Notes: generated by a model not told the origin, from the sequence alone. Shown: positions 1 to 64,000, counted from the stretch's first letter. The stretch is DNA of 64,000 nt from Synechococcus sp. (GCA_047285535.1 JBJBDC010000001.1:1248136-1312135), one strand, 5' to 3'. A program made the numbers and translations.

Positions 1-1265
1 CAAAATCAGCTTCGAAAGCCAAAACAACAAAGAAGGCAAGCGCTAAAACAAAAGCAAGCAGCACAAAAACAAAAGCAAGCAGCACAAAAACAAAAGCAAG
101 CAGTACAAAAGCGAAAGCAAGCAGTACAAAAACAAGCAAAGCGAAAGCAACTTCTACCACCGCCAAGTTGGAAGCGTCAGCTGATCAACTCCTTGCAGCG
201 ACTGACAAAACGACCGCAGTCGCAAAAATCAGCGATAGCGCAGCAACGTCAGCCACAGACGCCAAAGCAGAAGCCAAAGCCAAGGTTCTTGCAAGTATTA
301 AAGTTGGGCCGAAAGGGGTTTACACCGAAGACTCCATTCGTGTTTACCTTCAGGAAATAGGAAGAATCCGCCTTCTGCGTCCAGACGAAGAAATTGAATT
401 AGCTCGCAAAATTGCAGACCTGCTCCACCTCGAGGAACTGGCTGCACAGTTTGAAAGCGATAACGGCAAACTTCCTGTCACGAAGGAATGGGCTGCACTG
501 GTGGAAATGCCAGTGATTCGCTTCCGACGAAGGCTGATGCTTGGTCGTCGCGCAAAAGAAAAAATGGTGCAATCCAATTTGCGCCTTGTGGTGTCGATTG
601 CCAAAAAATATATGAATCGTGGCCTGAGCTTTCAGGACCTCATTCAGGAAGGCAGCCTGGGACTGATTCGAGCTGCTGAAAAATTCGACCACGAAAAGGG
701 CTACAAGTTTTCGACTTATGCCACTTGGTGGATCCGTCAAGCGATTACCCGCGCCATTGCCGATCAATCCCGAACCATCCGACTACCGGTTCACCTCTAC
801 GAGACCATTTCCAGGATCAAAAAAACCACCAAGGTGCTCAGCCAAGAATTCGGCCGTAAGCCTACAGAGGAAGAAATCGCAGAATCGATGGAAATGACCA
901 TCGAAAAATTGCGATTCATTGCCAAGAGTGCCCAACTTCCCATCTCGCTTGAAACTCCCATTGGCAAAGAAGAAGATTCACGCCTAGGCGACTTCATCGA
1001 AGCCGATATCGAAAATCCAGAACAAGATGTTGCCAAAAATCTTCTCCGCGAAGATCTTGAAGGAGTTCTTGCTACGCTTAGCCCTCGCGAAAGAGATGTC
1101 CTACGGCTTCGCTACGGCCTCGACGATGGTCGCATGAAAACATTGGAAGAAATTGGACAAATCTTTGATGTAACCCGCGAGAGGATTCGTCAGATAGAAG
1201 CCAAAGCACTCCGGAAATTACGCCATCCAAACAGAAACGGAGTTCTCAAGGAATACATCAAGTAA
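1..1265 (+). CDS. rpoD: RNA polymerase principal sigma factor (group 1 sigma70); 5' end lies upstream of the window
   Basis: Region 1.2 ([11 protein letters not shown]), region 2 ([36 protein letters not shown]) and region 4 HTH ([24 protein letters not shown]). The frame is open from position 3, so the TTG at 168 is not the true start. Confidence 0.97.
45..134 (+). repeat. In-frame 21-bp tandem repeat (about 4.3 copies, K-T/A-K-A-S-S-T) in the low-complexity N-terminal extension of RpoD
   Basis: aaaacaaaagcaagcagcaca at 45-65 and 66-86, with variants at 87-107 and 108-128. Confidence 0.9.
1124..1263 (+). repeat. Left copy of the 140-bp island-bounding direct repeat (rpoD 3' end)
   Basis: Gap-free alignment to 17853-17992 with 9 mismatches. 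Confidence 0.95.
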
Positions 1266-1271
1266 CCTGAG

Positions 1272-1305
1272 TATTACTGAGACCTCTGTCTCTAATAGGG
1301 TTTTT
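1272..1305 (+). terminator. Possible rho-independent terminator of rpoD
   Basis: tatta-ct-gagac/ctct/gtctc-taata hairpin followed by ggg and a T run; the stem is weak. Confidence 0.35.
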
Positions 1306-1956
1306 ATTGAGCATTAAGATGTGTTATGGCCTGGTTTTTTGAAATCAGGGCCCCATTTTCTCAATCCTTAAAACTCACTCTTTTGATCATGCTTCTGAGC
1401 GTGCTGATCGGTACGTGATGCATGAGTAGCTCCAGGAACTGAGTACATAGGCTCCACTTACGTGGGGCTTTTTGATGAGTACCCATTCGGAGGATCAAGG
1501 ATTCGGAAGCACCGCTCCTCTTGAAGAGATGCAGGCGTGATAACAACTGATGCAAGCTGATTTGCAATGAATAGATCAAGCACTAGGTCTTCAGAAGAAT
1601 TTCCGCAAAAAAGGGGGTTCTCAAAGTCATCGACAGGCTTAGACCTTCACGCTTGTTCAGCAAGTTCTGCAAGAGCTACCCATTCTGGTGGAAGGGAACA
1701 CTGCAATCGCACAGGTTGCCTACTTTTGTAGGGAAGCGATTACCGGTGAAGAAGAGTAGTCGATCCCAATCGCGGCTCATCACCAGAGTTCGAGCCGCTG
1801 GCCTGGAACAGCAAAAGCATGTCGCCATGGGTAAAAAACCCTCCCCTGGGGCTCGAAATAAGAGTGTCGTAAACCATAGAAGCCCTCATCAAAGGAAGCG
1901 CGAAAAACCTAAAGAGAAGAAGAAATTTTCATTCAAACAAGACAGCAAAGTTTAGA

Positions 1957-3681
1957 GTGAATTTATTTGAAACTATGGAAATAAAATCATTCCTCGAAGG
2001 CAACCAAGACTTGGCAGAAGCATTGAGTGCTCTTCCCTTCATTGAAGAACTAGCCGAAACCGATTACGGCAGTATCTCGCTCAATAAATTTATCAACATC
2101 ATGGGTTCGAACGGATTTGAGGCTGAGAGTTTAAGAAGATCACTGCAGCAAGCCGTAGAATCTCTAATTGTAAATAACGAAACCCCACCAGAAGATCCCT
2201 TCAGCATTTCACTGGACGACTGGAAGCCATTAATTGGTGATGAGAGATCTAACGAAATAATCACAGCAATATCAAATTTGAATAAAGAAATTGACCTTGT
2301 AGCTGGTGGGACATCGTCCTCCAATCACAAAGCAGCTAGGGCGGTAGGAGCGACAGTAGTTGCAGCAGCCGGAGCTGCTACGCTTACATTCGCTGCAAAG
2401 AAATTGAAAGAGAACAAAAATAACATTGAGAAAGCCATCGAGATACAGGCCAAAATTGAGGCTGGCACTTTCGTTGAAGGCCGCGACATACCAGCAACAT
2501 GGACAAAAGATTGGCAGAACGCTAAAAAGGAAGTCGAAAGAAAGGCCAAAGATGCTGGAGTGTCACTGGAGGAGTATGAACGACGTGAATTTAGTGATGA
2601 ATTTTTCAGGGTGGGTGGACTGAAAGGCTTAGAGAAGCCTGTTATCAGTGCAATAGACAAAAATTTCCCCATTACAATCCTGCCGGAAGACTTAGCGAAG
2701 GCAAAAACAGCCATCAAGAAAGAACTGAAAACACAAGCCGATAATTTTGCAGAAACACGGTTTGGGATGGAATTCACCCTACATGGAGCAAAAGAAGAAA
2801 TAAAATCAATTGCCGATCAGATGATTGAAGAAAAGGTACTGACGCCAAGGATCTCGACAAGAAAGGTAGACGAATTAGCAACCAAAGCAACAGAAGCTGT
2901 ATTAGAATCATCAATAAAGACATTATACGAAAAAGATAAAGATCTAATAAAATTAATCAGCCCAGAAAACTTAAGAAGATTTGTCAAAGGCAAAATATCT
3001 GAAAGTGATTTAATTGAAAAAATAAAGACTAACAGCGCCTTTGCGAGGGCAAGTAAACGGGCAATACAATTCACAGAACAAGAGAAAGAAATGCTCTTGA
3101 AAGTTCCAACTGAATTCAAAAATAACATCCAAGGGATAAAAATAGACCTGAAAAAGTCAATGAAAAGCGCTTTAGACGATAAATTCAAAGAGACAATCAA
3201 CGAAAGAGCGGGGTTGGCGTTCAAGGAAGATTTTAATAAGGAAGATTTCAATCTTGAAACCTTAATGCCTAATTTAATAGACGATCATACTAAAATAAAG
3301 AAAATTTCCGCCAAGATCACGGCATTATCCGAGTCAGATATAATTAGCGATAAATTTGGAGGTGCAATAACCAAGGATATTGTTAAAGGCGCAGTGCAAG
3401 ATGTAAGAACAGAAGTCAGAAAAGAACTGAGAGACGTAATTGAAAAAGACTTAGTAAGCGCAGGGGAAATGCGTATGGAAAAAGAACTTGACATCGAAAC
3501 AGGAAAAGTTTCGGAAAAGATAGAAAAAGAATATATAGATAAATTTGAAACCCTTATAGATGATACAGCCAAAACGGATGTGGCCAAAGTAGCAAAAGCA
3601 TTTGAAAAAGATATTGCAAATCAACTTGTTAACGACCTTTCAGACTTTGGCGGTGGAAAGATAATAGATAAAATGGAGTAG
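1957..3681 (+). CDS. Large hypothetical protein (574 aa) with a Nif11-like double-glycine leader (EIDLVAGG, residue 118); putative PCAT substrate
   Basis: Long ORF; the leader ends ...LNKEIDLVAGG at nt 2310, followed by an Ala/Gly-rich hydrophobic stretch and a Lys/Glu-rich helical body; no Cys. The start could be ATG 1975. Confidence 0.8.
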   Translation: MNLFETMEIKSFLEGNQDLAEALSALPFIEELAETDYGSISLNKFINIMGSNGFEAESLRRSLQQAVESLIVNNETPPEDPFSISLDDWKPLIGDERSNEIITAISNLNKEIDLVAGGTSSSNHKAARAVGATVVAAAGAATLTFAAKKLKENKNNIEKAIEIQAKIEAGTFVEGRDIPATWTKDWQNAKKEVERKAKDAGVSLEEYERREFSDEFFRVGGLKGLEKPVISAIDKNFPITILPEDLAKAKTAIKKELKTQADNFAETRFGMEFTLHGAKEEIKSIADQMIEEKVLTPRISTRKVDELATKATEAVLESSIKTLYEKDKDLIKLISPENLRRFVKGKISESDLIEKIKTNSAFARASKRAIQFTEQEKEMLLKVPTEFKNNIQGIKIDLKKSMKSALDDKFKETINERAGLAFKEDFNKEDFNLETLMPNLIDDHTKIKKISAKITALSESDIISDKFGGAITKDIVKGAVQDVRTEVRKELRDVIEKDLVSAGEMRMEKELDIETGKVSEKIEKEYIDKFETLIDDTAKTDVAKVAKAFEKDIANQLVNDLSDFGGGKIIDKME

Positions 3682-3829
3682 GTCAAGAAAAAAAAGATAA
3701 GTTCCGACAATTAATTGTGAATATGAGCGCTTCAATAGTGTTATTTCTAAGCAGGTTGCTCATTAGCAAATTGAGCTGTCAGGTCGCTTCCTATTGGAGT
3801 GTCACGGACCAACCATGACCAAACAACTC

Positions 3830-4569
3830 ATACATGCAAAATCCAATGCCCATCTCACTCACAAGAGTCATCTGAAATTTAGCTCTCATCTCCTGAAAGA
3901 CCACCGACCCTGGCTGAAATGGCTGCAGAAGCTGAGATCGTTCTGCGATGTACCTACAGTTGGCTGAACTGGCGTCACAACAACAGGCTGTGAAACCTGG
4001 AGCGCGTGCCTCCTGTACAGCCCAACAAACACCTGACACCAGGCATCATGAACCACATCGAAATGCAAAAACTGTACTGCTTTTGTAAAGCGAGAAAACG
4101 CAACTTGGAAAAAACAGCGTCGCTAATCTGAAGTGAGAAACGACCAAGGCTGTGTTGCCATCGAAAAGGCCAAACGACTGGCCTAGTCGGAGTGCTTCCC
4201 GAAGAGCAGCAGGGCACAGGGATCGGCTTGATGAGCCGTGCATGGGACTGATTTAACGACAAAGGTCTCGAATGCGATCAGATAATGAACGACAACAGCC
4301 CCAACTACATCACACGCAGAGTTGCCAAAGCTTGCAAGTCGCTGGGCCTTGAGCTCAGACGAACCACTCTGTACACACTGCGGAGCATCGGCAAAACTAA
4401 ACGTTTTGAAAAATCCTTGGTAAAGAGTGGAATTACGAATGTTCGTCAAGAACGCTGAGGAGCACATCCCCTGGCTGCCCTGGGATCTCTGAATCTATAA
4501 CCAGATCAGGGGGCAAACGGTCATCGAAACAATTCAGCTCACCAACGGTTCCATCAGCTGCTCTGCTAA
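3830..4569 (+). pseudogene. Decayed IS481-family DDE transposase
   Basis: Ordered fragments across frameshifts and stops: SNAHLTHKSHL..DHRP / LAEMAAEAEIVLRCTYSWL / NLERVPPVQ..PGIMNHIEMQKL / CVAIEKAKRLA* / VLPEEQQGTGIGLMSRAWD*FNDKGLECDQIMNDNSPNYITRRVAKACKSLGLELRRTTLYTLRSIGKTKRF / KEWNY / WLPWDL*IYNQIR / QLLC*. They match the IS481 motifs HVAIDD..RLAY.EVL.DE, M.DNG..Y...FAKAC..LG...RT..YTPRTNGKAERF and EWAY. Confidence 0.85.
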
Positions 4570-4814
4570 TCAACAAGGGAAAAATCAAAGGCAAGTCACA
4601 ATGACAATGCCTTAAATGAATAGAAAGCATGTCAGCTGAAATTAAGTTGCGTCGAAATAAAATCGCAACCGATAAATGACTGGAAAAGACTACGAAGAAA
4701 AAACAAAATAGAGACCAATACATTCAACCAACCATCCCTCATAGACAAATAAAAAATTCATAAAAGCTTTGAGTCAAAACTATTGCGCAAGTCAAGAAAA
4801 ATATGGCCTCATGC

Positions 4815-4859
4815 TTGTTTTGTATATTTGATTCAAATCGAATCAAATATACAAAACAA
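4815..4859. repeat. Perfect 20-bp inverted repeat with a 5-nt spacer
   Basis: ttgttttgtatatttgattc-aaatc-gaatcaaatatacaaaacaa. Confidence 0.95.
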
Positions 4860-4950
4860 AGCAAGACGAGTCTCAAATTCATGAAGAGTTATTGCAGAAT
4901 TAAACCGGCTTAACGGTGGCTGCTAAAAATATAGATATCGATATTTCTCA

Positions 4951-5268
4951 ATGACAAGTTCTACAGCTTTGGACACAAAGGCTGACAGTGAAGGTAGCGA
5001 ACAGTTGTCTGAGAAATTTATTGAATGTCTACAAACTCAAGCTGGTGAGATTGCAGAAAAATTCCCAAACATTAACCCAATGGAGGCTCACGCCTGTGCC
5101 TTGATCTTTGTTGATACATTGGCCAAACTTCATGAGGCTGGACTCGAGGAGTCAGTTAAAGCTGGAGATGCAAGGCAAGCAGGATCTTGGACCAGAGACC
5201 TTACCATTTTTGAAACAGTCATATCACTCCTCAGAAACATCCAACCACTTGATATAGACGCAATATAA
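4951..5268 (+). CDS. Hypothetical acidic protein (105 aa)
   Basis: ATG-started ORF with protein-like helical composition; no family recognised. Confidence 0.65.
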   Translation: MTSSTALDTKADSEGSEQLSEKFIECLQTQAGEIAEKFPNINPMEAHACALIFVDTLAKLHEAGLEESVKAGDARQAGSWTRDLTIFETVISLLRNIQPLDIDAI

Positions 5269-5491
5269 TTGTTTAAAGGAGCTATAAAAAACATAATCTT
5301 GGAGATTCCAAGACAATGGAAAGATCATTTATGAATCAATATTCCAAGTCACATCTAGATTTAGCGATAAACAAATACGATCAAAAGAAAAAAATTGAAT
5401 CCTCTGCCTGAAAATACAGTTAGTAAAAAGGATTGCTAAACGAGAAGCCATCACAGAATCTTTGCCATCTAAGCATCTTTTTTTCTAAATT

Positions 5492-5517
5492 TATCCATAC
5501 CTAGAAAGGTATGGATA
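5492..5517. repeat. Perfect 11-bp inverted repeat upstream of the export operon
   Basis: tatccatacct-agaa-aggtatggata. Confidence 0.85.
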
Positions 5518-5845
5518 CAAGATCTAAACTGAACAAAACAATGTTCAAAGCGACACCACGTCTTTGAAAAGGGATAAAGAATTGAACAAAAAGGATATTG
5601 AATAAACACAAGTAACGTCAGGTCACGGTTTATTTGCTGTTAACGAATAGAAGCATCACCATGTTAGATATAAAATCATTGGAGGATCGAAGCGAGCAGA
5701 AAGCAAGTAGATCTAATTCATTGCACAGGGAGGAGCAATGGTCGCAATATAAGACAAACCAGCAAGCGTTAGGATATACATATATTTTATTTAAGAGCCT
5801 TGATTTGATGGAAAATAAACGTAAAATACAAAAAAATTAGAGCCT

Positions 5846-7051
5846 GTGAAAAACAAGCTGACAGAAGCAGCTGTCAAGAAACCCTTTCTCATAACGACAG
5901 TCTGCTTGTCAGCCTTAGGAGCTACGACACTAATTTGGTCAATATTTGGAAACCTTAAATTAGAATCAACAGGCATCGGAGTTATTTTGAGGGGCAAACA
6001 TTTTGTCACCATTTCAGCGCAAACAAGCGGAGTAATCAATAAGCAATACTTTAAATTAAACGATAAAGTACTTAAAGGTGAAAAAATTCTGTCTATGGCT
6101 AGCGAAATTAATAAAATCAGATTAGAGCAATCTCTTAAAACAATAAGCGAAACTCAGCCTTTAATTAAGCAAGCAAATAAAGCCGGAGAAGCAGATCTAA
6201 AAATTGCATCTGATTCGATAATCCGAGCGAGAAAGAATTTAGAGGCATCAATGCCAAAACTACAAGAACTTATTAAAGATCAAGAAATTGCATACAACGG
6301 ATTATTGAAGTTGTACTCAAATGGGCAGGTTGGAACACAAGAACTGGCAAATTCATTTTCGACACTATCAAGGCTCAAGCAACAAAGACAAGAATTAAGA
6401 CGACAGCTCCAAAATATAGAATCCAACTACAATCAACTACTGCAACAAAATGCTCAAAATGAAATACAATTAAGTTCAGAGATGATTGCCAATCAATCAC
6501 TGAAAGCTCAATTATTGCAGAAAATTAAACTCGCAAAAAATATACGAGCGCCGTTATCTGGGACAATCGTAAGCTACAACGTACCTGTTGGTGGATTTGC
6601 ACAAGAGGGAGATCCTTTAATAACGCTGAGCCCATCAGAAGGGCCACTGCGGGCAATTATCCTGGTTGGCGCAAAAGATTATGGAAGAGTCAAAGTAGGC
6701 AATAAAGCTTTAATCTCTCCAAGTGCTAGCCCGGCAATTAGATTTGGATATATTGAAGGTAGAGTATTTTCAAAGTCAGAAGCACCTGCAACAAGTGCAG
6801 AGCTAATAAAAGCATTTGGCTCTCAAGAGATAGCTCAAACATTAATCAATAGTTTTTCAAGGCAAGGAAGAGCTGATCTGCCTTATCTTGTTGATATTAT
6901 CATTGATCAAAAGAATAATGAGCCAATTTGGACCCTTGGGAAGCAACCACCGTGGGGTGTCAGTTTAGGAAGTGAGGCATCTGTGAGAATAGTATCAGAT
7001 GAAACGAGTCCTATCAGTTTAGTAATACCCTTTATACGAGGAGGGATATGA
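5846..7051 (+). CDS. HlyD-family membrane fusion protein, NHLM bacteriocin secretion type
   Basis: N-terminal TM ending WSIFG, GIGVIL, lipoyl half-motifs (ISAQTSGVI / IRAPLSGTI..GDPL), a central coiled coil, and RFGYIEGRV. Confidence 0.9.
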   Translation: MKNKLTEAAVKKPFLITTVCLSALGATTLIWSIFGNLKLESTGIGVILRGKHFVTISAQTSGVINKQYFKLNDKVLKGEKILSMASEINKIRLEQSLKTISETQPLIKQANKAGEADLKIASDSIIRARKNLEASMPKLQELIKDQEIAYNGLLKLYSNGQVGTQELANSFSTLSRLKQQRQELRRQLQNIESNYNQLLQQNAQNEIQLSSEMIANQSLKAQLLQKIKLAKNIRAPLSGTIVSYNVPVGGFAQEGDPLITLSPSEGPLRAIILVGAKDYGRVKVGNKALISPSASPAIRFGYIEGRVFSKSEAPATSAELIKAFGSQEIAQTLINSFSRQGRADLPYLVDIIIDQKNNEPIWTLGKQPPWGVSLGSEASVRIVSDETSPISLVIPFIRGGI

Positions 7052-9186
7052 ATATAAATAACGCATTAGATTCTCTCCTTCGAAATGCATCGAGACAACC
7101 TCCATTTAATATTATTTTTCAATCAGACGAAACAGAATGCGGATTAGCATCATTAGTAATGGTGCTCAATATTTTTGGCAAAGATATCACGATCGAAAAA
7201 ATACGCAATGATTATGGCTCTACGAGAGGTGGGATGTCTATCGGTGAATTACGAAAACTTTCCATACTCTACGGTCTATTAGCATTGCCAGCAAAAGGAA
7301 ATCTGATTAAAAATGATAAATGCCCTGTAATTATATTTGCACACGGGGATCATTTTGCTGTTCTATGGGAAACCAAGAACAATCAATACTTCATAGCCGA
7401 TCCAGCTGATGGCAACCTTGTGTTGTCTCAATCAGAATTTGATGATTATTACTCTGGCATTTATATTGAGTTCAAAACAACTAGTAAATTCCAGATTACA
7501 GAAGCCAAAAATATTTCAAGAGAGCAAGATTCAACGCCGTCGCTGTCTACACTTTTATATAACAACAAAACCATAAACAGGTTAATAATACTATTTGCGT
7601 TTATTGCAGCATTTTTCACATTATTCAATGCAGCAATTCAAGATGTGTTCATGACCTATGTAGTAGAAGAAGGCCTTACTCTTTGGACAAAAGGCATGAT
7701 ATCTATAACAATAATAGTATCTATTGGCTTAGCATTGGCAACCTTCATGATGCAGATTGCTGCGCAAAGACAACTTCAAAACTCACTTCAGGGATGGAAT
7801 ATTGAACTTTTTAGTTCACTGTTTAGGGCTCCATATCAGTTTTTCATCAATAAAACATCAGGATTAATTGTCTCAAGATTCAATCAACTTGAAGAATCAT
7901 TTACCGGTTATCAATCATCAGTCATTGCGGCTTTAACAGGAGCCCTAAATCTTCTTATATTTATAGTCGCCGTAACAGTAGTCAGTATTCCTCTTGCATT
8001 TATTTCGGTAATAGGAATTGCAGGTTTTATGGCGGTTGGCTATAGGTTCCTCGGAATTAATATACAAAATAATTACCGATTAAGGGAAGCAGAATGTAAA
8101 GTATCTTCTTCTGAATTCAAACTTATACAAGGAAGAAATCAAATAACATTAGAAAACGGTGAGCAATCAATACTCAGAGAATTATCTTCTGGCTATTCAG
8201 CCTTGGGCACATCTCAACTCTCAATACAAACAACAGAGATTAGAAGTGAATTCATGCTTGGCATGATTGATCAATTACTTAACACTTTCCTTCTTATTAT
8301 ATCCTCTATTTTAATCGTCAAGGGCAATCTGACCACAGGAACTTATGCCGCTATCAATGTAATTATTGGAACAGCACTTGAGCCTATTCGGTCACTGGCT
8401 TCCCTAGTAGAGCAACTTCAGAATTCAAGGTTAATTTATAAATCTGCTCTTGACCTTTATCAACCAGAATCAAATGAAGTGATCACCACAAACAATGAAT
8501 TGAATATGGATAACCCTATGCTTAGCCTTTACAAAGTAACATTCAAGTATTCACTTTATGCAGAACCAATCTTTGAAAATATAAGTATCAGAATTGCTCA
8601 TCCTAAAAAGGAATGTATGATTGTAAGGTTATCCGGATCAAGCGGATCTGGGAAAAGTTCATTACTCAACGTGATTTCTGGATTGGTAAAACCGAACACG
8701 GGTTTGGTCAAAGTCTTTGGGATCAACACATCAAACACATCTCCTCAAAAAATCAGGCATATTATTCAATATATCGATAGAAATGTAATCATAGTAAAAG
8801 GATCAGTGGAAATGAACACTAGATTGGGAACAAGTGCAAGTCATAGTGAATACGAAGAGGCTGTGGAGATGTTGGGGCTAAGTTCACAAACAATCTTTAG
8901 CCAACAAAGCAAGCGCTACCTTGCTGATCAATCATCTATTAGCGTAGGTCAATCAATCATGATTGCCCTCGTCCGATCAGTTCTGATCAAACCCAAGTTA
9001 CTCCTAGTTGATGAAGCACTAGTCAGTATTCCTGAACAACTTCATGTCGGAATAATACGTGGGCTGAGAACACTGGGAATAAGCGCAATCATTGTTCAGC
9101 ATGGTAATGACGGCTTTATTTCAAAACTTGCCACTATCGATCTTGATAGGTTTAAAAATGAATCCGGGGAGGCTCTGGAGAAATGA
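7048..9186 (+). CDS. Peptidase-containing ABC transporter (C39 peptidase + TMD + NBD)
   Basis: C39 catalytic motifs QSDETECGLASL (Cys), HFAVL (His) and IADPA (Asp); several TM helices; Walker A GSSGSGKSS; Walker B LLLVDE; ATGA overlap with the upstream gene. Confidence 0.93.
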   Translation: MNINNALDSLLRNASRQPPFNIIFQSDETECGLASLVMVLNIFGKDITIEKIRNDYGSTRGGMSIGELRKLSILYGLLALPAKGNLIKNDKCPVIIFAHGDHFAVLWETKNNQYFIADPADGNLVLSQSEFDDYYSGIYIEFKTTSKFQITEAKNISREQDSTPSLSTLLYNNKTINRLIILFAFIAAFFTLFNAAIQDVFMTYVVEEGLTLWTKGMISITIIVSIGLALATFMMQIAAQRQLQNSLQGWNIELFSSLFRAPYQFFINKTSGLIVSRFNQLEESFTGYQSSVIAALTGALNLLIFIVAVTVVSIPLAFISVIGIAGFMAVGYRFLGINIQNNYRLREAECKVSSSEFKLIQGRNQITLENGEQSILRELSSGYSALGTSQLSIQTTEIRSEFMLGMIDQLLNTFLLIISSILIVKGNLTTGTYAAINVIIGTALEPIRSLASLVEQLQNSRLIYKSALDLYQPESNEVITTNNELNMDNPMLSLYKVTFKYSLYAEPIFENISIRIAHPKKECMIVRLSGSSGSGKSSLLNVISGLVKPNTGLVKVFGINTSNTSPQKIRHIIQYIDRNVIIVKGSVEMNTRLGTSASHSEYEEAVEMLGLSSQTIFSQQSKRYLADQSSISVGQSIMIALVRSVLIKPKLLLVDEALVSIPEQLHVGIIRGLRTLGISAIIVQHGNDGFISKLATIDLDRFKNESGEALEK

Positions 9187-11180
9187 TTGCTTATTCAGCA
9201 TCTGAGTATGCTCGTTATCTTCTTGAAAAAAAGAATGGCGAATTGTTGAGCGACCAAAATATCAAGACCAACTTAAGTGATCTTGCCGACAATGAATCGT
9301 TAACTCCAAGACAATTAGTTGAGACACTTTCATTTTATTTGCAAGTTAATGAATTACCCTACAAACACGAGACTGCAGTTTATTTGTCGGGATTAGGTAA
9401 AACAGTGTTTGCGGTATTAGAGACTGCAATTATAAGTCTGGATGATCTCGCAACAGCCAAAAACAACGATGAAATGAAGGATAGCAGTCTTTATGTTTTG
9501 AGCTCTAGTGTTCCGCAGAAAAAGCTAAGTAAGCTTTTGTTCCTCCAAGCGTTCATGAAAAGTCGTTGGAGTATGATACTAACACTTTTAATACTCGGTC
9601 TTCCAGCAGTAATTGCGCCTGCAATTGCAGAATTGCTGCAACAACCATTGTTTGATTCATTAATTCCCGAAGGCAGAATTCCCGCTATATTATTAATAGG
9701 AATAGCATCTATTCTGTTGCAAGCTAGTGGGCAAATCATAAGCAGTGTAAGCAGTCTGCTTTCTACTTACTTTACAAATAATATAGAGCTCGAGTCTAAG
9801 CTTGCAACTGCTAAAAGATTTTTAGATGCCAAACAAGCCTCTATTCCTCAGAAAGATATTGGCTCGTGGCGAATTACATTTAGTGTTGCAAGCTCATTTA
9901 TTGAATCAATTCAGTCGATATTCATTTCAATTCCAATTGCGATTATTTCGCTGATCGCGAATCTGCTAGTCGTTGGTGCATTTACAGATCTTCGTGCCAT
10001 CTGGCATTTATTCCTACTGATGCTTTTGCCGACTGTAATTAGTTCCATCATATCATATATCAGCTCCAACTACTATATAAAAATAATGGCCCAACAATCA
10101 TCCATAGAAACAACAATCTACGAAGTGGTGAAGGATATAAGGGAAATTTGGATGCTCGGATGTGAATCTATTTATCTAAATAGATTCTTTAGGTCTCGAA
10201 AAGCGATGTCAATTAACATGCTCTCAGCAGGTTTACTACAGTCACTATCTTCATCGTTCAATAATTTCTTTCAAGGGATTCTATACGCTTACATCTTTTT
10301 TGAGTTTTATCGCTCAACAGAATCGTCTTCATCGGAGCTATCTGTTGGTGCGCTCCTAGTGATGTATTTTGCGGTTGGTACCATTGGTGGTTCACTAGCA
10401 TCAATCTCCTCTGATCTCGTTGATCTAGCTCAAAGCCTCCCTACCTACTGGATGCCAAATGCTATTAGGGATATTGATGCCTTTGAAAGAAAGTCGTACT
10501 CAAAGGAAAAATGCCCAAGTAAAATCATACTCTCTGATGCAACTTTCTTGTACGGTGACATTCGAGCACCATTTCCGGAACCTATTAATATTAAGTTAGA
10601 ATCGGGTTTCAATTATGCATTAGTAGGACCATCTGGTTCAGGAAAAACAACTTTACTGAATATCATTGCGGGTCAACTATCTTTAACAGAGGGTAAGATG
10701 GAGATCTTTGATCGATTCAACCAAAAGGTAGATATATCACTGTCTGATTGTAATATTCTATATCTTGGGCAAAATACTAGTTTATATGGCTCGATTTTAC
10801 GGGATATTCTTGATCCAACAAAGTCGTTCACAGATAAGCAACTGTATAGTGCCATTTCAAAACTTAATCTAGATGAAATCATGGAATCACTTCCACTTAA
10901 ATTAAAAACACCAATCAATGAATTCAACAGAGATCTCTCTCTCGGACAGCTTCAACGCTTTAAACTTGCAAGGGCACTTCTTACTGATTATGACATTATT
11001 ATGAGCGACGAAATAACATGTCATCTTCCAGAAGATCTGCATTTACAGGCCATTCAGTTATTAAACAATAGATCAAGAATTCACATTTCCTCATTACATA
11101 GACTCTCTGCTGTTTCTCTCTTTGATAAGTGTATTACTTTGAATGGTAATGGAGAAGTTAAGGAGGCCGTTTCAACATGA
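9183..11180 (+). CDS. Second ABC transporter (TMD + NBD, no peptidase domain), NHLM-type partner subunit
   Basis: Multiple TM helices, Walker A GPSGSGKTT, signature LSLGQLQRFKLARALL, IIMSDE, HRLS; ATGA overlap. Confidence 0.9.
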   Translation: MIAYSASEYARYLLEKKNGELLSDQNIKTNLSDLADNESLTPRQLVETLSFYLQVNELPYKHETAVYLSGLGKTVFAVLETAIISLDDLATAKNNDEMKDSSLYVLSSSVPQKKLSKLLFLQAFMKSRWSMILTLLILGLPAVIAPAIAELLQQPLFDSLIPEGRIPAILLIGIASILLQASGQIISSVSSLLSTYFTNNIELESKLATAKRFLDAKQASIPQKDIGSWRITFSVASSFIESIQSIFISIPIAIISLIANLLVVGAFTDLRAIWHLFLLMLLPTVISSIISYISSNYYIKIMAQQSSIETTIYEVVKDIREIWMLGCESIYLNRFFRSRKAMSINMLSAGLLQSLSSSFNNFFQGILYAYIFFEFYRSTESSSSELSVGALLVMYFAVGTIGGSLASISSDLVDLAQSLPTYWMPNAIRDIDAFERKSYSKEKCPSKIILSDATFLYGDIRAPFPEPINIKLESGFNYALVGPSGSGKTTLLNIIAGQLSLTEGKMEIFDRFNQKVDISLSDCNILYLGQNTSLYGSILRDILDPTKSFTDKQLYSAISKLNLDEIMESLPLKLKTPINEFNRDLSLGQLQRFKLARALLTDYDIIMSDEITCHLPEDLHLQAIQLLNNRSRIHISSLHRLSAVSLFDKCITLNGNGEVKEAVST

Positions 11181-12832
11181 GATTATTTTCATTAAATACC
11201 GGAGCTAAACTCTTCTTTTTAATAATTACCTCTTTTTTCAATCCTTCCTCTTATTCCTCTGCCAGCGAAATCAATGCTAAGTACAGCAATCATAGTTTTT
11301 CAGAAAAAGCTTGCAAGGATGAAAGGATTAAGGCAAATTTATTGCTAGCAGGAAGATTGCCTACATTCTACAATTGTTCAAACAGAATTGCTTTTAATTC
11401 AACTCCCACAAAATCGAAGTCTTCTGCAAAAGAGTTTTTTAATCTTGAGCCACTTTCCAACCCGAGTATTAAATCATTAGAGTTTGACTATAAAGCATCC
11501 GTTTATAAGGTTAAGTCAGCATATGGTGCATGGTGGCCAAATGTTTCAATGTCAAATAGTTCTATATTGTTTACAGATATACTTTCTAGGCAAAATTATG
11601 ATGCTCCAACCTCATCAACGTCGTCTCCTTCGAGTCGGGGAACGAGTTTTAATCCTATCGATCGCTCTAACCGAAATAACACAAGTAACTCTGATCAACT
11701 AACCGGTTTCAATACTACTTACGCTAACTATATTCAAGCGTATCCAGTTATCACTGTTGAATGGAATTTTTTAGATCCAACTCGTTATCCAAGCATAGCT
11801 GCCGCAAAGAAGCAAAAACAATTAGCATTGCTCGAGCTCGAGAAAACAAAATCAAATCTTCAAAGTAAAATAAGTCAACTCTCAGTTGAGTATCGTTATT
11901 CTCTTTATACGATTGGAGAGTTAATTCAAATTATGAGTATTCAAAAAGATATTATTTCACTTACAAAGTCTCTAGTTGACCTTAAAGAGTTGCCAAGAAT
12001 TCAACAAATTAAAGCACTTCGTGAGCAAGCTCAGTCCCAGAATCGTCTGAACCAAGCCCAAATTAGACTAGCTAATATTAAATCTGAGATTGCATCTATC
12101 ATTCTCCCTCAAATTCAACATTTAAAGCTCGACACCGTAACGGTAGATGATGTCATTAATGATTATTTACTTAAAGAAAACTACACTGAAAAATCATTGA
12201 AAGAATGGAGTCGTGACTCTGATACGACATATCAATTGGCATTAGAAAACTCTTCTAAAGTTAAAGAACTAACATTACAAGCAGGCATTTCTAAAGACTC
12301 TGCCAACCAAGAATGGGGATCTATACTGCCAACTATTGGATTTCTTGGTTATATTACATATCAGTATACAGCTGGAAGCCAAAATTATGCACCTCCTGAG
12401 CAGCCTAATGGTGCAGCGTCGGCGGTGCTAACAAATTATTTTGGACTTTCAGTGTCATGGAATCTCTTTGATGGATATGCCACTCGGCACCAGGCAAGAG
12501 CGTATGAAATGAAAGAACAATCACTATTAAAGAAAATAGAACAAGAAGTCATCACTCTGCGACCATCGACACAGCTACTACTGACCAAACTTAATTTCTC
12601 AAAAAAGCAAATTGATCTAGCAATCAAAGATTCGTCTGCTGCAAAAATAATCTCTTCAGATGTTGAGGCCAGATCTCAGTATGGTTTAGGCAGTCAATAC
12701 GATTATTTTAGTGCCCTTATTGATTATCATCAATCAAAGATCTATCTTCTCGAAGCATTATCTGAATATAGTCGAATATATCTTCAATTGTCACGTTTGA
12801 CAAGTTCAAACACGTCTGGTTCGTCAATTTAA
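11177..12832 (+). CDS. TolC-family outer membrane efflux protein
   Basis: Signal peptide, two OEP-like repeats (WWPNVS..VEWNFLD; ILPTIG..LSVSWNLFDG) with helical coiled segments; ATGA overlap. Confidence 0.85.
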   Translation: MRLFSLNTGAKLFFLIITSFFNPSSYSSASEINAKYSNHSFSEKACKDERIKANLLLAGRLPTFYNCSNRIAFNSTPTKSKSSAKEFFNLEPLSNPSIKSLEFDYKASVYKVKSAYGAWWPNVSMSNSSILFTDILSRQNYDAPTSSTSSPSSRGTSFNPIDRSNRNNTSNSDQLTGFNTTYANYIQAYPVITVEWNFLDPTRYPSIAAAKKQKQLALLELEKTKSNLQSKISQLSVEYRYSLYTIGELIQIMSIQKDIISLTKSLVDLKELPRIQQIKALREQAQSQNRLNQAQIRLANIKSEIASIILPQIQHLKLDTVTVDDVINDYLLKENYTEKSLKEWSRDSDTTYQLALENSSKVKELTLQAGISKDSANQEWGSILPTIGFLGYITYQYTAGSQNYAPPEQPNGAASAVLTNYFGLSVSWNLFDGYATRHQARAYEMKEQSLLKKIEQEVITLRPSTQLLLTKLNFSKKQIDLAIKDSSAAKIISSDVEARSQYGLGSQYDYFSALIDYHQSKIYLLEALSEYSRIYLQLSRLTSSNTSGSSI

Positions 12833-12924
12833 TCCCATAAATATACAAATATTTTCAAATAATTGTATACGTGCATCTAATTGTTGGTTGTTGTGTTTGA
12901 GAAATTGAGAAACGAAACAAGCCC

Positions 12925-13107
12925 CTATCGTGCTTCATCTAAAATAAAAAACAGACAACATGGTATCAATGAAATACAAATTGCCAGTACTAAGTACTGA
13001 TTTATTGATTGATTTAGCAAAGACTTAAGCAAAAGAACTGCGAACAATGGGTGAATTATTAATAAGCACAAGATCACTATCGTTAATTCATAAATCCCCA
13101 GAGCCAT
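12925..13107 (-). CDS. Possible small two-TM membrane protein (60 aa)
   Basis: MALGIYELTIVILCLLIIHPLFAVLLLKSLLNQSINQYLVLAICISLIPCCLFFILDEAR; may be a chance ORF in AT-rich DNA. Confidence 0.35.
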   Translation of the reverse strand: MALGIYELTIVILCLLIIHPLFAVLLLKSLLNQSINQYLVLAICISLIPCCLFFILDEAR

Positions 13108-13206
13108 AAAATGCTGCAACCAAATATTAAGAATTAAGTGGCAAGATGATTGGGCGGCACCATTGGGCCATAAGATCATTAAAATGAGGAGTAAATAGTA
13201 GGAATA

Positions 13207-16200
13207 GTGAGCATGGGAGATTTCAATTTATTTTACCAAGCTCTTCAATCTTTAGATAACGACATCACCATTTTAGGCACAAGCGAGGATTTAGTTGTCG
13301 CTGATTGGCTCAAAACAGAGGGATATGATATTACCTACATTCTTGACTGCCTTAAAAAAATTAAAAGAAGCAACGGTGAAACTAACTCTAAAACACTCAC
13401 CGTTGAAATACTTGGTGACAAGAGAAAACGTGAACTGCTGCTAAGAAGCTATAGAGATTCCATTGATAGTACTGCCGGTGGAATGTTGACTTCTGTAGAA
13501 AGAGTAAGAGAAGCATCTATTAAAGGTCTAAAGAATCATCGCGACTTGCTGGAGAAAGCCCAAAGTGAAATTGAAAAAGGAAAAATAGCAAAGGAGATGG
13601 TTCCTACAGTTGAAGGTGGAATTGAGCCAGCATACATCAATAAAATATCCTCAATAAAAGAACTAGTAAATTCTCGGCCTGTTCATCTATATTGGAAAAA
13701 CTATCAGGAAATGCGAGATATCGGTTGGCATGCTTATGCAAAAACACGGTTAATTAGCTTCATAAAATATGCTGTTAGGAAACAATATGCGAATTGGAAA
13801 GCTGCTTATATTGCTGCTCTGGGATCATCAGCAAATAGGGGGAATTGGTCTGGTGGATATATGAACGGCACTAAACAAGATGGTTCTGGTTACATATCCT
13901 ATGGAAGAAATGGAGATCATTACACATCATATTCGATATACGGAACTTGGGATGACCCTTTTCAAAAAGGTGGTTCATTTAATATCAATATTTATGGTAT
14001 GAATAGCCAATGGAGGCTAGAAGGAAATAAGCATAATACTGCAATTACGGCTTCTATTAATGAAAGTAATGGCAAAATTACCTATACATCCTACATAGAG
14101 CCTGATAATGCTGGTCTTATTGCATTACCAAAATACACAGGAGAGGTGACATCTCGACAAATTCTAGAGAAATCAAAACAATTCCAAACTGACGAGAACA
14201 TTGTTCACTCTTATGAGAATGCAACTCTAGGCTCATCTTTTGCAGCTGTCGTAAGAAAGCATTATCCAAATTTCAATATCAATGAGAAAGTCAAAGATTT
14301 TCAAAAAATCTTGGCTTATTCAGCCATTGCCTATGTTGTCAAAAGAACCTACATTGCTGAAGGAAAGATTAATAGCCAATTTATTAATCAAGCGCTTAAG
14401 CGATTGACTGAGACTGGCACGTTACATGATGCATTCGCTTTAATTAACTATCAGGCGCGCATGCAAAAATTACATCTTGATCATATACTGAGTGCCACAA
14501 ATCTCAAACACAAAGCCAAAGCCTCGCGTGTTTGGGCCTCTGAAGAAGTTGCTCTTGATAGAGTTGCGAGAAACTCAATTCTCAATAGTAGCCGAGAGTA
14601 CCAGCGATTAATTAATGATGGACTTAGTAATAAAATGGCCGAAAGAGCCGCCAACCTGACATTTTTCTCCGATTTGTTGGTCTTTGACAGCTTTATATAT
14701 AGTGCTCCTACAAAAGACATTAAACTAGATTTTACGAAAAAGGACGCAACTATTGCTAATTACTCTCGCATCGCATTACCCGTTATTATTACCCAAGAAG
14801 CAAAGATCAGCAAGACGATTCTGCGACAAGAGAAAACGTTTAAATACATTCCTAAGTACACTAATTTAGTTCTAAGCTTCGAGAAACTAAAGTATGAGGC
14901 GTTTAGGGCGATATCAGTTGGCTCTTACGACTATTTCAAGCAGTACCTGGGTTTTCATCCGATTCATCGTTCGCTCAGGTTCATGAAAAATTCAGTTATT
15001 TTACCGACAGAAAAATGGATTGAAAGTTGGGGAAATAGTGCCTTGTGGACACAAATAACAACTGATGCCTTTTCAACTGTTAATTTTGTAGGGTTTTCAT
15101 TAACACGAGCAATTGTTCACTTACCTAAGCACATTTATGAAGATACTAAAAAGCTAGGTGAGCAGCTCGTTCATTTATTTAGTGGTGGTGATACTTGGGC
15201 TGGAATTGGAGGGGGCATATGGCGAGATATTAAAGGTCCTGTCAAAACCATTGAATTATTGGGTGAAAATGCCCTACTTGTTTTCGCGAGCTCCTTTGAT
15301 CCGCTATTCTATAAAACAAAGTTTGCAAAATCAATTATAGGCAAAGATAAAAACTTTGGGCAACTTATTGCAGATGCATGGCACTACGAATGGAACAAAC
15401 AGCGAATAAAATTAGCGCTTACTTTGCACAAGATCAATGCCCCGATAAGAAAGGAACTAAGTGAAATCACGAATGGTAAAATACCGAATCCAAGCGCATC
15501 ATTTTTTAGTAACCATGAAAATCTTAATGCCAAAAAAAATCAATTAACTCTGAAACTTTTAATCTCTTTCAGGTCCGGAATAACGAGCAAGTTGCAAAAT
15601 CATGCTGACGCAATTAACACTGCAATAACGATTGCTCAAGCCAATAAGTTTAAGACGACAAAAGATCTCCTTGTGCTTTCACAAGGCGGAAAAGTAAACA
15701 TTAATGGAAAAACAATTAGCGGCATGGAAATCAATGATGCACTCCAGTCATTAATTGCGAATATGGCTGACAAATATATTGCTTCAAAAGATTATACAAA
15801 TAAGCAAGAAAAGACTTTTGTTATCAATAATCTGGCCACGACAGAATTTAGAGATGGATTTCAAGCATGGACTCAGCGACAATTGGCAATATTTAAAAAC
15901 GAAATGAAGATGTATCAATACATAAATCAACAAAGTACTCGCTTTGAACAATTAGCTTTCAAGATCTCTATAGCCAACAAAATCAATCGGGGAATTAAAG
16001 ATGAAGGTTCTTCCTTGAAGTATCAGGTAGGTCATTTATGGCATCAAGGAAGAGCCAATACATTCTTTTTCAAGGCGTTTGATAAGCCCTTGCAGCATTC
16101 ATTCAATGCTTTATCTACTGGTAAGAAAACCAATGAAGCAAATAAGCAACTGAATCATTTTCAAAGAAATCATAAGCCCGGTGAAAAGCTATTTGCTGAC

Positions 16201-17265
16201 ATCCTTCTAACAGAAACAGCAGATAGAGTTATGCGGAATATTGGAAATATTCACTATAAAATTGAAACTGGAGCATATGCTATTGGTACTTCTAAATATC
16301 AGAAGGACTTGCCTTTCGCTAAAAAAGAGCTGCTTCTTTCGATGCGCTTGCATCAGAACACAGCTCAAGAGATTGAAGAATGGAGCAAGAGGATTAAAAT
16401 CACAAATCGACTTGGAAAGATCACACTGGATCAAGCTAGTCTTTCTAAACTTAAGAATGCAACATTCAACGGGCTACTGACAAAAGCCAAACAAAACATT
16501 CATCTTGTCACTGCCGTTGATTCAAGCTTAGTAAAAATAGCCAATAAAGAGTCATCTATTCTCAATAAACCGATCACAGTGCAAGACGTAATTACAGGGA
16601 CGGAGAATTGGTGGGATCGCGCAGTAAGTAAAGGATACTTTTATCAGCATTGGAAAACCGTTGTGACGACTCGCTCATCTCATAATGCGGCACTTGCAGC
16701 GTTATTGAATGATGTTGAAATTCTTCAAGGTGGTGGAAGCATGACATTTGGACAATTTATTAACTCTCTTCCTCAAAATAAGAATTGGAAGCTTTCACTC
16801 GCTCCTCATGCAATTCCTTCAAGGGGTCCATCTTCAATTGCTATTAGCAACTTAAATATCAAAGCAGGAGTCCTTACACCTAAAAAAGTAAATCAAGTGG
16901 CAAAACAAAAGGTGAAAGTTCCTATTCTTTTGTTCAAAAACCGTATAAAATTTGCGAGAAACATATGGAAAAAAATCACTGGCAGTGGCAAAAAAGATGA
17001 TCTTCTCCAGCAAATCGAACACGCTGAAAAGAAGACTATTGTCAATGCAGATGAAAGACGCGTCGCCAAAGAGCTAGGAGAAGACGAGCTTAAGGAATTG
17101 GATAATCTTCTTGTTGAGGATGCGATCAAAGTTGAAAGTGAAGCGGAATTATCAATTGAAATTGAAGAATCCAACGCACTGAGTTCAGTTGACGAACTTA
17201 TCGATACAACTTTAACTGACGCAATAGACACAACAGAGGAAACTATTGCAGAAGCTATAGTTTGA
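13207..17265 (+). CDS. Giant hypothetical protein (1352 aa) with a Nif11-like double-glycine leader (SIDSTAGG, residue 92); putative PCAT substrate
   Basis: 4-kb ORF downstream of TolC; purine-rich RBS-like sequence upstream; leader ends at nt 13482; strongly acidic C-terminal tail. Confidence 0.85.
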   Translation: MSMGDFNLFYQALQSLDNDITILGTSEDLVVADWLKTEGYDITYILDCLKKIKRSNGETNSKTLTVEILGDKRKRELLLRSYRDSIDSTAGGMLTSVERVREASIKGLKNHRDLLEKAQSEIEKGKIAKEMVPTVEGGIEPAYINKISSIKELVNSRPVHLYWKNYQEMRDIGWHAYAKTRLISFIKYAVRKQYANWKAAYIAALGSSANRGNWSGGYMNGTKQDGSGYISYGRNGDHYTSYSIYGTWDDPFQKGGSFNINIYGMNSQWRLEGNKHNTAITASINESNGKITYTSYIEPDNAGLIALPKYTGEVTSRQILEKSKQFQTDENIVHSYENATLGSSFAAVVRKHYPNFNINEKVKDFQKILAYSAIAYVVKRTYIAEGKINSQFINQALKRLTETGTLHDAFALINYQARMQKLHLDHILSATNLKHKAKASRVWASEEVALDRVARNSILNSSREYQRLINDGLSNKMAERAANLTFFSDLLVFDSFIYSAPTKDIKLDFTKKDATIANYSRIALPVIITQEAKISKTILRQEKTFKYIPKYTNLVLSFEKLKYEAFRAISVGSYDYFKQYLGFHPIHRSLRFMKNSVILPTEKWIESWGNSALWTQITTDAFSTVNFVGFSLTRAIVHLPKHIYEDTKKLGEQLVHLFSGGDTWAGIGGGIWRDIKGPVKTIELLGENALLVFASSFDPLFYKTKFAKSIIGKDKNFGQLIADAWHYEWNKQRIKLALTLHKINAPIRKELSEITNGKIPNPSASFFSNHENLNAKKNQLTLKLLISFRSGITSKLQNHADAINTAITIAQANKFKTTKDLLVLSQGGKVNINGKTISGMEINDALQSLIANMADKYIASKDYTNKQEKTFVINNLATTEFRDGFQAWTQRQLAIFKNEMKMYQYINQQSTRFEQLAFKISIANKINRGIKDEGSSLKYQVGHLWHQGRANTFFFKAFDKPLQHSFNALSTGKKTNEANKQLNHFQRNHKPGEKLFADILLTETADRVMRNIGNIHYKIETGAYAIGTSKYQKDLPFAKKELLLSMRLHQNTAQEIEEWSKRIKITNRLGKITLDQASLSKLKNATFNGLLTKAKQNIHLVTAVDSSLVKIANKESSILNKPITVQDVITGTENWWDRAVSKGYFYQHWKTVVTTRSSHNAALAALLNDVEILQGGGSMTFGQFINSLPQNKNWKLSLAPHAIPSRGPSSIAISNLNIKAGVLTPKKVNQVAKQKVKVPILLFKNRIKFARNIWKKITGSGKKDDLLQQIEHAEKKTIVNADERRVAKELGEDELKELDNLLVEDAIKVESEAELSIEIEESNALSSVDELIDTTLTDAIDTTEETIAEAIV

Positions 17266-17692
17266 AAAAGTGGTTATCCCTCCACTCAGTTTCGAACAAA
17301 GCACGGGAGTCGAAGCTGCTAGGCACTCATTCTGACGGTTAAAAGCCGAAGTACAAAATCCTCTCTACTCGGATCCAAACCAGGGTTTCATCAGCTGGTT
17401 GATATTCAGGTTGCTCCCAATCGGTCGCAGCCTCAAGATTTTTTTAATTTGATGCATGTCACACCAATGGTTGGTCATAAGCATGATCTCGCGACTCAAC
17501 CGGTCTTAACTTGATCAGCGTAGAGATCTGTTCGTAAACATATAGTCCAGATCATGCGGTTTTCAACTCCCACCCAAATCCTGCAGAAATGTTCAGTGAT
17601 GGATGAGAAATAGTTCTTACTCATCACCTGTATAGAAACCACCAAGACATGAAATATGTTCAATGACTGAATAAAGCGAGGAGCAACGCCTG

Positions 17693-17746
17693 ATGCTCGC
17701 CTACGGGCTAGGTGATGATGGAACTGGGCTGGCCGCCAGCCATTTC
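17693..17746 (+). pseudogene. N-terminal fragment of a GPH/MelB-like MFS transporter
   Basis: Reads MLAYGLGDDGTGLAASHF; compare MLAYGVGDSGTGMASA in the intact transporter at 48361. Confidence 0.6.
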
Positions 17747-17852
17747 AAGTGGTTGGCATCGCTTCAATTTGGCTTTATCGAACTGGACTGTGCTTTAATT
17801 CATGACACCTCTATTGATATCAACAGCCAGCTCACGCAAGCCACATCGCCGG

Positions 17853-17992
17853 CGATGGACGCATGAAAACATTGGAAGAAAGTAGAGCAATCTTTGTTGT
17901 AACCCGCGAGAGGATTCGTCAGATAGAAGCCAAAGCACTCCGGAAATTAAGCCATCCCAACAGAAACGGAGTTCTCAAGGAATGCATCAAGT
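17853..17992 (+). repeat. Right, decayed copy of the rpoD 3' end (island boundary)
   Basis: 140 bp with 131 identities to 1124-1263; 7 of the 9 changes alter the encoded amino acid, and the following stop TAA has become TCA. Confidence 0.95.
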
Positions 17993-18571
17993 CAAAAGCC
18001 AAGCTTGAGTTAAAAGTTCTCACCCCCTCCTGTCTTTGACAAGTGGGGGGAATGACCTATTGAAACCACCTTATGACCTAGAAAGCAGATTAGTCATCGA
18101 TACTCTTGAGTAGAACTTTACATGTGAGATCTGTTTTATATCCCACTCCTTCCCCCCCTTTAAGACCTCGAATTCATAGAGACTATCTTCTCCTGAGCCA
18201 AGACGCGACACCCTTGATCTCCCACCTGGCTAGCACAGGCATCGAGTGACTAATTCTGAGCCTGAGAAGGGATGCTTAGAAATAGAAGGAACGGAAGACA
18301 GAGCGCAAAGGGATAACAAGCGCTGCTACAAATACAATATGGATTTGACGATAGCAATGCAAAGCAGAAAGAAGCAGCAACTCCACGCTTTATGACGACA
18401 GTGAAGCTCTCATCTGACTGTCCAAATCCACCCCTAAGAATCATTCTAGAGCCCGGACAGGATGGGAAAAAGACTTCTCTCGTCAAAGCATGACATCAAT
18501 TCGCTCCGCACGCTGACAGCAAATCTTCAATCAAAAAACATCAACTAAAGCCTTACTCATCAACAAAGCCA

Positions 18572-18928
18572 ATGAGTATGAACCACAGCAATGCACCACG
18601 CGACTTCCTAGAGGCGCTGCAATCACTCAAACAAGCAAGACTTGTGACCCATGCATTCATGACGCATGATCACCAATTCAATGGTCTAACCGAAGCTGAA
18701 CAAAATAGCTTGCAAAACAGCATCACACCGTATTTTAATGCAATTTTTGAAATCGAAGACAGAATTTTATCCTGGTATCGCGAAATTCATCCAGAGCTCA
18801 TAGACGATGACGACTTAATCGAATCAATCGAGGAAGAGTTTGGCTACGAAACGTTACTTTCCGAGAAAGGGAAACTAGACTTGGAAAAACTCTTCAAAGA
18901 AGGTAATGAAGGAACCACTCAAAATTAA
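18572..18928 (+). CDS. Hypothetical protein (118 aa)
   Basis: ATG-started acidic ORF; no family recognised. Confidence 0.65.
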   Translation: MSMNHSNAPRDFLEALQSLKQARLVTHAFMTHDHQFNGLTEAEQNSLQNSITPYFNAIFEIEDRILSWYREIHPELIDDDDLIESIEEEFGYETLLSEKGKLDLEKLFKEGNEGTTQN

Positions 18929-18996
18929 TCAAAAAATTTCGACCAAATCCAGATTTAGATCTCAATACTTATCGCGATATCCTTAAAAGTATCGAG

Positions 18997-19452
18997 CTAT
19001 AAATCGTCCTCAATGCATTCAGTGAATTCTTGAAATGCTCTCTTCAGTCGTTCAACAGGTGTTTCTGAAGGCGGACACTCTTGGGACGTATTTCGTGCAT
19101 AAACCTGAAGAAGCCGGGGATCAGGATCAAGAATGGATGCCACCGCAGCCTTATAAATCACAATATTTTTTTGTGACGTTAAGCCCTCTAAGTAAGGCTC
19201 TAATTCCCAAGGCTGATCAGGGGTCGCTTTGATCACGCTGAGTGGACGAATCAATTGATACGCCCTTTCGCCATCTGGATCCGTTGTGTTCCTAAGCCGC
19301 GCCATCAACACACCGCCACTGCTTAATAGGATCAATTTGATCGTGCCCTCATTTAAGAGAGGCAAAAAAGGGAGCGCCTCCTTTGGCGACTTTGTCTGAT
19401 CCAGAGCCTCAAGACCGCCCTTTCGGACTCCACTGACCACAGGCCCTGGCAT
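18997..19452 (-). CDS. Conserved hypothetical protein (possibly DUF6561-like); start uncertain
   Basis: TIKLILLSSGGVLMA...P...LEPY...IVI....VASILDP pattern; divergent from hemC. Confidence 0.6.
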   Translation of the reverse strand: MPGPVVSGVRKGGLEALDQTKSPKEALPFLPLLNEGTIKLILLSSGGVLMARLRNTTDPDGERAYQLIRPLSVIKATPDQPWELEPYLEGLTSQKNIVIYKAAVASILDPDPRLLQVYARNTSQECPPSETPVERLKRAFQEFTECIEDDL

Positions 19453-19618
19453 AGCAATCACACGACTGTGATGAATTGTAAATCCGATGAATCGTGATAG
19501 GCGACTGAGGCGCTTGCATCCATCTGGCGAAGGCAGCTTCACCAGCCAGGCTCAAGGGACAAGCACATGACAGGGGGGGCAACGACTGCGTAATCTTGAA
19601 AACTGAAGTCTCACTACC

Positions 19619-20578
19619 ATGGCCCTCGAGCACCTGCGCATTGCCTCCCGCCGCAGCCAGCTGGCCATGGTTCAGACCAATTGGGTGAAAGCAGAGCTGG
19701 AAAAAGCCCATCCTGGTCTTGCTATTTCTGTTGAGGCAATGGCGACCCAAGGCGACAAGATCCTTGACGTTGCGCTAGCGAAGATTGGCGATAAAGGATT
19801 ATTCACGAAAGAACTCGAAGCTCAGATGCTGGTAGGGCGTGCCGAAATCGCCGTGCACTCTCTGAAAGACCTCCCCACGAATCTTCCCGAGGGCTTGATG
19901 CTTGGTTGCATCACAGAGCGAGAAGACCCAGCTGATGCCCTGGTGGTGAATAGCAAAAACGCTGAGTACACACTTGAGACCTTGCCAGAGGGTGCTGTGG
20001 TTGGCACAAGCTCTTTGCGCCGCTTAGCCCAACTGCGTTATCACTACCCTCATCTTCAGTTCAAAGATGTACGCGGCAATGTCATTACAAGGCTAGAAAA
20101 ACTCGACTCCGGCCATTACGACTGTTTGATCCTGGCAGCCGCAGGACTCAGTCGTCTCGGCTTTGGAGATCGGATTCACCAACTCATTCCCGGAGACATT
20201 TCTCTTCATGCGGTTGGCCAAGGAGCTCTCGGCATTGAATGCGTTTGCGATAGCCCAGAGGTGATGAAGCTCATTCAAGTCCTAGAACATCCACCAACAT
20301 CAGCCCGCTGCCTTGCAGAGCGGGCATTTCTAAGAGTTCTAGAGGGTGGTTGCCAAGTCCCAATCGGTGTCAATAGTCAAATTTCCGAAAACACGCTCAA
20401 ACTCACGGGGATGGTGGCGAGCCTGGACGGCAAACGACTCATTCGTGACCAACAGAGTGGATCCCTATGTGACCCAGAAGCCGTAGGGAGAGACCTGGCT
20501 AATAAACTCAAAGATCAGGGTGCGGAAGAGATTCTGCAAGAGATTTTCGAGCAAGAACGGAGTCAATCATCCCCCTAA
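19619..20578 (+). CDS. hemC: Hydroxymethylbilane synthase (porphobilinogen deaminase)
   Basis: [50 protein letters not shown]. Confidence 0.98.
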
Positions 20579-20587
20579 TCCTTCACC

Positions 20588-21175
20588 TCAACGAATGATC
20601 TCCACTGGCATCCCCACTTCAACGTGGTCATACAGTTGTTGAACATGCGCATTCAACATGCGCACACAGCCATTCGAGACAGCTGCTCTTGTCTTCACCC
20701 AATGCGGCCATGGTGTTCCATGAATCCCAAATTGATTGGATCCGCTCCTCAAGAAACCAATCCAGCGATGTCCCAGAGGACTTTTAGGCCCTCTGAGAGG
20801 ATTCACCTTCCCTGACTTTGTGCTCTGATATTGAGGATTAATCATCATGTTTTCAACCTTGAAAAGGCCTGTCGGGGTTGGAGTTTTGGGATCTCCGATT
20901 GCAACAGGCCAAGGTCCAAGGGTCTGACCTTGTCGCACAACGCGGATTTGCCTTCTGCCTAGATCAAGAACCACACGCCCCTCCTCCGGCTCTTGCCCAA
21001 TCATCGTCAACTGACTGGCTTTGACCCCGGGGACCGCTGGAACAGCCACAAGAAAACTAGAGGCAAACAAAACCGCCCGAAGAACACTGTCGCAAGAGGC
21101 GCGTTTAAGACCCATGAGTAGAAACCCAAGACTCGCTAGTCTCAAGTTATGCACTGTGCGGAAAAAAAACCGCAC
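20588..21175 (-). CDS. L,D-transpeptidase (YkuD domain); start uncertain
   Basis: PVAIG...TPTG, FGIHGT and SNGCVRM motifs. Confidence 0.9.
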   Translation of the reverse strand: MRFFFRTVHNLRLASLGFLLMGLKRASCDSVLRAVLFASSFLVAVPAVPGVKASQLTMIGQEPEEGRVVLDLGRRQIRVVRQGQTLGPWPVAIGDPKTPTPTGLFKVENMMINPQYQSTKSGKVNPLRGPKSPLGHRWIGFLRSGSNQFGIHGTPWPHWVKTRAAVSNGCVRMLNAHVQQLYDHVEVGMPVEIIR

Positions 21176-21284
21176 ACCTCACTGGGAAAAACCTTAAGGA
21201 TTCAGAAGTATCCACTTCTTGAAGGCTCCGTTCCTCGCCAAGGCTCAAAAAGTGCTACAAGCCATAAATCTCATTAACAGCGGC

Positions 21285-22262
21285 ATGAAGCACCAACTGT
21301 CCTGGTCCGAAGAAGAAGCAAAGCTGTTTCTACAGGCGATGCAAGAAGTGAGCTCTATAGGGGGCAGCTCAGACATCGAGCCAATCACCCTGGAAATGAT
21401 GGAGTCAATTCAGAAATATGTACTGAAATCAAACGTCAGAATTCAAACACTGGAACGCATTCAACCAGAAACTTTATCCAGGAAAATTCCTGAAAAAGAT
21501 AAGCGCGCGCAGCTCATCCAAATCCTGATTTTACTTCCTTATGTCGACATGAAGGTAGACCCTGAAATGATATCAATAGTGGACAATTTTGCAAACCATT
21601 TAGATGTTCACCCACAAACCATCAAAGACTTACATCAAGTTCGCGACAATCACATGAAGCGGCTTTTGTTTGATTACGGGAGAAGAAGCTTAGGAGAATT
21701 TCTAGGTCTCAACTCGCCATCGAAAGTTGTAAAAGGCGTGATCACAATGTTTCACCAAGCCATAGGAGATAGTGCTGTCTCTAAAAAATATCAAGCTCTA
21801 GAGACCTATCCAGAAAACAGTCTTGGGCATACAATTTTCCATTGGTATCGCGATCGCAAGTGGGCACTACCAGGAGAGAAAAAAAGTACATCTGAATTAA
21901 TTTTAAATCATGACTGTTGTCATATCCTCGGAGGATTTAACACTGACGTCAGTGGTGAAATGAATGTCGCCGCTTTTCAAGCGGGACTATTTGATGATGG
22001 ATTTGGGTTCGAATCTCTTCTGGAAGTAATACTTGACTTTCACCTAGGAAAAGCTTTCAGCACCGTTGGAAATATCATTCCACCATCAAAAGGCGCTTTT
22101 TGTCCTGATGATGCGATGGCAGGCTATGAAAAGGGCCTTGCCTGCAACACAAATCTCATAAAAGACCTTGACTTCTGGTCTGTAGCCCATGAATCTGTTT
22201 ACGTATTACGGCAAAAATATGAGATACCTCCATCCCCAGGCCCAATCTTGATTAAACCCTAA
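21285..22262 (+). CDS. Hypothetical protein with a C-terminal Coq4-like HDxxH domain
   Basis: YPENSLG..., LPGE, HDCCHILGGFNTDVSGE pattern; ATG at 21285 preferred to TTG at 21219. Confidence 0.65.
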   Translation: MKHQLSWSEEEAKLFLQAMQEVSSIGGSSDIEPITLEMMESIQKYVLKSNVRIQTLERIQPETLSRKIPEKDKRAQLIQILILLPYVDMKVDPEMISIVDNFANHLDVHPQTIKDLHQVRDNHMKRLLFDYGRRSLGEFLGLNSPSKVVKGVITMFHQAIGDSAVSKKYQALETYPENSLGHTIFHWYRDRKWALPGEKKSTSELILNHDCCHILGGFNTDVSGEMNVAAFQAGLFDDGFGFESLLEVILDFHLGKAFSTVGNIIPPSKGAFCPDDAMAGYEKGLACNTNLIKDLDFWSVAHESVYVLRQKYEIPPSPGPILIKP

Positions 22263-22269
22263 GCAAAAT

Positions 22270-22312
22270 ATTCAAAGTCAATCGTGGGGTAAACCCACGA
22301 TTGACTTTGAAT
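22270..22312. terminator. Perfect 19-bp inverted repeat, likely bidirectional terminator
   Basis: attcaaagtcaatcgtggg-gtaaa-cccacgattgactttgaat between two convergent genes. Confidence 0.8.
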
Positions 22313-22332
22313 GAGGAGGTCTTAAAAGTAAT

Positions 22333-22920
22333 TTAATCGACCAACTTAGGGTCAATCTCGGCCATATATCGATCTTCGCAGCTCTTGATAATCTCCACAG
22401 CTTTTTCAACGCCAAAGAAGCCATTAACCGAACAAGTTCCTGGCTTTTTCAGATCTTTATAATGCTCCCAATAATAAGTGGTTTCTTTCTTCCATTGCTC
22501 ACCAAGATCTTCAAAGCTCTTGATGTGATCAACACGCTTATCATCTGCCAAGACTGCGATCACCTTGTCATCAACTTCACCACCATCATCAAAGGTCATA
22601 ATCCCGATAATCCGTGCTTCAACAACCGAGCCAGAAATCAAGGGTTCGGTCACATTCACAATCTCAATGTCAAGGGGGTCTCCGTCTTCATCCCAGGTGC
22701 GAGGAATACAGCCATAGGCGAAGGGATAAGCCAGAGAGGAGTAACCAACTCGATCCAGCTTGAGATGACCTGTTTCCGTAATCAGCTCGTACTTATTGAT
22801 TGTGTTGGAATTCAGCTCCACGATGGTATTGAGCCGAAGCTCAGCCTCATCAGCAAAGGCCGGCAGCACGTGAAGCAAATTGGGCATGCTGCGGCTTGGA
22901 GCCTGGTCGAGGTTGGCCAT
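22333..22920 (-). CDS. ppa: Inorganic pyrophosphatase (family I)
   Basis: NKYE, LDR, YPFAYGCIPRT, DGDPLD, DDKVIAV, HYKDL. Confidence 0.97.
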   Translation of the reverse strand: MANLDQAPSRSMPNLLHVLPAFADEAELRLNTIVELNSNTINKYELITETGHLKLDRVGYSSLAYPFAYGCIPRTWDEDGDPLDIEIVNVTEPLISGSVVEARIIGIMTFDDGGEVDDKVIAVLADDKRVDHIKSFEDLGEQWKKETTYYWEHYKDLKKPGTCSVNGFFGVEKAVEIIKSCEDRYMAEIDPKLVD

Positions 22921-23017
22921 GAAGGAGGACGATCAGCGCCGAAATCCTACGGGGTGATTGCACGCCAACCAGCAAGCACGTAATTTAACAGCAAAGCAAC
23001 CATTTCGTATCAAACTC

Positions 23018-24544
23018 CTAGGCGACAGCCTGAACCATTCCAAGTTTTTCCTCAAGGTAAAGAAGAAAAGGTTCCGAGCCAAGCGGTTTCCCACTCACTT
23101 GCTGAACAAGTTGTTCCGCATTCAGAGCACGACCAATGGGATGCACATGTTGACGCAACCAGTCCAGCAGCGACGAAACATTACACCTGGCCACATGCTT
23201 TTCTGGTGGCCCGATTGCAGCGGCCATCGCCTCACTGAGCTGAGCGCTGATGAGATGGCCCAGTAAATAAGAGGGGAAATACCCAAATAGACCTTCACTC
23301 CAGTGAACATCCTGCAAACACCCCTCCGCGTCATTGGCTGGTGACACCCCCAGGAGTTCTTCATAACGGCGATTCCATTCCGCTGGAAGCTCCTCCACCG
23401 CAAGTCCCTGCTCCAGCAAAGCAATTTCAAGATCCGTGCGAATCATGATGTGCAGTCCGTAGCTCAGCTCATCAGCCTCCACTCGATTCAAGCCCGGAGC
23501 CATAGGATTCATGGCCTTCCACAGAGCATCTGCCGATGTCAGCGGTGCACCAGCAGCCGCGAAATCCTCCCACCACAGCTGGGCAAACGGCTGACTTCTC
23601 GCCACTCGATTTTCCCAAAACAGAGACTGACTTTCATGGACGGCCATGGATGTTGCCTGCCCCAGAGGCCAGGCAAACCATTGATGCTTCTGATCAGGAA
23701 GACCCTGCTCGTAAAGAGAATGGCCCCACTCATGCGCTGTGGCCAAGAAGCAAGAGAGCGGTTGGCCAGGCACAACTCTTGTCGTGATTCTGTAGTCGCT
23801 TGGACCGAGCGTGATCGAGAACGGATGAGGAGAGCGCGCTACACAAGTGATGGATTCATCTCGTCCCCAAGACCTCAACAACTTGTTGCAGAGTTGTTGC
23901 TGTGCCGTTTCCGACAGGTCCCAACTCAGCTCCCGTTGGCGTGGGTCTCCCCCAGCTTTCCTTAGCAACTCTGGCAAACGCTTGCGAAGCGGAGCAAACA
24001 GCTCTTGCAATCGCTGCAGTGTGAGATCGGGCTCAAACGGCTGAGCCAAGGTTTCCCAACAACTGCGCGGTTCAGCCAACTGCCGAGCCTGCTCCTGACG
24101 CAAGCGAATCATGGTTCGCAGCGACGGAGCAAACAAACTGAAATCGGAATCAGCACGAGCCTGTTGCCAGTTGTTGTATCCATCGGCCTTGGCCATAGCC
24201 AAAGCAGAAACCAAATCAGGGTCTAATGCTTCTTGGCGTTCCAGATCCTGCTCAAGCAGATCAAGATTTCGGCCGCGAGCCAAGCGATCACTCGAAGAGA
24301 GGGAATGGCCTAGCTGTTGCCATTCGCCCCTGGCCTCGCGAATGAGATCGGCATACTCCTGTGAGCTTTGCCTGGAGTGCAACTGCATGGCGAGCAACGC
24401 CAACTGCTCTCCACGCCAGGCCGCTCCTCCTGAGGGCATACGGGTGTTCTGATCCCAATAAAGAGTGCTCTGAATGGAACCAGTGATTTTGGTTTGATGC
24501 AGGTAATCGCCTAACCGATCCCAGGCCGTTGTCCTGGATCCCAT
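23018..24544 (-). CDS. Carboxypeptidase, M32 family
   Basis: WDQNT.MP, HPF, HEWGHSLYEQG, HESQSLFWEN, GCLQDVHW, GYFPSYLLG. Confidence 0.96.
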   Translation of the reverse strand: MGSRTTAWDRLGDYLHQTKITGSIQSTLYWDQNTRMPSGGAAWRGEQLALLAMQLHSRQSSQEYADLIREARGEWQQLGHSLSSSDRLARGRNLDLLEQDLERQEALDPDLVSALAMAKADGYNNWQQARADSDFSLFAPSLRTMIRLRQEQARQLAEPRSCWETLAQPFEPDLTLQRLQELFAPLRKRLPELLRKAGGDPRQRELSWDLSETAQQQLCNKLLRSWGRDESITCVARSPHPFSITLGPSDYRITTRVVPGQPLSCFLATAHEWGHSLYEQGLPDQKHQWFAWPLGQATSMAVHESQSLFWENRVARSQPFAQLWWEDFAAAGAPLTSADALWKAMNPMAPGLNRVEADELSYGLHIMIRTDLEIALLEQGLAVEELPAEWNRRYEELLGVSPANDAEGCLQDVHWSEGLFGYFPSYLLGHLISAQLSEAMAAAIGPPEKHVARCNVSSLLDWLRQHVHPIGRALNAEQLVQQVSGKPLGSEPFLLYLEEKLGMVQAVA

Positions 24545-24673
24545 CTGGGCTCCAACTCTTGTTGAACCTTATCCAGCTCCGTGGTTGAAGGCGATGCCCA
24601 CACAACAAATGCGTAGCCGGTTTGCCCCTCACGATCAGTTTCGATAACTAATCCAGAGGTCATCAACACATGC

Positions 24674-24886
24674 TCAAAGCTCGCCTTGATGCCTATAGAC
24701 ACGAGGAACAAACACTAAAAAGACTAACCACCAACCCAAAACCGCGAGGACGACAGGTGCAGTGAACCAGAGTTTCTGAAAAAGAATCCAGCTGCCGATT
24801 GAAATCAAAACACCTGTCAATACAATGCTCCAAGGCTGACACCACCAAGGCTTAAGAGACCAAAACGCAACGGGTTCTTGAGTCAT
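24674..24886 (-). CDS. Small membrane protein (DUF6737-like)
   Basis: FWSLKPWWCQPWSIVLTG motif and two TM segments. Confidence 0.75.
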   Translation of the reverse strand: MTQEPVAFWSLKPWWCQPWSIVLTGVLISIGSWILFQKLWFTAPVVLAVLGWWLVFLVFVPRVYRHQGEL

Positions 24887-24893
24887 AACAGCT

Positions 24894-25127
24894 CTACTTT
24901 TCCCTGCAATAACCAGCACCAACATTCATCCAGCCTGAATCACAAGCCTCCCCATTTGTAAGACGCATTTTATAATAAATGGGAGAAACACATGTCGTAC
25001 CAAGAGTGTTGACATAACCCAAGGGACATTGGTTGTGGCCTTTTGCTTTTGGAATCCTTTTTTGCGACCAAGCGTTCGATGGGACGATCAAGCCAAACAA
25101 CAAACCAAAAGCAAACAAGCGACCCAT
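24894..25127 (-). CDS. Small secreted four-Cys protein
   Basis: Signal peptide plus CPLGYV..LG..C...C..GW.NVG.GYCR; paralogous to the next gene. Confidence 0.8.
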   Translation of the reverse strand: MGRLFAFGLLFGLIVPSNAWSQKRIPKAKGHNQCPLGYVNTLGTTCVSPIYYKMRLTNGEACDSGWMNVGAGYCREK

Positions 25128-25190
25128 TGAATTGTGATCAGCTTTCTTAAGCTTAGTGATGAAATGAGAGTCCAGCAGAAAGCGACTGAA

Positions 25191-25478
25191 TTATTTTTTT
25201 CGACAGTAGCCACCTCCTACATCTTCCCAACCCATGGGGCAAGACTTCCCTTCTTTGGACTGTACGGTGTGCGTGATCAAACCAAGCGTGCTGCATTTTC
25301 CATTCAGCATGTCGACATAACCCAAAGGGCAAAGGCTGTCGATCTTTTTCACAATCCGCTGAGATGAGGCGGGAGGCACCTGCCAGGCCAAACCCCCCAA
25401 GGCAGCCATAGCTATCAACAATCCTATGCCCCGAAGATGAAAGGAGGAGAACCGATCAATCAACGGCGTCATGGGCAC
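25191..25478 (-). CDS. Small secreted four-Cys protein (paralogue of 24894-25127)
   Basis: Signal-like N-terminus plus CPLGYV..L..KC...CPMGWEDVGGGYCRKK. Confidence 0.8.
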   Translation of the reverse strand: MPMTPLIDRFSSFHLRGIGLLIAMAALGGLAWQVPPASSQRIVKKIDSLCPLGYVDMLNGKCSTLGLITHTVQSKEGKSCPMGWEDVGGGYCRKK

Positions 25479-25563
25479 TCAAAACGCTCTACGAACATTA
25501 AAGGCAATGACCACTCGATTTATATCCTGAATCAAAGTAAAAGCACAAGATTCTGTTTGATCC

Positions 25564-25881
25564 ATGTCAAAGCAAGCCGTTTTGCTCGATGAAACTGCAC
25601 GGAAGAGCCTCCATGCCTCTTGTCCTGACTGGAGCATCGGCTCTAGTGCGTTGGAAAGAGAGTGGCACTTCCACTCCTTCATAGAAGCCTTCGGATTCAT
25701 GACACAAGTCGCACTCCTGGCAGAACAAGCCAACCACCATCCTGAGTGGAGCAATGTTTACAACCGTGTCACCATTCGACTGACAACGCATGACCTGGGC
25801 GGACTCTCCAGCCGCGATGCCGATTTAGCCCAAGCCATTGATGCTCTGTCTCACAATTTTCAAATCCGACCATGTCAGTAA
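25564..25881 (+). CDS. phhB: Pterin-4-alpha-carbinolamine dehydratase
   Basis: [39 protein letters not shown]. Confidence 0.95.
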
Positions 25882-26716
25882 CTGCTTCCAACCAGAGGAT
25901 TGAGGCCAAGGGCATATCCGTCTCCATTCTCACTGGATTTTTAGGAGCCGGAAAGACAACACTTCTGAACCATATTCTCAGCAATCATGAGGGTCTAAAG
26001 ACTGCGGTTCTCGTGAATGATTTCGGAGACATTGGGATCGACAACGATCTGATCGTAAGCACTAGTGAAAACATGCTGAAGCTCAGTAATGGCGGCTGCA
26101 GATGCTGAACCATCACCGGAGAGTTACTTGAGGCAATAAGGCAAATCTGGAGCGCACTGACCAATTGAATTTCCTGATGATAGAGACAACAGACCTTGTT
26201 TCAAACGAGCGGGGCAAACAAGTTGAAGCAACACCACGTGACATCAAAAAAAATGCCCGAATTATTCATGCTTTAAAAGGAGATGTTCCCCTACCTCTAT
26301 GGATGAGTGTTGGCTTGTTTGAAATTGATTGTATTGCCAACACAGCAGATCTTGCTCACAGCCATCACGATCACAGCCATCACGATCACAGCCAGGCGGA
26401 CCACCTCGACATCGATAGCTACACCTTCCTGTCGTTCAGCAGTGATGGCTCTTTTGCCCTCCGTAAAGTCCAAAATTTTCTCTACAAAAAATTACGCGAA
26501 AGTGTGTTTCGAGCCAAAGGCATCCTGTGGTTCAAAGAAAGCGAAAAACACCATATTTTCCATTTGGCCGACAAACGCTTTTGCATCGACAACAGCGACT
26601 GGGAGGGTGATCGCAGAAACAAGCTGGTTTTAATTGGTCAAGACATGGATCAAGATGTCCTTAGGAAACAACTACAAAACTGTGACTTTAAAGATTCCGA
26701 CCCAAGGATTCAGTAA
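25872..26716 (+). pseudogene. COG0523/CobW-family metal-chaperone GTPase, disrupted
   Basis: [18 protein letters not shown] and [13 protein letters not shown], then a stop within the CxCC motif (GGCRC*), a frameshift, IETT fused directly to DLVS, a His-rich linker and a CobW_C domain (VFRAKGILWF, NKLVLIG). Confidence 0.88.
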
Positions 26717-27943
26717 GTGACCAGTGAAGCTATAAATGTTGCGCTCAGCAGCGCCCTCATCGGAGGTATAGCAGGGGCTTTGGGGGCATGGCTCATGCTG
26801 CTGATTGACTGGATGACAACACTGGGTTGGGGACCTGAGGTCTTGATGGGCTTCCCATCGAAAACCCCCATAGCTTTACAACTGGCTTTCCCTTTGCTGA
26901 TCGGATTGATCATTGGAGTCCTTCGCCTACGCGGAGCGGAACCCCTACCCGAACTGCACGCCACGATCGAGGAACTGCATCAGCAAGGCGGCATCAAGGT
27001 GTCAAAGCACAGAAGCCATCTATTACTTGGACTCCTGGCACTGATTGGAGGAGGAACGATAGGACCTGAAGCTCTGCTCAGTCGTGCACTAGCTGAATGG
27101 AGCGTGAGCCTCTCACGCTGGCGTTGGCTCAGCACTCTGCCGTCTCGAGCCAGCTGCTCTGTCAGCGGAGTCTTAGGACTTTTTGGTCTGCCTCTCATCG
27201 GTGGAATCGCCTTGGCCGAGCGACCTGATCAGCCATTGCCTGCTGGTTTATGGCGCTGGCTCCCCGGACTGTCCAGTGGTATTGCCGGATTTGCTGTGTT
27301 TCAAGGGTTGACCCGCTTTGGGAGCGGAGAGGAGGGAGTTCCTTACCTATGGCCCACTAATGGCCATCAACTTTTGACCCATTTGATCTGGGCGGTCCTG
27401 CTGGGCATTCTCGGCGGTGGGCTTGGACTTGTGTTCCTGCGCTGGAGAAGGGTCTGTGAGTCTGGGCTGCAAACGCGTCTTCCGAACCCCTTAAGCCAAG
27501 CGATCCTCACTGGGTTGATCATCGCAATGATCAGCCAGTTACAGCCTTTGGCGCTGTTTTCTGGTGAACAACAAATCACTCCCCTTCTTCAACAAGATCT
27601 TGCTTTGAGTGGAGGTGGCTTGATCTTATTGGGGGTCGTTAAGTTGGCGAGCTGCGGCCTATGCCTAAGCAGTGGATGGATTGGCGGACTTTTCTTCCCT
27701 CTCATTTTTTCAGCCTGCTCGATTGCTCAGGGATTAGCCCTTGTCTGGCCAGATCTCATACCCGGTCAGGTAGCCGTTAGCAGCATGGCAGCAGCGATCC
27801 AAAGTGCCGTTTTAGGTCAAGCGCTCCTTCCCATTCTCATCACGGCAGGAGTTCTCAAAGGTCATGCCGTGTCAGGCATCATGATGGGAAGCGTAATGGG
27901 ATTGGGCGTGAGGCAGCTTTCATTTATCAGAAGGTCTGACTAG
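26717..27943 (+). CDS. Chloride channel (CLC-family) protein
   Basis: Many TM helices; GGTIGPEA and GWIGGLFFP motifs. Confidence 0.8.
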   Translation: MTSEAINVALSSALIGGIAGALGAWLMLLIDWMTTLGWGPEVLMGFPSKTPIALQLAFPLLIGLIIGVLRLRGAEPLPELHATIEELHQQGGIKVSKHRSHLLLGLLALIGGGTIGPEALLSRALAEWSVSLSRWRWLSTLPSRASCSVSGVLGLFGLPLIGGIALAERPDQPLPAGLWRWLPGLSSGIAGFAVFQGLTRFGSGEEGVPYLWPTNGHQLLTHLIWAVLLGILGGGLGLVFLRWRRVCESGLQTRLPNPLSQAILTGLIIAMISQLQPLALFSGEQQITPLLQQDLALSGGGLILLGVVKLASCGLCLSSGWIGGLFFPLIFSACSIAQGLALVWPDLIPGQVAVSSMAAAIQSAVLGQALLPILITAGVLKGHAVSGIMMGSVMGLGVRQLSFIRRSD

Positions 27944-27967
27944 TATTGAAAAAATCTCGGATTAACA

Positions 27968-28114
27968 ATGCTGGAGCTCACGCTTCTTGGAGCATGTTTC
28001 CTTCTTATTGGCATTCTCCTTTGGGCTTCAGGATTTTCTGATGATGACGACAATAGCGATAGTGGTTTGATGGAACCAGTTCTCGTACCGATCCCCGTTC
28101 GCGATAGACGTTAA
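27968..28114 (+). CDS. Small single-TM protein (48 aa), not in the ORF track
   Basis: MLELTLLGACFLLIGILLWASGFSDDDDNSDSGLMEPVLVPIPVRDRR; TM + poly-Asp + MxPVLVP pattern typical of picocyanobacterial small proteins. Confidence 0.65.
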   Translation: MLELTLLGACFLLIGILLWASGFSDDDDNSDSGLMEPVLVPIPVRDRR

Positions 28115-28438
28115 CTCTTAGATCATCCAAACTCTCATTTGAATCTCGATAATGTAACTTTTGATCCAATCATCTCCTTAGTAGATCACTGAGGAACGAT
28201 ATGTACAGAGATGCTGGGACATTCTTGAATCATTCACAACAATCAAACGTCTTAGATTACACTCATCAAGTTGACAGGCATTGGCATGTGATATTTGAGG
28301 CCATTACTGTTGATGCCATCGAATGATTACGCTCTGATGGAGACTGATCAAGCACACAGAATTTGATCTTGACCGACACAATGCGACTGTTTCATCAAGT
28401 TAATACCGCCTTCAAATGATCAGAAATAACGGCAGGCA

Positions 28439-29998
28439 ATGAGCGCTCCCTTTTTAACAACCACCCCCCCCCGCTACGGCAGGCAATGGCAGCAGGGTAG
28501 AACCCTGCTGGCGGTTCTTGCATGCCTGCTAGCAGCTCTAGCTCTCCTTCCCTTAGGGGGGTTGCTCGGAGAAGGACTTCGGGGATTGATTAATGGCACA
28601 GCAAGCCTCGGTGCTGATGGCTTGATTCAAATCCGAGGGACCGCGGTTCTACTGCTTGGCACAGCAAGCCTGGGTGCCGTTGTTGGCTCAGCAAACGGCT
28701 GGCTCCTCGCCAACTGCCGCTTTCCAGGTCGACGATTCCTTCGGATCGCCCAACTGCTACCACTCGCCAGCCCTTCTTACCTACTAGCTGCAACCCTTGT
28801 TGATTTAGGCAGCATCCATGGAATCCGCATCCATGGCATGAACTGGGGCGTGCTTGTCATGGCCTTAAGCACCTACCCATACGTTTTTCTTTTAAGCACT
28901 GAAAGCTTCAGCATCTGCGGCCGCCGTCAACTAGAGGCATGTCGCTGCTTGGGAGTGGGCCCTTGGGAAAGCTTTCGACGCATCGCCTTACCGATGGCCC
29001 TCCCTGCCATCGGCGCTGGAATTGCGTTAATGGGAATGGAAATTGTCAACGAGCTTGGAGCCGTACAGCTGTTGGGTATACCAAGCCTTTCAGCTGGAAT
29101 TCTCCAAGCTTGGCAACTCGAAGGCAACCCAGCAGGCGCAGTGGGACTTGCCTTAGTCACATTGATCATCGTGACTGCGCTGGTGGTATGGGAACGCAGA
29201 CTGCGCAGTCGCAGTCGTCGATGGAGCGAAGGACTAAGCGGTGGAGAATCACCAGATTGGCCCCTAACTGGAACGAGGGCATTCGCAGCTCAGTCCTTGG
29301 GATGCATTCCACCGTTTCTAAGCCTTGGCACACCACTGATCTGGGCTTTTTTCAACTTGGATCAACTCAAGAGGGGTTTCCAACCGGAGCTCTTTCTTCT
29401 GACTTTTCGCAGTCTGGGGCTAGGCCTAGCAGCTGCCGGCCTTGCATTGGCAGCTGCTTTGATTCTTGCGATTACGAAGCGTTGGAGCACTGCTCCTTGG
29501 CTGCACAGCCTCACCTTTCTCGCAGGGCTCGGGTATGCAATTCCAGGAGCAGTGCTTGCCCTTGCCTTACTGATCCTTGGTGGTCCATGGCAGCTCTCAC
29601 CGATCCTGCTTTTGATGTGGGGCTACAGCGATCGCTTTCTTGCAGTCGCAAAAGGGGGCCTGGATGCCGCCTTGGAACGGATGTCGCCAAGTCTTGACGA
29701 AGCAGCCACTGGCCTGGGCTGCAACTGGCCTGATGTTCTACGTCGGATTCACATTCCATTACTAAGAGGGCCACTGGCAGTGGGAGCACTGCTCGTCTTT
29801 GTCGACACGGTCAAAGAACTACCTCTGACATTTGCTTTGAGACCCTTTGATTTCGACACCCTTTCGGTTCGAGTGTTTCAGTACGCCAGCGACGAGAGAC
29901 TCGCGGCAGCACTGTGGCCGGCACTGATGATCCTTGGCCTCGGGCTCATCGCTTCAGCAGCCCTTGTGCCAGGCCTTGAACATCGTTCGAATGCATAA
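28439..29998 (+). CDS. futB: Iron(III) ABC transporter permease
   Basis: Duplicated permease domains with EAA-like loops (LEACRCLG, LDEAATGLG), FPGRR, YPYVFL, KELPLT..LRPF.FDTL. Confidence 0.92.
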   Translation: MSAPFLTTTPPRYGRQWQQGRTLLAVLACLLAALALLPLGGLLGEGLRGLINGTASLGADGLIQIRGTAVLLLGTASLGAVVGSANGWLLANCRFPGRRFLRIAQLLPLASPSYLLAATLVDLGSIHGIRIHGMNWGVLVMALSTYPYVFLLSTESFSICGRRQLEACRCLGVGPWESFRRIALPMALPAIGAGIALMGMEIVNELGAVQLLGIPSLSAGILQAWQLEGNPAGAVGLALVTLIIVTALVVWERRLRSRSRRWSEGLSGGESPDWPLTGTRAFAAQSLGCIPPFLSLGTPLIWAFFNLDQLKRGFQPELFLLTFRSLGLGLAAAGLALAAALILAITKRWSTAPWLHSLTFLAGLGYAIPGAVLALALLILGGPWQLSPILLLMWGYSDRFLAVAKGGLDAALERMSPSLDEAATGLGCNWPDVLRRIHIPLLRGPLAVGALLVFVDTVKELPLTFALRPFDFDTLSVRVFQYASDERLAAALWPALMILGLGLIASAALVPGLEHRSNA

Positions 29999-30029
29999 CC
30001 ACTTCCATTCTTTGGAAGGCCTGAGCTGT

Positions 30030-30965
30030 TTACCACTGCAGTCGAGCTTTCACGCGTGAATCAGCAGCAATCGAACCTGCAGCAAGACAATCGGCCAGAG
30101 TTACAACTAATCGATAACTCAGGGCAACTGCAAGCAGTGGCGCTTCTGGCACCAATGTTCCCATGCGAAACAAAAGGGCAGTTTCAAACACCCCCAAACC
30201 ACCTGGAGCCGCAGGCACCACGAGACCAGCCGTCCAGGCCAGGGAGAAGGCCGCCAGCCAAAGGCCGAGAGGCTGGACGGTTCCGAGCTCGAACGTCTGC
30301 AAACAGCACCAAAATCCAGCGAATCGGCAAAGAACGAACACCATTTCCGCCACAACTGGACACCAGGGATAAGACGCTCGTCCACTGCCCAGCTCCTCCT
30401 CCTGAATGGCCGTCATCACTCCATGATCAAAGCGGGTGAGCTGGCGCAACTTATTGGTCTCTAAACGATGCAACAAGGGTTCCCTCCAGCGAGGCACCAA
30501 GAGCACAGCAGGCAGAACAGAGAGCAATGCCAAACCATCTTGAAACCCGCCAAAAGGCACCCAAAGAAGGGCAGCAACAGCCATCACCATTGGCTCCAGC
30601 AAAACCGATACCAAGGCCTTACCTCCCCCGAGATCAGGACGTAGTGCACGAAAACGTTCGAGAAAGTGCCAAATTCCGCCAGGAAGATATTTGAGCAAGT
30701 TGCTTTTTAAATAAAGCGATACCAAGGCCACGCGTTCTGGCTGATGGCCAAGCCAATGCACCAAGACTTTCCAAGCCAAGGCATTGACCACCAAGCTGAG
30801 CCAACTCAAACCAAGCCCAAATACGAGCCACCACCACCCCTGCTTGCTGATCGTGAGAGCACGCAAGCCAGACGCATGGCTGACCAGAGCCACCCCCACA
30901 AAAGCAAGCGTGACCAAGGTGATCCAAAGACGGAGGCCACCAGGCAGAGAAAGCCGTTTCAGCAT
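30030..30965 (-). CDS. Lysylphosphatidylglycerol synthase TM / flippase-like membrane protein
   Basis: KYLPGGIW, APGGLGVFE and YRL motifs. Confidence 0.8.
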   Translation of the reverse strand: MLKRLSLPGGLRLWITLVTLAFVGVALVSHASGLRALTISKQGWWWLVFGLGLSWLSLVVNALAWKVLVHWLGHQPERVALVSLYLKSNLLKYLPGGIWHFLERFRALRPDLGGGKALVSVLLEPMVMAVAALLWVPFGGFQDGLALLSVLPAVLLVPRWREPLLHRLETNKLRQLTRFDHGVMTAIQEEELGSGRASYPWCPVVAEMVFVLCRFAGFWCCLQTFELGTVQPLGLWLAAFSLAWTAGLVVPAAPGGLGVFETALLFRMGTLVPEAPLLAVALSYRLVVTLADCLAAGSIAADSRVKARLQW

Positions 30966-32170
30966 TGCCAGTCCTCATCAGGCATAAAAACTTGGGCCTG
31001 TTGGGGAAGACGATCACGAAGCTCCACCGTGGACAGTCCAGACTCATCCGCGAGGCGTTGGAGCTCATCTTGCTCCCACTTCAAAGTGCAGCTCCCATCA
31101 GGACGTCGAGTTTGCTTGGCGCGAACGATTCCAAAGTGGGTCGAGATTTTTCCACGACGCCGAGGCAGCACCCATCGTCCCTGCTCTCGTTCCCTCAAGC
31201 CGATTGTTGAACTGTGGCGCCACCACACTTGCCTCAATTCAGCAGCTTGTTCAGGCGTTGTCAAAGCAATCACAGACGTACCAGGCCTTTGTTTTTTCAT
31301 CATCACGGCACCATGGACCACGTCCAGAGCACCCGCCAATCGCAACTGTTCAGCAAGGCTGGCCAACTCCTCAGCAGTTGCGTCATCAATCCAGGCCTCC
31401 TGCACCACAAGGGCCTGCCACCCAGCCTCGCTCCTGCTGGCATCACCAATACGGATCAAACGCAGCAGGTTGGGACGATCCAAAGCACGATGGCCGAGTC
31501 CAACACCAACCCCTTCAACCTGCATCGTTGATGGTCGACGAAATTGGTCCGCCAACACAGCCATCAGAGCTATACCGGTTGGAGTCGTCAACTCAAAAGC
31601 AGGAAAATCGTCCTCGGTGCGGAGCGGTATCTGATGTCGCTGCGCCAATTCCAACACTGCAGGAACTGGCACAGGAAGAATCCCGTGTGCTGTCGTGACC
31701 CGACCATGGCCGACAGGGGGTGCATTGCAGTAAATCGAACCAGGAGAAAGTGCCTCAACAGCAGCGCAGACTCCGATGACATCCACCAAGCTATCGATGG
31801 CGCCAATCTCATGGAAATGCACCTGATCAGGAGCACAACCATGCACAGTTGCTTCCGCCTCAGCCAAAGCCTCAAAGACGCGCAAAACATTGGTCTTTAA
31901 ACCATCAGACAAAGACGCGTCAGAAATCAGCTGGCGCAGATCAAACCAGCTGCGATGGGGTGGATTTGATTCCTGAGTCATGACCGTGAGCCGAAGCCCT
32001 CGCAATCCTCCGCTGTCAGACTGCTCAACCCTGAATCGATAAGCGTTTCCAAGACCGAGCGCCTGCATGGGCTCATGGACAACAGATTCAGGCACTCCCA
32101 AATCAAGGAATGCAGACAACAACATGTCCCCGGCCAGACCCGTTGGACAATCAATTACCAATGCACTCAT
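30959..32170 (-). CDS. larC: LarC-family nickel pincer cofactor biosynthesis protein
   Basis: DCPTGLAGDM, AEATVHG, VHFHEIGAIDS, HG.LPVPVPA, ELTTPTG, MKKQRPG. Confidence 0.93.
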   Translation of the reverse strand: MSALVIDCPTGLAGDMLLSAFLDLGVPESVVHEPMQALGLGNAYRFRVEQSDSGGLRGLRLTVMTQESNPPHRSWFDLRQLISDASLSDGLKTNVLRVFEALAEAEATVHGCAPDQVHFHEIGAIDSLVDVIGVCAAVEALSPGSIYCNAPPVGHGRVTTAHGILPVPVPAVLELAQRHQIPLRTEDDFPAFELTTPTGIALMAVLADQFRRPSTMQVEGVGVGLGHRALDRPNLLRLIRIGDASRSEAGWQALVVQEAWIDDATAEELASLAEQLRLAGALDVVHGAVMMKKQRPGTSVIALTTPEQAAELRQVWWRHSSTIGLREREQGRWVLPRRRGKISTHFGIVRAKQTRRPDGSCTLKWEQDELQRLADESGLSTVELRDRLPQQAQVFMPDEDWQC

Positions 32171-32805
32171 GCCGCCTCTGGATGGAGGCCATCCAGCAAC
32201 CTGTCGGCAATGGATTCAATCTGGGTGCGTCGAGAACGTAGAAGCTGTTCCACCTCTCGACGAGCCCTGCGCTGCTCTCGCTGCGCTGTTTCCGCGTCCT
32301 GGCCAGAAACCCCCCACATTCGTCCCAACAGAGCCCTGTCATCTGCGCCCCCTTGAGGGGAGCCATCAAGCAGCATCTCTGCAGCCATCCCAGCCTGAAG
32401 AACCCGGCTCCAGCGGCGCAAGTCTTCCAGAGACAACCGAGCACGATCGGGAAGTGCAAATTCCGTCACACCGTTACAGCGCAATCCCGCCTTAAGGCAT
32501 CCACGAGTTCCAACGAGCACCCTCTTAACCACAAGGTCTTCTTCCTGCGCGACTAACCAATGACCAGCCTCGTGAAAGGCGATTCTGCGAAGTCTTTTTC
32601 GCCCACCGGGAAGAGATTCGGCAAGAAGATGCCCTCCCATGCCATCGAGCTGAGAAGCATCCAAGGTGAGGCCGAGCAGAGCACCTCCTACGCCGAGGGC
32701 TATCCATGCTGTCGAGAGTCCCATCAAAGGACCGAATACGGCCAAACCTGTTGCACTAGCCACCGCCACACCGGCGGTGGTGTTGAAGACGGGAGAAGAA
32801 GGCAT
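32167..32805 (-). CDS. Conserved hypothetical protein with HEAGH (M41-like Zn protease domain)
   Basis: RIAFHEAGHWLVA, AGMAAE, GGADD. Confidence 0.8.
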   Translation of the reverse strand: MPSSPVFNTTAGVAVASATGLAVFGPLMGLSTAWIALGVGGALLGLTLDASQLDGMGGHLLAESLPGGRKRLRRIAFHEAGHWLVAQEEDLVVKRVLVGTRGCLKAGLRCNGVTEFALPDRARLSLEDLRRWSRVLQAGMAAEMLLDGSPQGGADDRALLGRMWGVSGQDAETAQREQRRARREVEQLLRSRRTQIESIADRLLDGLHPEAA

Positions 32806-33431
32806 CAGGTCTTGGCAGCTCTTGGACGAGCACCTCTCTTACGAGCTCCGTCACGAGCTTTTCCTCCCCGCGTAGGCATCGGGGCGATCACTTCAACGGT
32901 CTCAACGGCTAGGAGCTGTCCCTGGCGACGGACATCGAGGCTGACGAAATGGCGAAGATGCTCAATCGAAACCTCTCCTCTGAGCTGAACCTTGAACGGC
33001 AATGGGCGAAATCCATCGGCTCTGGGCAATTGCCGTACTTTCACAACGAGCTCATCGGCTTCTGGCTTCGTGAAGATCAATTCCCCGCGAATCGAGAAAA
33101 AATCATCCCCCTCAGGTAGTCGATCCTCTGAAGTATCAATGTTAGAAAGTGTGCTCGGCTCCCAGATCCCAGCAATTTGAAGGTGTAACTGGTCAGTCTC
33201 ACGGCAGCGTGGATACACCACCCAGAGATGGGGCTTTGTCATGTCGAGATGACGGCGCATCAGAGTGAGCATTCGGCCAAGAACGACAGCCTCAACTTCG
33301 GTGCCATCAGAATCAATTACGACTCCGCGGGTGAGCTGATCATCGGATTCAGGTCGATAAATGCCCCTCACTACACCGATAGCCCGGTACTGAAGGGGTT
33401 CTGTGACCGGGGAAATAGGATGGTCGCGCAT
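32805..33431 (-). CDS. Conserved cyanobacterial hypothetical protein
   Basis: HPISPVTEPLQYRAIG, HLWVVYPR, LQIAGIWEPSTL, FSIRGE; ATG at 33431 avoids overlap with the opposite gene. Confidence 0.8.
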   Translation of the reverse strand: MRDHPISPVTEPLQYRAIGVVRGIYRPESDDQLTRGVVIDSDGTEVEAVVLGRMLTLMRRHLDMTKPHLWVVYPRCRETDQLHLQIAGIWEPSTLSNIDTSEDRLPEGDDFFSIRGELIFTKPEADELVVKVRQLPRADGFRPLPFKVQLRGEVSIEHLRHFVSLDVRRQGQLLAVETVEVIAPMPTRGGKARDGARKRGARPRAAKT

Positions 33432-33543
33432 TTCCTGTGAGTGGCTTCCATTGGCCTCCAACGACTCTAGCCAGCTCAGGGAAATCGATTCAAAGTGGTC
33501 GCAGCACTCATAAATCAGATTGCCCGGCTTTAGCCGACCAACA

Positions 33544-34233
33544 ATGGTTCGAACTGGATTGTTGATGGGGTTAGGAGTATTCCTAGCCCTGATCACAGGC
33601 TGGTTGCTGGCCCAATCACTCCGCCCCAATCCACAGGCCAACGCCTTAAAACGGCCCCTCATCAAAAAAGAAACTTCAAGGGACCAGACCCGTCAACGAT
33701 TGGTGCAACTCATCCGCTCCCATCCAGGCGACTGGCGGTGGCGCTTTCTGTTGGCACGCATGAAGTTCCAGCAAGATGATCGTGAGGGGGCAATGCGTGA
33801 GCTCATGATCCTTCAAGCGTTGTGGCCCAATCGCCCTGAAATACAGGATCTAAAACTTTTGATGGTTGTGGGAACAGAGTCTCAGACCTCTGCCTTGAAT
33901 CAAATACTTGAGCACTTCAAGAAACAACCGAAGGGGGAAAGGCTCTCGCTTGGATTGCGCTTGGCTGATCTGCAAAGACTCACCGGCAACGACAAGGCAG
34001 CAATCGCGACCTATCGATTGCTAGCTGCAGAATCTCCCGAAAACATGCAACCTCTTCTGGCTTTGGCTTTGCTCCATCGAGAGAAAGGCCAGGTGCAGCA
34101 ATCTCAAAAGCTTTTAGTGAACTTGCGCAATCGCATATCCATCAGCAAAAAAGACAAGCAGGATCTCGATCAGATCGCCGTTCGTTGGGCCCTTGAGTCA
34201 GCCCGCGTTACTCATCGAGTTATTAATCAATAA
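33544..34233 (+). CDS. Membrane-anchored TPR-like protein
   Basis: N-terminal TM followed by helical repeats (AIATYRLLAAESPENMQPLLALALL). Confidence 0.65.
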   Translation: MVRTGLLMGLGVFLALITGWLLAQSLRPNPQANALKRPLIKKETSRDQTRQRLVQLIRSHPGDWRWRFLLARMKFQQDDREGAMRELMILQALWPNRPEIQDLKLLMVVGTESQTSALNQILEHFKKQPKGERLSLGLRLADLQRLTGNDKAAIATYRLLAAESPENMQPLLALALLHREKGQVQQSQKLLVNLRNRISISKKDKQDLDQIAVRWALESARVTHRVINQ

Positions 34234-34272
34234 CGGATCAAGATTCCAATCAATCTGAACTAGCCAAGCAAC

Positions 34273-34596
34273 TTAAGGAGCCGATTGGGGGGACGACTCC
34301 AAAGCCTTTAAAGCGGCATCAATGGCATCCGATGGAGGAGTGGCATCATTCATGGAATTTGCCCTCCTAAGCTGATTCAACAAATCCATAGGATTAGTGG
34401 CATCAAGCAGTGATTTCTTGTCCTGTTGGCCTGGCAGGGTCTGGAATACATCCCGCTCCGCGGGAGATTGATAATCGCTATTCAACGAGTTTTGCTGAGC
34501 CCAAGCATCAGTTCCAGGTACGAGCAAGAAAACGCTGAGGATGCCTAGAAGGAAGGGGCTCAAAGACGTAAGCGATTGCACAAGCTCATCTCCCAA
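34273..34596 (-). CDS. Conserved secreted hypothetical protein
   Basis: Signal-like N-terminus; LLDATNPMDLLNQLRR...DATPPSDAIDAAL. Confidence 0.7.
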   Translation of the reverse strand: MGDELVQSLTSLSPFLLGILSVFLLVPGTDAWAQQNSLNSDYQSPAERDVFQTLPGQQDKKSLLDATNPMDLLNQLRRANSMNDATPPSDAIDAALKALESSPQSAP

Positions 34597-34686
34597 GTCA
34601 ACGGGCTGATACTAATAGCCTTTACAAGACTCCGATCCTGCCGCGTCAATTGCAAGCTGGCATTCAATTTACCAACGAGACAACCA

Positions 34687-37380
34687 AGAACCCAGCTTTA
34701 GCAATAGATCTGAGAGAACATTAAAAGCTGTTGGACCTACTATCTGAAGCTACAAGTAGCTACAAAAGTGGCGGTCAAATAACTGGATCTATCACACCAC
34801 ACTGCTGCCTTCATGGCCATCAGCTGCTCCAAGTCATCCAGCAGTCCATCATCCGTATCAGCCACTGCCTTGCCTTGAGTAATAAGGTTACGCAGGTCTG
34901 CTTAGCAAACCGGAGGGGAAGGAGCTGGTGCTGAAGCGTTCTGTTCTGCCAGCACAGCCTTGCCCAGATCACCTAGAGCACTACTTAGAAGCTAATGCTG
35001 CCGTTTCGCACAAGCCTGTGCTTGATCAAGCACCTGGGGGTTAAGGCTGCTGCCAAAGGCTGCAGCATCAGTCCTGTTAGTGCTGAATGAGCTGGACACC
35101 GAGCGAATGCAATTAAGCGACTGGGCAACAGATAGTGACCCACATAAAAGGTCATAGCCCTCAAGGGATATAGATGAAAATGGGTCTCCACAAAAAAAGA
35201 ACGGTTGCATTCTCAATGACCGTTCCTTAGGGGTGTGAGGTGAAGCGCATGCTCCCCAGCTCGCTTCAGCATCAATATGAATGCAATTGAGTGGGTAACA
35301 GTGGATGAAGGTGAGTTCATCGCCTTTTGAACATCGCCTTACGCATCGGGAACAAACACACAGCTGGCAAAACTCTGCGCTGCAACGGACAACCCAATAG
35401 GGGCAAGAACTCTGCTTCTTGAAGACCAAGGCTTAGGGCCAGCCAGCCAGATGGTGTACGTCAATGTTTTCACGTAAAAGAGATGACCGGCTTGAAAAGC
35501 TAAGCAAAAAGCAGAGCAACGAAGTCAATAATGGCTTCATGACCTAAAGACGATGGAATCTGTGTGCACCCTCCATTTGAAACCAATGAACGTTCCTATC
35601 AGATTCCTGAATTCGTCATTAGGATTCTGAAATCTATTAACCACAAATTCCCTGAAGATTCTAAACAAAAGACAATCCTATTTCTGTTAAGCATCTTTTG
35701 ATGCTATGTCTAGGCTTGATGGCAATGTGGCTATCAACCGGTATTATTTTTGGCGCGTGAGCAAGGGGTAAGCTTTGCGTGAATCAAACCGGCAACCTTT
35801 TCGTCACCACTGACTCACTTTGACTGCATGAATTAGCTCACTTCCACGCAATTGAAAAATCCAATCGCAATCAAAAACCGCATGAGGCCATTAATCACAA
35901 CACTAGGCCCGTTTGGATCGCTGCTTTCTGTCTTGCATTTCCGCTGATTGGATTGGGTGACTTCTAGCCTTAATTATTGATGGAGATTTAAGTCTTATAT
36001 CGTTTTGCTTTTAGGAGCATGTCGCAATTTTAATTGAGACCAGATGCTGACTCAATCGAGCAGCTCCATCACCCTGGCCACATCTGACCATGAAGGCCTT
36101 GTATACGCCTTTAACACCTTTGACATCCCAGACTGTGCATGTCTAGTTATTTCATAAAGGATACAAGGGGAGACACTATGAATCCCAAGCTGAGCAACAA
36201 CATGTGAACGCAAAGCACGACTCTTAATGCCATAGCGTTTCTTGCAGTTCACTGACCATCGGTGACTAAATAGCTTTAGAGAAGGATCATAAGATTTAGG
36301 AAAGACAAGCTCATGCGATGTATTCTTAATTACTTCAGGCAGCAGCTCTTCTAAAACTGCTTTTAGCTTTGAGCAAATAGGAACTTTTCGTACATCTTTT
36401 GCTCCACCTTTCAGCCTTCGTTCAATCGCTTCAGTTTGCCATTCAACAAAGCTTATCGACAATTTGGACATGTCTATGTCGCAATATCTCAAACCTTGGT
36501 GATCCGTAGCTCGACAACCTGTATAAAGTTGCAGGAAAAATCCTAGGTCTTTCAACATCAATGCTTTTTGCTTGGCTTGTTCAAGCACTAGGGGATCTAA
36601 AGATTCTTGTTTATCTGATGTCTTTAAGTTTTTCTTGAGGCCAGACCAAACATTAGTTCTAACTTCTCCTATATCAATAGCCCACGCCCAGAACGCAATT
36701 AGTGTTCCTAATTCAGTCTTGACACTAGAAGGCTTCTTTTGTTCAAGAAGATAGGCTTTGTATACAGCTGCTTGTTTTCGATCAATACCATCCAAATAGT
36801 CACTGCCGTACCACTCAGCCAACCGCTTTAAGCGTCCACGCCAAGACTGCTCTGTCGTAGCGGCTGGCTGTTCTGCTTTGAGTCGCCGGTCAATCCACAT
36901 CAGGTAGCTAGTAGAGCCCCTATGAGCAGCTTCCAGGGGCTTGCGCAGCTTCTGTCGCGCGGCAAAGGGCAATCCCTGCTTCTCAAGCTCCTCACAGCTG
37001 GAAAGAACGGAATTGATTTGATCTTCAGTGAGGCCGATGCTCTTCAGGCGTTGATCAAGACGACCAAGAAAGTTCTCGTCAACATGAGGTCCTCCGTCTT
37101 GCTCACCCGCTTGACCAATGGGATCTAAGCCACGCTTGTCTTGAAAGTGCTTGTCAATCTCGCGCAGAATTCGAGTTCTGTTGTTGAGAGCTTCAGCGTG
37201 GGTCTTACCAGCTTTCCTAACGACACTACTGGTACCCATCACCTTTCTGAGTGGGTTAGGCACAGCAACACGGATGTAGAAGCCGCTTCGGCCTGGGATA
37301 GTTGTAATGGCTCCCATAACCAACCAGTGTATCTACAAACTGTACCTACACTGACTCCGCAGATCCCAGTTCAGCACTAG
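34687..37380. mobile_element. Small decayed integrative element carrying a tyrosine integrase
   Basis: Imperfect direct repeats agaacccagctttagcaatag (34687-34707) and agatcccagttcagcactag (37361-37380); short TGnAnCTACA-like repeats just inside both ends. Confidence 0.55.
36052..37323 (-). CDS. Phage-type tyrosine recombinase/integrase with a DUF6538-like N-terminal domain
   Basis: FYIRVAVP..LR..MG N-terminus; catalytic box YTGCR, RKVPI, SRALRS, TRH....YTR. Confidence 0.85.
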   Translation of the reverse strand: MVMGAITTIPGRSGFYIRVAVPNPLRKVMGTSSVVRKAGKTHAEALNNRTRILREIDKHFQDKRGLDPIGQAGEQDGGPHVDENFLGRLDQRLKSIGLTEDQINSVLSSCEELEKQGLPFAARQKLRKPLEAAHRGSTSYLMWIDRRLKAEQPAATTEQSWRGRLKRLAEWYGSDYLDGIDRKQAAVYKAYLLEQKKPSSVKTELGTLIAFWAWAIDIGEVRTNVWSGLKKNLKTSDKQESLDPLVLEQAKQKALMLKDLGFFLQLYTGCRATDHQGLRYCDIDMSKLSISFVEWQTEAIERRLKGGAKDVRKVPICSKLKAVLEELLPEVIKNTSHELVFPKSYDPSLKLFSHRWSVNCKKRYGIKSRALRSHVVAQLGIHSVSPCILYEITRHAQSGMSKVLKAYTRPSWSDVARVMELLD

Positions 37381-37401
37381 TCACAATCGTTTTCGTTCGC
37401 C

Positions 37402-38226
37402 ATGAAGATAGCCAGCTGGAATGTCAATTCAGTGCGCACTCGCCTGGATCATGTTCTGAATTGGCTTGAGCAAACGGGATCAGACCTGCTGGCATTACAA
37501 GAGACAAAAGTGGATGATCCCCAGTTTCCAATAGAGCCATTTCTCCAAAGGGGATATCAAGTTCAGATTTACGGACAAAAGGCCTACAACGGCGTTGCCC
37601 TGATCAGTCGCACACCCCTTGAAGATGTTCGTAGGGGTTTCGTGGGGGAACTGGCCGACGACAAGGAGGCGCAGTCGCTTGATTCTCAAAAGCGTGTCAT
37701 CAGCGCACTGATCGATGGCATCCGCATCGTGAATTTATACGTCCCCAATGGTTCAAGTCTGAGCTCTGATAAGTACGGCTACAAGCTCAATTGGCTGTCC
37801 TGCCTTGGGCGCTACCTCAGAGCCGTGACAACACGAGAGGAACCACTCTGCGTGATGGGAGATTTCAATATCGGTCTTGAAGCTCGAGACCTCCCTGATC
37901 CAGAACGTTTATCCGGTGGAATCATGGCCTCAGATCGTGAAAGGGATGCTTTAACGACAGCGCTTGGTCCCGATCTTCAGGATGCATTCCGACTCTTTGA
38001 ACCCAACAGTGGCCATTGGAGCTGGTGGGATTACCGCAGTGGGGCTTGGGATAGGGACCGCGGCTGGCGTATCGATCACATTTACCTCAATGAAACGCTT
38101 CGAGAGTTAGCTCGAAGCTGCTTCATCGATAAACAAGAACGAGGACGAATCCAACCCAGCGATCATGCACCTGTTCAGGTGGACCTTGCCTGGGAGTTTG
38201 AGGAGGATGAAGAGAACGAGGACTGA
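37402..38226 (+). CDS. xth: Exodeoxyribonuclease III
   Basis: IASWNVNSVR, LQETK, YNGVA, GDFN, WWDYR, RIDHI, SDHAPV. Confidence 0.97.
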   Translation: MKIASWNVNSVRTRLDHVLNWLEQTGSDLLALQETKVDDPQFPIEPFLQRGYQVQIYGQKAYNGVALISRTPLEDVRRGFVGELADDKEAQSLDSQKRVISALIDGIRIVNLYVPNGSSLSSDKYGYKLNWLSCLGRYLRAVTTREEPLCVMGDFNIGLEARDLPDPERLSGGIMASDRERDALTTALGPDLQDAFRLFEPNSGHWSWWDYRSGAWDRDRGWRIDHIYLNETLRELARSCFIDKQERGRIQPSDHAPVQVDLAWEFEEDEENED

Positions 38227-38265
38227 TGAATGGCGTGAACGCTTTCCATTGAGAATGCGATTCGG

Positions 38266-39783
38266 TCAATACACCACAGCCTCCCCAGGAAGGGGCTTTC
38301 CTGCTTCCTGCAACTGAACGGAACGTCTCAACGATTCACCACAACTCTGAGGGGTTGGAAAAATCTTGCCTGGATTGGCTCTTCCTAGCGGATCAAACGC
38401 AAGTCGAACCCACTGCATGGTCCGCAGGTCTTCAGGGCCGAACATTTGATCGAGGTAGCAGCGCTTATCACTACCTACACCATGTTCCCCGCTGATGCTG
38501 CCGCCGACCTCGAGGCATAGATGCATGATCGCCCCACCGAGGGCCTTCACGCGTTCATTGACTCCCGGCTCAGAAGCTCGGTACAAAATCAGCGGATGAA
38601 GGTTTCCATCACCAGCGTGAAAAACATTCGCGACAACAAGTCCATGATCTGAGCTGAGCTGCTCGATGGCCTTGAGAACACGCGGTAGAGCAGTGCGTGG
38701 CACGACACCGTCTTGCAAGTAATAGCTGGGGCACTGCCTGCCAAGGGCTGAAATAGCGCTTTTACGGCCTTTCCAGAGACGGGCTCGATCCTCTTCACTC
38801 CAGGCTTCGCGAATGTCGCCCGACCCAGCGTCTCGGCAAAGTCCCTTGGCAACTATCACAGCTTCCTTAACCTCAGGTTGCTGACCATCAAGCTCAATAA
38901 GCAGCACAGCACCAGCGTCCGGCGGATACTCCTCTTCTCCAAAGGCCTCGTTCACAGCTTGAATGCAGGTTTGATCCATGATTTCCAGACCTGCTGGCAA
39001 CACACCAGCTCGGGTGATCAGCCGAACAGCCTCTCCAGCGGCCTGCATAGAAGGAAAATCTGCTAACAGCACGCCAACAGCGTCAGGGGCATGGAGCAAA
39101 CGCAATGTGATCGCCGTAGCAATTCCAAGCGTGCCCTCACTCCCGATAAAAACCCCTCGCAGATCAAGTTCAGCCGAATCACACAAGGAAGTACCCAGGC
39201 GAGTGGGTGTGCCATCCGGCAACACAACATCTAGAGCAAGAACATGATTGCTCGTGACGCCGTACTTCAAACAGTGAACACCGCCAGAGTTTTCCGCGAC
39301 ATTGCCACCGATGCTGCAGACCACCTGACTGGAGGGATCTGGAGCGTAATAAAAGCCATCACCAACGACAGCACGGCTGACCCAACTATTAATGACTCCT
39401 GGTTCCACTGTGATTGTCTGATTGTCCAGATCAATGTCGAGAATGCGCCGCATACGACTGGTCACGACAAGAAGTGCTTCTTGCTCCACCAACGCACCAC
39501 CTGACAGTCCAGTGCCGCTGCCGCGAGCGACGAAAGGAATGCCATGTCGATGGCAACACTTCAAAATGTTAACCACCTGATCAGGCGATTCCGGGAGCAC
39601 CGCGAGCTTCGGCATGTGCCTGTCCATCGTCAGACCGTCACAGTCGTAGGACAACAACTCCTGCCGCTTTGCAACAAGGGATTTGGAGGGCATGAACCCC
39701 CTCAATTCCCGCTCTAACGCTGACCAGTCGTATCGCACTGATGGCAATCGGGACTGAATCAACCTAAGCAATTTTGTCCTCAA
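38266..39783 (-). CDS. glcD: Glycolate oxidase subunit GlcD-like FAD-linked oxidase; true start probably slightly downstream
   Basis: RGSGTGLSGG, YAPDPSS, SGGVHCLKYG, GSEGTLG, FHAGDGNLHP, GEHGVG, NPGK. Confidence 0.9.
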   Translation of the reverse strand: MRTKLLRLIQSRLPSVRYDWSALERELRGFMPSKSLVAKRQELLSYDCDGLTMDRHMPKLAVLPESPDQVVNILKCCHRHGIPFVARGSGTGLSGGALVEQEALLVVTSRMRRILDIDLDNQTITVEPGVINSWVSRAVVGDGFYYAPDPSSQVVCSIGGNVAENSGGVHCLKYGVTSNHVLALDVVLPDGTPTRLGTSLCDSAELDLRGVFIGSEGTLGIATAITLRLLHAPDAVGVLLADFPSMQAAGEAVRLITRAGVLPAGLEIMDQTCIQAVNEAFGEEEYPPDAGAVLLIELDGQQPEVKEAVIVAKGLCRDAGSGDIREAWSEEDRARLWKGRKSAISALGRQCPSYYLQDGVVPRTALPRVLKAIEQLSSDHGLVVANVFHAGDGNLHPLILYRASEPGVNERVKALGGAIMHLCLEVGGSISGEHGVGSDKRCYLDQMFGPEDLRTMQWVRLAFDPLGRANPGKIFPTPQSCGESLRRSVQLQEAGKPLPGEAVVY

Positions 39784-39859
39784 TTCTCAGCCTTCACCTA
39801 CAGAAAAAACACATTGGGGCGATCTTGGGTCAAGATGTTGAACGGTTTGCAACTGCCCT

Positions 39860-41176
39860 TTGGCTCCCGTCCCCGTGACTGCTTCCAATCTGAACACCAG
39901 CCGCTCCCAGGCCATTTTCAGTGCTGCCAAGGCTCTGATGCCCGGTGGCGTCAGCTCACCGGTGCGTGCTTTCAAATCGGTTGGCGGACAACCAATCGTG
40001 TTTGATCGGGTCAAAGGCCCCTACGCATGGGATGTCGATGGCAATAAATATGTGGACTACATCGGCAGCTGGGGCCCAGCCATTTGCGGACACGCTCATC
40101 CAGAGGTCACGAGCGCCCTCCAAGAAGCCATTGAGAAGGGCACCAGTTTTGGCGCACCCTGCGCCTTAGAGAACACTCTTGCGGAAATGGTGATTGAGGC
40201 CGTCCCCAGCGTGGAGATGGTTCGCTTCGTCAATAGCGGCACAGAGGCTTGCATGTCGATGCTTCGCTTGATTAGAGCCTTCACAGGGCGAGACAAGATC
40301 ATCAAATTCGAGGGCTGTTATCACGGCCACGCCGACATGTTCCTCGTCAAAGCAGGCTCAGGAGTCGCGACACTTGGATTGCCTGATTCACCAGGTGTAC
40401 CGCGAAGTACTACCGCCAACACCTTGACGGCTCCTTACAACGACTTGGAATCGGTTAAGCAGCTCTTTGCTGAGAATCCCGATGCAATTGCAGGTGTAAT
40501 TCTGGAGCCGATTGTCGGTAACGCTGGATTTATCCAGCCCGAACCAGGCTTCCTTGAGGGTTTGCGTGAACTCACCAAGGAAAACGGCGCGCTTTTGGTA
40601 TTCGATGAAGTGATGACAGGATTCCGCATCAGCTACGGCGGAGCCCAAGGCCACTTTGGAGTCACTCCCGATCTAACCACAATGGGCAAAGTGATTGGAG
40701 GAGGTTTGCCAGTTGGCGCCTACGGCGGTCGCAAAGACATCATGGAAATGGTGGCTCCAGCAGGCCCGATGTATCAAGCAGGAACATTGAGTGGCAATCC
40801 TCTTGCCATGACGGCTGGAATCAAAACGCTGGAATTACTGCAACAACCAGGAACTTACGAAAAACTCACAGCAACCACCGATCGATTAATCCAGGGAATC
40901 CTGGATGCAGGTCGCGAAGCAGGACTTCCCATTACGGGGGGGAGCGTTGGAGCCATGTTCGGCTTTTTCCTGTGCGAAGGCCCAGTTCGCAATTTCGAAG
41001 AAGCAAAAGCGACAGATTCAGAGCGTTTCGGACAACTGCACCGAGCCATGCTTGAGCGCGGTGTATACCTTGCACCATCTGCCTTTGAAGCTGGCTTCAC
41101 CTCGCTTGCCCATTCCGATGAAGACATCGACACCACGATTAAGGCATTTCGCGAGAGTTTCGATGCAATCGCATAA
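39860..41176 (+). CDS. hemL: Glutamate-1-semialdehyde 2,1-aminomutase
   Basis: [56 protein letters not shown]. Confidence 0.98.
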
Positions 41177-41178
41177 TT

Positions 41179-42417
41179 TTGATGATGGTGAAGGTTGCAC
41201 GCATTGCAACGTGCGTGTTCAAACTTGGGCTTGTGTTCTTCATGGGAACACAAGCCTCAGCCGGTGAATCTGGCGAACATCATCATCAATCCGACTGGAT
41301 TAATTTCAATCTTGAGTTAACAGCACAACCCATCGTAGGAATATCAGGGGGCAAAAAGCCATCATCCAGCAGTTGGTTTCAACAACTTACTGCTGGACTC
41401 ACTCTTGGAAGAGGCCTCAACAAAAAACCGAACACTTGGACAGAACTAGACCACTGGCAATTACAGGTGGAACTAAATCAATACACAGGCAATCCCTCTC
41501 TTAACGAACAACTTGGATCCGTATACCCACTTCAAGACCTGGTCATGCCAGTTGGAACATGGATTACCCAAGCGTCAATCGAACGAGTCCAGGGAACAAA
41601 CGAGATCGACTGGAGCATGCATGCCGGCGTGATCTCGATCGAAGACAATCTGTTAAACATACCAGCCTTAGATCATTACGTTAATTACAGCCTCGACACC
41701 CCATACAACATCTCCGTTGTCGGTCTTCCGATCAGTCCACTTGTAGCTCCAGGAGCACAGGTTGCACTCCACCATCACAATCTAGGAATCTTTGAATATG
41801 GATACTATTACTTAAACGAAACCAAGGAACTTGCCTCGGCGCTTGGAGTCAATCCTCAGATGCCTAATGTACAAGGGAGTCTTCATGTCTTTCAGTGGTC
41901 AAAAAATCCATTTCCCAAATACCATCGAACCACAAATCCAAATCAACGGCTTCCTGATCCCGCCATTGCGCTTGGCGGCTATATAAGCAATACAGAATTA
42001 GATATTCTCCCCAGTGAAAATCTGGGCGAGGGTATGAATACAGCAATCTACGGAGCTTTTACATGGCCAATATCACTGCCAATAGGACACGATAATCGCA
42101 TCTGGATATCCAGCAGCCTGAGCCTCAATCCAAGCAACAACCCTTTAACAAGTTATGCAGCAGGCGGATTACTAAGTCAAGGAATTTTACCCGGCCGTCC
42201 CTTAGATATACTTGCGCTGGGCTTCAATCGCAGCGGCTTTAGTCAACAGCTTAGCCCAAACAAAAGCTATGAAGGAGTCATTGAACTCAACTACACAATT
42301 CAAATATCCAAACGCCTACAAATACAACCCTTGATGCAATGGATCATCAATCCATCCGGAACTGGTTCATGGCCAACAATCTGGGCGACAGGAGCACAAT
42401 TAAACGTTTCACTTTAA
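41179..42417 (+). CDS. OprB-like carbohydrate-selective porin
   Basis: Signal peptide; G.LPGRP.D.LALG, E.VIELNY, IQP.MQWIINP and a terminal beta strand. Confidence 0.8.
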   Translation: MMMVKVARIATCVFKLGLVFFMGTQASAGESGEHHHQSDWINFNLELTAQPIVGISGGKKPSSSSWFQQLTAGLTLGRGLNKKPNTWTELDHWQLQVELNQYTGNPSLNEQLGSVYPLQDLVMPVGTWITQASIERVQGTNEIDWSMHAGVISIEDNLLNIPALDHYVNYSLDTPYNISVVGLPISPLVAPGAQVALHHHNLGIFEYGYYYLNETKELASALGVNPQMPNVQGSLHVFQWSKNPFPKYHRTTNPNQRLPDPAIALGGYISNTELDILPSENLGEGMNTAIYGAFTWPISLPIGHDNRIWISSSLSLNPSNNPLTSYAAGGLLSQGILPGRPLDILALGFNRSGFSQQLSPNKSYEGVIELNYTIQISKRLQIQPLMQWIINPSGTGSWPTIWATGAQLNVSL

Positions 42418-42423
42418 GGCAAA

Positions 42424-43380
42424 ATGAAATCATCACCCAAGAAAATGCGATCTAGATTGAGAAAGTCAGCTTGGATGTCGGCCACCATAAACACACTAAT
42501 CTTTTTATCACTTGGAAGCAAAGCATATAATGCATCGGCAGAGACAGTCACACTAATTCTAAGCAATGGAGACAAGATTCACGGCGTATTACTCAAAAAT
42601 GAAAGCAATGATCACAGAATTGTGATCGACCACCCCAGCCTCGGCAGACTAGAAATTCAATCAAGCGCGCTCAAAGCAACACCTAAGAAGAAACAATGGA
42701 CAGGAAACTTTTCAGCCGGAATCACTGGCTCAAATACCGATAAAGATCTTGAATTCGACAGTACATCACTATTCAATATACAATTCAAGAATGAGTTGAA
42801 CTTGTTGTCATTCAGAGCCAACACAGCATACGGGTTTTCAAAAAGTGCAGGCCAGGACAAAGGCTCAACAGATACCAATCAAGGGCAGCTTCACCTTCGT
42901 TATGCTCACACACTATCAGGCAAATTGAATGCTTATGCATCCAATACCTATGAATATGACACACTCAACCGAACAGGCACAAACAATCTTGTCAATTCGA
43001 TTGGCCTTGGATATGACTTAATCAAAACAGATACAACAACTCTCAACATATCCGCAGGACCTTCTTCGCAGAGCATCTGGGGAGGGAAAGGTTGCAGCGC
43101 TGACCAATACTGCGGCAACACATATGCGGCAAGCAGCGCAAGACTAAGCCTAGATTGGAAACCCAATAGCTACTTTAATCTATCACTCAGCAATCAATTT
43201 ACAGGTGCCTATTCAGAAGGATTATCTCCAAGCAACAATTTCTCAGGGACGATAAAGATATATCCATTGGGTGATAATAAAATTTTTACTTCTCTCAATG
43301 GACAGCTCATCTACAATTCTCTAACTACACCACAAATCGACAACAGTTTTTCGCTACAACTCGGAACTGAACTGTTCTAA
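42424..43380 (+). CDS. DUF481-like outer membrane beta-barrel protein
   Basis: L.L.NGD.I.G N-domain, W.GNFSAG..GSN, GLGYDL, C-terminal Phe. Confidence 0.7.
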   Translation: MKSSPKKMRSRLRKSAWMSATINTLIFLSLGSKAYNASAETVTLILSNGDKIHGVLLKNESNDHRIVIDHPSLGRLEIQSSALKATPKKKQWTGNFSAGITGSNTDKDLEFDSTSLFNIQFKNELNLLSFRANTAYGFSKSAGQDKGSTDTNQGQLHLRYAHTLSGKLNAYASNTYEYDTLNRTGTNNLVNSIGLGYDLIKTDTTTLNISAGPSSQSIWGGKGCSADQYCGNTYAASSARLSLDWKPNSYFNLSLSNQFTGAYSEGLSPSNNFSGTIKIYPLGDNKIFTSLNGQLIYNSLTTPQIDNSFSLQLGTELF

Positions 43381-43658
43381 GCGAGCTGCATACTCGCATT
43401 ATTCAAACTCCAAGGGCAACACTTCAAACAATCTTAGACCTAAGAACAAGATTCATTGAACGAACATTAATTGCAAGCGATAATTCAAAACCATTCAGAA
43501 GTCTTGTGCCACTATGTATCGTATTAACAAAAAACAGGCGTTTCACGTCAAAGCAATGGCGACGCAATGACACGCTCGAATGCACTGAATGCTAAGACTT
43601 GATCCCAAAAGGACATAGCTCAAAGGAAAAGACATCAGAAAAATTGGCGAGCTGCGAA

Positions 43659-44153
43659 TCAACGGTAATTCTCAAACTGAAAGGGAATATCAAATTCTTC
43701 CTCTTTGCTTTTGACCAATTGAATCGCAGTCTGAAGATCATCTTTACTCTTACCGGTAATACGAAGACTTTCTCCTTGAATTGCGACAGTAACTTTCTTC
43801 AATTCGTCGCGAATGATCTTACTCAGCTTCTTCGCGACCTCTTGACTCAGCCCCTTACGCAACATGATCACCTGCTTAATGCGATTTCCTCCTACAGATT
43901 CAGGCTTTTGGAAATCAAAAATTTTAAGAGACAGATCTCGTTTTGTAGCTTTGGCCCTCAAGATATCCTCTACGGCCTGCAATGTCATATCACTAGCGGT
44001 CGTAATCACAACTTCAGTGTCCGAAAGATCAATTGCTGTGCCTGAATCCTTCAGGTCATAGCGGTTACCGACATCGCGACGAACCTGATCAAGCGTGTTG
44101 ACCAGCTCCTGACGGTCGAAATCAGAAACCAGATCAAAGGAATATGACGCCAT
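43659..44153 (-). CDS. yajQ: YajQ-family cyclic di-GMP/nucleotide-binding protein
   Basis: SFDLVS.FDRQEL.N, RYDLK, IQGESLRITGKSKDDLQ, QFENYR. Confidence 0.96.
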   Translation of the reverse strand: MASYSFDLVSDFDRQELVNTLDQVRRDVGNRYDLKDSGTAIDLSDTEVVITTASDMTLQAVEDILRAKATKRDLSLKIFDFQKPESVGGNRIKQVIMLRKGLSQEVAKKLSKIIRDELKKVTVAIQGESLRITGKSKDDLQTAIQLVKSKEEEFDIPFQFENYR

Positions 44154-44502
44154 AGCGGTGGGCTGTTGTTGAGTACAGGTCTTTGCTTAACTTACTCATT
44201 TTGAGCGGTTGCGGCAGGGGCAAAAAATGAGGATCACCACAGATGCTGGTGGTGGTTAGAAAAATTTTCAAGCCAACATCATGGTTCTAACCATGATGGC
44301 TTTATTGCGCAATAACTCACAATCCAATCATAGGACAGGCATAGGTCACAACTGTTTGACAATGCAATATCAAAAAGGTGACCTGAGGCTGCCAGGAGAC
44401 TCTTCCAATGATAAATTATTAACAATATTAATCTCGAAGCTGTATCTGAACCAAAACGTAATTCCACCAACATCAACTTCTCACCACGGAGATAGTATCA
44501 AA

Positions 44503-44748
44503 ATGACATCGTCACCACTTGCTACAGCCGACTTCATTGCTAATGAAATCGAAAAACTGGCTGACCTACTCAGACCAGAGGTGATTCGAGCAGCTCGGGC
44601 CGAAGAAGAAGGGCGCAAAAATCTCGACCGAATTGAATATGCTCTTGGCACAATTGGAAAGGCTCTCATCCTTACTGATTACAGCGTAGACGAGCAAAAA
44701 GACCTGGACAAGCTTGAAGAATTCAGAGAACTACATGGCAGGAAATGA
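44503..44748 (+). CDS. Hypothetical protein (81 aa)
   Basis: ATG at 44503 preceded by ggaga; the C-terminal half of the tracked 155-aa ORF is the protein-like part. Confidence 0.65.
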   Translation: MTSSPLATADFIANEIEKLADLLRPEVIRAARAEEEGRKNLDRIEYALGTIGKALILTDYSVDEQKDLDKLEEFRELHGRK

Positions 44749-45048
44749 TCGATATGCAAGTGTAAACCATGTCATTGAAGCCAAAGGTACACTCAAAACC
44801 AGAAGACAATCCCGATTTCACCATCTCTAGATATTCCCAAATCAATTGAATCAATAATAGAGCTGGGCGAATTTACTTTTACCAGGACTAGGATTTGCCA
44901 GAAAACAACGATTGGCCAGAAATACGGATCAAATCAAGTCATTTGATTAATACCAATTATGCAGAAATCTATCTTACAGCCTCAACAAGTAGGCTACAAA
45001 CTCTTCAACTTGGTGGCACGATTCAATACTGCAGAGCATATCAATTCG

Positions 45049-45393
45049 CTAAAAGTCATGCTTTTCCCCCTCAACAACCATCGTCACTAATAGAGGCCAA
45101 TACCGATAGCTCGCTCGAATCAAAAGAGCCCAAGTTAGCCACAGCAGCCAAAAATTAATGCTGTCATCAATCGCTTGACGACAATCCAGCCGCAACGCCT
45201 TTGCCGTAGCGACTGCAACTTGTTCTTGCGCAAAGGCATCCACGGCCAAACACACCTTGGTTGCAGGAAGACGAAACAACTCTGCGGAGAGCCAAGCAGG
45301 CGCCAAAGCGACCGGAATCGCAACTAACCATCGTCCAACAAATCGCTCTAAGGAACGACTCGGCACTATGCGTCTCGGCTTAGATGAGGGCAT
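45049..45393 (-). CDS. Hypothetical membrane protein
   Basis: Two hydrophobic segments flanking a loop with two Cys. Confidence 0.55.
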   Translation of the reverse strand: MPSSKPRRIVPSRSLERFVGRWLVAIPVALAPAWLSAELFRLPATKVCLAVDAFAQEQVAVATAKALRLDCRQAIDDSINFWLLWLTWALLIRASYRYWPLLVTMVVEGEKHDF

Positions 45394-46076
45394 CGAACGC
45401 CAATCCAGACCTGCACTGTGCTGAAATTAGAAACAACTGGCCTTCAAGACCAGCGTATTGACATCAAGTGAAAGCTTCTCCATGATTCGATCATCAAGAA
45501 ACAGTCAAGACAGCACCTAAAGGACTTGGCAACATACGAGAAGCTTCACGAAGATCAGGTTGCTTCAGGAACAAAGCATTGGCATTGACTGCAGACAACT
45601 CAATTGAGACTTTAGAAACAGCGAAGTTGATGTCTTCCCCCAAGCTTGATTAAAAACACAATGCATGAAGTGACTATCCCCACTGCCAGTAGACCGGCAA
45701 ATGTCGTCGAATCATCTTCATGAGTTTCGAAAATGCATACATCTCAAGAGACGGCACGCCCTAGTGGCTAAAATCCAAGAGATCGATCTTAATGTACCTC
45801 ATTTTATACTCTTAAAGAATAGTTCTGCGATGAGCTGGAGTTGCTTCATTGAAAGCGCTAACACAACCACCAGAATGAGCAAAATAACAATCCAGCGCAT
45901 AGATCAAGAAATTCATTTTCAAGACACAAGACAACAAATAGTATCAATCTTTTTTCATTCATACAGATGCCAAACGAAGCATGCTTAAAACTGAAATTCG
46001 ACCTAACGATATTTGCAACAGCAATATCAATTGCATCAAAGAATGTCAAAAAAGAAACTACGATTTTTGCTGATAT

Positions 46077-46313
46077 TTACTTTTTGCGTTTAAATGTATA
46101 GCAACCACCGTGATAACCCGTAAATGGCTGCGCATAAGTAATGAGTTCCCATCCCTGTTCTCCCAGCTCATTCATCAAACCCACCAATGTCACATCGCGC
46201 TGGGGATGCCTCCTAGAGATCAACTGATTTTCATCAAGCCAAAGCTCTTCGATTTCTCCAGTCCACGACTTTCCTTTCGGAACAAAACGCAATTGCGTGT
46301 ATTCCCACGTCAT
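46077..46313 (-). CDS. Small hypothetical protein (DUF4177-like)
   Basis: WEY..., MNELGEQGWEL and FKR pattern; cctcc (RBS on the minus strand) not required but ATG start is clear. Confidence 0.7.
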   Translation of the reverse strand: MTWEYTQLRFVPKGKSWTGEIEELWLDENQLISRRHPQRDVTLVGLMNELGEQGWELITYAQPFTGYHGGCYTFKRKK

Positions 46314-46426
46314 GGAGGTCAGCCTTCTGCGTTTCGACTTTAAAGCAAGCCCAGGGCCTCTTTAGCCTGAGAGGCACAACCCCATCAAAACTCCCCTCCT
46401 CAACAGAAGAAGAAGATCAAACCAGC

Positions 46427-46469
46427 ATGACCCCAATGGCCTTTTTACAGCAAAGGCCATTGGGGTCAT
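46427..46469. repeat. Perfect 18-bp inverted repeat (terminator or structured RNA)
   Basis: atgaccccaatggccttt-ttacagc-aaaggccattggggtcat. Confidence 0.85.
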
Positions 46470-46587
46470 TACTCCAAGATGCGCTCTTCTCCCAAAAAAC
46501 AAGCACCAAAACATTTGGCGCTCCGATCTCAGATCAAGATCTGCCCACAAAGAAGGGTTGAGCGATAGTCGCCCAAAGGATCAACCC

Positions 46588-46680
46588 TCAGCCAACGACA
46601 AACACGGCTGCAAGGAAGACAACGGAAATTGCAGCTAAGAAGCTACCGATACCAGCAGCTTGAATCCAGTTTGGGCTCAT
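46588..46680 (-). CDS. Possible 30-aa single-TM peptide
   Basis: MSPNWIQAAGIGSFLAAISVVFLAAVFVVG preceded by ggaga at RBS spacing. Confidence 0.45.
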   Translation of the reverse strand: MSPNWIQAAGIGSFLAAISVVFLAAVFVVG

Positions 46681-47359
46681 CAAGTCTCCTCAACACTCAT
46701 GGTCTGGCTCAACCCAAGCCCTTGGATCAAGGTCTGTTGTGAAACGGAGACAACCGAGCAGAAGCGGAGGCAAGAGAGATGGCCCGTCCTCAAAAGAACA
46801 GATAGCCCAGCACGCTCAGCAAAGGATCTCGCGAATCAAGGCAATAAGAACGGAGGAGAGCATCCGGGGCCTCGAAGCAAAAACCATGGAACTGAATGGG
46901 GGCTTAACAGCAGATAGGCCCTAAAGCTGCGGCCTAGCCCCCAGGCGAAAATTCCGGGAAACTTTAAAACAAATGCGTTGCAAGACGGGCCGTTCTTACT
47001 CCCCCTCTGAGTTGGTACTTCTAGCGGAGAGAGCAAATCTTCCGTCTGATCCCTAGATTTCATGCTCAGGAATACTGATTGTCATGCGAGCAAAATATTC
47101 GAGGTACCAAACATCAAACAGATTGGGAGCATGCATTGACGTATTCTGATGCCATCCTCCAATTCCAACACAATAAAGTCACAAGAGAAAATGCTTGATA
47201 TATTGATTGCAAAAGCCTAATTTGATCTCTTCGCATTAAAAAAGTTGACCAAGATCGTTGTTTAATCAACAGCGAGCATCGATTGACATAATAAAAAGCG
47301 TGATGAGCGACTGCCCTTCTATCAATCCTTAAAATGCAACGATGAAAGAGATCCCTCTA

Positions 47360-47563
47360 TCAGATTAAATCTAGAGCTTGAAGTACTTTTAAGCGTATCC
47401 CTCCAAGTCTGGACCAAGCTTGTAAAGCATCAGCCTTGGATGTATATGGCCTCCAATCATTTTCCATCATCCTTCGCTGCATATGGAAAGCAACTCGTCG
47501 TGCAACAGCCCTGTCTCCAGGTACATTGAGATGAATCACCCTACCATTTACCTCAAAATCCAT
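47360..47563 (-). CDS. Small conserved hypothetical protein (67 aa)
   Basis: Strong ggggggagg RBS upstream; DWRPY.SK.DAL.AW.RLGGIR. Confidence 0.65.
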   Translation of the reverse strand: MDFEVNGRVIHLNVPGDRAVARRVAFHMQRRMMENDWRPYTSKADALQAWSRLGGIRLKVLQALDLI

Positions 47564-48360
47564 ACCAATACGCTAAGCCTCCCCCCAATCAAGCAATATA
47601 ATAAAAACCATTTTACCCAATCTCTCAAGGGATTGGGTATTGAATCCTTGATACGCTTATAAAAAGTGCGAATCAAAGCTTGTCGACAGTAACTAATCAT
47701 CGAAAAAACATGAACAAGCTTTCGCCCCAAGACTGTGGGAAATGAAGTTTTGCTTATCCAGCAAACAGCAAGAATTTGTCCATTGTCGGGAGGACGCTCA
47801 AAATTCAAGCCTGCTCTGTACTATTTCAGAGGTTTGCGCTATGGGGCTTACTCAGGCATTGACGAAGCGCAGTACTGTCTAGCCTCTATTGCTGACTACA
47901 ACACACCTCCATGATTCAACCCCAATCAACTTCGAAACAGCTATGATTTGCGTTACTTAATCATCGCTTCAGAGGTAGATCAAGTAAATCAAAACGATCT
48001 CTTGACCCAGGCTTACCGCTTGATGAAATAAAATTGATCATGACCTGTTATTAGAAAAATTAGGGGCTAAATATTACTTAAGCCAGTAACTCTTTAAACC
48101 AAGCAAGGCGATGTAGTTTCACTCTTAGGGCATCAGTCATAGGTGAAAGCATGGTCTCTCGGTCCTGTTGCCGAGTTTCAGCGAAGAAGTCAGAGCGATC
48201 ATGTATTCAAGCGAAAGCAGCTTAGATCAGACAAATGAATTCCCAGGACTAGTCGCATCAAAGTGAAGGGCAAAGCTCTGAAAGAGGCTGTGAGAGTTCA
48301 TCGAATTGCTCGCCGATAGAAACAGGATCAAAGTGCAGTGAGACTGCTCCATGAACTGGC

Positions 48361-49737
48361 ATGAACACCCCACTCGACATCGCCGATGCAACGGTGCCTA
48401 TGAAGAGAAGGGTGATGCTTGCTTACGGCGTCGGAGACAGCGGAACAGGCATGGCCTCCGCTCTTGTGGGCTTCTACTTATTTGTTTTCTACACGGCCGT
48501 AGCGGGTTTACCCGCTTGGCTCGCGGGAAGCGTTCTGATGGTTGTACGCCTATGGGACGTCGTCAGTGATCAGATCATCGGCTGGCTAGGAGATCGCACG
48601 AGCAGTCGAATGGGTCCACGCATTCCTTGGATGTTGGCGTCAGCAGTCCCGTTGGGTATCTCAATGACACTGATGTGGTGGGTTCCACCGTTCCCTGATC
48701 CGTGGCAATTTGTTTGGTTCGTGCTGATTGCCAGCGTTTTTCAAGCCGCCTACTCAGGAGTGAATCTGCCCTACGCGGCACTCGCCACGGAGCTGACGAC
48801 TGATGTGCAGCTGCGAACCCGCCTCAACAGCGCTCGTTTCACTGGTTCAGTTCTGGCCAGTTTGCTCGGCCTCTTATTAGGAGCGGCACTGAGCCATCAG
48901 GGTCAGGATGGATATCTGAAGATTGGACTTGTCGGTGGGCTGATCCTCATTGGAGGAAGCCTCATCAGTGCTGTTGGTCTGGCACCGGCCGCTGCTCGCT
49001 GTCAACGACCTGGCCTGGAAATCAGTCCACTGCTACCTCAACTAAGAAGGCTCTGCCGCAATGGGCTGTTCCTGCGCGTGGTCTCGATGTACCTGCTGAT
49101 GTGGGGTGCACTGCAGCTAATGCAGCCTGTGGCGATTATCTATTTATCCGATGCTCTTCACCTACCGGATCAGTGGAGCAAGGCATTACTCATTCCCTTT
49201 CAGGTGAGTGCCATGGTCGGCATCTGGATCTGGAATCAGGTGTCTTTTTACAAAACTCGTCTTCTTTCTCTGCAAATCGGCGGGAGCGCCTGGATGGTTC
49301 TCTGTCTGATCACAATGGTGTTACCTGCCCTACCAGTGTGGGGCAATGCTCTGGCAGCTAACAATCGAGCTCAGCTGATTGCACTGATGATCACATTGAT
49401 CTTATTGGGTATTAGTGCATCAACAGCCTATCTACTGCCTTGGGCGTTTCTACCTGACGCCGTGGATGCAGAGCAGGACCATCCAGCGGGTCTGATCACC
49501 GCCTTTATGGCCCAAATCCAAAAACTCGGAAGCGCTGCCTCGGTGTTTCTGCTCGGCCTCGTGCTGAGCTGGAGTGGCTACCAGGCAAATCTCGGCGCAC
49601 AGCAACCAGAGAGCGCTGTCGCCATGATCAGATTAAGCATGGGCCTATTTCCAGCACTAATGGTGCTGCTCTGTCTGTGGATCATGAGGGACTGGAACAG
49701 AGTGCGTCAACGTGTGCTAAGAAGAGAGCCAGCGTAA
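48361..49737 (+). CDS. GPH/MelB-family sugar:cation symporter (MFS)
   Basis: MLAYGVGD.G, WD...D.IIG...DRT.SR.GPR.PW, NLPYAALATELT.D...RT.L; about 12 TM. Confidence 0.9.
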   Translation: MNTPLDIADATVPMKRRVMLAYGVGDSGTGMASALVGFYLFVFYTAVAGLPAWLAGSVLMVVRLWDVVSDQIIGWLGDRTSSRMGPRIPWMLASAVPLGISMTLMWWVPPFPDPWQFVWFVLIASVFQAAYSGVNLPYAALATELTTDVQLRTRLNSARFTGSVLASLLGLLLGAALSHQGQDGYLKIGLVGGLILIGGSLISAVGLAPAAARCQRPGLEISPLLPQLRRLCRNGLFLRVVSMYLLMWGALQLMQPVAIIYLSDALHLPDQWSKALLIPFQVSAMVGIWIWNQVSFYKTRLLSLQIGGSAWMVLCLITMVLPALPVWGNALAANNRAQLIALMITLILLGISASTAYLLPWAFLPDAVDAEQDHPAGLITAFMAQIQKLGSAASVFLLGLVLSWSGYQANLGAQQPESAVAMIRLSMGLFPALMVLLCLWIMRDWNRVRQRVLRREPA

Positions 49738-50500
49738 TCGTGCGCAAACAAGCTTGCTATTCGAATGAACTCAAACCAGATTCGAATTCATCAAAGCCTC
49801 TAAAGAATGCCGCGGAATAATCAAACAGACATCACAACAAATAAACATCTGATAAATGACAATACTTTTCATGGCTAGCCAAACGAGTAACAATACCATT
49901 ATCAATCCAAAAGCATCAAGCAAACGCCTCAATGGGGAATTGAACGAAAAGGCAAGAATTAAACTTTCCCAAAATCAATGAAAAGATGTACATCATAAAA
50001 AGTCGATAAACAAACGACAGGAATGACAATTAATACCACAAATCAACTAGATCACATCGACAAAGAAAGCACCTTTCTTGACAACCAAGGATCAAATAAC
50101 ATGAATCAAAGACAAGCATAATCCATCTTCAATTAGCAAAGACCTAGAGCATGCTAATTAGTTATCAGAGCGACTTTCAAGTTCAAGAAAAAGGCCATAA
50201 ATAGTAGAGCTCAGATTAATGTAGATCAATCATTTTCAGAGCCAAGAGAAAGACACAATAAGAACGGTCACGAAAAACCAAGAAGAAACGAGAGCCCTAA
50301 AAGAACAGTCATCATTAGGAGACAAAATCCCGTCATTAGCCCACATTCCATGTCCAACACGAACATCAAAGGCATGAAAAACACTAAAACAGAGAAGACA
50401 AAAAGATAGAAATAATTAGGATGCTCAGTGTTGCAATCAGCTTCATGCACTTGGTTTGAATCAAGAGAGAAAAGTTGATGACTCATCCAAGTCGCTCTTG

Positions 50501-50728
50501 ATGTCAGCAGTCAACTCCAAGTCGCTTTGGACTCAAATACTGGGAGTGCCAATCGACTACTGCTGGCCAGTGACTGACTCCAGAGCAGAAACTCAAGTGG
50601 GACCTTGGAACAAACGCAGCATTGTAAAAAAGATCCATGTTTGCATTCATTCCAGCGCCAACAGAATGGCTGAAGAAATCATCAAAGGAAAAGAACAAAA
50701 GCCTGGTTTTCATAAAGAGTTCGTTTGA
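50501..50728 (+). CDS. Small hypothetical protein
   Basis: ATG-started portion of the tracked ORF; no family recognised. Confidence 0.4.
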   Translation: MSAVNSKSLWTQILGVPIDYCWPVTDSRAETQVGPWNKRSIVKKIHVCIHSSANRMAEEIIKGKEQKPGFHKEFV

Positions 50729-50938
50729 AAAGTGATCAGCTCAGACTGCAAAGGCGATACTCTGTGAGTATCGTTCTAGCAAACAAAGACTGACAACATA
50801 AATATTATCCCTAAAAAATCAATTCTCTTGTTAACTCAACGGAACCATACCCTATCAAAACCGATCAAGTTCAAATATGAGACCCAGAAAAAAGCATCAA
50901 CTCCAGGTAAAGCGTATAGGACAATAACCATCAATGCA

Positions 50939-51160
50939 TTAATCACTTGCGCAAGCCGTTGGCAGAGAGTCTTGATAAATTTTCAATTCTTTTTTCGCGA
51001 TGATCCAATCCTCAAGAAGACCTAACGCTTGATACTCTTTCCAGTTGATTTCAGCAGCAACAACACGAGCATGCAATGCTCTTTCAGTTTTTGTTCTAAA
51101 TCTAATAGTGCCGCTATCAAGCGGTGCAGTCGCAAAATAGTCCCAATTAGGCTCGATCAT
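50939..51160 (-). CDS. Small hypothetical protein (73 aa)
   Basis: ATG start, protein-like composition. Confidence 0.5.
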   Translation of the reverse strand: MIEPNWDYFATAPLDSGTIRFRTKTERALHARVVAAEINWKEYQALGLLEDWIIAKKELKIYQDSLPTACASD

Positions 51161-51374
51161 AGATCATATCATTCATCCCCATCAAAGCTCATGCTGACCT
51201 CCATAACTAAAAAGTATGCTTCACCATGAAGTTTTTTTTAAACAGCTATCCCTTTCAAATGAAACGCATTATATGCAGCACTAAGAATTAATATTTGACC
51301 TCCACAAATGTAAGAAAGAATCCAAACTCGACTGTCTCAACATGCAAAATGACAAATCAAAAGCTATTAAAGAA

Positions 51375-51506
51375 ATGGATTGGCGCATAATCGTTGTTTT
51401 CACGCCAATTGTTTTGGCAATATCTTGGGCTGGCTACAACATTGGCAGGGCAGCCCTAGCGCAGCTGCAGCTAGCCATCAATAATTTCAAAAAGAATCAA
51501 TCATAG
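51375..51506 (+). CDS. psbY: Photosystem II protein Y (43 aa), not in the ORF track
   Basis: MDWRIIVVFTPIVLAISWAGYNIGRAALAQLQLAINNFKKNQS matches the PsbY pattern MDxRxxxVxxPxxxAxxWAxxNIGxAAxxQ. Confidence 0.9.
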   Translation: MDWRIIVVFTPIVLAISWAGYNIGRAALAQLQLAINNFKKNQS

Positions 51507-52106
51507 GCAATCAAAAAAACAATACCAAATACTTCAGTTCACCGGATTCAAAAACAATCTCTCTTCAACGGCCTTCTTTTCAAACCATCATTCTTGGGCA
51601 ATCGATCAGAGTTAGATTTATTAAATCTAATCATTCAAAGTAGCGTTAATAGATACCCTCACAAGAAAACTTGCCTTAATGGTACTGAGAGCCCCTTGAG
51701 GACAGGTTCTAGCTAAATCTATGCTCATCAGGAATACTAGCGCCTGCAAAGGCCACAATCATCTTTTTGATCAAGATCCAGAAGGCATTAGAATCAAGGA
51801 AGGTTTCTAAACCAACTCAGAATTTCGACCGAAAAACACACAAAAACCTTACGCCATGACTCAATAAAAACGCGACAGGGATCAGCATCATTGAAGCCAT
51901 TTCTGCCAATGTTATTGATAACATAAAATTCATTTAACCTATATCACAGGCAATTTCAATAATAGAAACGAAGATAAACCAAAGACAGTGCGGCAACACT
52001 GCATAAATGACTATTCCTCCATTTACGTTGACCATTGGCCTTGAACATGGGCCTTCGCTCCCATAAAGTAATTGATCAATTGATAAGTCCTTAAGCGACT
52101 GAAGCG

Positions 52107-53189
52107 ATGGGAGATCACCCACTGTTCCAAGACCTACATTTTTTCCAAAGCAACCTCGGAATTGTGATCGGCACAATCGCCCTGATTGCTCTTTGGTTGG
52201 TCCTGAGCCTGTTAATCCGCCATGGACACCGAGGAACAGCCCTATTGGCTACAGCCATTCGACGTCCTCTAACACTAGGACTAAGTGCAGCACTATATCT
52301 TGGCTGGCTGACCAGATATTTAGCCCAATACAGCGATAGGGCTGACGTTTCTGCAAGCCTCATGATTTCAGCAACGATAACAATCATCTCCATCGGGTGG
52401 GCGGTGATTCGTTTGGGACAAACCGTGCTGCGATCAAACCGCTTCAAGACGTGGCTGAGGCTCGATGATCCCAAAGACGAGGCAATGCTGATTACATTGC
52501 TGGATCGTGTTTACACCATTGTGGTGATTGTCATCACCACTGCAGCACTGATGGTCACCTTTGGTGTGTCCAGCACAGCAGTAGCAACACTTTTGGGGGG
52601 TGCCGGCATTGGGATCGGTTTTGGGACCCAGCAGATTTCCCAGAACTTTCTCTCAGGATTCATGCTCTTCTTTAATCGACCATTCAAGGAAGGAGACTGG
52701 ATTAGCACCTCAGGGTTAGAGGGAACTGTTGAAAGTATCGGCTGGTACCACACACGCCTACGCACATTTGATCGCCGCCCTTTATATATACCCAACGCAG
52801 TGTTCGCAACTAGCCCGATCGAAAATCCTGGTCAAATGTACAACCGCCGCATCAAGGCAAGTCTCAGTCTGCGCTACGAGGATATTCCAAGAGTAGGCGA
52901 AATCACAGGTAAAATCCGAACAATGTTAGAACAACATCCTGATATCGACGAAAATCAAATCATTTTGGTCAACTTTAATCAGTGGGATTCTTCTTCGATC
53001 AATGTGATGGTCTACTGCTTTACACGTACAACAAACTGGAAACTCTGGCTGGATCAACAACAAGAGATATTTCTAAAAATGGCTGACATCGTACAGAGCA
53101 GCGGTGCCGACTTTGCTTTCCCATCTACCACCTTTTATCCAGCCCCTAATTCAAAAGAAAAAGAAGTCAATCCATTCAACATAAGCTGA
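52107..53189 (+). CDS. mscS: Small-conductance mechanosensitive channel
   Basis: GIGIGFGTQQ..QNFLSG, RPFKEGDWI, G.VE.IGW..T, IPNAVF, FAFPS. Confidence 0.92.
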   Translation: MGDHPLFQDLHFFQSNLGIVIGTIALIALWLVLSLLIRHGHRGTALLATAIRRPLTLGLSAALYLGWLTRYLAQYSDRADVSASLMISATITIISIGWAVIRLGQTVLRSNRFKTWLRLDDPKDEAMLITLLDRVYTIVVIVITTAALMVTFGVSSTAVATLLGGAGIGIGFGTQQISQNFLSGFMLFFNRPFKEGDWISTSGLEGTVESIGWYHTRLRTFDRRPLYIPNAVFATSPIENPGQMYNRRIKASLSLRYEDIPRVGEITGKIRTMLEQHPDIDENQIILVNFNQWDSSSINVMVYCFTRTTNWKLWLDQQQEIFLKMADIVQSSGADFAFPSTTFYPAPNSKEKEVNPFNIS

Positions 53190-54255
53190 TAAAGTAAAGC
53201 CAATTATTCAAACCAATATCAAATGGACGAGCATAATAGCGCGAGCAAAAACTAACGAACTTGAAATTTAGCCAACCAGCAAAGGGACATCATTGATGCA
53301 AACAATTGCGATGCACCGCTCCAATTGCAGATTCAAACCAACAGCAAACCATCAAAAAACAATTAAAGCCTTTAAGCGCACTGCATTAAACCCAGTAGCC
53401 AGCTAGTTACTTTGAAACACAAAAACCAGACAGTATTTCTCAAAAGGATAGAGCTGGTAGATCACCTCAATTAGCTTGACCCTTAAATGGGAAATTATTC
53501 AGCACAACCGATCACGATTGTCTCTACATCCAAAGAGAACCGGCAAACATATGGCCTGAACAATTGATTACCAACCTGCTCACATGCAATTTGTCATTAC
53601 TTTCATCTTCGAGACCAAACACGCATCAAGATCAGAAGGAACGGCATTATCACCTGCGTCGATCTTTGACTTGAAATAGATGCAAGTTGTGCCAAAGAAT
53701 GATGAGGGAAAGTCGAAGCGATACTTCCCAGATGCGCTGTCAGAGAAGAGGTTGTCTTATTCGCTCCTTCGCGTGACTGGCTAAAACAATACTTCAAAAT
53801 AAAGGCCGAGCCATGAATAACCTAGAGCTTCAAGTGAAAAAGAAACGCTACGGTCACGGGCAAGGCCTAGAAGCTTGGCCTGAAGAGACACCCTATCAAT
53901 GTTCCCTTGGCAAGGATGCCAGAGCATTCGGACCTAAGGAGGCAAAATGCCTCTCCTCATAAACTTGTATTTTTCATTACAGAGTGCATGGCCCATCCTG
54001 ATGAAAGCGACATTCAATCCTCGCCGTCAGTTAATTCATTACAGCTGGTGAGAGCCAATTGAGCCAGCTTGGGCGAATCACCATCAAGAGGTGTGTTGTA
54101 GGTCGTGATGTATTTGAGGGAGAAAGTCCTCATACATTGTGCACTTCACGAGAATGACGAATGCTCCTTGCTGATCAACCATAAAGCCAGTTAAAATTTA
54201 ATTTATCCTGGAACTTCTTTTTGAGCTTTACTAACCAAGCCTGCAACATGCATGA

Positions 54256-55032
54256 ATGAAACACATTGATCTGAACGGTGGGCTCGTCATGGTGACTGGT
54301 GGAGCGGGATCGATCGGAAGCGCCATTGCAATCGAGTGCGCCCGCGCAGGTGCAGCGGTTGCTGTTTGTGACATCAATGGCTCAGCAGCTGAAGATGTTG
54401 CCGTTGACATCCAACGCAATGGAGGGAAAGCTGCTGGCTACAAAATGGATGTGCGCAACCGTGAGGATGTCTGCGACGTCACAGCTAAGGCGATCGAATT
54501 TCTAGGGCCTTTACGAGGTCTCGTGACGGCTGCAGGGGTACTGCGAACAGATCCGATCGAAACCCAGGATGGGGAGCATTGGCGGGCGGTGATGGCAGTC
54601 AATGTTGATGGCACCATGCACGCTGTGCAAGCGGCAATTCCGCATCTGGAGGCCAACGAAGGTGCGATCGTCACATTAGGCAGCGTTTCAGCATTCATTG
54701 GATCGAATGATGGCGGGGCTTACACCACCTCGAAAGGAGCTGTTCTAAGTTTCACTTACGCAGCAGCGGGAGAACTTGCAAGTCGAGGTATTCGAGTCAA
54801 CAATGTCGCTCCTGGATGGGTGGATGGTGGTTTCACGCATCAAGCTCTAGCAACTAGCAACAAACCAGAGGAGCTCCGTTTACGCGCCAACCAACTCCAC
54901 CCTCTTGGTCGAATGGCCAAACCTATTGATGTGGCTAATGCTGTGGTATGGCTGCTGTCCGATCAGGCGAGCTTTGTTACTGGATCAATGCTGCTGGTCG
55001 ATGGTGGTTTCATGATCCAACACAGCGCATAG
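54256..55032 (+). CDS. Short-chain dehydrogenase/reductase
   Basis: VTGGAGSIG, YTTSK, IRVNNVAPG, PLGRMAKP.DVA, VTG..L.VDGG. Confidence 0.95.
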   Translation: MKHIDLNGGLVMVTGGAGSIGSAIAIECARAGAAVAVCDINGSAAEDVAVDIQRNGGKAAGYKMDVRNREDVCDVTAKAIEFLGPLRGLVTAAGVLRTDPIETQDGEHWRAVMAVNVDGTMHAVQAAIPHLEANEGAIVTLGSVSAFIGSNDGGAYTTSKGAVLSFTYAAAGELASRGIRVNNVAPGWVDGGFTHQALATSNKPEELRLRANQLHPLGRMAKPIDVANAVVWLLSDQASFVTGSMLLVDGGFMIQHSA

Positions 55033-55092
55033 ACAAAACCAAGAAGAGTTGCCCTGATTAATAATAGTCCCCAGTAAATCTCAGAAACCTGA

Positions 55093-55440
55093 GTGGCAAA
55101 ACAAAATCTAACCAATCTAGATTTCATGAATTTCTTCAACACCACGAAACAGTCATTCAGAAATAGGGCAACTGACCACTGTGAAGACACATCGTTAGCA
55201 GACAAAGATCTATCTCCCTTGAAAAAAAGGGAAAGATTTGCAATACTCTTCGTCCTACCCCTATTGCTTGTATTGCTTTCCTGTGAAGACTGGACGAACA
55301 AAAGCAAACGGACTTGTGCATTAGTTACTGCAGGCCAGATTAATGATGCAGAAGCAATGAAACGCTTAAAAATGCAAAAAATAGAAGGCAAATGGAGTGA
55401 TGAAGTCACTGTTTCCAACTACTGCCATTACTACCAGTAG
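55093..55440 (+). CDS. Hypothetical protein, possibly a lipoprotein; start uncertain
   Basis: Hydrophobic segment ending LLSC. Confidence 0.45.
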   Translation: MAKQNLTNLDFMNFFNTTKQSFRNRATDHCEDTSLADKDLSPLKKRERFAILFVLPLLLVLLSCEDWTNKSKRTCALVTAGQINDAEAMKRLKMQKIEGKWSDEVTVSNYCHYYQ

Positions 55441-55461
55441 ACTTTTCAAAAGGCGCAAATC

Positions 55462-55788
55462 ATGAGTCAAGCAGTGCGCAACCTATCCGTACCCATTTTA
55501 ATCGTCGTAGTTTTTTCTGCGATAATGCTTAATCAGAGAAACTTAAGAATAAACAGCTTTAAGAATGGAGCTGCTTGCATTTTAGGAGGAGTAAATTCAT
55601 ACCCAGCAAAAGGAAGCTGGACAGAAAAATGCGACAACTATTTCAACTACAAGATAAAAAATCTAAAGGCGGAACTAGACAATAATCCAGAAACTGGATT
55701 AACAAGAAACGAAAGAGCCAAACTAATCAGGCAAATAAATACGCTGAATTCACTCAAAAAAAATGGTGCGTTCCCAGAACAGGAATAA
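55462..55788 (+). CDS. Hypothetical membrane-anchored protein (108 aa)
   Basis: ATG start, N-terminal TM. Confidence 0.55.
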   Translation: MSQAVRNLSVPILIVVVFSAIMLNQRNLRINSFKNGAACILGGVNSYPAKGSWTEKCDNYFNYKIKNLKAELDNNPETGLTRNERAKLIRQINTLNSLKKNGAFPEQE

Positions 55789-56681
55789 CAATCAAGCAAT
55801 CACAAATAATTGAATAATGATCACAAGGAAACAAGACGCATGAAGCACCATGCCCCAATAAGCCCAGAAACTGACCTGAAAAGCTTTCTACAAGACATTT
55901 GTTTCGAGCATGATAATCATTGAGTTGTTCTTATTTCATACCACTCAAAACCACCGAAATCAAGAGACTAAAGCTTTGCAGCAATCCGCGAAAAAGACTT
56001 CACAGAAAAGGATAAAAAACGATAATGCAAACTATAACTATGCCTGGGAATAGTTCTCACAATCTCTCTGATTAACTCAGGACAACCAGAATGAGAGAAG
56101 AGTTCAAACATCAATAAAGTGGAAGAGCCACCTCTACCTGCCGATAACCTCACAACGAGACCGTAAGTAGATTGACAGCAGATAAATAAATAACAGAAGA
56201 TAGATTTTATCTAGGCCATCTGAGGAAAGCCTAATGAGAAGTGACAGCACACAGGGTTAACAACCCACGGACTAACATGGCCCTATACATGATTGAGGTT
56301 GATTCACACCTACTTAGCAGTTGGAGAGGCAACGTCTAGTGAAGAGAGAATATCAAACAGCGAATGACTCATCCGATCGAAGCAAAAAGAAAGTTTCAAC
56401 TACTTAAGTAAAGAGCTAAAAGCTCAAAGACAGGATGAGATTCACTTTGAACAAGAAGCAAAGAGTTTCAATGGTTCATCCTGTAGTCAAACAGAAAATA
56501 TAGAAAAAAAGCATGAAGAGCAGCTTTTTCCAAGTCAAAAGGAATGCAGCTTGTTTGACAGGGTGTGGGGATGAAGGTGCTGATTGCCACAGTCGATTCG
56601 AGCGTAGGGTCATAACAGTCCCAATAGCCATTGCGAAAAAAAGGACATGGGGTAAAAAGAGCCAAGTAATGGACTTGAGAT

Positions 56682-57365
56682 GTGTTTGTAACCACTTTTG
56701 GCCAAAAAGGAGGCGTTGCCAAAACTTGCACGAGTATTCATCTTGCTGCGCACTGGGCAGCAAGTGGGCGTTCGGTTGTCCTCGTTGATTCAGATCGAAA
56801 TCGATCAGCTACAGCCTATGCAGCAAGAGGCCATCTCCCTTTTGACGTCGTGCCGATGGAAGCAGCTGCCAAAGCAACAAGAAAGGCGGAGATTGTGGTA
56901 ACGGACGGACAAGCCAGTAGCAATGAGGAGGAGCTGAAAAATTTAGTGGAGGGATCTGATTTAATTATTCTCCCCACCACACCACAAAGCAGATCAATAG
57001 AATTGACCATTGAAATGTCATCTATGCTCAACAAATTTGACATCCCGTATGCGGCACTAATCGTTAAGGCTGACGCTCGAAAGAAGTCGTCTATTCAAGC
57101 CTCAAGAAATACATTAAGTGGGTTTAATATCAAAGTTCTTAATTCGGAAATTCCACTATTAAATGCCTTTGAGAATGCTGAAGCTGAGGGTGTCACTGTG
57201 GACAAAGCTGTCACAAAGAGCGGACGTTCTGATAAGAGAAGGATGTTGGGTCTTTTTGCCTATTCAAAAGCTTGTACGGAGATCGAACTGTTAATGCCTA
57301 GACCAAAAATCATCCCCATGCCCATCGGCTGGAACGTTTCCCGTATTGAAGATAGAGTGGCTTAA
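56682..57365 (+). CDS. ParA-family ATPase (orphan)
   Basis: Deviant Walker A QKGGVAKT, VVLVDSD, VVTDG, DLIILPT.P. Confidence 0.9.
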   Translation: MFVTTFGQKGGVAKTCTSIHLAAHWAASGRSVVLVDSDRNRSATAYAARGHLPFDVVPMEAAAKATRKAEIVVTDGQASSNEEELKNLVEGSDLIILPTTPQSRSIELTIEMSSMLNKFDIPYAALIVKADARKKSSIQASRNTLSGFNIKVLNSEIPLLNAFENAEAEGVTVDKAVTKSGRSDKRRMLGLFAYSKACTEIELLMPRPKIIPMPIGWNVSRIEDRVA

Positions 57366-57534
57366 TTGAAGCAACCTGGTTTGAACAAAGTGACGACAGC
57401 CCAGTCCTAAACTGGGTAATATACTGTTTACTGAAGTACCGATGCTGATAGTATTGTTGAGATCTTTGGCATGATTAAAGCAAGCAATAAAGATATATTC
57501 GATTCAATCCTGCGTTTTAAAGGCCTCAAGCCCA

Positions 57535-57768
57535 GTGCTAGAAAGCGCACAGAGAATCAAGCAGGAATTAGTCGAGACTCAAGAAGACTGGCTGAAATCT
57601 GCTTCAATTGAATGTACCCACTGTAGAGAAAGAGATTGTAAGCAACCATCGTCCGGCATGGACATCGATGAGGAGTGGACTGAGATTCAAAAAAACAGGA
57701 GCACCGCTCCGATTGCCCATCAACTTGCAGCCAGCTATATGGAGAGGCGATTCTTACTCCAATATTGA
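57535..57768 (+). CDS. Small hypothetical protein
   Basis: ORF with CTHC...C; no family recognised. Confidence 0.4.
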   Translation: MLESAQRIKQELVETQEDWLKSASIECTHCRERDCKQPSSGMDIDEEWTEIQKNRSTAPIAHQLAASYMERRFLLQY

Positions 57769-58083
57769 TTTACAACGAAACCGCATCAAGAGTTCAACGC
57801 GCCACTTAACAACCAGCCCGTAGCGCAGAGCTAGTGCAGATCTTGTGCACTAGCATAAAATCTTCTTACGATGCCGTAAAGAGCACACTCTAAAAACCCT
57901 AAAAACCAGAACAGGCTACAAGGCAACAATCAAAAAAAATGGATCTCAACTAAATCTCAAAAGAAGACAAAGTGCCCCTGAAGGGATCAACGAGATCAAC
58001 TGTTATTAATGTTACCCTCTAACAAATTTTCGGCAAATACTTTTTTCTTAGAGATATCATTTAAGTCAAGCCACTTGTAACAT

Positions 58084-58374
58084 CTAGACGACAAACGGTT
58101 TTCCAAGGCTGGACCTGATACCCATAAAGTAGGACTCAATAGCCCAATCCATCGCTTCACCTTTCTTTGAGCAGGGGTTCTGAGCTACAAATTCTTGCCT
58201 CAACAGCCAAATTTCATTCCATTGATTTCTAGCTTCATCTTTACTGAAGGGCTGTCCGTAAAGGCCATGAGCATTCATCTGAAGAAACCTGTTCGGATCC
58301 TTTAAATACTCATTCACTCGGTCCTCCCTTAAATGAGGGATCCATGAGTATTTGCGGTGATTTATTTCAGGCAC
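58084..58374 (-). CDS. Hypothetical protein (96 aa)
   Basis: Protein-like ORF; no family recognised. Confidence 0.55.
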   Translation of the reverse strand: MPEINHRKYSWIPHLREDRVNEYLKDPNRFLQMNAHGLYGQPFSKDEARNQWNEIWLLRQEFVAQNPCSKKGEAMDWAIESYFMGIRSSLGKPFVV

Positions 58375-59897
58375 TACTAACCGACTTCCAATTAATTACC
58401 GAAAAACGAAAATAACTACTGAGCCATGCTCAAGAAATTGAGTTAAGAAAGAGGATAGTTTGACAACAATCAACTCAATAATTATGGCCAATTCCTACCA
58501 AACTTTTGGCAAAAACCATCTACAACACTAAAACTTCTAGCAGATCAGAGCATGGAATTACATTGCCTTTCCAAGTCAGATCTAATCCGATAACACTTGC
58601 TCGATGACAGCAGAATGATACAGACGACATGACCAACACCCCCACGAACACGAACCCAGGAAGTTCAGATTCCAGGCATTTCCTCCTGATGTGAAACTGA
58701 CGGGATTTCAAACTAATACATACTTTGTATGACCATATTTATCATCAGGAAAACTTCTATCGTCGAAGAAGAAACAGATGCTTATGGCAGAAGACTCACA
58801 AAAGATTTTAGATCCGGCCTGGTTCAAGATAGGTAGCTGATTGCTGTGGCAAGGAGACTCAAGTTGCAACGCGCTTCTGAGAGTTGCTCTGAACCAAAAC
58901 AAGAGGTCTACCCATCCCTTGCAATCACAGAGATATTAATCTCACTAGCCACACACGAATCAATTCGAGGCTATTTGTGGGCTTCAGCTCGATGAATTGA
59001 AAGTCCCCCACAACACCAGAGAGAAGAGAGTTGCAGACGACTGAGATTTGACCTTGCCCTCCGATTAGATCTTCAGAGAAGCGCGACTCCTGCACACAAC
59101 CAGGTTATCTGATCGCAAGGCATTGGAGTGCTGGTTGGTGAATTTCCGGCAAAAGGTCTGCCTGCACGACAGCCCCATAAGCACTGAGATGCACGTAAAG
59201 AGCATGGCACCGAAGAGCGTGATTGAAGCTGGAATGAAAGGCCGTTCAACAGTGATCACCATTCTTGTTGATCGTCGAGGTGAAAATAAGTATGTATCCC
59301 TACGGACACAGAAGACCTCAAACGCTTGTATGGGCTTGGGTAAAGAATGCCTTGGGGGGACATTCTTACGTAGAACGGTCAGTTGAGAAGACGACCGTTC
59401 TTTTTTATTGATCAAGAATGTAACCCGCACATAGATCTATCTGCGAGCAGTCTTGCTTAAGCAGAAGACTCTAACTTTCCATACTTACGGAGTTGATGCA
59501 ATTCTTGGTGATGCAGTTTTCCCACAAGAAATACATGCTTAGTTCGCTGTATTGATCGCATGTCATCAACAACGTTCCGTGGCAACTTATACTTCATTTT
59601 TAGACTTGGTAAAATCTGATTGATTAACAGGTCTGACTTGATTAGCCCACAATCGGACTTTGTATATCAACCAACTTTCAACCGATATAAAATTGATGCT
59701 GCAGCTCTACTCTCTCTAAGACGACCGGAGAAACCGGCAAAAGTTCGCCCAGCATTTCCATCTATTCATACCAAACTAACAGAAAAAGGACTGATTCGTC
59801 AATCCAATTTGCAATCTCCCTTGGCCATATTAAACCAATTGAGGATGCACTGGAATGGATTGCATCTTGTAGCAAAGACTCATTTCTTTGATAATGA

Positions 59898-60074
59898 TTA
59901 GAGTCCCTTCTGCTGTCGTATCACCCAGGCTGAAGCTGCTTGCTGTTGCTTCCATGCCACAAGTAATTTTTTGGCAATGGATTGCAACTCTTCAACATCT
60001 TTTGAGCGATCAATCTCTCGTGAAAATTTCTCAATTTCAAACATCTGTCCGACAGTCAAAGCAATTGGATCCAT
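59898..60074 (-). CDS. NblA-like small helix-loop-helix protein (58 aa)
   Basis: MDPIALTVGQMFEIEKFSREIDRSKDVEELQSIAKKLLVAWKQQQAASAWVIRQQKGL resembles NblA (LT/SxxQxFxxxxxxxxI ... L..L....Q). Confidence 0.55.
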   Translation of the reverse strand: MDPIALTVGQMFEIEKFSREIDRSKDVEELQSIAKKLLVAWKQQQAASAWVIRQQKGL

Positions 60075-60272
60075 TGGTCTTTTTGCTTGGCCAACAAAAA
60101 ATAACTCTTTCGTCCAATCAACGCAAATCAATCAAGTAGTTGTTGCAACCGATTTAACGGTTTTATGCTCAAGTCACTACATTCGTCTTGTTACAGATTA
60201 ATGCCGAACAACCCTGATGACGTTGATCGGCACCGTTTATCACCCTAAAAAGCATTGTGCCAACAAGTTTTA

Positions 60273-60461
60273 ATGCACTTATCCTGGGAGCAACATCTGG
60301 AACTTTCAAAAAAAGTATCAGACACTGCAGACAGCAACAAAGGTATCGCCCTTGCGCTTATGGGCATTGGCTTATCGATGCTGTCTAAGGATCTTTTGGC
60401 TGAAGAATTACAAGAAAATCAAGCTGCGAGCATCCACCAAATCAATCCTTATCAGTGCTGA
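60273..60461 (+). CDS. Small hypothetical protein
   Basis: ATG-started ORF with a central hydrophobic helix. Confidence 0.5.
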   Translation: MHLSWEQHLELSKKVSDTADSNKGIALALMGIGLSMLSKDLLAEELQENQAASIHQINPYQC

Positions 60462-60717
60462 CTTAAATGGTGATCATCCTGTCATCAGCTCTGGCGGCCC
60501 GAAAGAGATCAAATTCAGGAGCATCGAGTCCTGCTTGATAGTCGTCAGAAAACCAAAGCCCCTCCATGTTCGGTGCTGTGAGTGCTCGGCTTTCATGCGG
60601 TCTCACTAGACCGTTTGCGCTGCCTAGACATCGACAGCTGACACGTTCTAATTGCAAAAGAGTATCAACAACAATTAGCCTCCTTGCTGAACAGAATCAC
60701 TGCAAAGAATACAGCTA

Positions 60718-60734
60718 TTGATTGTGATTCTCAA
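60718..60734. promoter_or_regulatory. Possible Fur-type operator upstream of ferritin
   Basis: ttgattgtgattctcaa, an imperfect palindrome of TTGAGAATnATTCTCAA type about 95 bp before the start. Confidence 0.35.
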
Positions 60735-60827
60735 CAGCAAATCTTGTCTTGATAATGTTCGGTTCATTCTCCTTACATCGTCGAAAAAATGTAATAGAAC
60801 GGAGGAGTCCTCGTTTCGGACACCCTC

Positions 60828-61409
60828 ATGACTCAATCCACAACCCAAGCCAAGATCAGCATCGCCACCGGACCTGCTGGTCGTGCCATGGCAGAAGCCA
60901 TGTCACCGGAGATGGTCAGCCAGCTCCAGGCCCATCTCAATCTGGAACGGCAATCCTCTGCTGACTATTTCGCTGCAGCCGTCTGGTTTGCAGAGCGCGA
61001 ACTCACTGGTTTTGCTGAACATCTGCGTGATGAAGCCAAGCAGGAGCAGGAGCATGCCGCAAAATTCGCCGACTATCTGATCTCCCGGGGTCAAACCGTT
61101 GAACTCGATACGATCGAAGCACCTCGCCAGACATGGCCCGATCCAGAAGAGGTGATCGCCAACGTTTTCAAGATGGAAGCGGATGTCACCAGTTCTGTGC
61201 TGCAGCTGTATGCCACAGCAGAGCGCGATGTTGATCAACGCACAACGGTTTTCCTTGATCCCGTTGTTGATGATCAGCGAGCCTCAGAACATGAAGCCGC
61301 TTACCTGCTGGGCCGGGTGAAGTATGCCAATGGTGAGCGTGCGGCGATGATGATCATTGACGCCGAACTCAGAGAAGATGAAGCGGAACCCGCAACGCTT
61401 CAGGGTTAA
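60828..61409 (+). CDS. ftn: Ferritin (non-heme)
   Basis: LQAHLNLERQSSADY, L.GFA.....EA..E.EHA.KF.DYL..RG, E.DVT..V.QLY, FLDP.V..Q..SE. Confidence 0.9.
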   Translation: MTQSTTQAKISIATGPAGRAMAEAMSPEMVSQLQAHLNLERQSSADYFAAAVWFAERELTGFAEHLRDEAKQEQEHAAKFADYLISRGQTVELDTIEAPRQTWPDPEEVIANVFKMEADVTSSVLQLYATAERDVDQRTTVFLDPVVDDQRASEHEAAYLLGRVKYANGERAAMMIIDAELREDEAEPATLQG

Positions 61410-61460
61410 GACTCAGTTCAAGCTTCTTGAACGATGCGTTTTCAATGTGGTCTGAATACG

Positions 61461-64000: not shown

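What the first reader, a model, noticed from the sequence alone, without database searches (positions are those of the whole stretch)
1957..17265. Bacteriocin-type (NHLM/PCAT) export machine whose only visible substrates are two giant double-glycine-leader proteins
Seen: a four-gene operon joined by ATGA overlaps (HlyD, ABC with an intact C39 Cys/His/Asp set, second ABC, TolC). It is flanked by 574-aa and 1352-aa ORFs whose N-termini end in EIDLVAGG (residue 118) and SIDSTAGG (residue 92). No LanM, YcaO, radical-SAM or other maturase is recognisable in the island, and I found no short GG-leader precursor. Known: C39 PCATs cleave after Gly-Gly, and the HlyD + peptidase-ABC + ABC trio normally exports NHLP/Nif11-leader peptides with short cores, such as prochlorosins. 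Inference: this system exports unmodified mature proteins of about 456 and 1260 residues. That would be a leader-cleaved large-protein secretion system (toxins, surface or anti-predator proteins) rather than a RiPP pathway.
Basis: partly seen in the sequence, partly recalled or inferred. Interest (0 to 1): 0.92.

Follow-up and report, generated by a model that had tools for sequence, protein, structure and literature searches.

The report
Peptidase-ABC exporter island with large leader-bearing cargo
A mobile low-GC island in a marine picocyanobacterium carries a secretion pump of the kind that normally cuts and exports tiny peptides, but its only recognisable cargo is a set of very large proteins that share a long N-terminal leader ending in Gly-Gly, which would break the accepted size rule for these pumps if confirmed at the bench.

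Summary
HlyD, C39-ABC, a second ABC and TolC are joined by ATGA overlaps, and they are flanked by 574-aa and 1352-aa ORFs with GG at residues 117-118 and 91-92. There is no maturase and no small GG precursor.

The unit is a 16.7-kb island of 36-38% GC, bounded by a 143-nt direct repeat at the 3' end of a sigma-factor gene.

Orthologous four-gene operons (36-51% identity) lie in low-GC islands of two other genomes, G236 and G425. Each is flanked by large proteins of 445-1659 aa whose 81-151-aa N-termini end in the same motif.
- Across 16 proteins, position -1 is G in 16/16, position -2 is G in 15/16, position -3 is A/S in 15/16, and position -7 is L/I/V in 16/16.
- The leader profile finds only these proteins in the two genomes searched with it (G000, G236), always beside the operon.
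- PCATs 99-100% identical to this one lie on contigs of the same lengths as cargo homologues. In those homologues the leader is 94-95% identical but the body only 42-63%.
- A canonical NHLM exporter lies elsewhere in the genome.

I read this as a leader-cleaved type I secretion system for large proteins (confidence about 0.6). Cleavage and export have not been tested. It is a new variant of a known kind.

The parts
1121..1263 (+). Left copy of a 143-nt direct repeat. It is the 3' end of the sigma-70-type gene (3..1265) and marks the left border of the island.
   Evidence: reference copy; sigma-factor ORF
1957..3681 (+). P0001, a candidate large cargo of 574 aa from GTG 1957, or 568 aa from ATG 1975. 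It is all-helical and K/E-rich.
1975..2310 (+). P0001 leader, 112 aa, ending ...NKEIDLVAGG. It is 62-95% identical among homologues, against 28-63% for the body. The predicted helix 86-116 stops at the GG.
2341..2397 (+). Ala/Gly-rich hydrophobic stretch (AVGATVVAAAGAATLTFAA) 10 residues after the GG, followed by the basic cluster KKLKENKNN. The same layout occurs in four G425 proteins.
   Evidence: (Kyte-Doolittle window 129)
4951..5268 (+). Conserved 105-aa protein of unknown family. It is present in all three islands at 53-63% identity, at least as conserved as the transporters.
5846..7051 (+). HlyD-type periplasmic adaptor, 401 aa.
7048..9186 (+). Peptidase-containing ABC transporter, 712 aa. 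The C39 domain covers residues 20-146 and carries Q25/C31/H102/D118.
9183..11180 (+). Second ABC permease/ATPase without a peptidase domain, 665 aa. It is the presumed heterodimer partner.
11177..12832 (+). TolC-type outer-membrane factor, 551 aa.
13207..17265 (+). P0002, a candidate giant cargo of 1352 aa with no known domain. The last 60 residues are strongly acidic (20 D+E against 2 K+R). One member of this family lies in each of the three islands.
13213..13482 (+). P0002 leader, about 90 aa, with DWLKTEGYDIT 52 residues upstream of ...DSIDSTAGG.
17850..17992 (+). Right copy of the 143-nt direct repeat (93% identical). It lies in a 58-aa frame (17863-18039) that copies the C-terminus of the sigma factor, and marks the right border of the island.

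Best explanation
The 16.7-kb island encodes a self-contained type I secretion system dedicated to large proteins that carry a long N-terminal leader.

Shown by sequence:
- A tripartite exporter is present: HlyD adaptor, a C39-ABC plus a second ABC (probably a heterodimer), and a TolC-type channel.
- The peptidase active site is intact.
- The flanking proteins, and their counterparts in two other islands, share a leader architecture. It consists of an N-terminal helical region with a W/L-x-D/x-E-G-Y/F motif, a spacer of about 50-80 residues, and then a helix ending in phi(-7)-x-x-[T/V/I/M/A](-4)-[A/S](-3)-G-G.

Inferred:
- The terminal helix of the leader docks in the C39 groove.
- The peptidase cuts after Gly-Gly.
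- The mature protein (about 456 aa for P0001, about 1260 aa for P0002) is threaded unfolded through the ABC/HlyD/TolC conduit in many ATP cycles. It is far too large for the one-shot cavity mechanism of peptide PCATs.

More speculative:
- The mid-size cargo exposes a Gly/Ala-rich hydrophobic helix at its new N-terminus and acts on or in a membrane, either as a competition toxin or as a surface anchor.
- The giant P0002-family protein is a conserved co-exported partner.
- The conserved 105-aa protein is a dedicated accessory factor.
For: (1) Anatomy.

(2) Replication.
- An orthologous operon is found in 2 of 394 other family genomes at least 90% complete (G236, G425). It is found in 1 of 45 other genomes of the genus and in 0 of 400 in a phylum sample.
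- In both, the operon sits in a low-GC island at a different genomic site.
- Identities to the window's proteins: HlyD 39-50%, PCAT 47-51%, ABC2 43-51%, TolC 36-40%, small protein 53-63%.
- G236 flanks are P0016 (at least 813 aa...SDVVGAAGG) and P0018 (1323 aa, P0002 family). G425 flanks are proteins of 466, 552, 445, 450 and 1659 aa, all ending their leaders in [TMI]AGG.

(3) Motif across 16 proteins: -1 is G in 16/16; -2 is G in 15/16; -3 is A in 13, S in 2, G in 1; -4 is T in 8, V in 5, and M, I, A once each; -7 is L/I/V in 16/16. These are the known recognition positions of GG leaders (L-12, E-8, L-7, position -4; passages of PMC6363468 and PMC6959990).

(4) Exclusivity. The leader profile A3 hits only 2 frames in G000 and 2 in G236, all four next to the operon. 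Among 1.84 billion representative proteins it gives 13 hits; I read 10 as real and 3 as repeat artefacts.

(5) Modularity. A 79%-identical PCAT shares the 26,461-bp contig length with two paralogues, P0010 and P0011.

(6) Competing substrates are accounted for. A canonical NHLM exporter lies at 511-517 kb (PCAT 1010.9 bits against a cut-off of 853.3; HlyD 238.6 against 156.2). A TOMM cluster has its own four-gene exporter.

(7) Leader homology across islands. The G425 leaders match the P0026/P0028 leaders by BLASTP at 3e-6 to 4e-7. The P0002-type leader HMM ranks other leader classes as its five best non-self hits, but weakly (E 0.05-3.5).
Against: - No experiment and no RNA data are available.
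- Reviews state that active-C39 PCATs carry cargo up to about 10 kDa (PMC8277102 passages).
- The PCAT1 cavity of about 15,000 cubic angstroms holds one 66-aa cargo (PMC6959990 passages).
- Export through the MccV system drops at 116 aa (PMC10231218 passages).
- By sequence, P0004 is closest to peptide PCATs (PCAT1, ComA). HlyB does not reach E 1e-20.
- The leaders are 81-151 aa, longer than any described GG, Nif11 or NHLP leader, and they match no leader HMM.
- The three leader classes are only marginally similar to one another by profile.
- P0018 has GAG instead of AGG.
- In the P0002 family the leader is no more conserved than the body (23-59% against 24-75%).
- A hydrophobic helix followed by a basic cluster right after the GG could equally be a membrane anchor of a protein that is not secreted.
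- Same-contig linkage is inferred only from equal contig lengths.
Confidence: 0.6

Rival explanations
1. The leader-bearing proteins are recognised, and perhaps cut, by the C39 domain but are not released. The hydrophobic helix plus basic cluster that follows the GG anchors them in the producer's membrane. They would then be structural or regulatory parts of the machine, or proteins inserted by it.
For: In P0001 and in four of five G425 proteins a hydrophobic Gly/Ala-rich stretch of about 20-25 aa, followed by K/R residues, comes directly after the GG. One P0002-family protein is a constant member of all three islands, as a core component would be.
Against: P0016/P0026/P0028 and the P0002 family have no hydrophobic stretch after the GG. 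The bodies diverge much faster than the transporters (42% against 100% identity), which is unusual for structural subunits. A complete HlyD/TolC conduit implies passage to the outside.
Confidence: 0.17
2. The giant P0002-family protein leaves by a classical uncleaved C-terminal type I signal. Its N-terminal GG motif is only a docking element or has no role. Only the mid-size proteins would be true GG-cleaved cargo.
For: The last 60 residues are strongly acidic in P0002, P0015 and P0018 (17-20 D+E against 2-3 K+R). The motif is less canonical, with Thr at -4 and GAG in P0018. The leader is no better conserved than the body.
Against: There are no RTX repeats and no Pfam hit. T[AS]GG with a hydrophobic residue at -7 is kept at 24-33% overall identity. 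The G425 giant carries a clear ...AAVDAIAGG leader with WLDDEGY. Systems that use C-terminal signals normally have a degenerate C39-like domain or none (PMC8277102 passages).
Confidence: 0.13
3. The large ORFs are unrelated island passengers. The pump exports small GG peptides encoded elsewhere, or peptides too short to be seen.
For: The genome holds 8 ORFs over the Nif11-leader cut-off and one NHLP-type precursor. NHLM-type exporters are often unlinked to their precursors (PMC3140520 passages).
Against: Three independent islands keep leader-bearing large ORFs beside the operon. The Nif11-type ORFs show no Gly-Gly (read by eye). Other exporters are available for them. No small GG ORF lies in the island.
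Confidence: 0.07

Closest known systems
NHLM/NHLP-Nif11 bacteriocin export cassette (TIGR03794/03796/03797), the prochlorosin-type exporters of picocyanobacteria
   Same: It has the same three-gene core: HlyD, a C39-ABC and a second ABC without a peptidase. These models are the best NCBIfam hits for all three proteins. The substrates have long helical N-terminal leaders that end in xAGG.
   Different: All three scores lie far below the equivalog cut-offs: 102/156, 244/853 and 141/709. The genome's true NHLM system lies elsewhere. A TolC gene is fused into this operon. The leaders match no NHLP or Nif11 model. Cargo is 445-1659 aa, against 28-164 aa for cyanobacterial precursors (PMC3140520 abstract and passages). 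No maturase is present.
Microcin V (CvaAB-TolC) and other class II microcin type I systems; PCAT1 and ComA
   Same: An active C39 peptidase on the ABC subunit, an N-terminal GG leader with hydrophobic residues at -4 and -7, and a one-step route through HlyD/TolC. PCAT1 and ComA are the closest solved structures (E 1e-29 to 1e-27).
   Different: Their leaders are about 15-25 aa and their cargo is under 10 kDa (PMC8277102 and PMC10231218 passages). Here the leaders are 81-151 aa, the cargo is 45-180 kDa, and the ABC pair is two different proteins.
HlyB/HlyD/TolC-type RTX secretion
   Same: A tripartite type I system that moves very large unfolded proteins processively. This is the mode of transport the present cargo would need.
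   Different: HlyB-type pumps have an inactive C39-like domain, and their cargo has an uncleaved C-terminal signal and RTX repeats (PMC8277102 passages). Here the peptidase is intact, the signal is N-terminal and there are no RTX repeats.
Caulobacter Cdz contact-dependent bacteriocin system
   Same: A PCAT plus HlyD exports GG-leader proteins that have glycine-zipper hydrophobic segments and stay associated with the cell. This resembles the Gly/Ala-rich helix after the GG in P0001 and in the G425 proteins.
   Different: As I recall them, the Cdz proteins are small (about 100 aa or less). The present proteins are 5-15 times larger, and no immunity gene has been identified.

Membership tests
Peptidase-containing ABC transporter (PCAT/AMS, Pfam PF03412 + PF00664 + PF00005) | N-terminal C39 domain above the family cut-off, followed by an ABC transmembrane domain and an ATPase | tested here: met
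   PF03412 93.1 bits (cut-off 22), PF00005 67.3, PF00664 30.4
Peptidase-containing ABC transporter (PCAT/AMS) | Catalytic Cys/His/Asp with the oxyanion Gln | tested here: met
   Q25, C31, H102 and D118 are present and invariant in 10 of 10 clade members. A paralogue at 180 kb has Ser in place of Cys and lacks the His.
Peptidase-containing ABC transporter (PCAT/AMS) | Substrate with a leader ending in Gly-Gly, with hydrophobic residues at -4 and -7 | tested here: met
   Across 16 flanking or homologous proteins: -1 is G in 16/16, -2 is G in 15/16, -7 is L/I/V in 16/16, -4 is T/V/I/M/A in 16/16. This is a sequence pattern only.
Peptidase-containing ABC transporter (PCAT/AMS) | Actual cleavage after GG and ATP-dependent export | not testable with these tools
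   Needs in vitro cleavage assays and secretion assays.
Peptidase-containing ABC transporter (PCAT/AMS) | Small cargo, up to about 10 kDa as stated in reviews | tested here: not met
   Predicted mature sizes are about 456 and 1260 aa here, and about 294-1547 aa in the other islands. Rule quoted from PMC8277102.
NHLM bacteriocin export system (TIGR03794/03796/03797 equivalogs) | Scores above the curated equivalog cut-offs | tested here: not met
   102.3 against 156.2; 244.1 against 853.3; 141.0 against 709.4. The locus at 511-517 kb passes for the PCAT and HlyD.
NHLM bacteriocin export system | Substrates carry an NHLP (TIGR03793) or Nif11 (TIGR03798/PF07862) leader | tested here: not met
   No hit on any leader at E up to 10 (Pfam) or up to 1. 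hhalign against the genome's own Nif11 ORFs gave probability below 4%.
Gram-negative type I secretion system | ABC exporter, membrane-fusion protein and outer-membrane factor encoded together | tested here: met
   Four overlapping genes. The same order occurs in G236 and G425.
Gram-negative type I secretion system (RTX type) | Cargo with RTX nonapeptide repeats and an uncleaved C-terminal signal; ABC with an inactive C39-like domain or none | tested here: not met
   No RTX or other Pfam hit on the cargo, and the C39 is active-type. An acidic C-terminal tail exists in the P0002 family, so whether it serves as a signal is open.
RiPP biosynthetic gene cluster | A modifying enzyme (LanM, YcaO, radical SAM and the like) beside a short precursor | tested here: not met
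   None among the island ORFs.

The most novel reading that the evidence does not exclude
This is a distinct, so far undescribed class of type I secretion. An active double-glycine peptidase ABC heterodimer removes a leader domain of about 100-150 aa and then processively exports proteins of 45-180 kDa. The system travels on small low-GC islands among picocyanobacteria. Its cargo is fast-diverging and polymorphic, the mid-size members expose a glycine-zipper helix at the new N-terminus, and it serves cell-cell antagonism or surface remodelling.
Probability: 0.4. Interest if true: 0.88.

Novelty: new variant of a known kind. Interest (0 to 1): 0.78.

Why it matters
Type I secretion is taught as two separate modes. 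In one, small peptides carry cleaved N-terminal GG leaders and use active C39 pumps. In the other, large proteins carry uncleaved C-terminal signals and use pumps with dead or absent C39 domains. A system that combines an active C39 with cargo of 45-180 kDa would show that the division is not mechanistic. It would pose a concrete question: how does a PCAT-like pump thread a long chain that is held by its N-terminus? It could also provide a secretion tag that leaves no scar on large proteins. For marine picocyanobacteria it would add a mobile, strain-specific set of large exported proteins that may shape competition or grazing. The system is directly testable because the predicted cleavage sites, the cargo and the catalytic cysteine are all defined.

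Tried and rejected
- **Nif11/NHLP origin of the leaders.** By eye the leaders resemble Nif11, but there is no Pfam or NCBIfam hit, and hhalign against the genome's own Nif11 ORFs found nothing. Not supported.
- **Paralogues in the genome.** None found by blastp or tblastn.
- **Collection scans that returned nothing.** Genome contigs with P0004 and with A1; metagenome contigs with A1 and with A5; viral contigs with A5 and with A1.
- **Complex prediction.** C39 residues 1-150 with the P0001 leader (P0001 residues 68-130) gave no verdict (score 0.02, mark 0.32). This is not evidence either way.
- **AlphaFold2 of P0001.** Mean pLDDT 61, all-helical. Foldseek against the PDB gave no match at E up to 0.001.
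- **AlphaFold2 of P0002 residues 93-800.** Mean pLDDT 35, unusable, and not searched further.
- **Protein atlas.** No usable hit for P0002 or for the 105-aa ORF.
- **N-terminus of the second ABC as a degenerate C39-like domain.** No support from hhalign.
- **RNA evidence.** No RNA holder was listed.
- **tRNA and Rfam in window 1-22000.** None found.
- **The listing of cluster members.** The query could not be made because the database was switched off. Same-contig linkage therefore rests on equal contig lengths only.
- **The search of earlier findings.** Nothing on record.
- **Literature.** Searches found no paper that describes large N-terminal GG-leader cargo for an active-C39 pump. One hit (PMC12622784) concerned a plasmid named pCAT and was irrelevant. 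Subscription journals are not covered by these searches.


Full report
**1.

Window 1957-17265 contains, all on the + strand:
- a 574-aa ORF (1957-3681);
- a four-gene block at 5846-7051, 7048-9186, 9183-11180 and 11177-12832;
- a 1352-aa ORF (13207-17265).

The three internal junctions of the block all read ATGA. Pfam assigns HlyD_3/HlyD_D23, then Peptidase_C39 (93.1 bits, cut-off 22) with ABC_membrane and ABC_tran, then ABC_membrane and ABC_tran, then OEP (117.3 bits).

The C39 domain carries Q25, C31, H102 and D118. These four residues are invariant in 10 of 10 members of its clade.

The translations show EIDLVAGG ending at residue 118 and SIDSTAGG ending at residue 92. The first protein probably starts at ATG 1975, because the database form is 568 aa. 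That makes its leader 112 aa.

No maturase is detectable on any island ORF. No small ORF with a GG-type leader lies in window 1-19000; the only pattern matches are three antisense or junk frames. No tRNA or Rfam family was found in window 1-22000.

**2. It is a mobile island.**

GC content is 0.35-0.39 across 5-17 kb, against about 0.5 in the flanks and 0.506 for the 3.03-Mb genome. A 143-nt direct repeat (1121-1263 and 17850-17992, 93% identical, 16,729 nt apart) brackets the unit. The left copy is the 3' end of a sigma-70-type gene. The right copy lies in a 58-aa frame that duplicates the C-terminus of that protein. I saw no integrase.

**3. What the transporter is.**

The best NCBIfam hits are the three NHLM models, but all fall far below their cut-offs: 102.3/156.2, 244.1/853.3 and 141.0/709.4.

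The genome holds four other loci with a C39 match:
- a canonical NHLM set at 511-517 kb (PCAT 1010.9 bits against 853.3; HlyD 238.6 against 156.2);
- a TolC/HlyD/PCAT/ABC2 set beside an NHLP-type precursor, a YcaO cyclodehydratase and a SagB dehydrogenase at 1.818-1.831 Mb;
- a third four-gene set at 177-184 kb whose C39 has Ser in place of Cys and lacks the His;
- a 974-aa ABC protein with only a weak, partial C39 match, next to a 2094-aa protein.

The island's pump is therefore an extra and divergent system, not the genome's house exporter for Nif11 or NHLP peptides. The closest solved structures are PCAT1 and ComA (E 1e-29 to 1e-27). HlyB does not reach E 1e-20.

**4. The flanking proteins are orphans with conserved leaders.**

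Neither protein has a Pfam or NCBIfam family or a paralogue in the genome.

P0001 has five database homologues. LVAGGTS is invariant in all of them. The leader is 62-95% identical, against 28-63% for the body.

P0002 has two database homologues, which share T[AS]GG. In this family the leader is no better conserved than the body.

AlphaFold2 models P0001 as all-helical (mean pLDDT 61). Helix 86-116 stops at the GG, and a hydrophobic helix follows at 125-138. The model of P0002 residues 93-800 was unusable (pLDDT 35).

**5. Replication in other genomes. This is the main new evidence.**

Family-wide searches found the PCAT orthologue in only two other genomes:
- G236 (same genus), seen in 1 of 400 sampled family genomes with P0004 and in 1 of 45 genomes of the genus;
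- G425 (a different genus), found when 394 family genomes at least 90% complete were searched with a clade profile, giving 2 of 394 in all.

None was found in 400 genomes sampled across the phylum.

In both genomes the operon keeps the order HlyD-PCAT-ABC2-TolC. The junctions read ATGA in G236. Both operons lie in stretches of lower GC (0.41-0.47 in a 0.63-0.66 genome; 0.43-0.56 in a genome of about 0.65) at unrelated genomic sites. Identities to the window's proteins are 36-51%. The 105-aa ORF at 4951-5268 is also present, at 53-63% identity.

The neighbours are again large proteins with GG-ended N-termini:
- **G236:** P0016 (at least 813 aa...HSDVVGAAGG, followed by Arg/Glu-rich repeats) and P0018 (1323 aa, P0002 family, with TGAG at the motif).
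- **G425:** five proteins of 466, 552, 445, 450 and 1659 aa. Their leaders are 112-151 aa, contain W(L/W)D(D/E)EGY, and end in ATAGG, NMAGG or AIAGG. The 1659-aa protein is a distant P0002 relative (1e-10 to P0015).

Aligned at the GG, the 16 proteins give: G at -1 in 16/16; G at -2 in 15/16; A/S at -3 in 15/16; T/V/I/M/A at -4 in 16/16; L/I/V at -7 in 16/16. These are the recognition positions described for GG leaders (passages of PMC6363468 and PMC6959990).

In this genome the same pattern falls within residues 61-160 in 14 of the other 1151 frames of at least 300 aa. The pattern was defined after the fact, so this background rate is only a rough guide.

One large neighbour in G236 lacks the leader. 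This is P0017, a 1005-aa DUF4347 protein of high GC.

**6. Exclusivity and modularity.**

A profile of nine leaders (A3) finds only the two known frames in G000 and the two in G236, all beside the operon. G425's whole genome was not searched with this profile.

Against 1.84 billion representative proteins the same profile gives 13 hits. I read three, which match in 7-9 separate stretches, as repeat artefacts. The other ten are the known proteins plus:
- P0026 (841 aa, P0016-like, ...HSELVGAAGG);
- P0028 (214 aa, same leader, an 85-aa remainder);
- P0029 (159 aa, P0001-like, possibly cut off);
- a 51-aa fragment.

The PCAT itself has about 70 further relatives at 42-56% identity in public data. 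The pump clade is therefore wider than the leader families my profile can see.

The most telling point is the contrast in divergence:
- PCATs 99% and 100% identical to this one have longest-contig lengths of 1,207,630 and 2,528,593 bp.
- A 79%-identical PCAT shares the 26,461-bp contig length with the two paralogues P0010 and P0011.

A constant pump and leader combined with a fast-changing body is what a leader-addressed cargo module would look like. The same-contig inference rests on equal lengths only, because the look-up that could confirm it was unavailable.

**7. Mechanism.**

Shown:
- the anatomy of the operon;
- an intact protease active site;
- a conserved leader motif;
- co-inheritance of the pump and the leader-bearing proteins.

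Inferred:
- the leader helix docks on the C39 domain;
- the peptidase cuts after GG;
- the product of about 456 or 1260 aa is threaded through the ABC pair, HlyD and TolC.

The size is a real difficulty. The PCAT1 cavity fits a single 66-aa cargo (PMC6959990 passages). MccV export falls off at 116 aa (PMC10231218 passages). A major review gives about 10 kDa as the upper limit for active-C39 pumps and assigns cargo above 50 kDa to pumps with a degenerate C39-like domain (PMC8277102 passages). Export here would have to be processive, as in HlyB, yet start from an N-terminal tether.

P0001 and four of the G425 proteins place a Gly/Ala-rich hydrophobic stretch and a basic cluster right after the GG. 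This fits either a membrane-active mature N-terminus or a membrane anchor. I cannot separate these two readings, so the anchor reading is listed as the first rival.

The P0002 family has an acidic C-terminal tail. That tail could be a second, classical type I signal, which is the second rival.

**8. Comparison with what is known, and novelty.**

In layout the system resembles the NHLM/prochlorosin exporters, and in chemistry the microcin and PCAT systems. It fails NHLM membership on model scores and on leader type. It also fails the small-cargo property of PCAT systems. It is not RTX-type.

Cyanobacterial GG precursors surveyed so far are 28-164 aa (PMC3140520 abstract and passages). A survey of marine Synechococcus RiPP clusters mentions TolC, HlyD and C39 genes only as neighbours of lanthipeptide genes (PMC10783134 passages). 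The polymorphic-toxin survey lists no GG-leader trafficking mode in the passages I searched (PMC3482391, first 300,000 characters).

Seven literature searches found no description of large N-terminal GG-leader cargo. Subscription journals are outside that library, and I saw no supplementary files.

I rate this a new variant of a known kind. It is well supported by comparative genomics and untested biochemically.

Noticed in passing
window 1121-1263 and 17850-18039: The island is bracketed by a 143-nt direct repeat (93% identical). The repeat duplicates the 3' end of a sigma-70-type gene, so the gene stays intact and a 58-aa remnant frame follows the island. No integrase gene is visible inside the 16.7 kb.
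   Followed up: partly
window 3682-4950: A 1.27-kb stretch between P0001 and the 105-aa ORF has no ORF longer than 96 aa. Its GC is higher (about 0.43) than the rest of the island, and it contains a 45-nt internal inverted match (93%). It has no Rfam hit, no copy elsewhere in the genome and no match in the G236 island.
   Followed up: partly
window 4951-5268: A 105-aa protein with no known family is conserved in all three islands at 53-63% identity, at least as well as the transporter genes. Its position and strand differ between islands. It could be a chaperone, a regulator or an immunity factor.
   Followed up: partly
G000:C1:177118-184113 (L019): A third TolC/HlyD/PCAT/ABC2 operon lies in the same genome. 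Its C39 domain has Ser in place of the catalytic Cys and lacks the His. No obvious substrate gene lies next to it.
   Followed up: no
G000:C1:1818593-1831143 (L018): A TOMM-type RiPP cluster: a 116-aa NHLP-like precursor, a YcaO/SagD cyclodehydratase and a SagB dehydrogenase, next to its own TolC/HlyD/PCAT/ABC2 exporter.
   Followed up: partly
G000:C1:2494-13723 (L020): A 2094-aa protein lies directly upstream of a 974-aa ABC protein with only a weak, partial C39 match (24 bits) and a HlyD gene. This looks like a classical large-cargo type I system in the same genome.
   Followed up: no
G000, 11 loci listed: The genome's Nif11-leader-type ORFs (8 over the TIGR03798 cut-off) show no Gly-Gly after the Nif11 domain when read by eye. 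They may be stand-alone Nif11-domain proteins rather than exported precursors.
   Followed up: partly
L024 2754-3449 and G425:C160:34556-35449: The G236 and G425 islands each carry a LuxR/GerE-type regulator (35% identical to each other) upstream of the system. tblastn finds no counterpart in the window.
   Followed up: partly
L024 10958-13975: In G236 a 1005-aa DUF4347 protein of high GC, with SISTDGG-type repeats and a DUF4114-like C-terminus, sits between the TolC gene and the P0002 homologue. It lacks the GG leader and may be a later insertion or a cargo of another type.
   Followed up: no
window 17086-17265 and the homologues P0015 and P0018: The last 60 residues of P0002-family proteins are strongly acidic (17-20 D+E against 2-3 K+R). 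This feature is conserved even though the sequence identity of the tail is low.
   Followed up: partly
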